Notes under the pieces: generated by a model
The model's input: the letters and a program-made list of their open reading frames with translations, nothing else
Databases searched by the model: none
Told to the model about the DNA's origin: nothing
Shown here: piece after piece, positions 1 through 38,729 of the stretch
Position numbering within the stretch: the first letter of the stretch is position 1
Layout of the letters: every line of letters begins with the position of its first letter
Sequence record: ON528723
DNA length: 38,729 bases
DNA from: Shigella phage ESh10
Direction: 5' to 3' (one strand)
Position numbers and translations under genes: made by a program

Positions 1-1789
1 TAACGGTCGCAGACCTTTGGCACTCGTTCGCACTCACTCTAAGAAGGGCTTGATGCGCTATGAGGATGTTTACATGCCAGAAGTTTACAAGGCGGTCAAC
101 ATCGCACAGAACACCGCATGGAAAATCAACAAGAAAGTTCTTGCTGTTGTCAATGAGATTGTTAACTGGAAGAATTGCCCGGTCGCAGACATTCCATCTC
201 TGGAACGCCAAGAGTTACCGCCTAAGCCGGACGACATTGACACCAACGAGGCAGCACTCAAGGAGTGGAAGAAAGCCGCCGCTGGTATCTACCGCTTGGA
301 CAAGGCACGAGTGTCTCGCCGTATCAGCTTAGAGTTCATGCTGGAGCAGGCCAACAAGTTCGCAAACAAGAAAGCAATCTGGTTCCCTTACAACATGGAC
401 TGGCGCGGTCGTGTGTACGCTGTGCCGATGTTCAACCCGCAAGGCAACGACATGACCAAGGGTCTCCTAACCCTCGCTAAGGGAAAGCCAATCGGTGAGG
501 AAGGTTTCTACTGGCTGAAAATCCACGGTGCGAACTGTGCGGGTGTCGATAAGGTTCCATTCCCTGAGCGTATCGCGTTCATTGAGAAGCACGTAGACGA
601 CATTCTGGCTTGCGCTAAAGACCCAATCAATAACACTTGGTGGGCCGAGCAGGATTCACCTTTCTGTTTCCTCGCGTTCTGCTTCGAGTATGCAGGCGTT
701 GCGCACCACGGTCTGAGCTACAATTGCTCTCTGCCGCTGGCGTTCGACGGGTCTTGCTCTGGTATCCAGCACTTCTCCGCGATGCTCCGCGATGAGGTAG
801 GCGGTCGTGCGGTTAACCTGCTGCCAAGCGAAACCGTGCAGGACATTTACGGAATCGTTGCACAGAAAGTAAACGAGATTCTCAAACAGGATGCAATCAA
901 CGGCACACCTAACGAGATGATTACCGTGACCGACAAGGACACCGGGGAAATCTCTGAGAAGCTCAAGCTGGGAACCTCAACGCTGGCGCAACAGTGGCTG
1001 GCATACGGTGTAACCCGTAGCGTAACTAAACGTTCGGTCATGACGCTGGCTTACGGTTCTAAGGAGTTCGGCTTTCGTCAACAGGTACTGGACGACACCA
1101 TTCAGCCTGCGATTGACAGCGGTAAGGGCTTGATGTTCACCCAACCTAACCAAGCGGCTGGCTATATGGCTAAGTTGATTTGGGACGCGGTGAGCGTGAC
1201 CGTAGTCGCAGCGGTTGAGGCGATGAACTGGCTCAAGTCTGCCGCCAAGCTGCTGGCTGCTGAGGTCAAGGACAAGAAGACCAAGGAGATTCTGCGCCAC
1301 CGTTGCGCGGTTCACTGGACTACGCCGGACGGCTTCCCGGTCTGGCAGGAATACCGCAAGCCACTCCAGAAGCGTCTCGATATGATTTTCTTGGGGCAAT
1401 TCCGTCTGCAACCGACGATTAATACCCTCAAGGATTCAGGCATTGACGCACACAAGCAGGAGTCTGGTATCGCTCCTAACTTTGTTCACTCACAGGATGG
1501 TAGCCACCTACGCATGACAGTCGTTTATGCTCACGAGAAGTATGGCATTGAGTCCTTTGCGCTCATCCATGACAGCTTTGGGACTATTCCGGCAGACGCT
1601 GGTAAGCTCTTTAAGGCTGTGCGGGAAACGATGGTTCTCACCTACGAGAACAACGATGTGCTGGCAGACTTCTATGACCAGTTTGCAGACCAGCTACACG
1701 AGACCCAACTGGACAAGATGCCTCCTCTTCCGAAGAAAGGGAACCTGAACCTGCAAGACATTCTCAAGTCTGACTTTGCCTTTGCATAA
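1..1789 (+). CDS. 1: T3-type DNA-directed RNA polymerase, C-terminal ~590 codons (5'-partial in window; continues from 37864..38729 across the window junction)
   Basis: ORF 17..1789 is open back to position 2 in the same frame; translation matches single-subunit T7/T3 RNAP and ends ...DFAFA. Confidence 0.95.
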   Translation, partial: NGRRPLALVRTHSKKGLMRYEDVYMPEVYKAVNIAQNTAWKINKKVLAVVNEIVNWKNCPVADIPSLERQELPPKPDDIDTNEAALKEWKKAAAGIYRLDKARVSRRISLEFMLEQANKFANKKAIWFPYNMDWRGRVYAVPMFNPQGNDMTKGLLTLAKGKPIGEEGFYWLKIHGANCAGVDKVPFPERIAFIEKHVDDILACAKDPINNTWWAEQDSPFCFLAFCFEYAGVAHHGLSYNCSLPLAFDGSCSGIQHFSAMLRDEVGGRAVNLLPSETVQDIYGIVAQKVNEILKQDAINGTPNEMITVTDKDTGEISEKLKLGTSTLAQQWLAYGVTRSVTKRSVMTLAYGSKEFGFRQQVLDDTIQPAIDSGKGLMFTQPNQAAGYMAKLIWDAVSVTVVAAVEAMNWLKSAAKLLAAEVKDKKTKEILRHRCAVHWTTPDGFPVWQEYRKPLQKRLDMIFLGQFRLQPTINTLKDSGIDAHKQESGIAPNFVHSQDGSHLRMTVVYAHEKYGIESFALIHDSFGTIPADAGKLFKAVRETMVLTYENNDVLADFYDQFADQLHETQLDKMPPLPKKGNLNLQDILKSDFAFA

Positions 1790-1801
1790 CAAGCACTTAG
1801 C

Positions 1802-1823
1802 ATTAACCCTCACTAACGGGAGA
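1802..1823 (+). promoter_or_regulatory. T3-type phage RNAP promoter
   Basis: attaaccctcactaacgggaga matches the T3 promoter consensus; immediately downstream of gene 1. Confidence 0.8.
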
Positions 1824-1875
1824 CTACTTAAGGTCTCCCACTTTAAGACACTTTAGGTACTAAGAGATTAAATTT

Positions 1876-2148
1876 ATGATTAACATTAAGACTTTCTTTA
1901 AGAACATCTTTAAGTTAAACCGCTTGACTTCCGTTAAGTTCTACGCTTGGATGCCCGGTAGCGATGACCTCCGCAAGACTGAATTTAAGTTAGGCTTAGG
2001 GCCGTGCGGTAAGGTGGTCACGAAGTTGGAATGCTACTCAATGGCCTCCGGGATGGTCATCTTCCAGACCACTGAGGACAACGAAATGAAATCCTTCTAC
2101 TACCCGAAAGGTTCAACATGTGGTCGTATCGAACGGACATACAGTTAA
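1876..2148 (+). CDS. hypothetical class II protein (gene 1.05-like)
   Basis: 90-aa ORF between two phage promoters, co-oriented; no recognisable domain. Confidence 0.5.
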   Translation: MINIKTFFKNIFKLNRLTSVKFYAWMPGSDDLRKTEFKLGLGPCGKVVTKLECYSMASGMVIFQTTEDNEMKSFYYPKGSTCGRIERTYS

Positions 2149-2166
2149 CCCTCACTAACGGGAGAG
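2145..2166 (+). promoter_or_regulatory. T3-type phage RNAP promoter
   Basis: ttaaccctcactaacgggagag. Confidence 0.8.
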
Positions 2167-2171
2167 TTAAA

Positions 2172-2206
2172 CTTAAGGTCATCACCAGCGGTGGCCTTTG
2201 TGATTA
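2172..2206 (+). promoter_or_regulatory. RNase III-type processing hairpin
   Basis: acttaaggtc...ggcctttgtgatt, same motif family as the other intergenic ctcaaggtc/ggcctttatgat hairpins. Confidence 0.55.
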
Positions 2207-2240
2207 ACTTTCAATACACATCAACATGAGGTAAGATACT

Positions 2241-2381
2241 ATGCGTACCAACTTTGAGAAATTTACCAAGCGCGATTCAGTGGTCAACGAGCATGGCGAA
2301 CAGTGGCAAGAGCGCCATGACCGCATGAAGAAACGCCACAAGCAACAGCGCGGTAACTCACAGAAACGGGAGTGGAACTAA
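2241..2381 (+). CDS. 1.1: gene 1.1-like small basic protein (46 aa)
   Basis: ATG after a gtaagat SD-like sequence; translation MRTNFEKFTKRDSVVNEHGEQWQERHDRMKKRHKQQRGNSQKREWN, basic and similar to T7 gp1.1; below the ORF-track cutoff. Confidence 0.55.
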   Translation: MRTNFEKFTKRDSVVNEHGEQWQERHDRMKKRHKQQRGNSQKREWN

Positions 2382-2659
2382 TGATGATGGGACGTATCTA
2401 TAGCGGCAACCTGAACGATTACAAAGATGCGGTAGAGCGTCTACAGGAAGACCATGACGTGACCGTGAAGATGGAGTCATTCAGCTATGAAAACCCAGCG
2501 AAGATGTGCAGGTCATCCGGTGAGGTTCTCCGTGTGTTCACACGCTCCGGGCATCTGGTGGCATCCAGAACCTTCGAGCACAGCGACAGCGATGTACAAA
2601 TCAACGCGCAGACTGCATGGCTCCGCAAGGTTCACAGCGATTTGAAACACTGGAAGTAA
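2381..2659 (+). CDS. 1.2: gene 1.2 protein (inhibitor of host dGTP triphosphohydrolase)
   Basis: ORF 2372..2659; MGRIYSGNL...DLKHWK resembles T7 gp1.2; start at 2381/2387 preferred over 2372 because of upstream GGAG. Confidence 0.7.
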   Translation: MMMGRIYSGNLNDYKDAVERLQEDHDVTVKMESFSYENPAKMCRSSGEVLRVFTRSGHLVASRTFEHSDSDVQINAQTAWLRKVHSDLKHWK

Positions 2660-2679
2660 TAACCCTCACTAACAGGAGA
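2658..2679 (+). promoter_or_regulatory. T3-type phage RNAP promoter
   Basis: aataaccctcactaacaggaga. Confidence 0.8.
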
Positions 2680-2682
2680 ATC

Positions 2683-2716
2683 CTCAGGGTCACTTTAGCG
2701 AGTGGCCTTTGTGATT
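2683..2716 (+). promoter_or_regulatory. RNase III-type processing hairpin
   Basis: cctcagggtcac...gtggcctttgtgatt. Confidence 0.5.
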
Positions 2717-2753
2717 CGAACTGATTAACTTTCAACCAATGAGGAACAACCTT

Positions 2754-3800
2754 ATGAACATCTTCAATACCAACCCATTCAAAGCTGTGTCATTCGTAGA
2801 GTCTGCCGTTAAGAAAGCGCTGGAGACCTCCGGCTACCTAATGGCTGATATCAAATATGATGGTGTGCGCGGTAACATTGTGGTTGACAACGTGGCTGAG
2901 GCCGCATGGTTGTCTCGCGTATCCAAGTTCATCCCGGCGCTAGAACACCTGAACGGATTCGATAAGCGCTGGCAGCAACTACTGAACGATGACCGCTGCA
3001 TCTTCCCGGATGGCTTCATGCTGGATGGCGAACTGATGGTCAAAGGTGTAGACTTCAACACCGGGTCTGGCCTGCTGCGTACCAAGTGGCTCAAGAAGGA
3101 TAACGCCGAGTTCCATAACGTAATGGTCACACCAGACATGCTCAAGCCACGTAAGGTGGGAGTAGCTAAACGGGTTCGCACCGCCTTTGAGTTGGACACT
3201 AAGCGCCTGAGCGTGCGCCTGTATGCTGTCATGCCGATTCACATTGCGGAGTCTGGCGAGGACTACGATGTACAGAACCTGCTGATGCCGTATCATGTGG
3301 AAGCCATGCGCTCTCTTCTGGTTGAATACTTCCCGGAAATCGAGTGGCTTATCGCTGAGACCTACGAGGTCTACGATATGGATTCGCTGACTGAACTGTA
3401 CGAAGAGAAGCGTGCCGAAGGTCACGAGGGTCTCATTGTGAAAGACCCACAAGGAATCTACAAGCGAGGCAAGAAGTCTGGCTGGTGGAAGCTCAAGCCT
3501 GAGTGTGAAGCTGATGGTATCATTCAGGGTGTCAATTGGGGAACCGAAGGGTTAGCCAACGAGGGTAAAGTGATAGGCTTTAGTGTGCTTCTTGAGACTG
3601 GTCGTTTAGTAGACGCCAACAACATCTCTCGCGCATTGATGGACGAGTTCACAGCCAACGTTAAAGCCCACGGTGAAGACTTCTACAACGGGTGGGCCTG
3701 TCAGGTCAACTATATGGAAGAGACCCCGGACGGCTCCCTGCGTCACCCTAGCTTCGAGAAGTTCCGAGGCACTGAGGACAACCCTCAAGAGAAAATGTAA
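2754..3800 (+). CDS. 1.3: ATP-dependent DNA ligase
   Basis: Translation has the adenylation motif (AD)IKYDGVRG and aligns along its length to T7 ligase; start 2754 (GAGGA 9 nt upstream) preferred over ORF-track start 2739. Confidence 0.9.
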   Translation: MNIFNTNPFKAVSFVESAVKKALETSGYLMADIKYDGVRGNIVVDNVAEAAWLSRVSKFIPALEHLNGFDKRWQQLLNDDRCIFPDGFMLDGELMVKGVDFNTGSGLLRTKWLKKDNAEFHNVMVTPDMLKPRKVGVAKRVRTAFELDTKRLSVRLYAVMPIHIAESGEDYDVQNLLMPYHVEAMRSLLVEYFPEIEWLIAETYEVYDMDSLTELYEEKRAEGHEGLIVKDPQGIYKRGKKSGWWKLKPECEADGIIQGVNWGTEGLANEGKVIGFSVLLETGRLVDANNISRALMDEFTANVKAHGEDFYNGWACQVNYMEETPDGSLRHPSFEKFRGTEDNPQEKM

Positions 3801-3849
3801 CCAACTCACTGGCTCACCTTAACGGGTGGGCCTTTCTTCGTTCAGAGGT

Positions 3850-3871
3850 ATTAACCCTCACTAACAGGAGA
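3850..3871 (+). promoter_or_regulatory. T3-type phage RNAP promoter
   Basis: attaaccctcactaacaggaga. Confidence 0.8.
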
Positions 3872-3879
3872 CACACACC

Positions 3880-3957
3880 ATGTGGCTTATCCTATTCGCT
3901 ATCGTCGCAACTCTGGGATTAATGGTTGCCGACGACAACATTTGGCCTGATTGTTAA
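3880..3957 (+). CDS. very small hydrophobic peptide (25 aa), hypothetical
   Basis: ATG 9 nt after promoter-embedded AGGAG; MWLILFAIVATLGLMVADDNIWPDC; weak. Confidence 0.3.
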   Translation: MWLILFAIVATLGLMVADDNIWPDC

Positions 3958-3969
3958 GGAGACAACATC

Positions 3970-4227
3970 ATGCGTTTACACTTCAACAAATCAAATGGTA
4001 TCTTTTCGGTTCGCCGTGAAGACCGCTCTACAGCAGTGGCCTCTGAGCGCAACGCCAAGCTGCCGCTGATTGGTTCGGTCGTACCATTGTCGCCGCGTGT
4101 TCACCTACTGATCACTCGTGGAGAGTTCATTAAGGCGATGAACAAAGAGCGCACACATCTGGAAGCCGTGGTCACTTACTGGCCTCGCATCCGTCTGTTC
4201 ATTAAGTGGATTAAGGAGGTGCTGTAA
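3970..4227 (+). CDS. 1.6: gene 1.6 protein
   Basis: AAGGAGA SD; 85 aa, resembles T7 gp1.6. Confidence 0.7.
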   Translation: MRLHFNKSNGIFSVRREDRSTAVASERNAKLPLIGSVVPLSPRVHLLITRGEFIKAMNKERTHLEAVVTYWPRIRLFIKWIKEVL

Positions 4228-4706
4228 TGCTACAACATCATTGGAACAAACCAGACTTAGAGGCGCGCTTCCCGGTTAACTCTGCTGTTCGTTATTCGGG
4301 CGATAACCCAGTTCTCAAGGGTCTGACCGGAACAGTGCAGGGCTATTCTCACACTGGTCGAGTCAAGGTTCGCTTCGGTATTCGTGAGGCTGAGGTGCAT
4401 CCATCCGTACTAATCCCGCTACCTAAAGTCGGCCCGAACGTTGAAGCACCGAAGACAGAAGTCAAGTCTGACGTGACCCATCCGAACCACTACATGCTGT
4501 TCGACAACGTGGAAGCCATTGAGGTTATCGCCCGGTCAATGACCGTCGAGGCGTTCCGTGGGTACTGCTTAGGGAACATCCTGAAATACCGCCTGCGTGC
4601 TGGTAAGAAATCCGAACTGGCAACGATGGAGAAAGACCTTAAGAAAGCGGCTTTCTATCAGGAACTGTTTGACAAACATAAGGGGCTGTGTTATGACGCT
4701 TCGTGA
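4227..4706 (+). CDS. 1.7: gene 1.7 protein (nucleotide kinase-like)
   Basis: ATG overlaps the 1.6 stop, AAGGAGG SD; 159 aa; T7 gp1.7-like. Confidence 0.7.
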   Translation: MLQHHWNKPDLEARFPVNSAVRYSGDNPVLKGLTGTVQGYSHTGRVKVRFGIREAEVHPSVLIPLPKVGPNVEAPKTEVKSDVTHPNHYMLFDNVEAIEVIARSMTVEAFRGYCLGNILKYRLRAGKKSELATMEKDLKKAAFYQELFDKHKGLCYDAS

Positions 4707-4830
4707 ATGCTGCGATTGGTGTGCCGCTAAGTGGAACCAAGCTATTGAGGCTGGTGACGAGGCCGCAGCCAACGCCTACCAACAATTGTACGCGCTGTGG
4801 GAGCGGCGCTTTAAGGAGGCCAATAAATGA
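4693..4830 (+). CDS. 1.8: gene 1.8 protein (45 aa)
   Basis: [45 protein letters not shown]; same frame as ORF 4597..4830 but the upstream part overlaps 1.7. Confidence 0.55.
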
Positions 4831-5063
4831 GCCAGTGTAACAACGGGTGCCAGTACGCGAAGGACGTAGGGATGGAGAACCACTCCTGTGCAAATCGCTG
4901 CATGTACTCAGAACAGAAATACCTTCTGACGATAGAAGGCAACACCGAGTCCTTTGAGGTTCCGGTATTCGCCCGGTCTCTCGAAGAGGCAACGCTACAG
5001 GCTGAACATTATGAGGACGCTGGGTTCGTAGTGACTCGCATCCGTCCAGAAGTGAAATCCTAA
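4827..5063 (+). CDS. 2: gene 2 protein, inhibitor of host RNA polymerase
   Basis: AAGGAGG SD; ...[34 protein letters not shown] resembles T7 gp2. Confidence 0.75.
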
Positions 5064-5085
5064 TTACCCTCACTAAAGGGAACAA
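5063..5085 (+). promoter_or_regulatory. T3-type phage RNAP promoter
   Basis: aattaccctcactaaagggaaca. Confidence 0.8.
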
Positions 5086-5115
5086 CCCAATCATTAACCA
5101 CAAAGGAGAAACATT

Positions 5116-5814
5116 ATGGCTGGTTTCAAGAAGAAAATCTACACCTCTGGTCTTGGCACTGCTGAGCCTTACGCTTACCTGAGTAAGCCGGATTACGGCA
5201 ACGAAGAGCGTGGCTTCGGCAACCCTCGTGGTATCTATAAGGTAGACCTGACTCTTTCCAATAAAGACCCGCGCTGTCAGGCAATGGTCGATGAAATCGT
5301 GAAGACTCACGAAGAGGCTTATGCTGCTGCCGTGGAAGAGTTCGAGGCTAACCCGCCGCAGGCACAGCGTGGTAAGAAACCACTGAAACCTTACGAGGGC
5401 GACATGCCGTTCTTCGATAATGGTGACGGTACGACTACCTTCAAGTTCAAATGCTATGCGTCTTTCCAAGACAAGAAGACCAAAGAGACCAAACACATTA
5501 ATCTGGTCGTGGTCGATAGCAAAGGTAAGAAGATTCAGGACGTTCCGATTATCGGCGGCGGCTCTAAGCTGAAAGTGAAATACTCTCTGGTGCCTTACAA
5601 GTGGAACACCGCTGTGGGCGCAAGCGTCAAGCTGCAACTGGAGTCCGTGATGCTGGTCGAACTGGCTACCTTCGGTGGTGGCGGTGAAGATGAGTGGGCC
5701 GATGAAGTCGAAGATTGTGGTTACACTGCGAGTGAATCCCGTCAGTCCCGCGATGAGCAGGAGTGGCAGGAAGACGAGCACGAAGAAACCCCGGATGATG
5801 ACGAGGACTTCTAA
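5116..5814 (+). CDS. 2.5: single-stranded DNA-binding protein
   Basis: 232 aa; T7 gp2.5-like with characteristic acidic C-terminus ...ETPDDDEDF. Confidence 0.92.
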   Translation: MAGFKKKIYTSGLGTAEPYAYLSKPDYGNEERGFGNPRGIYKVDLTLSNKDPRCQAMVDEIVKTHEEAYAAAVEEFEANPPQAQRGKKPLKPYEGDMPFFDNGDGTTTFKFKCYASFQDKKTKETKHINLVVVDSKGKKIQDVPIIGGGSKLKVKYSLVPYKWNTAVGASVKLQLESVMLVELATFGGGGEDEWADEVEDCGYTASESRQSRDEQEWQEDEHEETPDDDEDF

Positions 5815-6275
5815 TGGCTGGCGCATACGCTGCGCGAGGTGTACGCAAGGTCGGAGCATTCCGTTCCGGCCTAGAGGATAAAGTCTCAAAGCAGCTTGAG
5901 AGTAAGGGAATTAAGTTCGACTATGAACTTTGGCGTATCCCTTACGTCATCCCTGCGAGTGACCACTTATACACTCCAGACTTCCTGCTACCTAATGGCA
6001 TCTTCATTGAGACCAAAGGGTTGTGGGATTCCGATGACCGCAAGAAACACCTTTTGATTCGTGAGCAACACCCCGAACTGGACATTCGCTTGGTCTTCTC
6101 AAGCAGCCGCTCAAAGCTCTACAAGGGTAGCCCAACAAGCTACGGTGAGTGGTGCGAGAAGCATGGCATTCTGTTTGCTGACAAGCTGATACCAGTGGCG
6201 TGGCTCAAAGAACCCAAGAAGGAGGTTCCGTTCGATAAATTTAAGACTAAGAAAGGAGTAAAGAAAAATGGCTAA
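5814..6275 (+). CDS. 3: endonuclease I (Holliday junction resolvase)
   Basis: 153 aa; T7 gp3-like (…YTPDFLLPNGIFIETKG…). Confidence 0.9.
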   Translation: MAGAYAARGVRKVGAFRSGLEDKVSKQLESKGIKFDYELWRIPYVIPASDHLYTPDFLLPNGIFIETKGLWDSDDRKKHLLIREQHPELDIRLVFSSSRSKLYKGSPTSYGEWCEKHGILFADKLIPVAWLKEPKKEVPFDKFKTKKGVKKNG

Positions 6276-6723
6276 AGTTCAATTCAAACCACGGGCAACC
6301 ACGGAGGCAATCTTTGTGCATTGCTCAGCAACCAAGCCAAGCCAGAACATTGGCGTTCGTGAGATTCGTCAGTGGCACAAGGAGCAGGGCTGGTTAGACG
6401 TAGGATATCACTTCATCATCAAGCGTGATGGCACTGTGGAAGCAGGCCGCGATGAACTGGCTGTAGGTTCCCACGTGAAAGGTTACAACCACAACTCCGT
6501 AGGCGTATGCCTCGTGGGTGGGATTGATGATAAAGGCAAGTTCGACGCCAACTTTACACCTGCGCAAATGCAAGCGCTGCGTAGTCTGCTGGTCACGCTG
6601 CTGGCGAAGTATGAGGGTTCAATCATTCGTGCTCACCATGACGTTGCACCCAAGGCCTGCCCGTCCTTCGACTTGAAGCGCTGGTGGGAGAAGAACGAAC
6701 TGGTTACATCTGACCGAGGGTGA
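6268..6723 (+). CDS. 3.5: lysozyme / N-acetylmuramoyl-L-alanine amidase (RNAP-inhibitory)
   Basis: 151 aa; T7 lysozyme-like, Zn-ligand context FVHCSAT…HHDVAPKACPSFD. Confidence 0.93.
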   Translation: MAKVQFKPRATTEAIFVHCSATKPSQNIGVREIRQWHKEQGWLDVGYHFIIKRDGTVEAGRDELAVGSHVKGYNHNSVGVCLVGGIDDKGKFDANFTPAQMQALRSLLVTLLAKYEGSIIRAHHDVAPKACPSFDLKRWWEKNELVTSDRG

Positions 6724-6727
6724 TACC

Positions 6728-6833
6728 ATGATGATGATTTGTATTCGCTGTGATAAGCCGTTGAAGAGTCGTGTACCGTCACGTCAGTGCCAGTGCAAAG
6801 ACCCAATCAAGGCGGAGGAACACACCGAGGAAT

Positions 6834-6835
<2 letters not shown>
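6728..6835 (+). CDS. small Cys-rich (zinc-ribbon-like) protein, 35 aa
   Basis: MMMICIRCDKPLKSRVPSRQCQCKDPIKAEEHTEE; CxxC…CxC spacing; sits in the slot between 3.5 and 4. Confidence 0.45.
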
Positions 6836-8650
<1,815 letters not shown>

Positions 8651-8651
<1 letters not shown>

Positions 8652-8673
8652 TTAACCCTCACTAACGGGAACA
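8651..8673 (+). promoter_or_regulatory. T3-type phage RNAP promoter
   Basis: attaaccctcactaacgggaaca. Confidence 0.8.
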
Positions 8674-8697
8674 ACCTCAAACCATAGGAGACACATC

Positions 8698-8910
8698 ATG
8701 TTTAAATTCATTAACGCTTTGGGTAAGCTGGTAGTCAAACTGTACTTCATCGAAGCCAAGAAGCTGGACAAGAAGGCCAAAGCTGATTCACAGCGAGCCA
8801 TTGGGTTGGCGAAACAGTCCCGCGAGAAATCCGATGCGGCTGTCAGTGGCATCCACAAGTCGGCAGCGATTGCAGCCAAAGCACAGTCCATGAGCAAATT
8901 ATTTGAGTAA
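8698..8910 (+). CDS. 4.3: gene 4.3 protein
   Basis: 70 aa, AGGAGA SD, same length and slot as T7 gp4.3. Confidence 0.65.
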   Translation: MFKFINALGKLVVKLYFIEAKKLDKKAKADSQRAIGLAKQSREKSDAAVSGIHKSAAIAAKAQSMSKLFE

Positions 8911-8922
8911 GGAGCGCACACT

Positions 8923-9207
8923 ATGAGCAAGTCAATCACTCACGCAAACACAATCCGTCTGCCAGACACCGCTGACCAGTTCTCCCGCCGAGTACACATC
9001 AATGTGCGTGGCGAGAAGGTAACGATGGTCTACCGCTGGAAAGACCACAAGTCTCCGAAAGCACATACTCAACGCATGACCTTGGATGACAAGCAGGTCG
9101 GTCGCCTGATGGGTGCCCTGACTATGGCTGCTGACAAGGTGGTCGGTGATAATCGTGAGCGTCTGGTAGAGTTCGGCGCTGGTATGCAAGAGATTATCGA
9201 GAAGTGA
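8923..9207 (+). CDS. 4.5: gene 4.5 protein
   Basis: 94 aa, AAGGAG SD. Confidence 0.65.
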   Translation: MSKSITHANTIRLPDTADQFSRRVHINVRGEKVTMVYRWKDHKSPKAHTQRMTLDDKQVGRLMGALTMAADKVVGDNRERLVEFGAGMQEIIEK

Positions 9208-9210
9208 TAA

Positions 9211-9245
9211 ACTCAAGGTCGCCCAAGGGTGGCCTTTATGATTAT
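9211..9245 (+). promoter_or_regulatory. RNase III-type processing hairpin
   Basis: actcaaggtcgcccaagggtggcctttatgatt. Confidence 0.6.
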
Positions 9246-9279
9246 CATTTATCCTGAAATGAAATGAAAGGAGGGCATT

Positions 9280-11394
9280 ATGCTCGTAAGTGACATTGAG
9301 GCCAACAACCTCTTAGAGAAAGTCACCAAGTTTCACTGTGGCGTTATCTATGACTACCGTGATGGTGAGTATCATAGTTATCGTCCGGGCGACTTCGGGG
9401 CGTATCTGGATGCGCTGGAAGCCGAGGTGAAGCGAGGTGGGCTTATTGTTTTCCATAACGGTCACAAGTATGACGTTCCGGCTTTAGAGAAACTCGCAAA
9501 GCTGCAACTCAATCGTGACTTCAAGTTACCGCGTGAGAATTGTATTGACACATTGGTACTCTCGCGTTTACTTCATGCGAACCTTAAAGACACAGACATG
9601 GGGCTTCTTCGTTCCGGGAAACTACCCGGTAGTCGCTTCGGGTCTCACGCTCTGGAGGCATGGGGTTATCGCTTGGGCGAGATGAAAGGTGAATACAAGG
9701 ACGACTTCAAGGCTATGCTGGAAGAGCAGGGCGAAGAATATGTTGATGGTGCTGAGTGGGTTTCATTCAACGAGCCGATGATGGCGTATAACGTTCAAGA
9801 CGTTGTGGTCACTGTTAAGCTCTTAGAGAAATTCCTTACAGACCTCCACTACTTCCCTGCTGGTATGGACTTCACGAAATACGATGCGGATTTATTCTGG
9901 CGTGAAGCTGGCGAGTCTGTGGATATTGAACATCGTGCAGCGTGGCTTTTAGCGAAGCAGGAGCGTAACGGCTTCCCGTTCAACACACAGGCCATTGAGG
10001 AACTTTATGTAGAACTGGCAGCGAAACGCGCCGAACTTCTGAGAAAGCTAACCGAAACGTTTGGCTCATGGTATCAACCGAAAGGTGGTAAGGAGCTCTT
10101 CAAGCACCCACGGACAGGCAAGCCGCTGCCGAGTTATCCGCGCGTGGTCTATCCGAAACAGGGTGGCGTGTACAAGAAGCCTCGTAATAAGGCACAGCGC
10201 GAAGGTCTTGAACCTTGCGACTTGGACACTAGGGATTACATGGAGGGTGCTCCGTATACTCCGGTCGAGTTCGTTACGTTCAAGCCAAGTAGCCGTGACC
10301 ACATTCAGAAGAAACTACAGGAGGCCGGATGGGTTCCTGAGAAGTTCACCGAGAAGGGTGCGCCTGTGGTGGATGATGAGGTCTTGGAGCATGTACGAGT
10401 GGATGACCCTGAGAAGCAGGCGTGCATTGACTTGATTAAAGAGTACCTGATGATTCAGAAGCGAATCGGTCAGGCGGCAGAGGGCGACAAGGCGTGGTTA
10501 CGTTATGTTCAAGATGATGGCAAGATTCATGGAGCCGTTAACCCTAACGGTGCAGTTACTGGTCGTGCTACTCATAGTTTCCCAAACCTTGCACAAGTAC
10601 CCGGCGTTCGTTCTCCTTATGGGGAGCAGTGTCGTAGCGCTTTTGGTGCTGAACATCATTTGGATGGGATTACTGGCAAGCCGTGGGTGCAAGCAGGGAT
10701 AGACGCCAGTGGCTTAGAGTTGCGCTGTCTGGCACACTTCATGGCTCGCTTCGACAACGGAGAGTATGCGAATGAGATTCTCAACGGTGACATTCACACC
10801 AAGAACCAGAACGCTGCGGAACTCCCAACGCGCGACAACGCCAAGACCTTCATTTACGGGTTCCTTTACGGAGCAGGAGATGAGAAGATTGGTCAGATTG
10901 TTGGGGCAGGGAAGGAGCGCGGGAAGGAACTCAAGAAGAAATTCTTAGAGAACACCCCGGCGATTGCAGCGCTACGAGAAGCTATCCAACAGTCTCTCGT
11001 TAAGTCTTCCGCTTGGATTGGTGGTGAGCAGAAAGTCCAGTGGAAACGCCGTTGGATTAAGGGTCTGGATGGTCGCAAGGTTCACGTCAGGTCTCCACAC
11101 GCAGCGCTCAACACATTGTTGCAGTCTGCTGGTGCTCTAATTTGTAAGCTGTGGATTATCAAGACCGAAGAGATGCTCATTGAGAAAGGCTTGAAGCATG
11201 GCTGGGATGGTGACTTTGCGTACATGGCTTGGGTTCACGATGAGATTCAGGTGGCCTGCCGTACAGAGCACATCGCTCAGATTGTTATTGACACCGCGCA
11301 GGAAGCTATGCGTTGGGTAGGAGAGCATTGGGCTTTCCGTTGTCGTTTAGATACCGAAGGTAAGATGGGGCCGAATTGGGCTGTCTGCCACTAA
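9280..11394 (+). CDS. 5: DNA polymerase (family A, with thioredoxin-binding insert)
   Basis: 704 aa; near-identical in blocks to T7 DNAP (…HNGHKYDVPAL…, …DASGLELRCLAHF…, …VHDEIQV…). Confidence 0.96.
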   Translation: MLVSDIEANNLLEKVTKFHCGVIYDYRDGEYHSYRPGDFGAYLDALEAEVKRGGLIVFHNGHKYDVPALEKLAKLQLNRDFKLPRENCIDTLVLSRLLHANLKDTDMGLLRSGKLPGSRFGSHALEAWGYRLGEMKGEYKDDFKAMLEEQGEEYVDGAEWVSFNEPMMAYNVQDVVVTVKLLEKFLTDLHYFPAGMDFTKYDADLFWREAGESVDIEHRAAWLLAKQERNGFPFNTQAIEELYVELAAKRAELLRKLTETFGSWYQPKGGKELFKHPRTGKPLPSYPRVVYPKQGGVYKKPRNKAQREGLEPCDLDTRDYMEGAPYTPVEFVTFKPSSRDHIQKKLQEAGWVPEKFTEKGAPVVDDEVLEHVRVDDPEKQACIDLIKEYLMIQKRIGQAAEGDKAWLRYVQDDGKIHGAVNPNGAVTGRATHSFPNLAQVPGVRSPYGEQCRSAFGAEHHLDGITGKPWVQAGIDASGLELRCLAHFMARFDNGEYANEILNGDIHTKNQNAAELPTRDNAKTFIYGFLYGAGDEKIGQIVGAGKERGKELKKKFLENTPAIAALREAIQQSLVKSSAWIGGEQKVQWKRRWIKGLDGRKVHVRSPHAALNTLLQSAGALICKLWIIKTEEMLIEKGLKHGWDGDFAYMAWVHDEIQVACRTEHIAQIVIDTAQEAMRWVGEHWAFRCRLDTEGKMGPNWAVCH

Positions 11395-11410
11395 CAGTAG
11401 GAGAAACATT

Positions 11411-11707
11411 ATGGGTATGAACAAACAACTCAAAGTAACTTTCAACGTGACCGCAACCATGAGTGATGAGCAGGAGGCGGAGTTCGTGCAGACGCTGAAA
11501 GAGATGGCGAAAAACCAGAAGCGTGGGCCTTACTTCGACAACATTCTGGTAGCTGCTATGACTAATGGGCCGGAGGGTGCCTTTGAGCAGGTGTTGAAAC
11601 AGGGTCTTCGTGAGTTCGTCAAGGAAGAACTTGGCAAAGAGTGTGCTCGTTCAGTCGATGAGTTCATCCTCAAGGTTGCCCCGGCGAAAGTGGAGGTTAT
11701 CCGATGA
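11411..11707 (+). CDS. 5.5: gene 5.5 protein (H-NS-binding in T7)
   Basis: 98 aa, AGGAGA SD. Confidence 0.65.
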   Translation: MGMNKQLKVTFNVTATMSDEQEAEFVQTLKEMAKNQKRGPYFDNILVAAMTNGPEGAFEQVLKQGLREFVKEELGKECARSVDEFILKVAPAKVEVIR

Positions 11708-11913
11708 GTGAATACCTGAAAGTTCTGGCAGCTATCAAAGGTTGCCCTAAGTCCTTTCAGTCGAACTATGTGCGAAACAATGCGGCTCTCGTAGCTGAGG
11801 CCGCTTCTCGTGGACACATTAGCTGTTTGACTGTGGGCGGTCGCAATGGTGGAGCATGGGAGGTAACATCCTCTGGTGTGCGCTTCCTGAAACGAATGGG
11901 AGGTTGCGTATGA
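11704..11913 (+). CDS. 5.7: gene 5.7 protein
   Basis: 69 aa; start overlaps 5.5 stop (ATGA). Confidence 0.65.
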   Translation: MSEYLKVLAAIKGCPKSFQSNYVRNNAALVAEAASRGHISCLTVGGRNGGAWEVTSSGVRFLKRMGGCV

Positions 11914-12092
11914 TTATGCCTAAGAGTGACACCGTAACGATGACCCGTGATGCGTGGAACGATGTTAGCGCGTACATTGATAAGCTGGAGAAAGACCTAG
12001 AGTTCCTGAATGAGCTTAAGGCGTGTGGTGTGGATAATTGGGACGGATACTCTGATGCAGTCGAAATGGTTTACGGGGAGGATGACGAATGA
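11910..12092 (+). CDS. 5.9: gene 5.9 protein (RecBCD inhibitor in T7), 60 aa
   Basis: ATG 11910 after GGGAGG; acidic C-terminal half; ORF-track start 11856 rejected (overlaps 5.7). Confidence 0.55.
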   Translation: MIMPKSDTVTMTRDAWNDVSAYIDKLEKDLEFLNELKACGVDNWDGYSDAVEMVYGEDDE

Positions 12093-13000
12093 GCCTAATC
12101 ACATTGAAAGACTTCGCGGAGATGCGTGAAGGTAAGCCTATGGAGAAGGGAGTGCTGGTCATGGATGGTGACTGGTTGGTATATCAGTCAATGGCTGCTG
12201 CCGAAGTTGAGACGGATTGGGGAGACGACATTTGGACTCTTGAGTGTGACCACGCCAAGGCACGGAGCATTCTCGATTCTGCAATCGAATCGTACCGAAC
12301 CCGTAAGAAGGCTTGGAGTGACGCTACGGTTGTTCTGGCGTATACCGACGATGTGAACTGGCGTAAGGTACTGGTTGATGAGACCTATAAGGAGAACCGC
12401 AAGGCGACCCGTAAGCCTGTGGGCTACCGTGACTTCCTGTCGAAGCTGTGGGAGCGCGATGAGTTCATTCACATCAAAGAGGACATGCTGGAAGGTGATG
12501 ACGTTATGGGCATCATTGGGTCTGGTCACGAGGTCTTCGGCTTCAAGAAAGCTGTGTTGGTCTCCTGTGACAAGGACTTCAAGACTATACCGGACGTTGA
12601 CTTCCTGTGGTGTACCACTGGTAACATCTTGACGCAGACCAAAGAGACCGCTGATTGGTGGCATCTATTCCAGACCATCAAGGGTGATATGACTGATGGC
12701 TACTCCGGTATTCCCGGCTGGGGCGATACGGCAGAAGGTTTCCTGAATGACCCGTTCATTGTGGAGCCTGTAGAGTCCGTGTTGAAGTCTGGTAAGAACA
12801 AGGGGCAGACAGTAACCAAGTGGGTTAAGCGTGCTCCTGATGCGACTGAGACGCTGTGGGACTGCATTAAATCCATTGGTGCCAAAGCTGGGATGACCGA
12901 GCAGGAAATCATCAAGCAAGGCCAGATGGCTCGCATTCTTCGATTCGAGGAATACAATTACATTGACAAGGAGATTTACTTATGGACGCCGCGAAGCTGA
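12089..13000 (+). CDS. 6: 5'-3' exonuclease
   Basis: 303 aa; T7 gp6-like. Confidence 0.92.
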
Positions 13001-13095
13001 TTACCATCGCTGTGCTGGTAGGTATGCTGGCGCGAGGTCTCTGGATGTTAGCTCTCATAGTCCGAGACGTGAAGCGAGACTCCGAGATTAAGTGA
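12982..13095 (+). CDS. 6.3: gene 6.3 protein (37 aa, hydrophobic)
   Basis: [37 protein letters not shown]; overlaps end of gene 6. Confidence 0.45.
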
Positions 13096-13097
13096 TA

Positions 13098-13153
13098 AAC
13101 TCAAGGCTCTCTGTATTAACCCTCACTAAAGGGAAGAGGGAGCCTTTATGATT
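13098..13153 (+). promoter_or_regulatory. RNase III-type hairpin with embedded promoter
   Basis: actcaaggctctc…gggagcctttatgatt flanking the promoter. Confidence 0.55.
13115..13137 (+). promoter_or_regulatory. T3-type phage RNAP promoter (class III entry)
   Basis: attaaccctcactaaagggaaga. Confidence 0.8.
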
Positions 13154-13187
13154 ATTACTTTAAGACTTAACCTTAAGAGGTGAAATT

Positions 13188-13433
13188 ATGTTACAACCAA
13201 TTAATCATGTTTTAACTCATCCCGATGATATTCCTAGTATGCCGCGTGCAGCTAAAGAGTATCTACAGGTGCGCTTCAATCAGGCCTATGTGATGGAGTC
13301 AGGGGAGTACCGTGCGCTCCGCGCTGCGGGTTACTCTGAGTCTTTCATTGCTGGTGTGATGCATGGTCTGTACCTTGCCTCTCGAACACTTGATGAGATT
13401 GAGGTGCGTAAAGAGCAACTGAGACAGGAGTAA
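13188..13433 (+). CDS. 6.5: gene 6.5 protein
   Basis: 81 aa; GAGGTG SD. Confidence 0.65.
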   Translation: MLQPINHVLTHPDDIPSMPRAAKEYLQVRFNQAYVMESGEYRALRAAGYSESFIAGVMHGLYLASRTLDEIEVRKEQLRQE

Positions 13434-13437
13434 TTAT

Positions 13438-13689
13438 ATGTGCTGGAAACCGAAGGTGAAAGTCCCTAAGATGGACACTAACCAGATTCGCGCTGCCGAA
13501 CCAGCACCTTTGACTGAACCACCGAAATCTGTGGTATGGGGAGGCGATGACGATGAGGACACCAGCGTGTCTTCCTCTGAGGTGCCAACCTCACCGAGCA
13601 GCGGTAAGAGCAGTCTCAAGGTAAAGCTGGATGACAGCGCAGCCAAGAACAAGAGTAAATCCTCCATTCGCTCAAAGGCGTTTGGGTAA
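13438..13689 (+). CDS. 6.7: gene 6.7 protein (small virion protein)
   Basis: 83 aa; Ser/Asp/Lys-rich low-complexity. Confidence 0.65.
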   Translation: MCWKPKVKVPKMDTNQIRAAEPAPLTEPPKSVVWGGDDDEDTSVSSSEVPTSPSSGKSSLKVKLDDSAAKNKSKSSIRSKAFG

Positions 13690-13716
13690 CTGAGTCATAG
13701 CATAGGGAGAAACATC

Positions 13717-14037
13717 ATGGGATTCTTCAAGAAAATCAAGAAGGCTGTTAAGAAAGTTGTGAAAGAAGTTAGCAGACCAGTCGAGAAGGCCGGTAAGGAA
13801 GTGGGCAAGGTGGTTGGAGGCGCGCTGGGTGCAGGTAAGCAGGAGATTATCCAACAAGAGGCTCCAGCACCAGTAGTAGCTGCACCGCCACCAGCACAGA
13901 TTGTAGACGTACCTGAACAGGATAAGGCTGAGGGCGAGGATGAGGCGCAAACCGAGAGCGCACGTAAGAAGGCACGCGCTGGCGGTAAGAAAGCACTTAG
14001 CGTAGCTCGCAGTTCCGGCGGCGGAATCAATATCTGA
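13717..14037 (+). CDS. 7.3: gene 7.3 protein (tail-associated)
   Basis: 106 aa; Lys/Ala-rich; GGGAGA SD. Confidence 0.65.
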   Translation: MGFFKKIKKAVKKVVKEVSRPVEKAGKEVGKVVGGALGAGKQEIIQQEAPAPVVAAPPPAQIVDVPEQDKAEGEDEAQTESARKKARAGGKKALSVARSSGGGINI

Positions 14038-14047
14038 GGAGGACTGA

Positions 14048-15655
14048 ATGGCTGATTCAAAACGTACAGGATTGGGCGAAGACGGTGCTAAAGCTACCTA
14101 TGACCGCCTGACGAACGACCGTAGAGCCTATGAGACTCGTGCGGAAAACTGTGCGCAATACACCATTCCGTCCTTGTTCCCGAAGGAGTCCGATAACGAA
14201 TCTACCGACTACACGACTCCGTGGCAGGCTGTAGGTGCGCGGGGTCTTAACAATCTGGCCTCTAAATTAATGCTGGCACTATTCCCGATGCAGTCGTGGA
14301 TGAAGCTGACCATTAGTGAATATGAGGCGAAGCAGCTTGTTGGAGACCCTGATGGACTAGCTAAGGTGGACGAAGGTCTGTCTATGGTTGAGCGTATTAT
14401 CATGAATTATATCGAATCCAACAGTTACCGTGTAACACTCTTTGAGTGCCTCAAGCAGTTGATCGTGGCAGGTAATGCACTGCTTTACTTACCGGAACCC
14501 GAAGGTAGCTACAATCCGATGAAGCTGTACCGATTGTCTTCTTATGTTGTCCAAAGAGACGCATACGGCAATGTGTTACAGATTGTCACTCGTGACCAGA
14601 TAGCCTTTGGTGCTCTCCCGGAAGACGTTCGGTCTGCGGTAGAGAAAGCTGGTGGTGAGAAGAAGATGGACGAAATGGTCGATGTGTACACCCATGTGTA
14701 TCTCGATGAAGAGTCCGGCGATTACCTCAAGTACGAGGAAGTAGAGGACGTTGAGATTGATGGCTCCGATGCCACCTATCCGACTGACGCTATGCCCTAC
14801 ATTCCGGTTCGCATGGTTCGCATTGACGGTGAGTCTTACGGTCGCTCCTACTGTGAAGAATACTTAGGTGACTTAAGGTCTCTTGAGAATCTCCAAGAGG
14901 CTATCGTTAAGATGAGCATGATTAGCGCTAAGGTCATCGGTCTGGTTAACCCGGCTGGCATTACGCAGCCCCGCAGATTAACCAAAGCTCAGACTGGTGA
15001 CTTCGTTCCCGGTCGTCGGGAAGACATTGACTTCCTACAACTGGAGAAGCAAGCTGACTTTACCGTAGCGAAAGCTGTGAGTGACCAGATAGAAGCACGC
15101 TTATCGTATGCCTTTATGTTGAACTCTGCGGTGCAACGAACAGGTGAACGTGTGACCGCCGAAGAGATTCGATACGTTGCGTCAGAACTGGAAGATACGC
15201 TTGGTGGTGTCTATTCGATTCTGTCTCAAGAACTGCAATTGCCTCTGGTTCGTGTGCTCTTGAAGCAACTCCAAGCAACCTCGCAGATTCCTGAGCTACC
15301 GAAAGAAGCCGTTGAGCCTACTATCAGTACGGGTCTGGAAGCAATCGGGCGTGGTCAAGACCTCGATAAGCTGGAGCGCTGTATCTCCGCTTGGGCTGCT
15401 CTGGCTCCTATGCAGGGAGACCCGGACATTAACCTTGCGGTCATTAAGCTGCGCATTGCTAACGCCATTGGTATTGATACTTCTGGTATCCTACTGACGG
15501 ACGAGCAGAAGCAAGCACTGATGATGCAGGATGCGGCCCAAACAGGTATCGAGAACGCTGCCGCCACTGGTGGGGCTGGTGTGGGTGCTCTAGCAACCTC
15601 AAGTCCAGAAGCTATGCAGGGTGCAGCAGCACAGGCTGGCCTAGACGCCACCTAA
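14048..15655 (+). CDS. 8: portal (head-tail connector) protein
   Basis: 535 aa; T7 gp8-like. Confidence 0.93.
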   Translation: MADSKRTGLGEDGAKATYDRLTNDRRAYETRAENCAQYTIPSLFPKESDNESTDYTTPWQAVGARGLNNLASKLMLALFPMQSWMKLTISEYEAKQLVGDPDGLAKVDEGLSMVERIIMNYIESNSYRVTLFECLKQLIVAGNALLYLPEPEGSYNPMKLYRLSSYVVQRDAYGNVLQIVTRDQIAFGALPEDVRSAVEKAGGEKKMDEMVDVYTHVYLDEESGDYLKYEEVEDVEIDGSDATYPTDAMPYIPVRMVRIDGESYGRSYCEEYLGDLRSLENLQEAIVKMSMISAKVIGLVNPAGITQPRRLTKAQTGDFVPGRREDIDFLQLEKQADFTVAKAVSDQIEARLSYAFMLNSAVQRTGERVTAEEIRYVASELEDTLGGVYSILSQELQLPLVRVLLKQLQATSQIPELPKEAVEPTISTGLEAIGRGQDLDKLERCISAWAALAPMQGDPDINLAVIKLRIANAIGIDTSGILLTDEQKQALMMQDAAQTGIENAAATGGAGVGALATSSPEAMQGAAAQAGLDAT

Positions 15656-15677
15656 TAACCCTCACTAAAGGGAGACC
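15655..15677 (+). promoter_or_regulatory. T3-type phage RNAP promoter
   Basis: aataaccctcactaaagggagac. Confidence 0.8.
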
Positions 15678-15756
15678 TCATCTTTGAAATGAGCGATGAC
15701 TAAAGGTTGGAGTCCTTTGGTTTCCCTTTATCTTTAACAACTTAGGAGATTTAACA

Positions 15757-16689
15757 ATGGCTGAATCTAATGCAGACGTTTATGCGTCCTTCGGTGTGAA
15801 CAACGCGGTAATGACCGGAAGCACACCTATTGAACACGAACAAAATATGCTGAGTCTCGATGTTGCTGCCCGTGATGGCGATGATGCAATCGTGCTTAGC
15901 GAGGAACCGAGTTCTCATGACGATGACCCTTATGCGGCTGGTGAAGACCCATTCGCCGATGGTGAGGACGATGAGGGCCGCATTCAGGTTCGTATCAGTG
16001 AAGATGGTAACGAAGCCGAGTTCGACACTGGTAGCGATAACGCTGAGGTGGAGACAGAAGGTGAGGCCGCTGAGTTTGAGCCGCTGGGTGACACTCCAGA
16101 AGAACTGAGCCAAGTGACTGAACAATTAGGTCAGCACGAAGAAGGCTTTCAGGCGATGGTCGAGCAGGCCGTTGAGCGTGGACTGAGCGCAGAGTCTGTG
16201 ACTCGCATCTACGAAGAGTACGAAGCCGATGGCATCTCTGAGAAATCCTATGCGGAACTCGAAGCTGCTGGATATAGCCGTGCCTTTGTGGACTCCTACA
16301 TCTCCGGTCAGGAAGCCCTTGTAGACCAGTACGTCAATCAGGTAGTTGCCTTTGCTGGTGGTAAGGAACGCTTTAGCGCAATCCATACGCACCTTGAAGC
16401 AACCAACCCGGCTGCGGCTGAGTCCCTTGAGACTGCCATGATTAACCGAGACTTGGCGACTGTCAAAGCAATTATCAATCTGGCTGGTGAGAGTTACACG
16501 AAGAAATTCGGTAAGCCCGCCAACCGTAGTGTTACCAAGCGTGCTACTCCGGTTAAACCTGTAGCTCGCCAGAAAGAGGGCTTTACGAATCAGGCTGAGA
16601 TGATTAAAGCTATGAGTGACCCGCGTTACCGTAGCGATGCTGCCTACCGTCAAATGGTAGAACAGAAGGTTATCGACTCCAGTTTCTAA
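15757..16689 (+). CDS. 9: capsid assembly (scaffolding) protein
   Basis: 310 aa, highly acidic; slot and composition of T7 gp9. Confidence 0.88.
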   Translation: MAESNADVYASFGVNNAVMTGSTPIEHEQNMLSLDVAARDGDDAIVLSEEPSSHDDDPYAAGEDPFADGEDDEGRIQVRISEDGNEAEFDTGSDNAEVETEGEAAEFEPLGDTPEELSQVTEQLGQHEEGFQAMVEQAVERGLSAESVTRIYEEYEADGISEKSYAELEAAGYSRAFVDSYISGQEALVDQYVNQVVAFAGGKERFSAIHTHLEATNPAAAESLETAMINRDLATVKAIINLAGESYTKKFGKPANRSVTKRATPVKPVARQKEGFTNQAEMIKAMSDPRYRSDAAYRQMVEQKVIDSSF

Positions 16690-16710
16690 TTAACCCTCAC
16701 TAAAGGGATA
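16688..16710 (+). promoter_or_regulatory. T3-type phage RNAP promoter (gene 10 promoter)
   Basis: aattaaccctcactaaagggata. Confidence 0.8.
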
Positions 16711-16845
16711 GACCATAGATGACTACAATGGTTGAATCACCTGAGCACAGAACTTTGTGGTCACTCCCGTAGGTGAAACATTGAGAACCAACTCGATTCA
16801 AGTAGTAACCAAACTTTTCTTTAAATTAACATAAGGAGATTCAAC

Positions 16846-17892
16846 ATGGCTAACATTCAAGGCGGACAGCAAATTGGTACTAATCAGGGTAAGGGTCAGT
16901 CCGCAGCGGACAAATTGGCGCTGTTCCTGAAAGTGTTCGGCGGTGAAGTCCTGACGGCTTTCGCTCGCACCTCCGTGACCATGCCTCGTCACATGCTGCG
17001 CTCTATTGCTTCTGGTAAGTCCGCACAGTTCCCTGTGATTGGTCGCACCAAAGCCGCTTACCTGAAACCGGGTGAGAACCTCGATGACAAACGTAAGGAT
17101 ATCAAACACACCGAGAAGGTAATCCACATTGATGGCCTGCTGACTGCGGACGTTCTGATTTACGACATTGAGGACGCAATGAACCACTACGACGTTCGCG
17201 CTGAGTACACCGCTCAGTTGGGTGAATCTCTGGCGATGGCGGCTGACGGTGCTGTACTGGCTGAACTGGCTGGTCTGGTTAACCTGCCGGACGCATCCAA
17301 TGAGAACATCGAGGGTCTTGGTAAGCCTACCGTACTGACTCTGGTTAAGCCGACCACTGGCGACCTGACTGACCCGGTTGAGCTGGGTAAAGCGATTATC
17401 GCTCAGTTGACTATCGCTCGTGCATCTCTGACCAAGAACTACGTTCCGGCTGCTGACCGCACCTTCTACACCACTCCTGATAACTACTCTGCGATTCTGG
17501 CCGCTCTGATGCCGAACGCTGCAAACTATCAGGCACTGATTGACCCTGAGCGTGGTACTATCCGTAACGTGATGGGCTTCGAAGTGGTTGAGGTTCCGCA
17601 CCTGACCGCTGGTGGCGCTGGTGATACCCGTGAGGATTCCCCGGCTGACCAGAAGCACGCTTTCCCGGCGACTTCCAGCACTACCGTTAAGGTTGCTCTG
17701 GATAACGTTGTGGGCCTGTTCCAGCACCGCTCTGCGGTTGGTACGGTCAAGCTGAAAGACTTGGCTCTGGAGCGCGCTCGTCGTGCGAACTATCAGGCTG
17801 ACCAGATTATCGCTAAGTACGCGATGGGTCACGGTGGCCTGCGTCCAGAAGCTGCTGGCGCTATCGTGCTGCCAAAGACTTCGGGGGCTTAA
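16846..17892 (+). CDS. 10: major capsid protein (10A)
   Basis: 348 aa; MANIQGGQQIGTNQGKGQ… near-identical in blocks to T7 gp10A; AAGGAGA SD with AT-rich enhancer upstream. Confidence 0.96.
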   Translation: MANIQGGQQIGTNQGKGQSAADKLALFLKVFGGEVLTAFARTSVTMPRHMLRSIASGKSAQFPVIGRTKAAYLKPGENLDDKRKDIKHTEKVIHIDGLLTADVLIYDIEDAMNHYDVRAEYTAQLGESLAMAADGAVLAELAGLVNLPDASNENIEGLGKPTVLTLVKPTTGDLTDPVELGKAIIAQLTIARASLTKNYVPAADRTFYTTPDNYSAILAALMPNAANYQALIDPERGTIRNVMGFEVVEVPHLTAGGAGDTREDSPADQKHAFPATSSTTVKVALDNVVGLFQHRSAVGTVKLKDLALERARRANYQADQIIAKYAMGHGGLRPEAAGAIVLPKTSGA

Positions 17893-18026
17893 GGGTAGCG
17901 CCTTTGAGTATGAACGCGGAGAGTGAAGTGGAGCCGACCCAAGAGGTAGCCGCCGAAGTAGCTCTCACGCCTCAACAGAAGGCCGCCATTACTCGTGCTC
18001 GTAACAAGGCACTTAAGTCTCAATAA
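17817..18026 (+). other. -1 frame extension open past the 10A stop (candidate minor capsid protein 10B C-terminus via programmed -1 frameshift)
   Basis: The frame one nucleotide behind 10A is open from 17817 to TAA 18024..18026 and runs through the 10A stop (17890..17892); candidate slip site cca-aag at 17872..17877. Confidence 0.5.
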
Positions 18027-18035
18027 CAACAAGCA

Positions 18036-18078
18036 AACCCCTTGGGTTCCCTCTTTGGGAGTCTGAGGGGTTTTTGCT
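18036..18078 (+). terminator. T-phi-like transcription terminator
   Basis: GC-rich hairpin aaccccttggg…ctgaggggttttt followed by T-run; same position and form as T7 T-phi. Confidence 0.8.
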
Positions 18079-18099
18079 TTAACCCTCACTAACAGGAGG
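18077..18099 (+). promoter_or_regulatory. T3-type phage RNAP promoter
   Basis: ctttaaccctcactaacaggagg. Confidence 0.75.
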
Positions 18100-18106
18100 T
18101 AACATC

Positions 18107-18697
18107 ATGCGCTCTTATGAGATGAATATTGAGACCGCAGAAGAGCTATCAGCCGTCAACGACATTCTGGCTTCCATCGGTGAGCCACCAGTATCGACCC
18201 TTGAGGGTGATGCGAATGCTGACGTTGCGAATGCTCGACGTGTACTCAATAAGATTAACCGACAGATTCAATCACGAGGATGGACATTCAATATTGAGGA
18301 AGGTGTGACTCTTCTACCGGATGCGTTCTCTGGTATGATTCCATTTAGCTCTGACTACCTGTCCGTAATGGCAACCAGCGGTCAGACCCAATATATCAAC
18401 CGTGGTGGTTATCTCTATGACCGCTCTGCGAAGACCGACAGATTCCCTTCTGGTGTTCAGGTCAACCTGATTCGTCTGAGAGAGTTCGATGAGATGCCTG
18501 AGTGCTTCCGTAACTACATCGTTACCAAGGCTTCCCGTCAGTTCAACAACCGATTCTTCGGTGCGCCGGAGGTAGACGGAGTGTTGCAGGAAGAGGAACA
18601 GGAAGCGTGGCGTGCGTGCTTCGAGTACGAGCTAGACTACGGTAACTACAACATGCTGGATGGTGACGCATTCACCGCTGGTCTACTTAACCGCTAA
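18107..18697 (+). CDS. 11: tail tubular protein A
   Basis: 196 aa; T7 gp11-like. Confidence 0.92.
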
Positions 18698-18712
18698 TCA
18701 TAAGGAGGCTCT

Positions 18713-21118
18713 ATGGCTCTCATTAGTCAATCAATCAAGAACCTCAAGGGTGGTATCAGCCAACAGCCAGATATTCTCCGGTTCGCTGAACAAGGTAGCG
18801 TGCAGATTAACGGTTGGTCTTCTGAGTCAGAGGGTCTCCAGAAGCGCCCACCAATGATTCACCTTAAGACCCTTGGCCCTGCTGGGTATGTGGGTGCGCA
18901 ACCTTACGTGCATCTTATCAACCGTGATGAGTTCGAGCAGTATTTTGTTGTGTTCACTGGTGAAGACATTAAGGTATTCGACCTCGACGGTAAGGAGTAC
19001 AAAGTACGTGGAGACCGCTCTTATGTGCGCACAGCTAACCCACGGGAAGACCTTCGGATGGTAACGGTGGCTGACTACACCTTTGTGACCAACCGTAAGG
19101 TGGTTGTACAGAGTAATGACCAAGCGGTCAACCTTCCGGGTTTTAAAGACCAAGGCGATGCATTAATCAACGTTCGTGGTGGGCAGTATGGGCGCAGACT
19201 CTCAATCGAGTTCAACGGGGCTGAGCGTGCTGCTGTGCAACTACCAGATGGTTCACAACCAGCACACGTTAACGAGGTGGACGGTCAGGCTATCGCTGAG
19301 AAGCTGGCGGCGCAGTTGAGGAACAACCTTGGGAATCCAAACAACGAGCAAGACCCGAATAAGTGGCGCTTCAACGTTGGCACCGGATTCATCCATATCC
19401 TTGCGCCAAATAACGATAACGTTTGGGGACTACAGACTAAGGATGGTTACGCAGACCAGCTAATCAACCCTGTAACCCATTACACTCAGTCGTTCCAGAA
19501 GCTGCCTATTAACGCGCCAGATGGGTACATTGTGAAGATTGTAGGCGACACCTCAAAGACTGCCGACCAGTATTACGTTAGGTTCGACCTCAACCGTAAG
19601 GTATGGGTAGAAACAATCGGCTGGAACACAAGGACTAACCTGCACTACCACACGATGCCTTGGGCGCTGGTACGTGCTTCTGACGGGAACTTTGACTTCA
19701 AGTACCTTGAGTGGGGTGCTCGTACTGTGGGCGACGATACAACTAACCCATACCCATCGTTTACCGGACAGACAATCAATGATATTTTCTTCTTCCGTAA
19801 CCGTTTGGGGTTCCTTAGCGGAGAGAACATCATCTTGTCTCGCACCTCGAAATACTTCAACTTCTTCCCGGCCTCCGTGTCAAACTACTCCGACGATGAC
19901 CCAATCGACGTTGCGGTTAGTCACAACCGGGTGTCAACCTTGAAGTATGCCGTTCCGTTCTCCGAAGAGTTGCTCCTGTGGTCTGACCAAGCGCAGTTCG
20001 TGCTGACAGCCTCCGGTATCCTTTCGAGTCGCTCCGTAGAGTTGAACCTTACTACTCAGTTTGATGTGCAAGACAGGGCACGCCCACATGGTGTAGGACG
20101 TAATGTATACTTTGCGTCACCTCGCGCTTCCTTCACATCCATTAACCGATACTATGCGGTACAGGATGTAAGCTCTGTGAAGAACGCAGAGGACATGACG
20201 GCTCACGTTCCGAACTACATACCGAATGGGGTATTTAGTATCTCAGGAACAACTGCTGAGAACTTCGCGGCTATCCTTACGAGCGGGGCACCTAACCGAG
20301 TGTATATCTACAAGTTCCTCTACATTGACGAGGAAATCAGGCAGCAGTCGTGGTCTCATTGGGACTTTGGGGACAACGTTACGGTGTTCGCAGCACAGGT
20401 CATAAACTCAACAATGACAGTGTTGATGAGCAACGAACATGCTGTGTGGATTGGGCGCTTATACTTCACGAAGGACTCCATAGACCTTCCGGGAGAACCT
20501 TACAGGTTGTATATCGACGCTAAGAGGAAGTACACCATCCCTGCTGGGACATACAATGATGATACCTACCAGACGTCCATAAGCCTCTCAACGATTTACG
20601 GGATGAACTTCACGAAGGGTAGGGTTTCGGTGGTCTTTCCTGATGGGAAGATTGTAGAGGTAGACCAGCCAATCAACGGTTGGAGCAGTGACCCGGTGTT
20701 ACGACTTGATGGGAACCAAGAGGGACAAGTAGTCTACATTGGGTTCAACATCCCGTTCACTTATACGTTCTCGAAGTTCCTCATCAAGAAGACTGCTGAG
20801 GACGGCTCGACGGCTACCGAGGATATTGGTCGCTTACAACTTCGGCGTGCATGGGTAAACTATGAGGATTCTGGAGCGTTCACCATCCGTGTGAACAACC
20901 TGTCCAGTGAGTTCATCTACACAATGGCTGGTGCTCGCTTGGGTTCTGACAATCTGCGTGTTGGCAGGTCGAACATTGGCACAGGGCAGTACCGCTTCCC
21001 GGTTGTTGGAAACGCTCAGACGAACATAGTAACTATCGAGTCAGACGCATCAACCCCACTGAACATCATTGGGTGCGGCTGGGAGGGTAACTACCTTCGT
21101 CGTTCTTCGGGCATTTAA
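18713..21118 (+). CDS. 12: tail tubular protein B
   Basis: 801 aa; T7 gp12-like. Confidence 0.93.
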   Translation: MALISQSIKNLKGGISQQPDILRFAEQGSVQINGWSSESEGLQKRPPMIHLKTLGPAGYVGAQPYVHLINRDEFEQYFVVFTGEDIKVFDLDGKEYKVRGDRSYVRTANPREDLRMVTVADYTFVTNRKVVVQSNDQAVNLPGFKDQGDALINVRGGQYGRRLSIEFNGAERAAVQLPDGSQPAHVNEVDGQAIAEKLAAQLRNNLGNPNNEQDPNKWRFNVGTGFIHILAPNNDNVWGLQTKDGYADQLINPVTHYTQSFQKLPINAPDGYIVKIVGDTSKTADQYYVRFDLNRKVWVETIGWNTRTNLHYHTMPWALVRASDGNFDFKYLEWGARTVGDDTTNPYPSFTGQTINDIFFFRNRLGFLSGENIILSRTSKYFNFFPASVSNYSDDDPIDVAVSHNRVSTLKYAVPFSEELLLWSDQAQFVLTASGILSSRSVELNLTTQFDVQDRARPHGVGRNVYFASPRASFTSINRYYAVQDVSSVKNAEDMTAHVPNYIPNGVFSISGTTAENFAAILTSGAPNRVYIYKFLYIDEEIRQQSWSHWDFGDNVTVFAAQVINSTMTVLMSNEHAVWIGRLYFTKDSIDLPGEPYRLYIDAKRKYTIPAGTYNDDTYQTSISLSTIYGMNFTKGRVSVVFPDGKIVEVDQPINGWSSDPVLRLDGNQEGQVVYIGFNIPFTYTFSKFLIKKTAEDGSTATEDIGRLQLRRAWVNYEDSGAFTIRVNNLSSEFIYTMAGARLGSDNLRVGRSNIGTGQYRFPVVGNAQTNIVTIESDASTPLNIIGCGWEGNYLRRSSGI

Positions 21119-21138
21119 CTTAAAGTCTCCCTGTGGTG

Positions 21139-21162
21139 AATTAACCCTCACTAAAGGGAGAC
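21139..21162 (+). promoter_or_regulatory. T3-type phage RNAP promoter
   Basis: aattaaccctcactaaagggagac. Confidence 0.8.
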
Positions 21163-21190
21163 ACTAATAGATACGAGGTGTTAAAGCATT

Positions 21191-21601
21191 ATGTACTTTA
21201 CAAAGTGTTTACAAATCCATGCCGACAACTTTCAGCCGTCCATAGAGGACATTCTGGAAGCTGAGGCACTTGGTGTTGAACCAAAGGTAATTCCTGATGA
21301 GAACACTGTGGCAATGCTTAGCGATAACGCTGTGTTGGCAATTGGTGGCAATCAGGGAGACCGAGTGTGGTTCCTTACCTCTAAGTACGTCCCATTGTTT
21401 ACCTTGAAGGAGCGCTTAGAGTTTCGTAGACTCATCATTGAATATCGTGATATGATGCTGAGCCAGTACGAGTCCATTTGGAATTTCGTTTGGGTAGGCA
21501 GTAAGTCACACATTCGTTTCCTAAAGACCATAGGCGCGGTATTCCATAATGAGTTTACCGCTGATGGTCAATTCCAATTATTCACTATCAGTAGGAGGTA
21601 A
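21191..21601 (+). CDS. 13: internal virion protein A
   Basis: 136 aa; slot and size of T7 gp13. Confidence 0.8.
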   Translation: MYFTKCLQIHADNFQPSIEDILEAEALGVEPKVIPDENTVAMLSDNAVLAIGGNQGDRVWFLTSKYVPLFTLKERLEFRRLIIEYRDMMLSQYESIWNFVWVGSKSHIRFLKTIGAVFHNEFTADGQFQLFTISRR

Positions 21602-21603
21602 CT

Positions 21604-22197
21604 ATGTGCTGGATGGCAGCGATTCCTATTTCCATGATGGGTGCCCAAGCTCTAAGTAGCCAGAACAGTGCTGACAAGGCGCGAGTGGCACAGACCGAAG
21701 CTGGACGCAGACAGGCAATGGAGATGGTCAAAGAGATGAATATCCAAAATGCCAACGCCTCGCTGGAACAACGGGACGCCCTTGAAGCTGCATCCTCTGA
21801 GTTGACTACACGTAACATGCAGAAGGTACAGGCTATGGGAACCATCCGTGCAGCTATCGGCGAGGGCATGCTAGAAGGTGAGTCCATGAAGCGCATCAAG
21901 CGTATCGAAGAGGGCAACTACATTCGGGAGGCAAATAGTGTCACCGAGAATTACCGCCGAGACTACGCGAGTATCTTTGCGCAACAGTTGGGACGCACTC
22001 AGTCCACAGCAAGTCAAGTCGATGCAATGTACAAGAGCGAGGCCAAGGGTAAGTCTGGTCTGATGCGTGTACTAGACCCTCTGTCCATTATGGGTCAGGA
22101 AGCTGCAAGTCAATATGCGGCTGGTGGATTTGACAAGAAAGGTGGAAACCAAGCAGCACCTATCAGTGCCGCCAAAGGAACCAAGACCGGGAGGTAA
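21604..22197 (+). CDS. 14: internal virion (core) protein B
   Basis: 197 aa; T7 gp14-like. Confidence 0.85.
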   Translation: MCWMAAIPISMMGAQALSSQNSADKARVAQTEAGRRQAMEMVKEMNIQNANASLEQRDALEAASSELTTRNMQKVQAMGTIRAAIGEGMLEGESMKRIKRIEEGNYIREANSVTENYRRDYASIFAQQLGRTQSTASQVDAMYKSEAKGKSGLMRVLDPLSIMGQEAASQYAAGGFDKKGGNQAAPISAAKGTKTGR

Positions 22198-22199
22198 TA

Positions 22200-24443
22200 A
22201 TGGCTAGTAAACTAAATAGTGTTTTAGGCAACATGGCGACTCCCGGTATGGAACGACTCCGGGGCGTCAAAGGTATGGACTACCGAGCAGCAACCATTCA
22301 GGCTGAACAACCAAGAGCGAGTCTTCTGGACTCCATTGGTCGATTCGCTAAGGCTGGTGCCGATATGTACATGGCGAAAGATGAACGTGATAAGCAACGA
22401 GCCGATGAGCGCTCCAACGAGATTATCCGTAAGCTGACCCCTGAGCAGCGCCGACAGGCTATCCAGAATGGTACACTGCTGTATCAGGATGACCCATACG
22501 CAATGCAAGCCTTGAAGTTCAAGACCGGGCGTAACGCTGCGTTCCTCGTTGACGATGAGGTTCAACAGGCCATCAAAGAGGGTCGCTTCCGTACTCGTGA
22601 AGAGATGGAGCAGTATCGTCACTCACGCCTACAGGAGCACTCGAAGTCGTTCGCTGAGCAGTTCGGCATCAATGAGATGGACGAGGAATACCAGAAGGGT
22701 TTCAATGCGAATATCACCGAGCGTAACATTGCTCTGTATGGGGCACATGATACCTTCCTGAGTGACCAAGCGCAGAAGGGTGCAATCCTGAACTCGAAGG
22801 TTGAACTCAATGGTGTCCTGTCTGACCCTGACCTACTGTCTCGTCCTGAGTCCGGTGAGTTCTTCCAGAACTACATTGACAACTCCTTGGTGACAGGGAT
22901 GACCGACAATCAGGCTCAACAGGTCATCTCTTCGTCCCTGAATGACGTGCTACAGCGTCCTGGTGGTGCCGCCTTCTTGCAGAACATTGAGAACCGCAAG
23001 GTGACTCTTAATGGCGCTACGACTACCTATCGTGAACTGATGGGCGATGAACAGTGGCAGGCCATGATGATTAAGGCACAGCACACTCAATTCCAGAACA
23101 ACGCGAAGTTAACAGAGAAGTTCCGACTGGATATTAACTCAGCGCTTAACCAAGCGGACACTGGTAAAGGTTGGGAGACTCTTCAAGGCATCAAGGCCGA
23201 ACTAGATAAGATTCAGCCGGGTGAAGAGATGACTCCTGAGCGTGAGTGGCTGATTTCCGCACAGGAACAGATGCGCACACGCTTCAAGCAGGAACAGGCT
23301 GAGACAGCCAAGCTGATGGACAAGCAACAGAAGACCCTGAATAAATCTTTGGTCATCGACAAGCAGTTCCAGAAGCGCCTCAATGGTGAATACGTCTCGA
23401 CCAACTATAAGGACATGCCGACCAACGAGAACACTGGTGAGTTTACACATAGCGATATGGTCAACTACGCGAACCAGAAGTTAGCGGAAATCGAAGCGAT
23501 GGACTTAACACCTGAACAGAAAGACAAACTGAAATTGGACTACCTACGGGCAGACTCCAAGGAGGGTGCTTTCCGTGCAGCGTTTGGTGAGATGATTACT
23601 GACGCGGGTAACGAATGGCAGGCTGCGGTGATTAACGGTAAGATGCCTGAGAGCACGCCAGCGATGGACAACCTTCGTCGCATCCGCAACACTGACCCTG
23701 ACCTGATTGCCTCTCTGTATCCTGACAAGGCCGAGTTGTTCCTGACGATGGACATGTTGGATAACCAAGGTATCGACACGCAGGTTCTTATCGACGCTGA
23801 TAAGGCCCGCGCACAGAAGACCAAGGAGATGCAGTTTGAGGATGACCGAGCGTGGGCTGCTATGATGAATGATTCAACGAATCCTCAAATCAAGTACATG
23901 CCTTCGAGTGTCCAAGGGTATGCCCGGAAGATTTATGATTCCGTGAAGTACCGGACAGGGAACCCTGACATGGCAACTGAACAGGTCGCAAAGTTCCTCT
24001 CTGATTCAACGACTACGTTCTCCAGTAGTGATGTTGAGGGTGATACCTATGGTGTCCTGCCGAAGAACATCCTGACTGTTTCGGACGACCCTAAGTCGTG
24101 GGAGCAAGGAAAGAACATTCTGGACGAAGCCATTAAGGGAATCACAGAGGCGAACCCTTGGATTACCAACAAGCAACTTACGGTGTACCAGCAAGGTGAT
24201 TCAATATACCTGATGGACACAACCGGACAGGTTCGCATTCGGTATGACCAAGAGTTGCTCCAGCGTGAGTACCAGCGTACCGCACAGATGCAAGCTGAGG
24301 CAGCACGAGAGAAAGCCCTCAAAGAGGCCAACAAGCGTGCCCCAATCAGCCGTGTATCACAGGCGCGTGAAGAAGCGCGTAAACGTGTCCAAGAGAAACG
24401 GAAGAAGACTCCGAAGTACATCTATGGACGTAAAGAAGACTAA
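22200..24443 (+). CDS. 15: internal virion (core) protein C
   Basis: 747 aa; T7 gp15-like. Confidence 0.9.
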   Translation: MASKLNSVLGNMATPGMERLRGVKGMDYRAATIQAEQPRASLLDSIGRFAKAGADMYMAKDERDKQRADERSNEIIRKLTPEQRRQAIQNGTLLYQDDPYAMQALKFKTGRNAAFLVDDEVQQAIKEGRFRTREEMEQYRHSRLQEHSKSFAEQFGINEMDEEYQKGFNANITERNIALYGAHDTFLSDQAQKGAILNSKVELNGVLSDPDLLSRPESGEFFQNYIDNSLVTGMTDNQAQQVISSSLNDVLQRPGGAAFLQNIENRKVTLNGATTTYRELMGDEQWQAMMIKAQHTQFQNNAKLTEKFRLDINSALNQADTGKGWETLQGIKAELDKIQPGEEMTPEREWLISAQEQMRTRFKQEQAETAKLMDKQQKTLNKSLVIDKQFQKRLNGEYVSTNYKDMPTNENTGEFTHSDMVNYANQKLAEIEAMDLTPEQKDKLKLDYLRADSKEGAFRAAFGEMITDAGNEWQAAVINGKMPESTPAMDNLRRIRNTDPDLIASLYPDKAELFLTMDMLDNQGIDTQVLIDADKARAQKTKEMQFEDDRAWAAMMNDSTNPQIKYMPSSVQGYARKIYDSVKYRTGNPDMATEQVAKFLSDSTTTFSSSDVEGDTYGVLPKNILTVSDDPKSWEQGKNILDEAIKGITEANPWITNKQLTVYQQGDSIYLMDTTGQVRIRYDQELLQREYQRTAQMQAEAAREKALKEANKRAPISRVSQAREEARKRVQEKRKKTPKYIYGRKED

Positions 24444-24461
24444 CAGTGATAAGGAGGCTCC

Positions 24462-27400
24462 ATGAGCTACGATAAGAACAAACCTAGCGAGTTCGATGGG
24501 TTATTTCAAAAAGCGGCAGACAAACATGGGGTCTCCTATGACCTGCTTCGTAAATTAGCATTCAATGAGTCCAGTTTCAATCCAAAGGCCAAATCACCAA
24601 CTGGCCCGAAGGGTCTCATGCAGTTCACCAAGGGTACAGCCACTGCGCTGGGACTCAAGGTCACTGATGCAGACGATGATGACCGCTACAACCCTGAGTT
24701 GGCTGTGGATGCAGCCGCTCGCCACCTGAGTGACCTCATTCGTAAATACGATGGGGACGAACTTAAGGCAGCCCTAGCGTACAACCAAGGCGAGGGAAGA
24801 AATGGTGCCCCTCAGATGCAGGCCTACGACAAAGGTGATTGGGCCTCAATCTCTGAGGAAGGTCGTAACTACATGCGCAACCTGATGGACGTAGCTAATA
24901 GTCCTCGCAAGGGGGACTTGGAGGCGTTCGGCGGTATCACCCCAAAGGCTAAGGGCATTCCATCGGGGGATGCATTTGCGGGAATCGGGAAGAAGCAGAC
25001 GGTAGGAACTGACCTGCCGGAATCAACTGGATTCAAAGTTGAGGGTAAAGAGCAGCAAGCGCCTAACGTGCCTTATGCTAAGGACTTTTGGGAAAAGACT
25101 GGAACAACACTGGACGAGTTTAACTCACGCTCTACCTTCTTCGGAATTGGCGATGCAACAAGTGCGGAGCTTCACAACTCTGTACTTGGAGTTGCTTTCC
25201 GTGCAGCCCGTAGCGACGATGGTTTTGATTTGTTCAAGGACACCATTACGCCTACCCGTTGGAATAGCCATACATGGACTCCAGAAGAGCTAGAGAGAAT
25301 CCGTAAGGAAGTGAAGAACCCATCATACATCAACGTAGTCACCGGAGGCTCTCCTGAGAATCTGGACGCCCTCATTAAGATGGCGAATGACAACTACGAG
25401 ATGGATGCGCGGTCTGCCGATGCTGGTGTTGGGGCCAAACTTACTGCTGGTATCGTCGGCGCTGGTGTAGACCCGCTTAGTTACGTGCCGCTAGTAGGCG
25501 TAGCCGGGAAGGGTCTCAAGGTGGTTAACAGGGCTTTCATTGTGGGTACTCAAAGTGCTGGCCTCGCGGTTGCCTCTGAGGGTATCCGCACATCAATAGC
25601 TGGTGGTGAAGCACACTACGTGGATGCTGCTTTAGGTGGTCTCATGTTCGGTGCTGGTATGAGTGCAATCAGTGACGCTATCGCTGCTGGTGTTCGCCGT
25701 TCCCGTGGGACTGAGGTCGTTAATGACTTCGCTCCTATGGCACACCGCTTGGAAGCCCGTGAGACCGCTCTGAACTCTGGTGGGGAAGACCTGACCCGTA
25801 TGCCTAGCGAGAACCGTGTGTTCGACCGTGAGCACGCTGGCGTTGAGTATTCACCTCTGGAGACCGAGCCGGGTGCCGTTGTGTTGCCTCAAGGTCAAAT
25901 CCTTAGCGACACCAACCCGCTGAACCCTCAGACTCTTAGCGAGTTCGAGGCGGTCAACCCTGAGCGTGCCGCTCGTGGTATCTCTTTGGGTGGTTTCACT
26001 GAGATTGGCTTGAAGACTCTCCGCTCTGAGAACCCGACTGTTCGCTCCATTGCGAGTGACCTTGTGCGTTCTCCAACAGGGATGGAATCAGGCTCTAATG
26101 GTAAGTTCGGTGCGACTGCTTCTGACATTAAGGAGCGGCTCCACGCGAACAATCAGCGCACCTACAATCAGCTTTATGATGCTGTGCGTATTGCAATGAA
26201 AGACCCTGAGTTCTCCACAGGTGGGGCCACAATGAGCCGTAAGGAAATCCGACAGGAAATCTACAAGCGTGCAGCCTTGGCGATTGAGCGGCCTGAGCTT
26301 CAAGCAAACCTGACAAAGGGTGAGCGGAACGTGATGAACATCCTCAAGCAGCACTTTGACCTCAAACGTGAAATCATGGAGAACCCGTCAATCTTCGGCA
26401 ACACCAAGGCGGTCAGTATCTTCCCAGGCTCACGCCACAAGGGAACCTACGTGCCAAACGTGTACGACCGCGCTATCAAGATTGAGATGGTTAAACGCTA
26501 CGGTAATGATGGCTTGCAGCGAGCAATCGCGGAGTCATGGTTGACGTCTTATCGTGCTCGTCCAGAAGTCAAGGCGAGGGTCGATGAGTACCTGATGGAA
26601 CTTAACGGCCTCAAATCCGTGCAGGAAGTTACGCCTGAGATGGTGCAGAAGCACGCGATGGATAAGGCGTATGGTATTTCACACACCGACCAGTTCTCTG
26701 CCTCCTCTGTCATTGATGATAACATTGAGGGTCTGGTGGGTATCGAGAACAACAACTTCTTGGAAGCCCGTAACATGTTCGACAGTGACATGGCGGTGAC
26801 TCTCCCTGATGGTAACACGTTCTCTGTGAATGACCTGCGTACCTATGACATGGCTGAAATTCTGCCTGCATACGACCGACGAGTAGATGGTGATGTTGCA
26901 ATCATGGGTGGTTCCGGTAAGACTACCAAAGACCTGAAAGATGAAATCATGGCGCTGGACAAGCAGTCAGAGGGCAACGGCACATTGAAAGGTGAAGTGG
27001 AAGCCCTCAAGGATACCGTGAAGATTCTAACTGGTCGTGCTCGTAGGAACCCGGAAGGCGCTTGGGGTACAGCCCTGCGCTCCGTTAATGACCTCACGTT
27101 CTTTGCTAAGAACGCCTATATGGGCGCACAGAACGTTACTGAAATCGCTGGTATGCTGGCGAAGGGTAACGTCTCTGCGATAACTCATGGCATCCCTATG
27201 ATTAACGATTGGGTCAACCGTGGTAAACCGCTTCGTGCCTCTGAGATTAAGGAGATACACGGGATGGTGTTCGGTAAGGAACTAGACCAACTAATCCGTC
27301 CGGGGCGTGAAGACCACGTGCGCCGACTCCGGGAGTCTACGGACACCAGCGCTGCGGTTGCCAATGTGGTCGGTACGATTCGTTTCGGCACTCAAGAGTT

Positions 27401-28424
27401 GGCTGCACGCTCTCCTTGGACAATGCTCCTAAACGGAACATCAAACTACATTCTTGATGCTGCCCGTCAGGGTGTGCTTGGGGATGTGGCTGGAGCGGCC
27501 CTTGCTGGGAAAGCCTCTAAGTTCGGTAAGGCAAACTACCTTAAGTCTGCCTCTATCAGCCCTGAGCAGTGGAATGGAATCAAGCAGTTGTTCAGAGACC
27601 ATGCGACTCGTGGAGAAGACGGTAAGTTCACCATTCGTGACAAACAGGCTTTCGCTAACGACCCACGTTCAATGGACTTGTGGCGACTGGCTGATAAGGT
27701 GGCGGATGAGACTATACTGCGCCCTCACAAGGTTTCCTCACAGGACTCCAAAGCGTTCGGTGCAGGGGTGAAGATGGTGATGCAGTTTAAGAACTTCGTC
27801 ATCAAGTCCCTTAACTCCCGGTTCGTCCGTAGCTTCTACGAGGCAACTAAGAACAACCGTGCGTTAGACCAAGCGTTGACTCATATCATCTCCTTGGGTC
27901 TAGCTGGTGGTTACTACGTTGCGCAGGCGCACCTTAAGGCCGCAAGCCTACAGGAGCACAAACGTAAGGAGTACCTTAAGAACGCCCTTGACCCTAAGAT
28001 GATTGCTCATGCATCAATCTCTCGTAGCTCACACTTAGGCTCACCATTGAGTATCTACGATATGTTCGCTGGGATGGTTGGTAGCGATACCTATAAGTAC
28101 ACCCGCTCTACGGTGCTCCCTAAAGAGTCCGAGAAGCGTGACCCTAACAAGGCAGTGACAGGTAGACAGGTGGCTTCGACTATCGCAGGTGCAGTTGGTG
28201 AGCAGGTTCCGGGTTTAGGTTTTGTTGGCTCTGTGGGTGCAACAGCTATTAACGCTGCTTCCCTGCTGTCTTCTCCAAACAAGGCTACCGCTCTGGAGTT
28301 CCGTACAGGACTCTTCAACACCTCTCGTGAGTTGATTCCTAATGACCCGCTATCGCAGCAACTCATTATGAAAATCTACGAGGCCAATGGTATCCGCATA
28401 AAGGAGATTCCGAAGAAACAATAA
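24462..28424 (+). CDS. 16: internal virion (core) protein D with N-terminal lytic transglycosylase domain
   Basis: 1320 aa; N-terminus …LLRKLAFNESSFNPKAKSPTGPKGLMQFT… is a soluble lytic transglycosylase-type motif. Confidence 0.93.
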   Translation: MSYDKNKPSEFDGLFQKAADKHGVSYDLLRKLAFNESSFNPKAKSPTGPKGLMQFTKGTATALGLKVTDADDDDRYNPELAVDAAARHLSDLIRKYDGDELKAALAYNQGEGRNGAPQMQAYDKGDWASISEEGRNYMRNLMDVANSPRKGDLEAFGGITPKAKGIPSGDAFAGIGKKQTVGTDLPESTGFKVEGKEQQAPNVPYAKDFWEKTGTTLDEFNSRSTFFGIGDATSAELHNSVLGVAFRAARSDDGFDLFKDTITPTRWNSHTWTPEELERIRKEVKNPSYINVVTGGSPENLDALIKMANDNYEMDARSADAGVGAKLTAGIVGAGVDPLSYVPLVGVAGKGLKVVNRAFIVGTQSAGLAVASEGIRTSIAGGEAHYVDAALGGLMFGAGMSAISDAIAAGVRRSRGTEVVNDFAPMAHRLEARETALNSGGEDLTRMPSENRVFDREHAGVEYSPLETEPGAVVLPQGQILSDTNPLNPQTLSEFEAVNPERAARGISLGGFTEIGLKTLRSENPTVRSIASDLVRSPTGMESGSNGKFGATASDIKERLHANNQRTYNQLYDAVRIAMKDPEFSTGGATMSRKEIRQEIYKRAALAIERPELQANLTKGERNVMNILKQHFDLKREIMENPSIFGNTKAVSIFPGSRHKGTYVPNVYDRAIKIEMVKRYGNDGLQRAIAESWLTSYRARPEVKARVDEYLMELNGLKSVQEVTPEMVQKHAMDKAYGISHTDQFSASSVIDDNIEGLVGIENNNFLEARNMFDSDMAVTLPDGNTFSVNDLRTYDMAEILPAYDRRVDGDVAIMGGSGKTTKDLKDEIMALDKQSEGNGTLKGEVEALKDTVKILTGRARRNPEGAWGTALRSVNDLTFFAKNAYMGAQNVTEIAGMLAKGNVSAITHGIPMINDWVNRGKPLRASEIKEIHGMVFGKELDQLIRPGREDHVRRLRESTDTSAAVANVVGTIRFGTQELAARSPWTMLLNGTSNYILDAARQGVLGDVAGAALAGKASKFGKANYLKSASISPEQWNGIKQLFRDHATRGEDGKFTIRDKQAFANDPRSMDLWRLADKVADETILRPHKVSSQDSKAFGAGVKMVMQFKNFVIKSLNSRFVRSFYEATKNNRALDQALTHIISLGLAGGYYVAQAHLKAASLQEHKRKEYLKNALDPKMIAHASISRSSHLGSPLSIYDMFAGMVGSDTYKYTRSTVLPKESEKRDPNKAVTGRQVASTIAGAVGEQVPGLGFVGSVGATAINAASLLSSPNKATALEFRTGLFNTSRELIPNDPLSQQLIMKIYEANGIRIKEIPKKQ

Positions 28425-28443
28425 ACCCTCACTAAAGGGAGAG
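28420..28443 (+). promoter_or_regulatory. T3-type phage RNAP promoter
   Basis: aataaaccctcactaaagggagag. Confidence 0.8.
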
Positions 28444-28496
28444 AGGTCACATTCTGGCCTCTTCTCTCCTAATGCTAATTTACAAAAGGAGGTCAC

Positions 28497-30239
28497 ATGG
28501 CTACAACTATTAAGACCGTGATGACTTACCCGCTGGATGGTTCAACTACGGACTTTAATATTCCGTTCGAGTATCTGGCGCGTAAGTTCGTCCGAGTGAC
28601 CCTTATCGGTGTTGACCGAAAGGAACTCATCTTGAATAAAGACTATCGTTTTGCGACTAAGACCACAATCTCCACAACGAGAGCATTGGGGCCAGCGGAC
28701 GGTTATAACCTTATCGAGATTCGTCGGTACACCTCAGCGACTGAACGTCTGGTTGACTTTACGGATGGCTCAATCCTCCGTGCGTATGACCTGAACATCT
28801 CGCAGGTGCAGACCCTCCACGTTGCTGAGGAAGCGCGTGACCTTACCGCTGATACGATTGGCGTTAACAACGATGGTGACTTGGATGCTCGTGGTCGTCG
28901 TATCGTGAACGTTGCGGACGCTAAAGACCACGGTGATGCAATCAACTTAGGTCAAGTCCAGAAGTGGAACGACTCTGCGTTGAACTCTGCGAACCGCGCA
29001 CGGGCTGAGGCCGACCGTGCAACTGTGCGTGCTTCCGAGGCTGCTACCTCTGCGGGTAACTCTGCGAGTTCTGCAAGCCTGTCCCGTGATTGGGCTATCA
29101 AGGAATCGCCGGTGGAAGGAACCTTTAAGTCTTCCCGGTCGTATGCCCTTGACTCTATGGCGTACCGGGATGCGTCCAAGAGTTCTGCTGATGCTAGTGC
29201 TGCAAGTGCTGGTGCCGCGAAGACCTCTGAGATTAACACGAAGAACTCAGAAATCGCCGCGAAGACCTCTGAGACCAACGCGAAGGCCTCTGAGACCAAC
29301 GCTAAGGCTTCCGAGGAACGAGCCATTGAGGAAGCAAATAAGCTGGAGAACATGAATGGATTGGCTGGTGCCCTTGATAGGGTAGATGGAACAAATGTAT
29401 ACTGGAAAGGAAATATTAACGCTAATGGGCGGCTTTTCCTGACCAAAAACGGTTTTGATTGTGGTCAGTATCAACAGTTCTTTGGAGGCGAACCTAACCG
29501 TTACTCTGTCATGGAGTGGGGTGATAAGGACGGCTGGCATTTGTATTCTGAGAGGAAAACCGAAGGCGGTAGGCCAACGCTTAACGTGTTTGGTGATTTG
29601 AGCGTCGGTTTTGATATTCGGGCTGGTGCTACTCAATTTGCTAATCACATGTTTGTACACGACATGGTACAATACTGGCCCGGTGCTGGCAAGTTTGCTA
29701 ACCAGTTGTCTATCCCAGAAGCGCCATTTATCAAACAAGGGAGATACGAGGCCCCATCTGGTAACAGCTTATACGCCCCTATTGTTAAGGGAATCATACG
29801 GACGGCAGGTCACGGGTATAACACAGCGCTGTCCTTTGGTACTCTAACACAGGGTAACGGGTCGTTTGCTTCTGCGTGTATTCATGCGATTGGGGATAAC
29901 GGCACTTCTGGTTTCTGGGAATTTAACCCTAACAATAGGTCCTTCCGTAGTCAAGGTGATGGGCTCTTTGGCAACACTACTGTCTATCAGGATGGTAACA
30001 TCGGTGGCCCTACGTGGGGTGGCGACCTAGCGCAATGGCTCAGAGTAAATACGGTTAACCACATTGCTATGGGTGGAGTCAACCAGTCAACAGTGTGGAA
30101 TAGCTACGGTGTTTCTGATGGTGGCGGTAAGGTAGTAACTGGCGTTGTAAACTCTAACGCTGATGGTGCGATAGACTTTTGTCAGTGGCGTGTTATGCAA
30201 TTCGTTCGTAACGACGGTCAACGCTTTAATATTTACTGA
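28497..30239 (+). CDS. 17: tail fibre protein (T7 gp17-type N-terminal adaptor domain; heterologous-looking distal domain)
   Basis: 580 aa; N-terminus MATTIKTVMTYPLDGSTTDFNIPFEYLARKFV…DFTDGSILRAYDLN is the conserved tail-attachment domain; shaft with heptad-like repeats; distal ~250 aa Gly/Asn/Trp-rich. Confidence 0.9.
   Translation: MATTIKTVMTYPLDGSTTDFNIPFEYLARKFVRVTLIGVDRKELILNKDYRFATKTTISTTRALGPADGYNLIEIRRYTSATERLVDFTDGSILRAYDLNISQVQTLHVAEEARDLTADTIGVNNDGDLDARGRRIVNVADAKDHGDAINLGQVQKWNDSALNSANRARAEADRATVRASEAATSAGNSASSASLSRDWAIKESPVEGTFKSSRSYALDSMAYRDASKSSADASAASAGAAKTSEINTKNSEIAAKTSETNAKASETNAKASEERAIEEANKLENMNGLAGALDRVDGTNVYWKGNINANGRLFLTKNGFDCGQYQQFFGGEPNRYSVMEWGDKDGWHLYSERKTEGGRPTLNVFGDLSVGFDIRAGATQFANHMFVHDMVQYWPGAGKFANQLSIPEAPFIKQGRYEAPSGNSLYAPIVKGIIRTAGHGYNTALSFGTLTQGNGSFASACIHAIGDNGTSGFWEFNPNNRSFRSQGDGLFGNTTVYQDGNIGGPTWGGDLAQWLRVNTVNHIAMGGVNQSTVWNSYGVSDGGGKVVTGVVNSNADGAIDFCQWRVMQFVRNDGQRFNIY
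29217..29322 (+). repeat. approximately 21-bp imperfect tandem repeat (about 4-5 units) within gene 17
   Basis: gcgaagacctctgagaccaac-like units; protein-level repeat AKTSE(T/I)N. Confidence 0.6.
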
Positions 30240-30251
30240 TAGGAGGACGAT

Positions 30252-30776
30252 ATGGGAACTTTACGTCACTATAAGAATTTCGTAAATTACACTCCAGAAC
30301 GCACCAAAGAGAATGCAGACCTTCTAGACCACGGAGTCGGTTTCTCAAAGGATGAGAACGGGAATGACTGGTATGAACTTCGCAATACATTCCGTGAGGA
30401 TACATGGAAACTTGTCTACGCCAAAGATGGTTCAGTTATTCAATGTGAACAGGATGTTCAGGAGTTAGCCGTTCAGGGATCTGCTGGGGTGGTTGAGCTT
30501 GAGGAAATCCCTACTGAGTATTCTCGGTACAATATGGTTCAGTGGGGGTGGGACGGCGATAAGCTAACTTGGCATCCTCGGTACTTTGAGCACAAGAAGG
30601 CCCAGCTAATCTCTATGGCCTCCAAGAAGATTGAGCAGTATGCTGACTTTATAGCTCTTGGGGAGGAGGGATTAGAGGGTCTACTAAATGCGTGGCGAGC
30701 CTATCGCCTTGCTGTATATAAAGTAGACCTTAGTGTTCTACCTTTCTATGACTGGCCCGAGCAACCAGAAACCTAA
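30252..30776 (+). CDS. tail fibre assembly (Tfa-like) chaperone
   Basis: 174 aa; AGGAGG SD 13 nt after gene 17 stop; C-terminus …GLLNAWRAYRLAVYKVDLSVLPFYDWPEQPET matches the lambda Tfa / P2 G / Mu U C-terminal motif (LxAWxxYRxxLxxVDxSxxPxxxWPxxP). Confidence 0.7.
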   Translation: MGTLRHYKNFVNYTPERTKENADLLDHGVGFSKDENGNDWYELRNTFREDTWKLVYAKDGSVIQCEQDVQELAVQGSAGVVELEEIPTEYSRYNMVQWGWDGDKLTWHPRYFEHKKAQLISMASKKIEQYADFIALGEEGLEGLLNAWRAYRLAVYKVDLSVLPFYDWPEQPET

Positions 30777-30835
30777 TGACAACCTCAAGGAAAGACGTGT
30801 AGTCCACGGATGGACTCTTACAAGGAGGACACTAC

Positions 30836-31039
30836 ATGCTGTCTTTAGATTTTAACAACGAGTTAGTCAAGGCTGCACCTATTGTTGGTACAGGTGTTGC
30901 CGATGGCGCTGCGAGGCTTTTCTTCGGGTTGAGTCTTAATGAGTGGTTCTACGTTGCAGCTATCGCCTACACAGTGGTTCAGATTGGTGCCAAGGTAGTC
31001 GATAAGATGATTGACTGGAAACGTGCAAATAAGGAGTGA
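30836..31039 (+). CDS. 17.5: type II holin
   Basis: 67 aa; a hydrophobic segment and a charged C-terminus; T7 gp17.5-like. Confidence 0.8.
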   Translation: MLSLDFNNELVKAAPIVGTGVADGAARLFFGLSLNEWFYVAAIAYTVVQIGAKVVDKMIDWKRANKE

Positions 31040-31042
31040 CCT

Positions 31043-31309
31043 ATGAGTGACAAGACTTTAATCAAGCTGCTGGAGATGCTGGACACGGAGATGGCACAGC
31101 GTATGCTTGCTGACCTCCAGAGCGAGGAACGCCGAACTCCGCAGCTTTACAACGCAATCGGCAAACTGTTAGACCGCCATAAGTTCCAAATCAGTAAGCT
31201 GACCCCGGATGAGAACATCCTCGGTGGACTGGCGGCAGGTCTGGAAGACTACAACAAAGTGGTAGGCCCTAATGGTCTGACTGACGATGAGGCCATCACG
31301 CTACAGTAA
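31043..31309 (+). CDS. 18: terminase small subunit (DNA maturation protein A)
   Basis: 88 aa; T7 gp18-like. Confidence 0.85.
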   Translation: MSDKTLIKLLEMLDTEMAQRMLADLQSEERRTPQLYNAIGKLLDRHKFQISKLTPDENILGGLAAGLEDYNKVVGPNGLTDDEAITLQ

Positions 31310-31316
31310 GTGACAT

Positions 31317-31349
31317 ACTCAAGGTTCTCCACGCGGGGAGCCTTTATGG
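31317..31349 (+). promoter_or_regulatory. RNase III-type processing hairpin
   Basis: actcaaggttctccacgcggggagcctttatgga. Confidence 0.55.
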
Positions 31350-31398
31350 ATGTTATTTGGCGCATCTATGTGAAATCTGAAAATTGATGGGAGGTGTT

Positions 31399-31851
31399 AT
31401 GCTAAAACTTTTACGCAGCGCACTCCCTTGGGTACTCGCCGGGACACTCTTTATGGGTGGCTGGCACTTAGGGTCAACCCATGAGAGAGCAAACTGGAAG
31501 GAGGTAATTCAAAATGAATACATTGCGAAAACAAAAGCAACCGCAGCAACTCAGGCAGAGGTCGGTCGTGTATCCCGTGAGTACCAAGAAGAGATTGCAG
31601 CCATTGAAGGCAGCACTGATAGGATGCTTAATGACCTGCGTAGTAATAATAAGCGGCTGTCAGTCCGCATCAAGACCCTTACCGGACTACCAGAAGATAA
31701 CGGTAGATGCGAGTTTAATGGTCGAGCCGAACTACACGAGTCAGATGCTAAGCGTATTATCGGAATAACCCAAGCTGCTGATGCTCACGTAAGAGCGCTC
31801 CAGCGTACTATTAAGGAGATGCAGAATGAGCGACACCCAAGCAAACCGTAA
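31399..31851 (+). CDS. 18.5: i-spanin (Rz-like)
   Basis: 150 aa from ATG 31399 (GGGAGG SD); N-terminal TM segment then coiled-coil-like periplasmic domain. Confidence 0.8.
31514..31768 (+). CDS. 18.7: o-spanin (Rz1-like lipoprotein) nested out of frame inside the Rz gene
   Basis: 84 aa; lipobox-like …VVIISGC followed by Pro-rich short mature region; entirely within 31399..31851 in another frame. Confidence 0.7.
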   Translation: MNTLRKQKQPQQLRQRSVVYPVSTKKRLQPLKAALIGCLMTCVVIISGCQSASRPLPDYQKITVDASLMVEPNYTSQMLSVLSE

Positions 31852-33589
31852 TGCGCTAATCATCGCGCAGCTTAAGGGTGACTTCGTGGCCTTCCTGTTC
31901 GTATTGTGGAAGGCTTTGGCTCTCCCGCCACCGACTAAGTGTCAGATTGATATGGCCCGGTGTCTGGCTAACGGAGACAACAAGAAGTTTATCCTACAGG
32001 CTTTCCGTGGTATCGGTAAGTCATTCATCACTTGTGCGTTCGTTGTGTGGACGTTATGGCGTGACCCTCAGTTGAAGATACTGATTGTCTCTGCATCCAA
32101 AGAACGTGCGGACGCTAACTCCATCTTCATCAAGAACATCATTGACCTGCTACCATTCTTGGCTGAGCTAAAGCCTCGCCCCGGTCAGCGTGACTCTGTG
32201 ATTAGTTTCGATGTTGGCCCTGCCAAGCCTGACCACTCTCCGTCTGTGAAGTCGGTGGGTATCACTGGTCAGTTGACTGGTAGCCGTGCTGATATCATCA
32301 TAGCGGATGACGTTGAGATTCCGTCTAACTCCGCAACTCAAGGTGCCCGTGAGAAGCTGTGGACTCTGGTGCAGGAATTTGCTGCGCTTCTGAAACCGCT
32401 GCCAACTTCTCGCGTTATCTACCTTGGCACGCCTCAAACCGAAATGACCTTGTACAAGGAACTCGAAGATAACCGTGGGTACACCACAATAATCTGGCCT
32501 GCGCTCTATCCGCGTAGCCGTGAGGAAGACTTGTACTATGGCGACCGTCTGGCCCCGATGCTCCGCGAAGAGTTCAACGATGGGTTCGAGATGCTCCAAG
32601 GTCAACCGACTGACCCCGTGCGCTTCGATATGGAAGACCTGCGTGAGCGTGAGTTGGAATACGGTAAGGCGGGCTTCACTTTGCAGTTCATGCTCAACCC
32701 GAACCTGAGTGATGCCGAGAAGTACCCCTTACGCCTCCGTGACGCTATCGTGTGCGGTCTGGACTTCGAGAAAGCCCCGATGCATTACCAGTGGCTTCCG
32801 AACCGTCAGAATCGCAATGAAGAGCTTCCTAACGTGGGCCTTAAGGGTGATGATATTCATAGCTATCATTCGTGCAGCCAGAACACTGGACAGTACCAGC
32901 AACGCATCCTCGTGATTGACCCTAGTGGTCGCGGTAAGGATGAGACAGGTTACGCAGTGTTGTTCACCCTGAATGGCTACATCTATCTGATGGAAGCTGG
33001 CGGGTTCCGCGATGGTTATTCCGATAAGACCCTTGAGTCCCTCGCTAAGAAAGCGAAGCAGTGGAAGGTTCAGACAGTGGTCTTCGAGAGTAACTTCGGG
33101 GATGGTATGTTTGGTAAGGTATTCAGCCCTGTGCTCCTGAAACACCATGCAGCCGCTATGGAAGAGATTCGCGCTCGTGGTATGAAGGAACTACGCATTT
33201 GTGATACGCTGGAGCCTGTACTCTCTACGCACCGCCTTGTGATTCGTGACGAGGTGATTCGTGAGGACTACCAGACTGCCCGTGATGCTGATGGCAAGCA
33301 TGACGTTCGCTATTCACTGTTCTACCAGTTGACCCGTATGGCCCGTGAGAAGGGCGCTGTGGCACATGACGACCGACTTGATGCGTTAGCATTGGGTGTG
33401 GAGTTCTTACGCTCTACGATGGAACTGGACGCCGTGAAGGTGGAGGCTGAGGTGCTTGAGGCGTTCTTAGAGGAACACATGGAGCACCCAATCCATTCGG
33501 CTGGTCATGTAGTTACCTCTATGGTTGACGGGATGGAACTCTATTGGGAGGATGACGATGTGAATAGCAACAGGTTCATTGACTGGTAG
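31826..33589 (+). CDS. 19: terminase large subunit (DNA maturation protein B)
   Basis: 587 aa; Walker A-like …GIGKSF…, T7 gp19-like along its length. Confidence 0.95.
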
Positions 33590-33669
33590 TTATGCATATT
33601 GAGCGCATAAGGAAGCATTGAGACCACGGATGGTCACTTTAAGAAACTCCTTAAGAATCAATGAGTTTG

Positions 33670-33692
33670 AATTAACCCTCACTAAAGGGAGA
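33670..33692 (+). promoter_or_regulatory. T3-type phage RNAP promoter (right-end promoter, phiOR-like)
   Basis: aattaaccctcactaaagggagag. Confidence 0.8.
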
Positions 33693-33832
33693 GAGGGGAC
33701 TTAAAGCTATTATATAGGTTAGTCATTCAGGTTATGCAATGACCCTTTATGCACTTTAAGTCTCCTCTATGATTGGTGATATTATCATTGTATAATCACC
33801 CTACCTTAGAGCAACTGAAAGGAGGTGGCTCA

Positions 33833-33982
33833 ATGTTGCGCTTGCTGATTGCCCTGCTGCGTCATAGAGTCACTTGGCGATTTCTTCTGGTACTTACTGC
33901 TACCCTTGGGTACGCAGGTCTTACTGACCACCTCGGTCAACTGGAAGTGGCCTTTTGCTCTATACTCTCTTGTGGGGATTAA
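33833..33982 (+). CDS. 19.5: gene 19.5 protein (49 aa, hydrophobic)
   Basis: ATG 33833 after AAGGAGG; 49 aa as T7 gp19.5; ORF-track start 33773 lacks an SD. Confidence 0.55.
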   Translation: MLRLLIALLRHRVTWRFLLVLTATLGYAGLTDHLGQLEVAFCSILSCGD

Positions 33983-34076
33983 ATTATTGTTGATGACCGA
34001 CAAGCGGCTCTGAGGGATTCGTAGGTATAGTTTCACTACACCAACTCATCCCTCTAGAGTCAACCATAAAGGTTAT

Positions 34077-34555
34077 ACCTAAAGATGCCCTGTAGTTCGT
34101 AATGGTCTTACAGGGTCTTCTGGTGTCTCCTAGCTATCCCTTCGGGATGCGCCTATGGTCTCACCTATGGTGTGGCCTTACCTAAAGTGGTTGCCTAAAG
34201 AGACCCTTTAAGAATTTACCACAAAAATCTGAATGGGTATCTCACAGTTCAAGAACCCAAAGTACCCCCATAGCCCTCCTAAAGCCACCTAAAGCCAGCC
34301 CTACCCTAGGGTTTAACCTTCGGTTAACCTTGGGTATCTCCTCAAGTGGCCTATAGGATAGCCTAAAGTGTTGCCTAAAGTCAATACCTAAAGAGGTGGA
34401 TGGCTTAAGGAGGACTTGAAGAGTGTCCTAGTGTACCAGTTCGATAGTACATCTCTATGTGTCCCTATCTGTTAGCCTCATAAAGTAAACCCTAAAGCCA
34501 CCACCTAAAGACCAGACCTAAAGCCACCACCTAAAGAGTAGCGCTATCTTAAAGA
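34077..34555 (+). repeat. array of dispersed CCTAAAG-type heptamer repeats typical of T7-family genome ends
   Basis: More than 12 copies of (A)CCTAAAG or one-mismatch variants, e.g. 34077, 34181, 34194 and the run ccctaaagccaccacctaaagaccagacctaaagccaccacctaaagag. Confidence 0.7.
34240..34470 (+). repeat. terminal repeat of the mature genome (single copy here; genome left end at 34240)
   Basis: tctcacagttcaagaacccaaagtaccccc at 34240 matches the extreme left end of T3/T7 DNA (TCTCA(C/T)AGT…); right boundary (~34466-34470, …tgtgtccct) placed by analogy and approximate. Confidence 0.5.
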
Positions 34556-34628
34556 CAACCAGACCGATAGACCAACTGTTAACCTGTAGTGATGCCCTGT
34601 AGTTGTCTATGGTGTCTATCGTCAATTC

Positions 34629-34650
34629 AATTACCCTCACTAAAGGGAAT
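34629..34650 (+). promoter_or_regulatory. T3-type phage RNAP promoter (left-end promoter, phiOL-like)
   Basis: aattaccctcactaaagggaat followed by AT-rich segment. Confidence 0.75.
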
Positions 34651-34704
34651 GAGGTTGATACTTAAAGAGGGAATAAAGATTTAATAAAAGATTTAAATTA
34701 ATGG

Positions 34705-34734
34705 TTGACTTTAAGTTACCTTTAAGGCTATTAT
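34705..34734 (+). promoter_or_regulatory. host sigma70 early promoter (A1-like)
   Basis: TTGACT (34705..34710), 18-nt spacer, TATTAT (34729..34734). Confidence 0.65.
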
Positions 34735-34833
34735 TCATCACGTCAACGGGACAACGGCCTTAAAGCCACTCCCTGAGATACCGGAGTCAACCGGATAAGT
34801 AGACAGCCTGATAAGTCATACGAAAAACAGGCA

Positions 34834-34862
34834 TTGACAACATGAAGTAAACGCAGTAAGAT
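34834..34862 (+). promoter_or_regulatory. host sigma70 early promoter (A2-like)
   Basis: TTGACAacatgaagtaa… -35 at 34834..34839, 17-nt spacer, TAAGAT at 34857..34862; near-identical to T7 A2. Confidence 0.8.
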
Positions 34863-34934
34863 GCACAACATGACGTTAACCACCGCTTCGGTGTCTTCTA
34901 GGCGACTTAAGCGCACCACGGCACATAAAGCGAA

Positions 34935-34963
34935 ACAAAATGGTTGACAACATGAAGTAAGCA
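34935..34963 (+). promoter_or_regulatory. host sigma70 early promoter (A3-like)
   Basis: TTGACAacatgaagtaagcacgg TACGAT; -35 at 34935..34940, -10 at 34958..34963; near-identical to T7 A3. Confidence 0.8.
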
Positions 34964-35184
34964 CGGTACGATGTACCACATGAAAGACACCGAGTGTCGT
35001 AGGTGTAAAAACGCGACATAGTGGATAGATGGCGAAAGCACAAGCGACCACGATAATAAAGAGCTTGTCGCACTTATAACGCAAGTGACGGCTAACACTG
35101 AAATAGCCTCAGCTCGACGAAACTGTAGCCTAAAGTTCTTTAACAATCTGGATAATAGCTCTTGAGTGTACCGTATAAGCGAAT

Positions 35185-35222
35185 AACTCAAGGTCGCACT
35201 GAAAGCGTGGCCTTTATGATAT
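35185..35222 (+). promoter_or_regulatory. RNase III-type processing hairpin upstream of gene 0.3
   Basis: aactcaaggtcgcactgaaagcgtggcctttatgat. Confidence 0.65.
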
Positions 35223-35256
35223 TCACTTAACATGAACTAACATGAGGTAACACCAA

Positions 35257-35715
35257 ATGATTTTCACTAAAGAGCCTGCTAACGTCTTCTATGTACTGGT
35301 GTCAGCATTCCGTTCTAACCTTGATGATGAGGTGAACATGAGCCGCCACCGCCACATGGTGAGCGAATTGCGTGCCGCACCGGGTATCTACGGAGAACTT
35401 GAGTCTACCGATTTGACCGGGTGCTATCGTGAGAGTATCGCACTGGCTCCAACCGAGGAAAAGACCATGCGTTTACTCTGCAAGAACAAAGAGCAGGCAC
35501 TACAGGTAGCTCGCTTAGCTTGCAATGAGTATGAGCAAGATTGCGTACTGGTATACAAATCACAGACTCACACAGCGGGATTGGTGTACGCTAAGGGTAT
35601 CGACGGTTACAAGGCTGAACGTCTGCCGGGTAGCTTCCAAGAAGTGCCCAAAGGCGCACCGCTGCAAGGCTGCTTTACGATTGACGAGTTCGGTCGCCGC
35701 TGGCAGGTGGCCTAA
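35257..35715 (+). CDS. 0.3: S-adenosyl-L-methionine hydrolase (SAMase), anti-restriction protein
   Basis: 152 aa; MIFTKEPANVFYVLVSAFRSNL… recognised as T3 gene 0.3 SAMase, not the T7 Ocr DNA mimic. Confidence 0.9.
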   Translation: MIFTKEPANVFYVLVSAFRSNLDDEVNMSRHRHMVSELRAAPGIYGELESTDLTGCYRESIALAPTEEKTMRLLCKNKEQALQVARLACNEYEQDCVLVYKSQTHTAGLVYAKGIDGYKAERLPGSFQEVPKGAPLQGCFTIDEFGRRWQVA

Positions 35716-35716
35716 C

Positions 35717-35872
35717 ATGAATCGTTATTACATCAACGTACCGGGCTGGGGTGGGTCTCTAACCTGCTACGGATACAACGAACGGGACGCACGGAAACGT
35801 TTTAGAGAACAACACGGATTCGGAAGGCTTCCTAATGGGACGCGCCTATGGCTGGACGCCCGTGATTGGTAA
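35717..35872 (+). CDS. small early protein (51 aa), hypothetical
   Basis: MNRYYINVPGWGG…; ATG 2 nt after the 0.3 stop; same frame as ORF 35525..35872. Confidence 0.5.
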   Translation: MNRYYINVPGWGGSLTCYGYNERDARKRFREQHGFGRLPNGTRLWLDARDW

Positions 35873-35877
35873 GTGAT

Positions 35878-35913
35878 AGACTCAAGGTCGCACTGTATGT
35901 GTGGCCTTTATGA
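35878..35913 (+). promoter_or_regulatory. RNase III-type processing hairpin
   Basis: actcaaggtcgcactgtatgtgtggcctttatgatt. Confidence 0.65.
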
Positions 35914-35939
35914 TTATCACTAAGTATAGGACTAACACC

Positions 35940-36140
35940 ATGAGTAAACTTCTGGCAACATCTAAAATAGAAGGCCAATGCACCGTAACACTGCGTGAGT
36001 ATTACCACGGGTCAATGGGAAGCACCTATATTGTGCGATACGGTAAACAGGTCACACATTGGGTAAACCCGATTTTAGCACAAGAGGATTATCAAGCCTG
36101 TGTGATGCACCAAGCAACATGTGCAGGCTGGAATGATTGA
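35940..36140 (+). CDS. small early protein (66 aa), hypothetical
   Basis: MSKLLATSKIEGQCTVTL…; ORF-track start 35901 lies inside the RNase III hairpin, so 35940 is preferred. Confidence 0.5.
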   Translation: MSKLLATSKIEGQCTVTLREYYHGSMGSTYIVRYGKQVTHWVNPILAQEDYQACVMHQATCAGWND

Positions 36141-36159
36141 CATTACAGGAGGATTGGCA

Positions 36160-36318
36160 ATGGTTATCTTTATCGCTGTCGCACTCTTTGCGGTCGCTGG
36201 CTGGTACTCTGAGTCACGCAAGGCCGCTCGCTATCATCGCAAGATGGTTAAACTCATGGAACACTTGGACGCAGAAGGGCGAGGCCGCGAGGCTATCGAA
36301 CTGGTGAAACACGCATGA
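36160..36318 (+). CDS. small early membrane protein (52 aa), hypothetical
   Basis: ATG after CAGGAGG; single predicted TM helix MVIFIAVALFAVAGW. Confidence 0.45.
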   Translation: MVIFIAVALFAVAGWYSESRKAARYHRKMVKLMEHLDAEGRGREAIELVKHA

Positions 36319-36512
36319 TGATTCTCTTTATCGCACTGGTCTATCTGTGCATCGCAATGTACTTTATGCGAGACTTTAAGCGCGGTCTGGTAATACACAA
36401 GGCAACGCTGAGTTACTTTAAGTGGGGATTCATCCCACGGTTTACGGTTCGTGAACGTAACGGACGCTTTAAGGCCAACAAGGTAGGAGTATTCTACATT
36501 GCTACGCACTAA
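36315..36512 (+). CDS. small early membrane protein (65 aa), hypothetical
   Basis: ATGATGA start/stop overlap with preceding ORF; hydrophobic N-terminus MMILFIALVYLCIAMYF. Confidence 0.5.
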   Translation: MMILFIALVYLCIAMYFMRDFKRGLVIHKATLSYFKWGFIPRFTVRERNGRFKANKVGVFYIATH

Positions 36513-36543
36513 CTCAAAGCACGTAAAGATTGCACTGTATGCG

Positions 36544-36669
36544 ATGGCTTATGGTGCATCGAAACGCAAGGTCAAACGCATCTTAACGAGACACCGCAAG
36601 ATGACCGCACGACAGGCTGCAAGCGCTGTCAAATGGGCTGAATTTACTCTTTACTCTTCTTACAGATAA
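36544..36669 (+). CDS. small basic peptide (41 aa), hypothetical
   Basis: MAYGASKRKVKRILTRHRKMTARQAASAVKWAEFTLYSSYR; no strong SD. Confidence 0.3.
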   Translation: MAYGASKRKVKRILTRHRKMTARQAASAVKWAEFTLYSSYR

Positions 36670-36683
36670 CAGGACACTGAACG

Positions 36684-37793
36684 ATGACTTTCACCGAAGC
36701 ACAAGCCGCACTCGAAGCTATCCGCAACCTACCGATTGAGCGTCTGAACGAGCGCCAGCCCATGCTGGTGGCTCTTGCGGCTGCCATCGTGAACGATGAG
36801 ACCCAAGACGGGCAACTGACGCAGGCAGCAGGAAACACGGCGCTAGAGCACATGGACTACTGGCAGACCCTAGCGGCGCGTATGCGTGATGTTGGTTTCA
36901 TCAAGCTGGGCAATGGTCACTTTAGCGCAGCATATGAGCACGCATTGTTACCGGGCAAGGTCATCAAGGTAGGCTTTAAGAAAGAGGACTCAGGCGCAGC
37001 CTATGCAGCCTTCTGCCGTATGAATCAAGGCCGGGAAGGTATCCCTAAGGTGTATGACATTCAGCGCCATGCTGGTTGTTACACGGTGGTTCTTGATTAT
37101 CTGAATCCGCTTAACTACTGGTGCGATGGTGAGAGTGACAAGATTCGTCACCACTTCAAGGCCGCACGGGAAATCATTGAGGAGGATTGCTTTGATGCTG
37201 CCGAAGAGTACCCAATAAGTGACGGGTTCATTGAGACCTGCAAGGATATCCGCAAGTTCTTCTTAGGCATCGCATCGTTCGACTGCCACAGCGGGAACAT
37301 GATGAAAGACCAGATGGGACGCCTGATTATCACAGACCCGGTATCATTCAGCGCAGACGACAAGTTAAAGCCGGGTGAGTTCCACTGTGACCCGGATGAA
37401 CTCATCGCTGAGATTGAGGCGCTGAGAGCGCAGGAAGCGATTGACCGCTGCAAGGCACGTAAGGCACGCCGTGACCCTAAAGGAGACTTTCAGGTAGCAC
37501 GTAAAGCCCGTGCCAAATGGCGCAGAAAGGCCTCTAAGCGTGAGAAGCGCAACGCTAAGGTACTCGCTAAGATGCGCATGGATGCCAACGAGCAACGTAG
37601 GGCCGAGCCTAGGGCACGTATGTTGTGGGGCGATAAGCACTGGCGCAACGCTTGGGTGCAGCACATGAATGTTGACTTCGCACGGCTAGAACTGTTAGCA
37701 GCCGCACAGATGGCACAGATAGACCACAAGGCTATCGTATGTGGCAAGCCGTTACACATAGACGCATACCTTGACAAGAGACTGCAAGGCTGA
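36684..37793 (+). CDS. 0.7: serine/threonine protein kinase / host transcription shut-off protein
   Basis: 369 aa; T7 gp0.7-like (…LGNGHFSAAY…VIKVGFKKEDSGAAY…FCRM…GIPKVYD…). Confidence 0.9.
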   Translation: MTFTEAQAALEAIRNLPIERLNERQPMLVALAAAIVNDETQDGQLTQAAGNTALEHMDYWQTLAARMRDVGFIKLGNGHFSAAYEHALLPGKVIKVGFKKEDSGAAYAAFCRMNQGREGIPKVYDIQRHAGCYTVVLDYLNPLNYWCDGESDKIRHHFKAAREIIEEDCFDAAEEYPISDGFIETCKDIRKFFLGIASFDCHSGNMMKDQMGRLIITDPVSFSADDKLKPGEFHCDPDELIAEIEALRAQEAIDRCKARKARRDPKGDFQVARKARAKWRRKASKREKRNAKVLAKMRMDANEQRRAEPRARMLWGDKHWRNAWVQHMNVDFARLELLAAAQMAQIDHKAIVCGKPLHIDAYLDKRLQG

Positions 37794-37863
37794 TAGAGTC
37801 TTTTCTTACAGGTCATCATGAGGTGGCCTGAATAGGAACGATTTATCCATAGTGAGGCAAGCA

Positions 37864-38729
37864 ATGAACATCATCGAAACTATCGAAAAGAATGACTTCT
37901 CTGAAATCGAACTGGCTGCTATCCCGTTCAACACGCTGGCAGACCACTACGGCAGCGCACTGGCTCGTGAACAACTGGCTTTAGAGCACGAGTCTTATGA
38001 GTTAGGTGAGCGCCGCTTCCTCAAGATGCTGGAGCGTCAAGCGAAAGCTGGTGAGATTGCAGACAACGCAGCCGCTAAGCCATTACTCGCTACGCTTCTC
38101 CCTAAGTTAACCGCACGCATCGTTGAGTGGCTCGAAGAGTACGCCTCTAAGAAAGGCCGCAAGCCTGTAGCCTATGCACCACTCCAATCACTCAAGCCGG
38201 AGGCGTCCGCGTTTATCACACTCAAGGTCATCCTTGCATCACTGACCAGCACGAACATGACAACCATTCAGGCCGCTGCTGGTATGCTGGGGAAGGCCAT
38301 TGAGGACGAGGCACGTTTCGGTCGCATCCGTGACCTCGAAGCGAATCACTTCAAGAAGCACGTTGAGGAACAGCTTAACAAGCGCCACGGGCAAGTCTAC
38401 AAGAAAGCCTTTATGCAGGTGGTAGAGGCAGACATGATTGGTCGCGGGCTGCTGGGAGGTGAGGCGTGGTCTAGCTGGGACAAGGAAACCACGATGCACG
38501 TAGGGATTCGCCTGATTGAAATGCTGATTGAATCCACAGGTCTGGTGGAATTACAGCGCCACAACGCAGGTAACGCAGGCTCTGACCATGAGGCACTGCA
38601 ACTGGCACAAGAGTACGTCGATGTGTTAGCGAAGCGTGCAGGCGCTCTGGCGGGTATCTCTCCGATGTTCCAGCCGTGTGTCGTACCGCCGAAACCTTGG
38701 GTATCAATCACAGGTGGCGGCTATTGGGC
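37864..38729 (+). CDS. 1: T3-type DNA-directed RNA polymerase, N-terminal 288 codons (3'-partial; continues at position 1)
   Basis: MNIIETIEKNDFSEIELAAIPFNTLADHYG… recognised as T3/T7 RNAP N-terminus; frame continues exactly into 1..1789. Confidence 0.95.
   Translation, partial: MNIIETIEKNDFSEIELAAIPFNTLADHYGSALAREQLALEHESYELGERRFLKMLERQAKAGEIADNAAAKPLLATLLPKLTARIVEWLEEYASKKGRKPVAYAPLQSLKPEASAFITLKVILASLTSTNMTTIQAAAGMLGKAIEDEARFGRIRDLEANHFKKHVEEQLNKRHGQVYKKAFMQVVEADMIGRGLLGGEAWSSWDKETTMHVGIRLIEMLIESTGLVELQRHNAGNAGSDHEALQLAQEYVDVLAKRAGALAGISPMFQPCVVPPKPWVSITGGGYW

What the first reader, a model, noticed from the sequence alone, without database searches (positions are those of the whole stretch)
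35717..36669. Block of five small early ORFs of unknown function between 0.3 and 0.7
Five ORFs of 41-66 aa sit here: 35717..35872, 35940..36140, 36160..36318, 36315..36512 and 36544..36669. Two have single predicted transmembrane helices and none has a recognisable domain. In T7 this early region encodes small host-takeover proteins such as FtsZ and MreB inhibitors, so these are the best candidates here for new host-takeover or anti-defence functions.
Basis: inference. Interest (0 to 1): 0.55.

Follow-up and report, generated by a model that had tools for sequence, protein, structure and literature searches.

The report
Small early genes of T3-like phage
Five tightly packed small genes in the host-transcribed early region of a T3-like phage are real, but they are already catalogued genes of unknown function (they include T3 genes 0.6 and 0.65), and none is related to the T7 proteins that block FtsZ or MreB.

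Summary
The window is a permuted T3-like podovirus genome (Teetrevirus; 96-97% identical to Yersinia phage AP5). The block lies between the SAM lyase gene 0.3 and the kinase gene 0.7, as stated. All five ORFs exist.

- ORF2 is phiSG-JL2 gp0.45.
- ORF4 is T3 gp0.6.
- ORF5 is T3 gp0.65. Its start is almost certainly TTG 36499 (56 aa), not ATG 36544.
- ORF1 and ORF3 are annotated "hypothetical" in several phages.

Four of the five exact proteins are already in NCBI, and each ORF falls in a PHROG family of unknown function.

ORF1, 2, 4 and 5 are under purifying selection (dN/dS about 0.1-0.25). ORF3 shows none.

The ORFs differ in how widely they occur. T3-type 0.6 is nearly universal in kinase-bearing T7-like phages (60 of 76). 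ORF2 and 0.65 are common accessory genes. ORF1 and ORF3 are rare there, although ORF1 also occurs in unrelated phage families.

None is homologous to T7 gp0.4, gp0.5 or the gp0.6A core. The T7 analogy is positional only. T3-type 0.6 and T7-type 0.6A never co-occur, and they share a 13-residue tail and a DNA junction.

Function remains inferred: small early host-binding proteins, two of them anchored in the membrane. This is ordinary and already known as sequence. Interest is modest.

The parts
34705..34972 (+). Three sigma-70-type early promoters (A1, A2, A3 equivalents) that drive class I transcription through the block
   Evidence: Promoter scan gives 10/12 matches at 34705-34734, 34834-34862 and 34944-34972. 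A2/A3 form a 53-nt direct repeat. A1-A3 are annotated at the same relative positions in T3 and phiSG-JL2.
35176..35227 (+). RNase III-type hairpin R0.3, upstream of gene 0.3
   Evidence: Annotated R0.3 at the homologous place in phiSG-JL2 and T3. Fold -14.3 kcal/mol, z -2.7. It is one copy of a 52-nt direct repeat.
35257..35715 (+). Gene 0.3, S-adenosylmethionine lyase (left flank of the block)
   Evidence: Pfam PF23780, E 5.5e-40. 90% identical to T3 gp0.3.
35717..35872 (+). ORF1, 51 aa, soluble and basic. Member of phrog_13225. Lies on the same RNase III fragment as 0.3, 1 nt after its stop.
   Evidence: phrog_13225 E 4.5e-25. tblastn finds it in 88 phage records, including Certrevirus myoviruses and a Pseudomonas casjensvirus. 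Profile search finds 55 clusters, nearly all 45-70 aa stand-alone proteins. dN/dS 0.10-0.17 with a third-position excess. AF2 pLDDT 90 in all five models, beta-beta-alpha-beta.
35872..35921 (+). RNase III-type hairpin (R0.45 of phiSG-JL2; corresponds to R0.5 of T3/T7). It splits the early transcript between ORF1 and ORF2.
   Evidence: Annotated R0.45 in phiSG-JL2. Fold -21.8 kcal/mol, z -4.9, 0 of 200 shuffles. 83% direct repeat of R0.3.
35940..36140 (+). ORF2 = gp0.45 (phiSG-JL2 nomenclature), 66 aa, soluble, neutral
36160..36318 (+). ORF3, 52 aa: N-terminal hydrophobic anchor plus charged helical tail. Narrow distribution.
   Evidence: phrog_25811 E 8e-40. Only 40 phage records, all at least 90% identical. 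Strong SD AGGAGGA; its stop overlaps the ORF4 start. The conserved start is ATG 36160, because in L028/L034 an RNase III site lies directly upstream. No purifying selection is detectable.
36315..36512 (+). ORF4 = T3-type gp0.6, 65 aa: N-terminal membrane anchor plus an almost invariant basic C-terminal domain (PRFTVRERNGRFKANKVG.FY.ATH)
   Evidence: 92% identical to T3 gp0.6. phrog_2385. Found in 572 phage records. 31 invariant columns across 18 diverse sequences. dN/dS 0.09-0.24. Present in 60 of 76 kinase-anchored loci and never together with T7-type 0.6A.
36499..36669 (+). Very basic (net +13).
   Evidence: 98% identical to T3 gp0.65, which is annotated with a UUG start. phrog_10380. Found in 176 phage records, with homology from residue 2-3. 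SD AGGAG lies 9 nt upstream. Divergent relatives have an ATG one codon upstream. dN/dS about 0.17 against L018.
36684..37793 (+). Gene 0.7, serine/threonine protein kinase (right flank)
   Evidence: phrog_2828 E 1e-176. 89% identical to T3 gp0.7.
37792..37847 (+). RNase III-type hairpin R1 between 0.7 and gene 1
   Evidence: Annotated R1 at the homologous place in T3 and phiSG-JL2. Fold -22.1 kcal/mol, z -2.0.

Best explanation
The block is the variable, cassette-like part of the class I early operon of a T3-like phage (Teetrevirus).

Expression (inferred from the signals). As the genome enters, host RNA polymerase transcribes it from promoters A1-A3. RNase III then cuts the transcript at R0.3, R0.45 and R1. 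This yields one mRNA carrying 0.3 plus ORF1 and a second carrying ORF2-ORF3-0.6-0.65-0.7. The genes are translationally coupled:
- the ORF1 ATG lies 1 nt after the 0.3 stop;
- ORF3 and ORF4 overlap at ATGA;
- ORF4 and ORF5 overlap by 14 nt, and an SD for ORF5 lies inside ORF4.

Products:
- two soluble mini-domains: ORF1 (beta-beta-alpha-beta) and ORF2/gp0.45 (beta-sheet plus helix);
- two peptides with an N-terminal inner-membrane anchor and basic tails predicted to face the cytoplasm: ORF3 and ORF4/gp0.6;
- one very basic helical peptide: ORF5/gp0.65.

Most likely mode of action (inferred). They act in the first minutes of infection as stoichiometric binders of host components, for host takeover or counter-defence. 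They are probably dispensable on laboratory hosts but tune fitness on particular hosts.

The five ORFs are not equivalent:
- T3-type gp0.6 is a quasi-core gene. It fills the same slot just upstream of 0.65/0.7 that the unrelated T7 gp0.6A (MreB inhibitor) fills in T7, so it is the best candidate for an envelope or cytoskeleton-directed effector.
- gp0.45 and gp0.65 are common accessory genes.
- ORF1 is a small module shared by several unrelated phage families.
- ORF3 is a young or fast-evolving lineage-specific gene.

What is shown: the ORFs, their signals, their conservation, selection on four of five, their distribution, and the lack of homology to the T7 effectors. What is inferred: expression timing, membrane topology and any target.
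For: - Identity of the phage and of the flanking genes.
- Early-operon signals: promoters; no phage promoter in or directly upstream of the block; RNase III hairpins.
- SD sequences and overlaps.
- Coding evidence: dN/dS 0.1-0.25 with third-position excess for ORF1, 2, 4 and 5; ORF coverage beyond all 1000 shuffles.
- Named orthologues: T3 0.6 and 0.65, phiSG-JL2 0.45.
- Mosaic distribution.
- ORF4 in 60 of 76 kinase-anchored loci, T7-type 0.6A in 15, both in 0, neither in 1.
- Shared 13-residue tail and ungapped DNA alignment of the 0.6/0.65 junction across T3, KP32-like, Berlinvirus and T7.
- Hydrophobic N-termini followed by basic residues in ORF3 and ORF4.
- T7 precedents: gp0.4 targets FtsZ and gp0.6 targets MreB (PMC5624674). 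The T7 0.3-0.7 genes are dispensable (PMC11482910; bioRxiv 2021.08.23.457391).
Against: - No functional information exists for any of the five families. There was no hit in Pfam, NCBIfam, PADLOC or PDB sequences. No paper was found.
- None is homologous to a T7 early protein of known target.
- The either/or pattern of the two '0.6' types largely follows phylogeny. 13 of the 15 T7-type loci have T7-like kinases and only two are clear recombinants, so it is weak evidence for shared function.
- ORF3 shows no purifying selection.
- Expression, processing and topology were not measured.
Confidence: 0.6

Rival explanations
1. ORF4 (T3-type gp0.6), alone or with ORF5, is the functional equivalent of T7 gp0.6A/B. 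It would be an inhibitor of MreB or the elongasome, here tethered to the inner membrane so that its conserved cytoplasmic domain meets membrane-bound MreB.
For: - It occupies the same slot directly upstream of the 0.65/0.6B ORF and the kinase.
- The two types never co-occur, and 75 of 76 loci have exactly one.
- The C-terminal motif is shared: K.NK[VI]G..Y..TH-stop.
- The junction DNA aligns without gaps.
- The predicted N-out/C-in anchor would place the conserved domain at the membrane's inner face (inference).
- T7 gp0.6 targets MreB.
Against: - The conserved core of the T7 gp0.6A family (residues 5-40) has no counterpart in ORF4 (probability 0.9%).
- The shared tail lies outside that core and is missing from most T7-type family members, which end at about 45 aa.
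- The exclusivity is mostly clade structure.
- No interaction data exist.
Confidence: 0.2
2. One or more of the ORFs, most plausibly the widely shared ORF1 family, is an anti-defence protein that neutralises a bacterial immune system rather than a housekeeping target.
For: - It sits next to two known counter-defence genes: the SAM lyase and the 0.7 kinase (for the T7 kinase, see the PMC13645617 abstract).
- Presence and absence are mosaic.
- ORF1 homologues occur in arrays of small genes in Certrevirus, Casjensviridae and Xylella phages.
Against: - The fold match is weak, and beta-beta-alpha-beta is a very common small fold.
- None of the five peptides was found in the text of the Silas et al. 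accessory-gene screen supplements.
- No defence system can be named.
Confidence: 0.2
3. ORF3 is not a functional gene. It would be a fortuitous or very young ORF kept open by low divergence. The block would then hold four real genes.
For: - Polymorphisms fall 6/6/6 over codon positions and omega is about 0.9 in seven sequences.
- It occurs in only 40 records, all at least 90% identical, and in 1 of 76 kinase-anchored loci.
- The hydrophobic segment is only about 15 residues long.
Against: - It has the strongest SD of the block (AGGAGGA) at ideal spacing.
- An ATGA start-stop overlap couples it to ORF4.
- The ORF is intact and of identical length in all copies, including copies in different upstream contexts.
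- Substitutions in the hydrophobic segment are conservative.
- It has its own PHROG family.
Confidence: 0.2
4. ORF5 is not translated on its own. It would be made only as a +1 frameshift extension of ORF4, giving a 'gp0.6B' fusion as annotated in phiYeO3-12 and phiSG-JL2.
For: - The fusion is annotated in phiSG-JL2 and phiYeO3-12.
- The sequence ACGCACT[AG]A at the ORF4 stop is invariant across lineages.
- There is the T7 precedent of a 'possible gene 0.6B'.
Against: - An SD and a start codon are conserved 14-17 nt before the ORF4 stop in every lineage: TTG in T3-like phages, ATG in KP32-like, Berlinvirus and T7.
- The SD-like element is too far (about 20 nt) from the stop to act as a prfB-type frameshift stimulator (own knowledge of prfB).
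- The invariance is equally explained by the two overlapping reading frames.
Confidence: 0.15

Closest known systems
Bacteriophage T3 genes 0.6 and 0.65 (NP_523298, NP_523299); phiYeO3-12 and phiSG-JL2 '0.6A/0.6B'
   Same: ORF4 is 92% identical to T3 gp0.6 and ORF5 is 98% identical to T3 gp0.65. They share the same order, the same 14-nt overlap, the same UUG start and the same position before 0.7.
   Different: Nothing material. phiSG-JL2 has a 14-aa tandem duplication in gp0.6A. Some records model a frameshift fusion instead of two genes. No function is known for either protein.
Salmonella phage phiSG-JL2 gp0.45 (ACD75664)
   Same: ORF2 is 97% identical over the full length and lies directly after the RNase III site R0.45.
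   Different: T3 itself lacks this gene. phiSG-JL2 also contains ORF1 and ORF3 (100% identical), but they are not annotated there.
T7 gp0.4 (FtsZ inhibitor)
   Same: ORF1 has the same size (51 aa) and the same position immediately after gene 0.3, on the 0.3 mRNA upstream of the RNase III site.
   Different: There is no sequence similarity. T7-type 0.4 is a separate cassette that can co-occur with ORF1 in one locus (L025; also the pattern 'Ocr>T7_0.4>ORF1>ORF2>T3_0.6'). ORF1 is basic with a beta-beta-alpha-beta fold.
T7 gp0.6A (MreB inhibitor; labelled PF26851 in the precomputed annotations) and 'possible gene 0.6B'
   Same: Same slot before the kinase. The two types are mutually exclusive. The last 13 residues and the junction DNA are shared, including the SD and start of the downstream overlapping ORF.
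   Different: The conserved core of the T7 family (YVMPIH..NG.TVCTPDGFA..R..RLKRE) is absent from ORF4, and ORF4's membrane anchor and PRFTVRERNGRF domain are absent from T7 gp0.6A. The ORF5 family against the T7 0.6B C-part is not significant without a bridging Berlinvirus sequence (E 0.17).
Phage 'accessory regions' rich in counter-defence genes (Silas et al., bioRxiv 10.1101/2023.04.06.535777)
   Same: A hotspot of small, variable, horizontally exchanged genes next to a known anti-restriction gene.
   Different: None of the five peptides was found in that study's supplementary text. ORF4 is too widespread to count as accessory.

Membership tests
T3 gp0.6 family (phrog_2385) | Full-length sequence similarity: about 65 aa, N-terminal hydrophobic segment, conserved C-terminal PRFTVRERNGRFKANKVG.FY.ATH | tested here: met
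   ORF4 is 92% identical to T3 gp0.6 over 65/65 residues. phrog_2385 E 1.7e-29. 31 invariant columns in alignment A3.
T3 gp0.65 family (phrog_10380) | About 55-aa basic protein that starts inside the 3' end of gene 0.6 at a UUG/AUG behind an SD | tested here: met
   ORF5 read from TTG 36499 is 98% identical to T3 gp0.65. AGGAG lies 9 nt upstream. Homology in distant relatives starts at residue 2-3.
phiSG-JL2 gp0.45 family (phrog_6500) | 66-aa protein beginning MSKLLATSK, placed after the second early RNase III site | tested here: met
   97% identity. phrog_6500 E 1.1e-44. The hairpin lies directly upstream.
phrog_13225 (ORF1) and phrog_25811 (ORF3), both of unknown function | Profile match over the full length | tested here: met
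   E 4.5e-25 and 8.2e-40.
T7 gp0.4 (FtsZ inhibitor) | Sequence homology to T7 gp0.4 | tested here: not met
   BLASTP of ORF1 against T7 gp0.4 gives no hit at E up to 10 in a seven-sequence database. Genuine T7-type 0.4 cassettes are found elsewhere and can sit beside ORF1.
T7 gp0.4 (FtsZ inhibitor) | Binding and inhibition of FtsZ; filamentation on expression | not testable with these tools
   Requires an experiment.
T7 gp0.5 | Sequence homology to the 47-aa hydrophobic T7 gp0.5 | tested here: not met
   No BLASTP hit of ORF3 or ORF4 to T7 gp0.5. T7-type 0.5 cassettes are detected in other loci.
T7 gp0.6A (MreB inhibitor) | Conserved core, residues 5-40 (YVMPIH..NG.TVCTPDGFA..R..RLKRELR) | tested here: not met
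   hhalign of the T3-type family (A3) against the T7-type family (A7): probability 0.9%, E 0.064, 9 columns in the tail only. A3 against T7 gp0.6A alone: 13 columns, probability 4%. The local Pfam copy does not recognise T7 gp0.6A itself, so the Pfam scan says nothing on this point.
T7 gp0.6A (MreB inhibitor) | Genomic slot directly upstream of the overlapping 0.6B/0.65 ORF and the 0.7 kinase | tested here: met
   Same position. The two types are mutually exclusive in 76 loci (0 with both, 1 with neither), but this is largely clade-structured.
T7 gp0.6A (MreB inhibitor) | Interaction with MreB; loss of rod shape on expression | not testable with these tools
   Requires an experiment.
Class I (early) genes of T7-like phages | Located between host promoters A1-A3 and gene 1, on the + strand, with no phage promoter upstream and with RNase III processing sites | tested here: met
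   Promoters at 34705-34972. The nearest T3-type promoter is at 33671 (the right-end promoter) and none follows before the window end. Hairpins are at 35176-35227, 35872-35921 and 37792-37847. Synteny with T3, T7 and phiSG-JL2 annotations.
Class I (early) genes of T7-like phages | Expression within the first minutes of infection by host RNA polymerase | not testable with these tools
   Requires time-resolved RNA-seq or proteomics.
Anti-CRISPR / small phage inhibitor folds (AcrIE2, T7 Gp2) | Structural similarity strong enough to imply relatedness | tested here: inconclusive
AP2 / integrase arm-type DNA-binding fold | Three- to four-stranded sheet packed on a C-terminal helix, with a basic DNA-binding face | tested here: inconclusive

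The most novel reading that the evidence does not exclude
T3-type gp0.6 (ORF4) would be a previously unrecognised, nearly universal early effector of kinase-bearing T7-like phages. It would be a membrane-anchored protein doing the job that the unrelated T7 gp0.6A does in T7 (MreB/elongasome inhibition), or hitting another envelope target.

The ORF1 family would be a roughly 47-aa portable inhibitor module shared by Autographiviridae, Certrevirus, Casjensviridae and Xylella phages, with a conserved host or defence target.

If this holds, T7's own 0.6A tail and '0.6B' would be a recombination scar of a T3-type 0.6-0.65 module.
Probability: 0.2. Interest if true: 0.55.

Novelty: already known. 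Interest (0 to 1): 0.3.

Why it matters
The sequence holds nothing new. The same five-gene block exists at 95-96% identity in several GenBank phages, and three of the genes have carried T3/phiSG-JL2 names for about twenty years.

The value lies in setting priorities among the five:
- The T7 FtsZ and MreB inhibitors cannot be used to annotate these ORFs by homology.
- gp0.6 of the T3 type is the dominant, near-universal occupant of the slot before the kinase in T7-like phages of Klebsiella, Escherichia, Yersinia, Salmonella and others, yet it has no known function.
- ORF1 is a small module that crosses phage family boundaries.

Many of these phages are therapy candidates, so knowing what their first-expressed proteins do to the host would be useful. 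That needs experiments.

Tried and rejected
- **Domain and sequence libraries.** Pfam, NCBIfam, PADLOC, PDB-sequence and Rfam searches of the ORFs and the region found nothing.
- **Zinc site in ORF2.** I considered a site from C14/C55/H58/C62. It is rejected because these residues vary among homologues.
- **WW-domain-like motif in ORF2.** The PDB hits have E 0.13-1.3, which is not significant, and the AF2 model shows a four-strand-plus-helix fold instead.
- **Longer ORF3 starting at ATG 36133 or GTG 36121.** This would give a 21-residue transmembrane segment. It is rejected because in L028 and L034 an RNase III site, not coding sequence, precedes the conserved SD and ATG.
- **Longer forms of ORF1 (115 aa) and ORF2 (79 aa) listed by the ORF finder.** Rejected because homology in all families starts at MNRYY/MKRY and MSKLL.
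- **Large proteins hit by the ORF1 profile (363-2037 aa).** These are repeat proteins (fungal lectin, HA domain, SpaA) whose scores add up over weak stretches. They are not fusions.
- **Third partial copy of the RNase III core at 36526-36550.** It has no significant structure (z -1.1) and is not conserved in KP32-like relatives. It was treated as chance or a relic.
- **hhalign E 4e-9 between the ORF5 family and the T7 0.6B C-part.** Discounted, because the profile contained a T7-type Berlinvirus sequence. Without that sequence E is 0.17.
- **Fisher p of 6e-15 for 0.6 allele exclusivity.** Discounted for phylogenetic non-independence.
- **Cluster artefact.** A 557-aa JGI protein grouped with ORF3 is a clustering artefact.
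- **Literature.** Searches for gp0.45, gp0.65 and T3 gp0.6 functions returned nothing relevant. Kiljunen 2005 and Pajunen 2001 are not held.
- **afdb50 fold library.** Unavailable.
Full report
**What the window is.** The 38.7-kb window is a circularly permuted genome of a T3-like podovirus.
- Its first 25 kb are 96.7% identical to Yersinia phage vB_YenP_AP5 and Enterobacter phage E-2.
- It carries twelve T3-type phage promoters.
- The stretch 35200-36700 is 95-96% identical to Salmonella phage phiSG-JL2, Klebsiella phage Poynor and Pantoea phage F1M1C.
- The gene before the block is the T3-type S-adenosylmethionine lyase (Pfam PF23780, E 5.5e-40).
- The gene after the block is the 0.7 protein kinase (phrog_2828, E 1e-176).

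The location 'between 0.3 and 0.7' is therefore correct.

**The observation.** All five ORFs are present at the stated coordinates on the + strand.
- ORFs of at least 40 aa cover 97% of the + strand of the block. None of 1000 dinucleotide shuffles reached this (mean 46%).
- Each ORF has a plausible ribosome-binding site, and the genes are chained. The ORF1 ATG lies 1 nt after the 0.3 stop. The ORF3 stop overlaps the ORF4 start (ATGA).

One coordinate needs correcting. ORF5 almost certainly begins at TTG 36499 (56 aa, overlapping ORF4 by 14 nt) and not at ATG 36544.
- The TTG has an AGGAG 9 nt upstream, while the ATG has no SD.
- The T3 record annotates gene 0.65 with a UUG start.
- In phages whose protein is only 60-68% identical, the similarity starts at residue 2-3 of the long form.
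- Those phages, and T7 and Berlinvirus, have an ATG one codon upstream behind the same SD.

ORF3 and ORF4 each have an N-terminal hydrophobic segment followed by basic residues, so the 'two transmembrane' statement holds at the level of a hydropathy plot. No Pfam, NCBIfam, PADLOC or PDB-sequence match exists. However, every ORF belongs to a PHROG family of unknown function.

**Identity of the genes.**
- ORF2 is gp0.45 of phiSG-JL2 (97%).
- ORF4 is gp0.6 of T3 (92%).
- ORF5 is gp0.65 of T3 (98%).
- ORF1 and ORF3 are 100% identical at the protein level in phiSG-JL2, where they were not annotated, and are called 'hypothetical protein' in Poynor and others.
- Four of the five exact protein sequences are already in NCBI. 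Examples are Shigella phages ESh10 and CT02, Pantoea phage F1M1C, Enterobacter phage E-4 and Yersinia phage AP5.

As sequence, the block is already known.

**Are they genes?** Pairwise codon comparisons against homologues in 30-odd fetched loci give the following.
- ORF1, ORF2, ORF4 and ORF5: dN/dS of about 0.1-0.25, saturated synonymous sites and a strong third-position excess of differences.
- ORF3 differs. Only near-identical copies exist (40 records, all at least 90% identical).
- In seven ORF3 sequences the polymorphic sites fall 6/6/6 on the three codon positions, with about 14 nonsynonymous and 5 synonymous changes (omega about 0.9).

ORF3 has the best SD of the block and an intact frame of constant length in every copy, and it is coupled to ORF4. 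I therefore regard it as probably real. It may be young or fast-evolving. Selection on it is not shown.

**Operon context.**
- Three sigma-70 promoters lie at 34705-34972, matching A1-A3 of T3 and phiSG-JL2.
- No phage promoter lies in or just before the block.
- A 52-nt direct repeat (83%) at 35176-35227 and 35870-35921 corresponds to the annotated RNase III sites R0.3 and R0.45.
- The second copy folds into a textbook two-stem hairpin with an internal loop (-21.8 kcal/mol, z -4.9).

By analogy with T7 and T3 (established knowledge of class I mRNA processing), the early transcript would be cut into a 0.3+ORF1 mRNA and an ORF2-ORF3-0.6-0.65-0.7 mRNA. This is the same partition as T7's 0.3+0.4 and 0.5-0.6-0.7.

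**The five ORFs are not equivalent.** Counts in the 50,697 phage records:

| ORF | Phage records with a homologue |
|---|---|
| ORF4 | 572 |
| ORF5 | 176 |
| ORF2 | 154 |
| ORF1 | 88 |
| ORF3 | 40 |

ORF1 is unusual. Besides T7-like phages, it occurs in 140-155-kb Certrevirus myoviruses of Cronobacter, Pectobacterium and Serratia, and in a Pseudomonas casjensvirus, always among arrays of small hypothetical genes. At the fold level it also appears in Xylella phages Sano and Salvo. A profile search of 1.8 billion representatives found 55 clusters, nearly all stand-alone proteins of 45-70 aa.

In 76 usable IMG/VR loci anchored on the kinase gene, the cassette orders are highly mosaic:

| Cassette | Loci (of 76) |
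|---|---|
| T3-type 0.6 | 60 |
| T3-type 0.65 | 17 |
| ORF2 | 15 |
| ORF1 | 2 |
| ORF3 | 1 |

T3-type 0.6 combines with either the SAM lyase or Ocr. RNase III sites followed by a conserved SD sit directly at cassette boundaries in other phages, which suggests they act as recombination joints.

**Relation to the T7 inhibitors.** Published work assigns FtsZ inhibition to T7 gp0.4 and MreB inhibition to T7 gp0.6 (PMC5624674). The whole T7 0.3-0.7 region is dispensable in the laboratory.
- None of the five ORFs resembles T7 gp0.4 or gp0.5.
- ORF4 shares only its last 13 residues with T7 gp0.6A: KANKVGVFYIATH against KINKIGSGYDRTH (hhalign P 0.009, probability 4%).
- An alignment of the T7 gp0.6A family shows that its conserved core is residues 5-40. 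Most members end at about 45 aa and lack that tail.
- Profile against profile, the two families are unrelated (probability 0.9%).
- Genuine T7-type 0.4, 0.5, 0.6A and 0.6B cassettes do occur in other SAM-lyase phages. They are mixed with ORF1, ORF2, ORF3 and T3-type 0.6 in various combinations.

One pattern is worth recording. T3-type 0.6 and T7-type 0.6A never occur together, and 75 of 76 loci have exactly one of them.
- The DNA around the end of '0.6' and the start of the downstream overlapping ORF aligns without gaps across T3-like, KP32-like, Berlinvirus and T7 genomes.
- This is compatible with two alternative alleles of one slot, exchanged at a conserved joint. In that case the T7 0.6A tail and 0.6B would be a relic of a T3-type module.
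- The exclusivity mostly follows phylogeny. 13 of the 15 T7-type loci have T7-like kinases and only two are clear recombinants. The nominal Fisher p of 6e-15 greatly overstates the evidence.

**Structure predictions.**

I treat both results as compatible with small binding modules, not as functional assignments.

**Most likely mechanism.** I conclude, with about 0.6 confidence, that these are class I early genes expressed from host promoters in the first minutes of infection. Their small products would bind host components.
- Two are soluble mini-domains (ORF1, gp0.45).
- Two are inner-membrane-anchored peptides with cytoplasmic basic tails (ORF3, gp0.6).
- One is a very basic helical peptide (gp0.65).

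Shown: the genes, their signals, selection on four of five, their distribution, and their non-homology to the T7 effectors. Inferred: timing, processing, topology and any target.

The most specific testable hypothesis is that T3-type gp0.6 is a membrane-tethered functional analogue of the T7 MreB inhibitor (about 0.2). A counter-defence role for one or more ORFs, particularly ORF1, is equally open (about 0.2).

**Verdict.** The block and all its genes are already catalogued, though uncharacterised. Interest is modest (0.3). It rests mainly on gp0.6 as a near-universal early protein with no known function, and on ORF1 as a small module shared across phage families.

Noticed in passing
window 35176-35227 and 35870-35921; L028 about 2440-2500; L034 about 600-660: The two early RNase III sites form a 52-nt direct repeat (83%) that brackets 0.3 plus ORF1. 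In other phages the same hairpin followed by 'ttacaggaggatt' sits directly before ORF3. The RNase III sites therefore look like the joints at which early-gene cassettes are exchanged.
   Followed up: partly
window 36440-36560; L004 (T7) 1725-1845: T7's gp0.6A tail (KINKIGSGYDRTH) and the start of its 'possible gene 0.6B' align without gaps at the DNA level with the T3-type 0.6/0.65 junction. Most members of the T7 gp0.6A family lack this tail. T7 0.6B has an in-frame ATG behind an SD-like AAGATAGG, so it may be an independently initiated ORF and a recombination relic rather than a frameshift product.
   Followed up: partly
L036-L115 (76 kinase-anchored IMG/VR loci): T3-type 0.6 (60 loci) and T7-type 0.6A (15 loci) never co-occur, and only one locus has neither. 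T3-type 0.6 pairs with either SAM lyase or Ocr. Some loci carry both Ocr and SAM lyase.
   Followed up: partly
It does not fold significantly (z -1.1) and is not conserved in KP32-like relatives.
   Followed up: yes
L001 (phiSG-JL2) 2105-2344: phiSG-JL2 gp0.6A carries a 14-residue tandem duplication (RGLAIHKATLSYFK twice) between the membrane anchor and the conserved C-terminal domain, so this linker tolerates an insertion.
   Followed up: no
window 36160-36176 and 36318-36334: The first 17 nt of ORF3 and ORF4 are 88% identical (MVIFIA / MILFIA). This may be a trace of a duplicated membrane-anchor segment, or it may be chance similarity of hydrophobic codons.
   Followed up: no
protein P0051 (915 aa) and P0077 (180 aa): A 915-aa protein consists of about 13 tandem repeats of roughly 70 aa ('TPDINIPGFGPYKFNPKEDAKQAQKRFQEVTG') that resemble the ORF1 core motif (I.VPG...Y....E.DA..RF.E..G). 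P0077 has two tandem ORF1-like domains. Their origin and meaning are unknown.
   Followed up: no
window 34821-34873 and 34931-34983: The A2 and A3 host promoters are a 53-nt direct repeat (77%) spaced 110 nt apart.
   Followed up: no
L027/L028 (IMGVR_UViG_3300045988_000519): The ORF1 homologue in this contig has no start codon at the usual position (it reads TIAAPSTFPVWCYSMTCYG...). It may be fused to, or initiated within, the upstream gene, or it may be decaying.
   Followed up: no

What the first reader, a model, noticed from the sequence alone, without database searches (positions are those of the whole stretch)
37864..38729. Window is an exact circular permutation opening inside gene 1
The 3' partial RNAP ORF at the window end and the 5' partial ORF at the window start join in frame to give an 884-codon gene. 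Annotation pipelines that treat the record as linear will report two truncated polymerase fragments and may misplace the genome ends.
Basis: seen in the sequence. Interest (0 to 1): 0.2.

Follow-up and report, generated by a model that had tools for sequence, protein, structure and literature searches.

The report
Phage record opened inside polymerase gene
The window is a complete genome of a T3-like phage written as a circle and cut open inside its RNA polymerase gene; this is an ordinary, well-known by-product of assembling phages with repeated ends, not a biological feature.

Summary
Window 37864..38729 (866 nt) joined to 1..1789 gives a 2655-nt ORF of 884 codons plus TAA, with no internal stop. 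It aligns without gaps to T3 RNA polymerase (98.6% aa) and to phage AP5 RNA polymerase (98.9% aa). The break falls inside codon 289 (GC|T). No base is missing or duplicated at the junction: a 41-mer spanning it occurs exactly, and internally, in three independent viral contigs, and the +-150 nt around it align to them without gaps.

Rotating the window to 34240 makes it collinear with T3 1..37977 and AP5 1..38411, which is every base up to the start of their right terminal repeats. The window therefore holds one unit genome with a single copy of the terminal repeat, about 34240..34466 (227 bp by homology to T3).

The most likely cause is an assembler that collapsed the two terminal repeats, closed the circle and opened it at an arbitrary base. 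The predicted virion DNA is linear with fixed ends, about 38,956 bp. Rotation alone restores gene 1, but a second repeat copy must be added at the right end to represent the virion DNA.

Already known; low interest.

The parts
37864..38729 (+). 5' part of gene 1 (T3-type RNA polymerase): codons 1-288 plus the first two bases of codon 289. RBS GAGG at 37854-37857.
   Evidence: ATG at 37864; the piece is 866 nt; gap-free alignment to T3 gene 1.
1..1789 (+). 3' part of gene 1: third base of codon 289, codons 290-884, and stop TAA at 1787-1789.
   Evidence: the join gives 884 aa; Pfam RNA_pol (residues 451-858) and RPOL_N (residues 37-323, which span the junction at residue 289).
34240..34466 (.). 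The single copy of the direct terminal repeat. The left genome end, TCTCACAG, is at 34240. The right boundary is placed by homology to the T3 repeat, whose last bases are ...GTGTCCCT. Other records would place it at 34485 (AP5) or 34490 (ChM-G5, whose repeat also starts 23 nt earlier, at 34217).
   Evidence: no second copy in the window.
33675..33690 (+). Core of the T3-type promoter phiOR, to the left of the repeat, as in T3.
   Evidence: T3 annotation.
34633..34648 (+). Core of the T3-type promoter phiOL, to the right of the repeat.
   Evidence: T3 annotation.
34705..34972 (+). Three host sigma-70-type early promoters (A1, A2, A3 equivalents) that drive the early genes, including gene 1.
   Evidence: 10/12 matches each; repeat family D3; T3 annotation.
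1806..1821 (+). Core of the T3-type promoter phi1.05, immediately after the gene 1 stop.
   Evidence: T3 annotation.
31043..31309 (+). Gene 18, small terminase (T7-type DNA packaging protein A).
   Evidence: PF11123, E = 1.2e-16.
31826..33589 (+). Gene 19, large terminase (T7-type).
   Evidence: PF22530 (Terminase-T7 RNaseH-like), E = 5.9e-40.

Best explanation
The window is one unit length of a T3-like (Teetrevirus) phage genome, written as a circle and opened at an arbitrary base, which happens to be inside codon 289 of gene 1.

Phages of this type package linear DNA with fixed ends and a short direct terminal repeat. Reads from the two repeat copies, or from replicative concatemers, overlap, so an assembler merges them, closes the contig and picks a random first base. 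As a result the record holds one repeat copy (about 34240..34466) in its interior, and gene 1 is split across the record ends.

Gene 1 itself is intact and ordinary: an 884-aa T3-type single-subunit RNA polymerase with its cognate promoters. The predicted virion DNA starts at 34240, runs round through 38729|1 to 34239, and ends with a second copy of 34240..~34466, for about 38,956 bp.

Shown here: the in-frame join, the seamless junction, the single repeat copy, and collinearity with relatives. Inferred: the physical ends, and the assembly history of this record.
For: Join: 2655 nt, 884 aa, no internal stop; any other phase gives early stops.

Homology: gap-free, same-length alignment to T3 RNAP (98.6% aa, 95.1% nt) and AP5 RNAP (98.9% aa).

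Seamless junction:
- The 41-mer across the junction occurs exactly, and internally, in 3 IMG/VR contigs.
- The +-150 nt around it align to them without gaps.
- Single HSPs run across the junction: 7,251 nt to T3 and 23,988 nt to AP5.

Collinearity after rotation at 34240:
- Window 34240 = T3 base 1 = AP5 base 1.
- Window 34239 = T3 37977 = AP5 38411, the last base before their right terminal repeats.
- Both copies of the T3 and AP5 repeats map to the same single stretch of the window.
- The window has no second copy and no end overlap.

Agreement on the left end: T3, AP5 and phiYe-F10, all with annotated terminal repeats, start at the base homologous to 34240.

Genome type: T7-type terminase genes and 15 T3-type promoters, all on the + strand.

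How common this is: in 47 of the 60 best-matching public records the repeat region matches only one place, in nearly all of them deep inside the record, so they open at arbitrary positions too. One record is even declared circular.

[quoted passage not shown] The T7-like phage P-SSP7 assembled as a circle and was wrongly thought to be permuted, until its ends were sequenced and showed a 206-bp repeat (PMC3350473).
Against: No reads or virion DNA are available, so the physical ends and the doubling of the repeat are inferred from homology only.

The right boundary of the repeat is uncertain by about 25 nt. Public annotations disagree: T3 gives 34466, AP5 34485, and ChM-G5 34490 with a start at 34217.

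The source record could not be found. A window-specific 100-mer is absent from the viral, metagenome and genome contig collections, and there is no match of 99% or better in the phage collection. Its assembly history, or a deliberate rotation by whoever prepared the window, therefore cannot be checked.
Confidence: 0.93

Rival explanations
1. The circle reflects real concatemer junctions. The DNA sequenced included intracellular replicating concatemers, in which unit genomes are joined through a single repeat copy, and the contig is a faithful unit of that concatemer rather than a computational collapse of two virion ends.
For: The arrangement found (right arm, one repeat, left arm) is exactly that of a T7/T3 concatemer junction. 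This identification rests on established knowledge of T7 replication and on the concatemer packaging described in PMC5557969.
Against: Sequence alone cannot separate this from repeat collapse; both give the same record. The practical consequence is identical: gene 1 is intact and the ends are misplaced.
Confidence: 0.04
2. The phage genuinely packages circularly permuted, terminally redundant DNA by a headful mechanism, so there are no fixed ends and any opening point is equally valid.
For: The window closes seamlessly on itself. Sequence alone cannot prove fixed ends.
Against: The left-end and right-end motifs are conserved at positions homologous to the annotated T3 ends. The flanking phiOR and phiOL promoters and the CCTAAAG-type repeats have the same layout as in T3. 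The terminase is T7-type. The closest relative, AP5, which is 96% identical over the aligned 94% of the genome, is annotated with fixed 235-bp repeats, and T3 with 231-bp repeats. The same mistake was made for the T7-like phage P-SSP7 and later corrected (PMC3350473).
Confidence: 0.02
3. The two end fragments are separate truncated polymerase pieces: an incomplete or mis-joined linear record with sequence missing between 38729 and 1.
For: None beyond how the linear record looks.
Against: The join is in frame and gap-free, with the same 2655-nt length as gene 1 of T3 and AP5. The exact junction 41-mer is found inside three independent contigs.
Confidence: 0.01

Closest known systems
Enterobacteria phage T3 (NC_003298), gene 1 RNA polymerase and 231-bp direct terminal repeats
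   Same: Gene 1 has the same length (2655 nt) and is 98.6% identical at the protein level with no gaps. The catalytic residues D538, K632, Y640 and D813, and the T3-type D749, are identical. Promoters are T3-type. The whole genome is collinear once rotated to 34240. The repeat is bounded by homologous sequence: left end TCTCAYAG..., right end ...GTGTCCCT.
   Different: The T3 record is written from its physical left end and carries both repeat copies. The window carries one copy and opens inside gene 1. The window also lacks the T3 gene 5.3 HNH endonuclease region, has extra small early ORFs, and has a different tail-fibre C-terminus plus a tail-fibre assembly gene.
Yersinia phage vB_YenP_AP5 (KM253764), the closest annotated relative
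   Same: 96.1% nt identity over 94% of the genome. The RNAP is 98.9% identical. AP5 base 1 corresponds to window 34240, and AP5 38411 (the last base before its right repeat) to window 34239.
   Different: The AP5 record has both 235-bp repeats at its ends. AP5 has an extra ORF (25766-26155) and a different tail-fibre distal part. Aligned fraction times identity is about 0.90, so the window is probably a different species-level lineage.
Circularised or arbitrarily opened public records of DTR phages (for example the Leclercia phage 10164-302 record declared circular, and the original P-SSP7 assembly)
   Same: The artefact is the same: the terminal repeat is collapsed to one copy and the first base is arbitrary (PMC3350473; PMC5557969).
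   Different: Most such records open between genes or at the terminase gene. This one happens to open inside gene 1.

Membership tests
T7/T3-type single-subunit DNA-dependent RNA polymerase | Pfam RNA_pol (PF00940) and RPOL_N (PF14700) both above their gathering scores | tested here: met
   371.6 bits (cut-off 22) and 93.7 bits (cut-off 30.1). The RPOL_N match, residues 37-323, spans the junction residue 289.
T7/T3-type single-subunit DNA-dependent RNA polymerase | Catalytic Asp pair and the Lys and Tyr of the palm/fingers (T7 D537, D812, K631, Y639; T3 numbering is +1) | tested here: met
   D538, K632, Y640 and D813 are present in the gap-free alignment to T3 RNAP. The residue roles are from established knowledge of T7 RNAP.: T7 RNAP structure 1cez, E = 0, covers residues 6-884.
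T7/T3-type single-subunit DNA-dependent RNA polymerase | T3-type promoter specificity, with cognate promoters in the same genome | tested here: met
   D749, as in T3 (T7 has N748; from prior knowledge).: 15 matches to ACCCTCACTAAAGGGA with at most 2 mismatches, all on the + strand, against 0.03 expected by chance.
Teetrevirus / T7-like linear genome with short direct terminal repeats | Gene order collinear with T3 from the left end to the right end | tested here: met
   after rotation to 34240 the window is collinear with T3 1..37977 and AP5 1..38411.
Teetrevirus / T7-like linear genome with short direct terminal repeats | Sequence homologous to the terminal repeat, with conserved end motifs, lying between phiOR and phiOL | tested here: met
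   34240..34466 aligns to both T3 repeat copies. It lies between phiOR (33675) and phiOL (34633).
Teetrevirus / T7-like linear genome with short direct terminal repeats | The repeat is present at both physical ends of the virion DNA, and the termini are fixed | not testable with these tools
   The record holds one copy only. Testing this needs reads or virion DNA.
Teetrevirus / T7-like linear genome with short direct terminal repeats | T7-type small and large terminase | tested here: met
   PF11123 (gene 18) and PF22530 (gene 19).
Headful-packaged, circularly permuted genomes (P22/T4 type) | Variable termini and no conserved fixed-end sequences | tested here: not met
   The sequences at the annotated T3 ends are conserved at homologous positions. 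Three relatives with annotated repeats start at the same homologous base.

The most novel reading that the evidence does not exclude
This T3-like phage really does package circularly permuted DNA, or exists as a circle, so the permutation is biological rather than an artefact of the record. A more modest alternative is that the genome is an unrecorded species-level Teetrevirus lineage. It has about 90% intergenomic similarity to AP5 and carries an LL2-type tail-fibre and assembly-protein module. That alternative is likely true but routine.
Probability: 0.02. Interest if true: 0.45.

Novelty: already known. Interest (0 to 1): 0.05.

Why it matters
The value is practical only. Annotated as a linear record, the window yields a truncated or mis-started polymerase: the ORF listing gave a 590-aa TTG-start fragment and lost the N-terminal 288 codons. 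It also hides the true genome ends and under-reports the genome length by one terminal repeat (about 227 bp).

The fix is simple. Start the record at 34240 and append a second copy of the repeat at the right end. The same problem affects most related public records, so the case is a useful reminder for pipelines. It teaches nothing new about phage biology.

Tried and rejected
1. Looked for an overlap between the two window ends, the usual sign of a circular assembly. There is none of 8-400 nt.

2. Looked for a second copy of the terminal repeat near 34240. Only short CCTAAAG-type repeats and the A2/A3 promoter duplication turned up.

3. Tried to find the source record or contig, to see how it was assembled. 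All attempts failed:
- The gp0.7 kinase protein is not on record.
- A window-specific 100-mer (38620-38719) is absent from viral contigs, metagenome contigs and genome contigs.
- A 41-mer from the early region hit only Enterobacter phage E-2.
- The best match in the phage collection is 96.7%.
Provenance remains unknown.

4. Considered that the join might be a coincidental in-frame fusion of two pseudogene fragments. Rejected because of the gap-free, same-length identity to T3 and AP5 gene 1 and the exact junction 41-mer in independent contigs.

5. Considered true headful permutation. Rejected as unlikely because the fixed-end sequences and the T7-type terminase are conserved.

6. Checked whether the 174-aa ORF after the tail fibre was something unusual. 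It is a known, already annotated tail-fibre assembly protein shared with LL2, Leclercia 10164-302 and Seera.

Full report
**What the window is.** The 38,729-bp window is the genome of a T3-like podophage (Autographiviridae, Studiervirinae, Teetrevirus).
- All large ORFs lie on the + strand, in T3 gene order.
- Fifteen T3-type promoter cores (ACCCTCACTAAAGGGA, at most 2 mismatches) are present, all on the + strand, against 0.03 expected by chance.
- The closest public records are Yersinia phage vB_YenP_AP5 and Enterobacter phage E-2, at 96.7% over the first 25 kb.

**Checking the observation.** The ATG of the 3' partial ORF is at 37864, six bases after GAGG at 37854-37857. The nearest in-frame upstream stop is at 37819.
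- From 37864 to the window end is 866 nt, that is 288 codons plus 2 nt.
- Base 1 of the window completes codon 289 (GC|T, Ala). The frame then runs to TAA at 1787-1789.
- The joined ORF is 2655 nt, giving 884 aa and one terminal stop. Shifting the join by one or two bases produces stops at codons 305 and 301.
- T3 gene 1 (2976..5630) and AP5 gene 1 (3303..5957) are also exactly 2655 nt.
- Without any gap, the joined protein is 872/884 (98.6%) identical to T3 RNAP and 98.9% identical to AP5 RNAP. The nucleotide identity to T3 is 95.1%.
- Around the junction the protein reads ...ITGGGYW-A-NGRRPLALV..., identical to T3.
- Pfam RPOL_N (residues 37-323, spanning the junction) and RNA_pol (residues 451-858) both score far above threshold.
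- T7 RNAP structures match residues 6-884 with E = 0.
- The catalytic residues D538, K632, Y640 and D813, and the T3-type D749, are in place.

**Is the join exact?**
- The two window ends share no overlap of 8-400 nt.
- A 41-mer spanning the junction occurs exactly, and internally, in three independent IMG/VR contigs. The +-150 nt around the junction align to each of them without gaps at 96.7-97%.
- Single BLAST HSPs run straight across the junction: 7,251 nt against T3 and 23,988 nt against AP5.

**What the arrangement means.** I rotated the window to start at 34240 and compared it with T3 and AP5.
- Window 34240 aligns to base 1 of both records (TCTCACAG in AP5 and the window, TCTCATAG in T3).
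- Window 34239 aligns to T3 37977 and AP5 38411. These are the last bases before their annotated right terminal repeats, which start at 37978 and 38412.
- Both copies of the T3 repeat (231 bp) and of the AP5 repeat (235 bp) map to one and the same stretch of the window.
- The window has no second copy.

The window is therefore exactly one unit genome with a single repeat copy. That is the arrangement of a concatemer junction, or of an assembly in which the two terminal copies were merged.

**Where the ends are.** By homology to T3, whose repeat ends ...GTGTCCCT, the repeat is 34240..34466 (227 bp). The predicted virion DNA is then about 38,956 bp.
- Public annotations disagree slightly on the boundaries: AP5 would give 34485, and ChM-G5 would give 34217..34490. 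The right boundary is uncertain by about 25 nt.
- T3, AP5 and phiYe-F10, all with annotated repeats, start at the base homologous to 34240.
- The surroundings match T3: phiOR at 33675, gene 19.5, the repeat with a leftward A0-like promoter (34384..34355), phiOL at 34633, then three strong host promoters at 34705-34972.
- The terminase genes are T7-type.
- The rotation point lies in non-coding DNA.

**Mechanism.** The best-supported reading is a representation artefact.
- Phages of this group package linear DNA with fixed ends and short direct terminal repeats.
- The T7-like cyanophage P-SSP7 assembled as a circle and was wrongly taken to be circularly permuted, until end sequencing showed a 206-bp terminal repeat (PMC3350473).
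- The artefact is common in this very genus. In 47 of the 60 best-matching records the repeat region matches only one place, in nearly all of them deep inside the record. One record is declared circular. LL2 and phiCFP-1 open at other arbitrary bases.

The only unusual detail here is that the arbitrary opening falls inside gene 1.

The mechanical ORF list for the linear window shows only a 590-aa TTG-start fragment at 17..1789, and no N-terminal piece at all.

**Rivals.**
- A faithful copy of real concatemer junctions from replicating DNA cannot be told apart from repeat collapse without reads, and it has the same consequences.
- True headful permutation is unlikely, given the conserved end sequences, the T7-type terminase and the fixed-end relatives.
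- A broken or incomplete record is refuted by the seamless junction.

**Limits.** I could not find the source record.
- The gp0.7 protein is not on record.
- A window-specific 100-mer is absent from all three contig collections.
- No record in the phage collection is 99% identical or better.

The assembly history, or a deliberate rotation of the window, therefore cannot be checked, and the physical termini are inferred by homology only.

**Verdict.** The permutation belongs to the record, not to the phage. One terminal-repeat copy also has to be added after rotation to represent the virion DNA. The phenomenon is already known and of low interest. After rotation to 34240, gene 1 occupies 3625..6279.

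Noticed in passing
window 28922-30787 (gene 17 distal part; ORF 30252..30776): The C-terminal part of the tail fibre (580 aa) does not match T3 or AP5. It is followed by a 174-aa tail-fibre assembly protein (Pfam Caudo_TAP, phrog_136) that T3 and AP5 lack. The whole module is 96.5% identical to Escherichia phage LL2 and 93-94% identical to Leclercia phage 10164-302 and Serratia phage Seera. This looks like a host-range module swap, and it is already annotated in those records.
   Followed up: yes
window 28418-28440: The promoter upstream of gene 17 is T3-type here (AATAAACCCTCACTAAAGGGAGA). At the homologous place T3 itself carries a T7-type promoter sequence (TAATACGACTCACTATAGGGAGA), annotated there as not used by T3 RNAP.
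   Followed up: partly
window 35708-36358: The early region between gene 0.3 (SAM hydrolase, 35257..35715) and the gene 0.6/0.65 equivalents is about 530 nt longer than in T3. It holds small ORFs of unknown function: 35717..35872 (51 aa, phrog_13225), 35901..36140 (phrog_6500) and 36121..36318 (phrog_25811). Only parts of it are shared with AP5.
   Followed up: partly
window 11369-11692: The T3 gene 5.3 HNH endonuclease (T3 15168-15473) has no counterpart here. The DNA polymerase gene is followed directly by the gene 5.5 homologue (11411..11707).
   Followed up: partly
window 21602/21603: AP5 has a 390-nt hypothetical ORF (AP5 25766-26155) between genes 13 and 14 that is absent from the window. 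The alignment breaks cleanly at this point.
   Followed up: no
window 34989-35137: The window has 148 nt between the A3 promoter and the RNase III R0.3 region where T3 has about 54 nt. This stretch is shared with AP5 and E-2.
   Followed up: no
whole window against AP5 (L015): Aligned fraction 0.94 times identity 0.961 gives about 0.90 intergenomic similarity to the closest annotated relative. This is below the usual 95% species line, so the phage is probably an unrecorded species-level Teetrevirus lineage. This is a crude BLAST estimate, not a VIRIDIC calculation.
   Followed up: partly
public records L001/L002, L005/L006, L010-L014: Annotated terminal-repeat boundaries differ among close relatives: T3 231 bp, AP5 and phiYe-F10 235 bp, and ChM-G5 276 bp starting 23 nt further left. 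Several 'complete genome' records open at arbitrary bases near the repeat. End annotation in this genus is inconsistent.
   Followed up: partly
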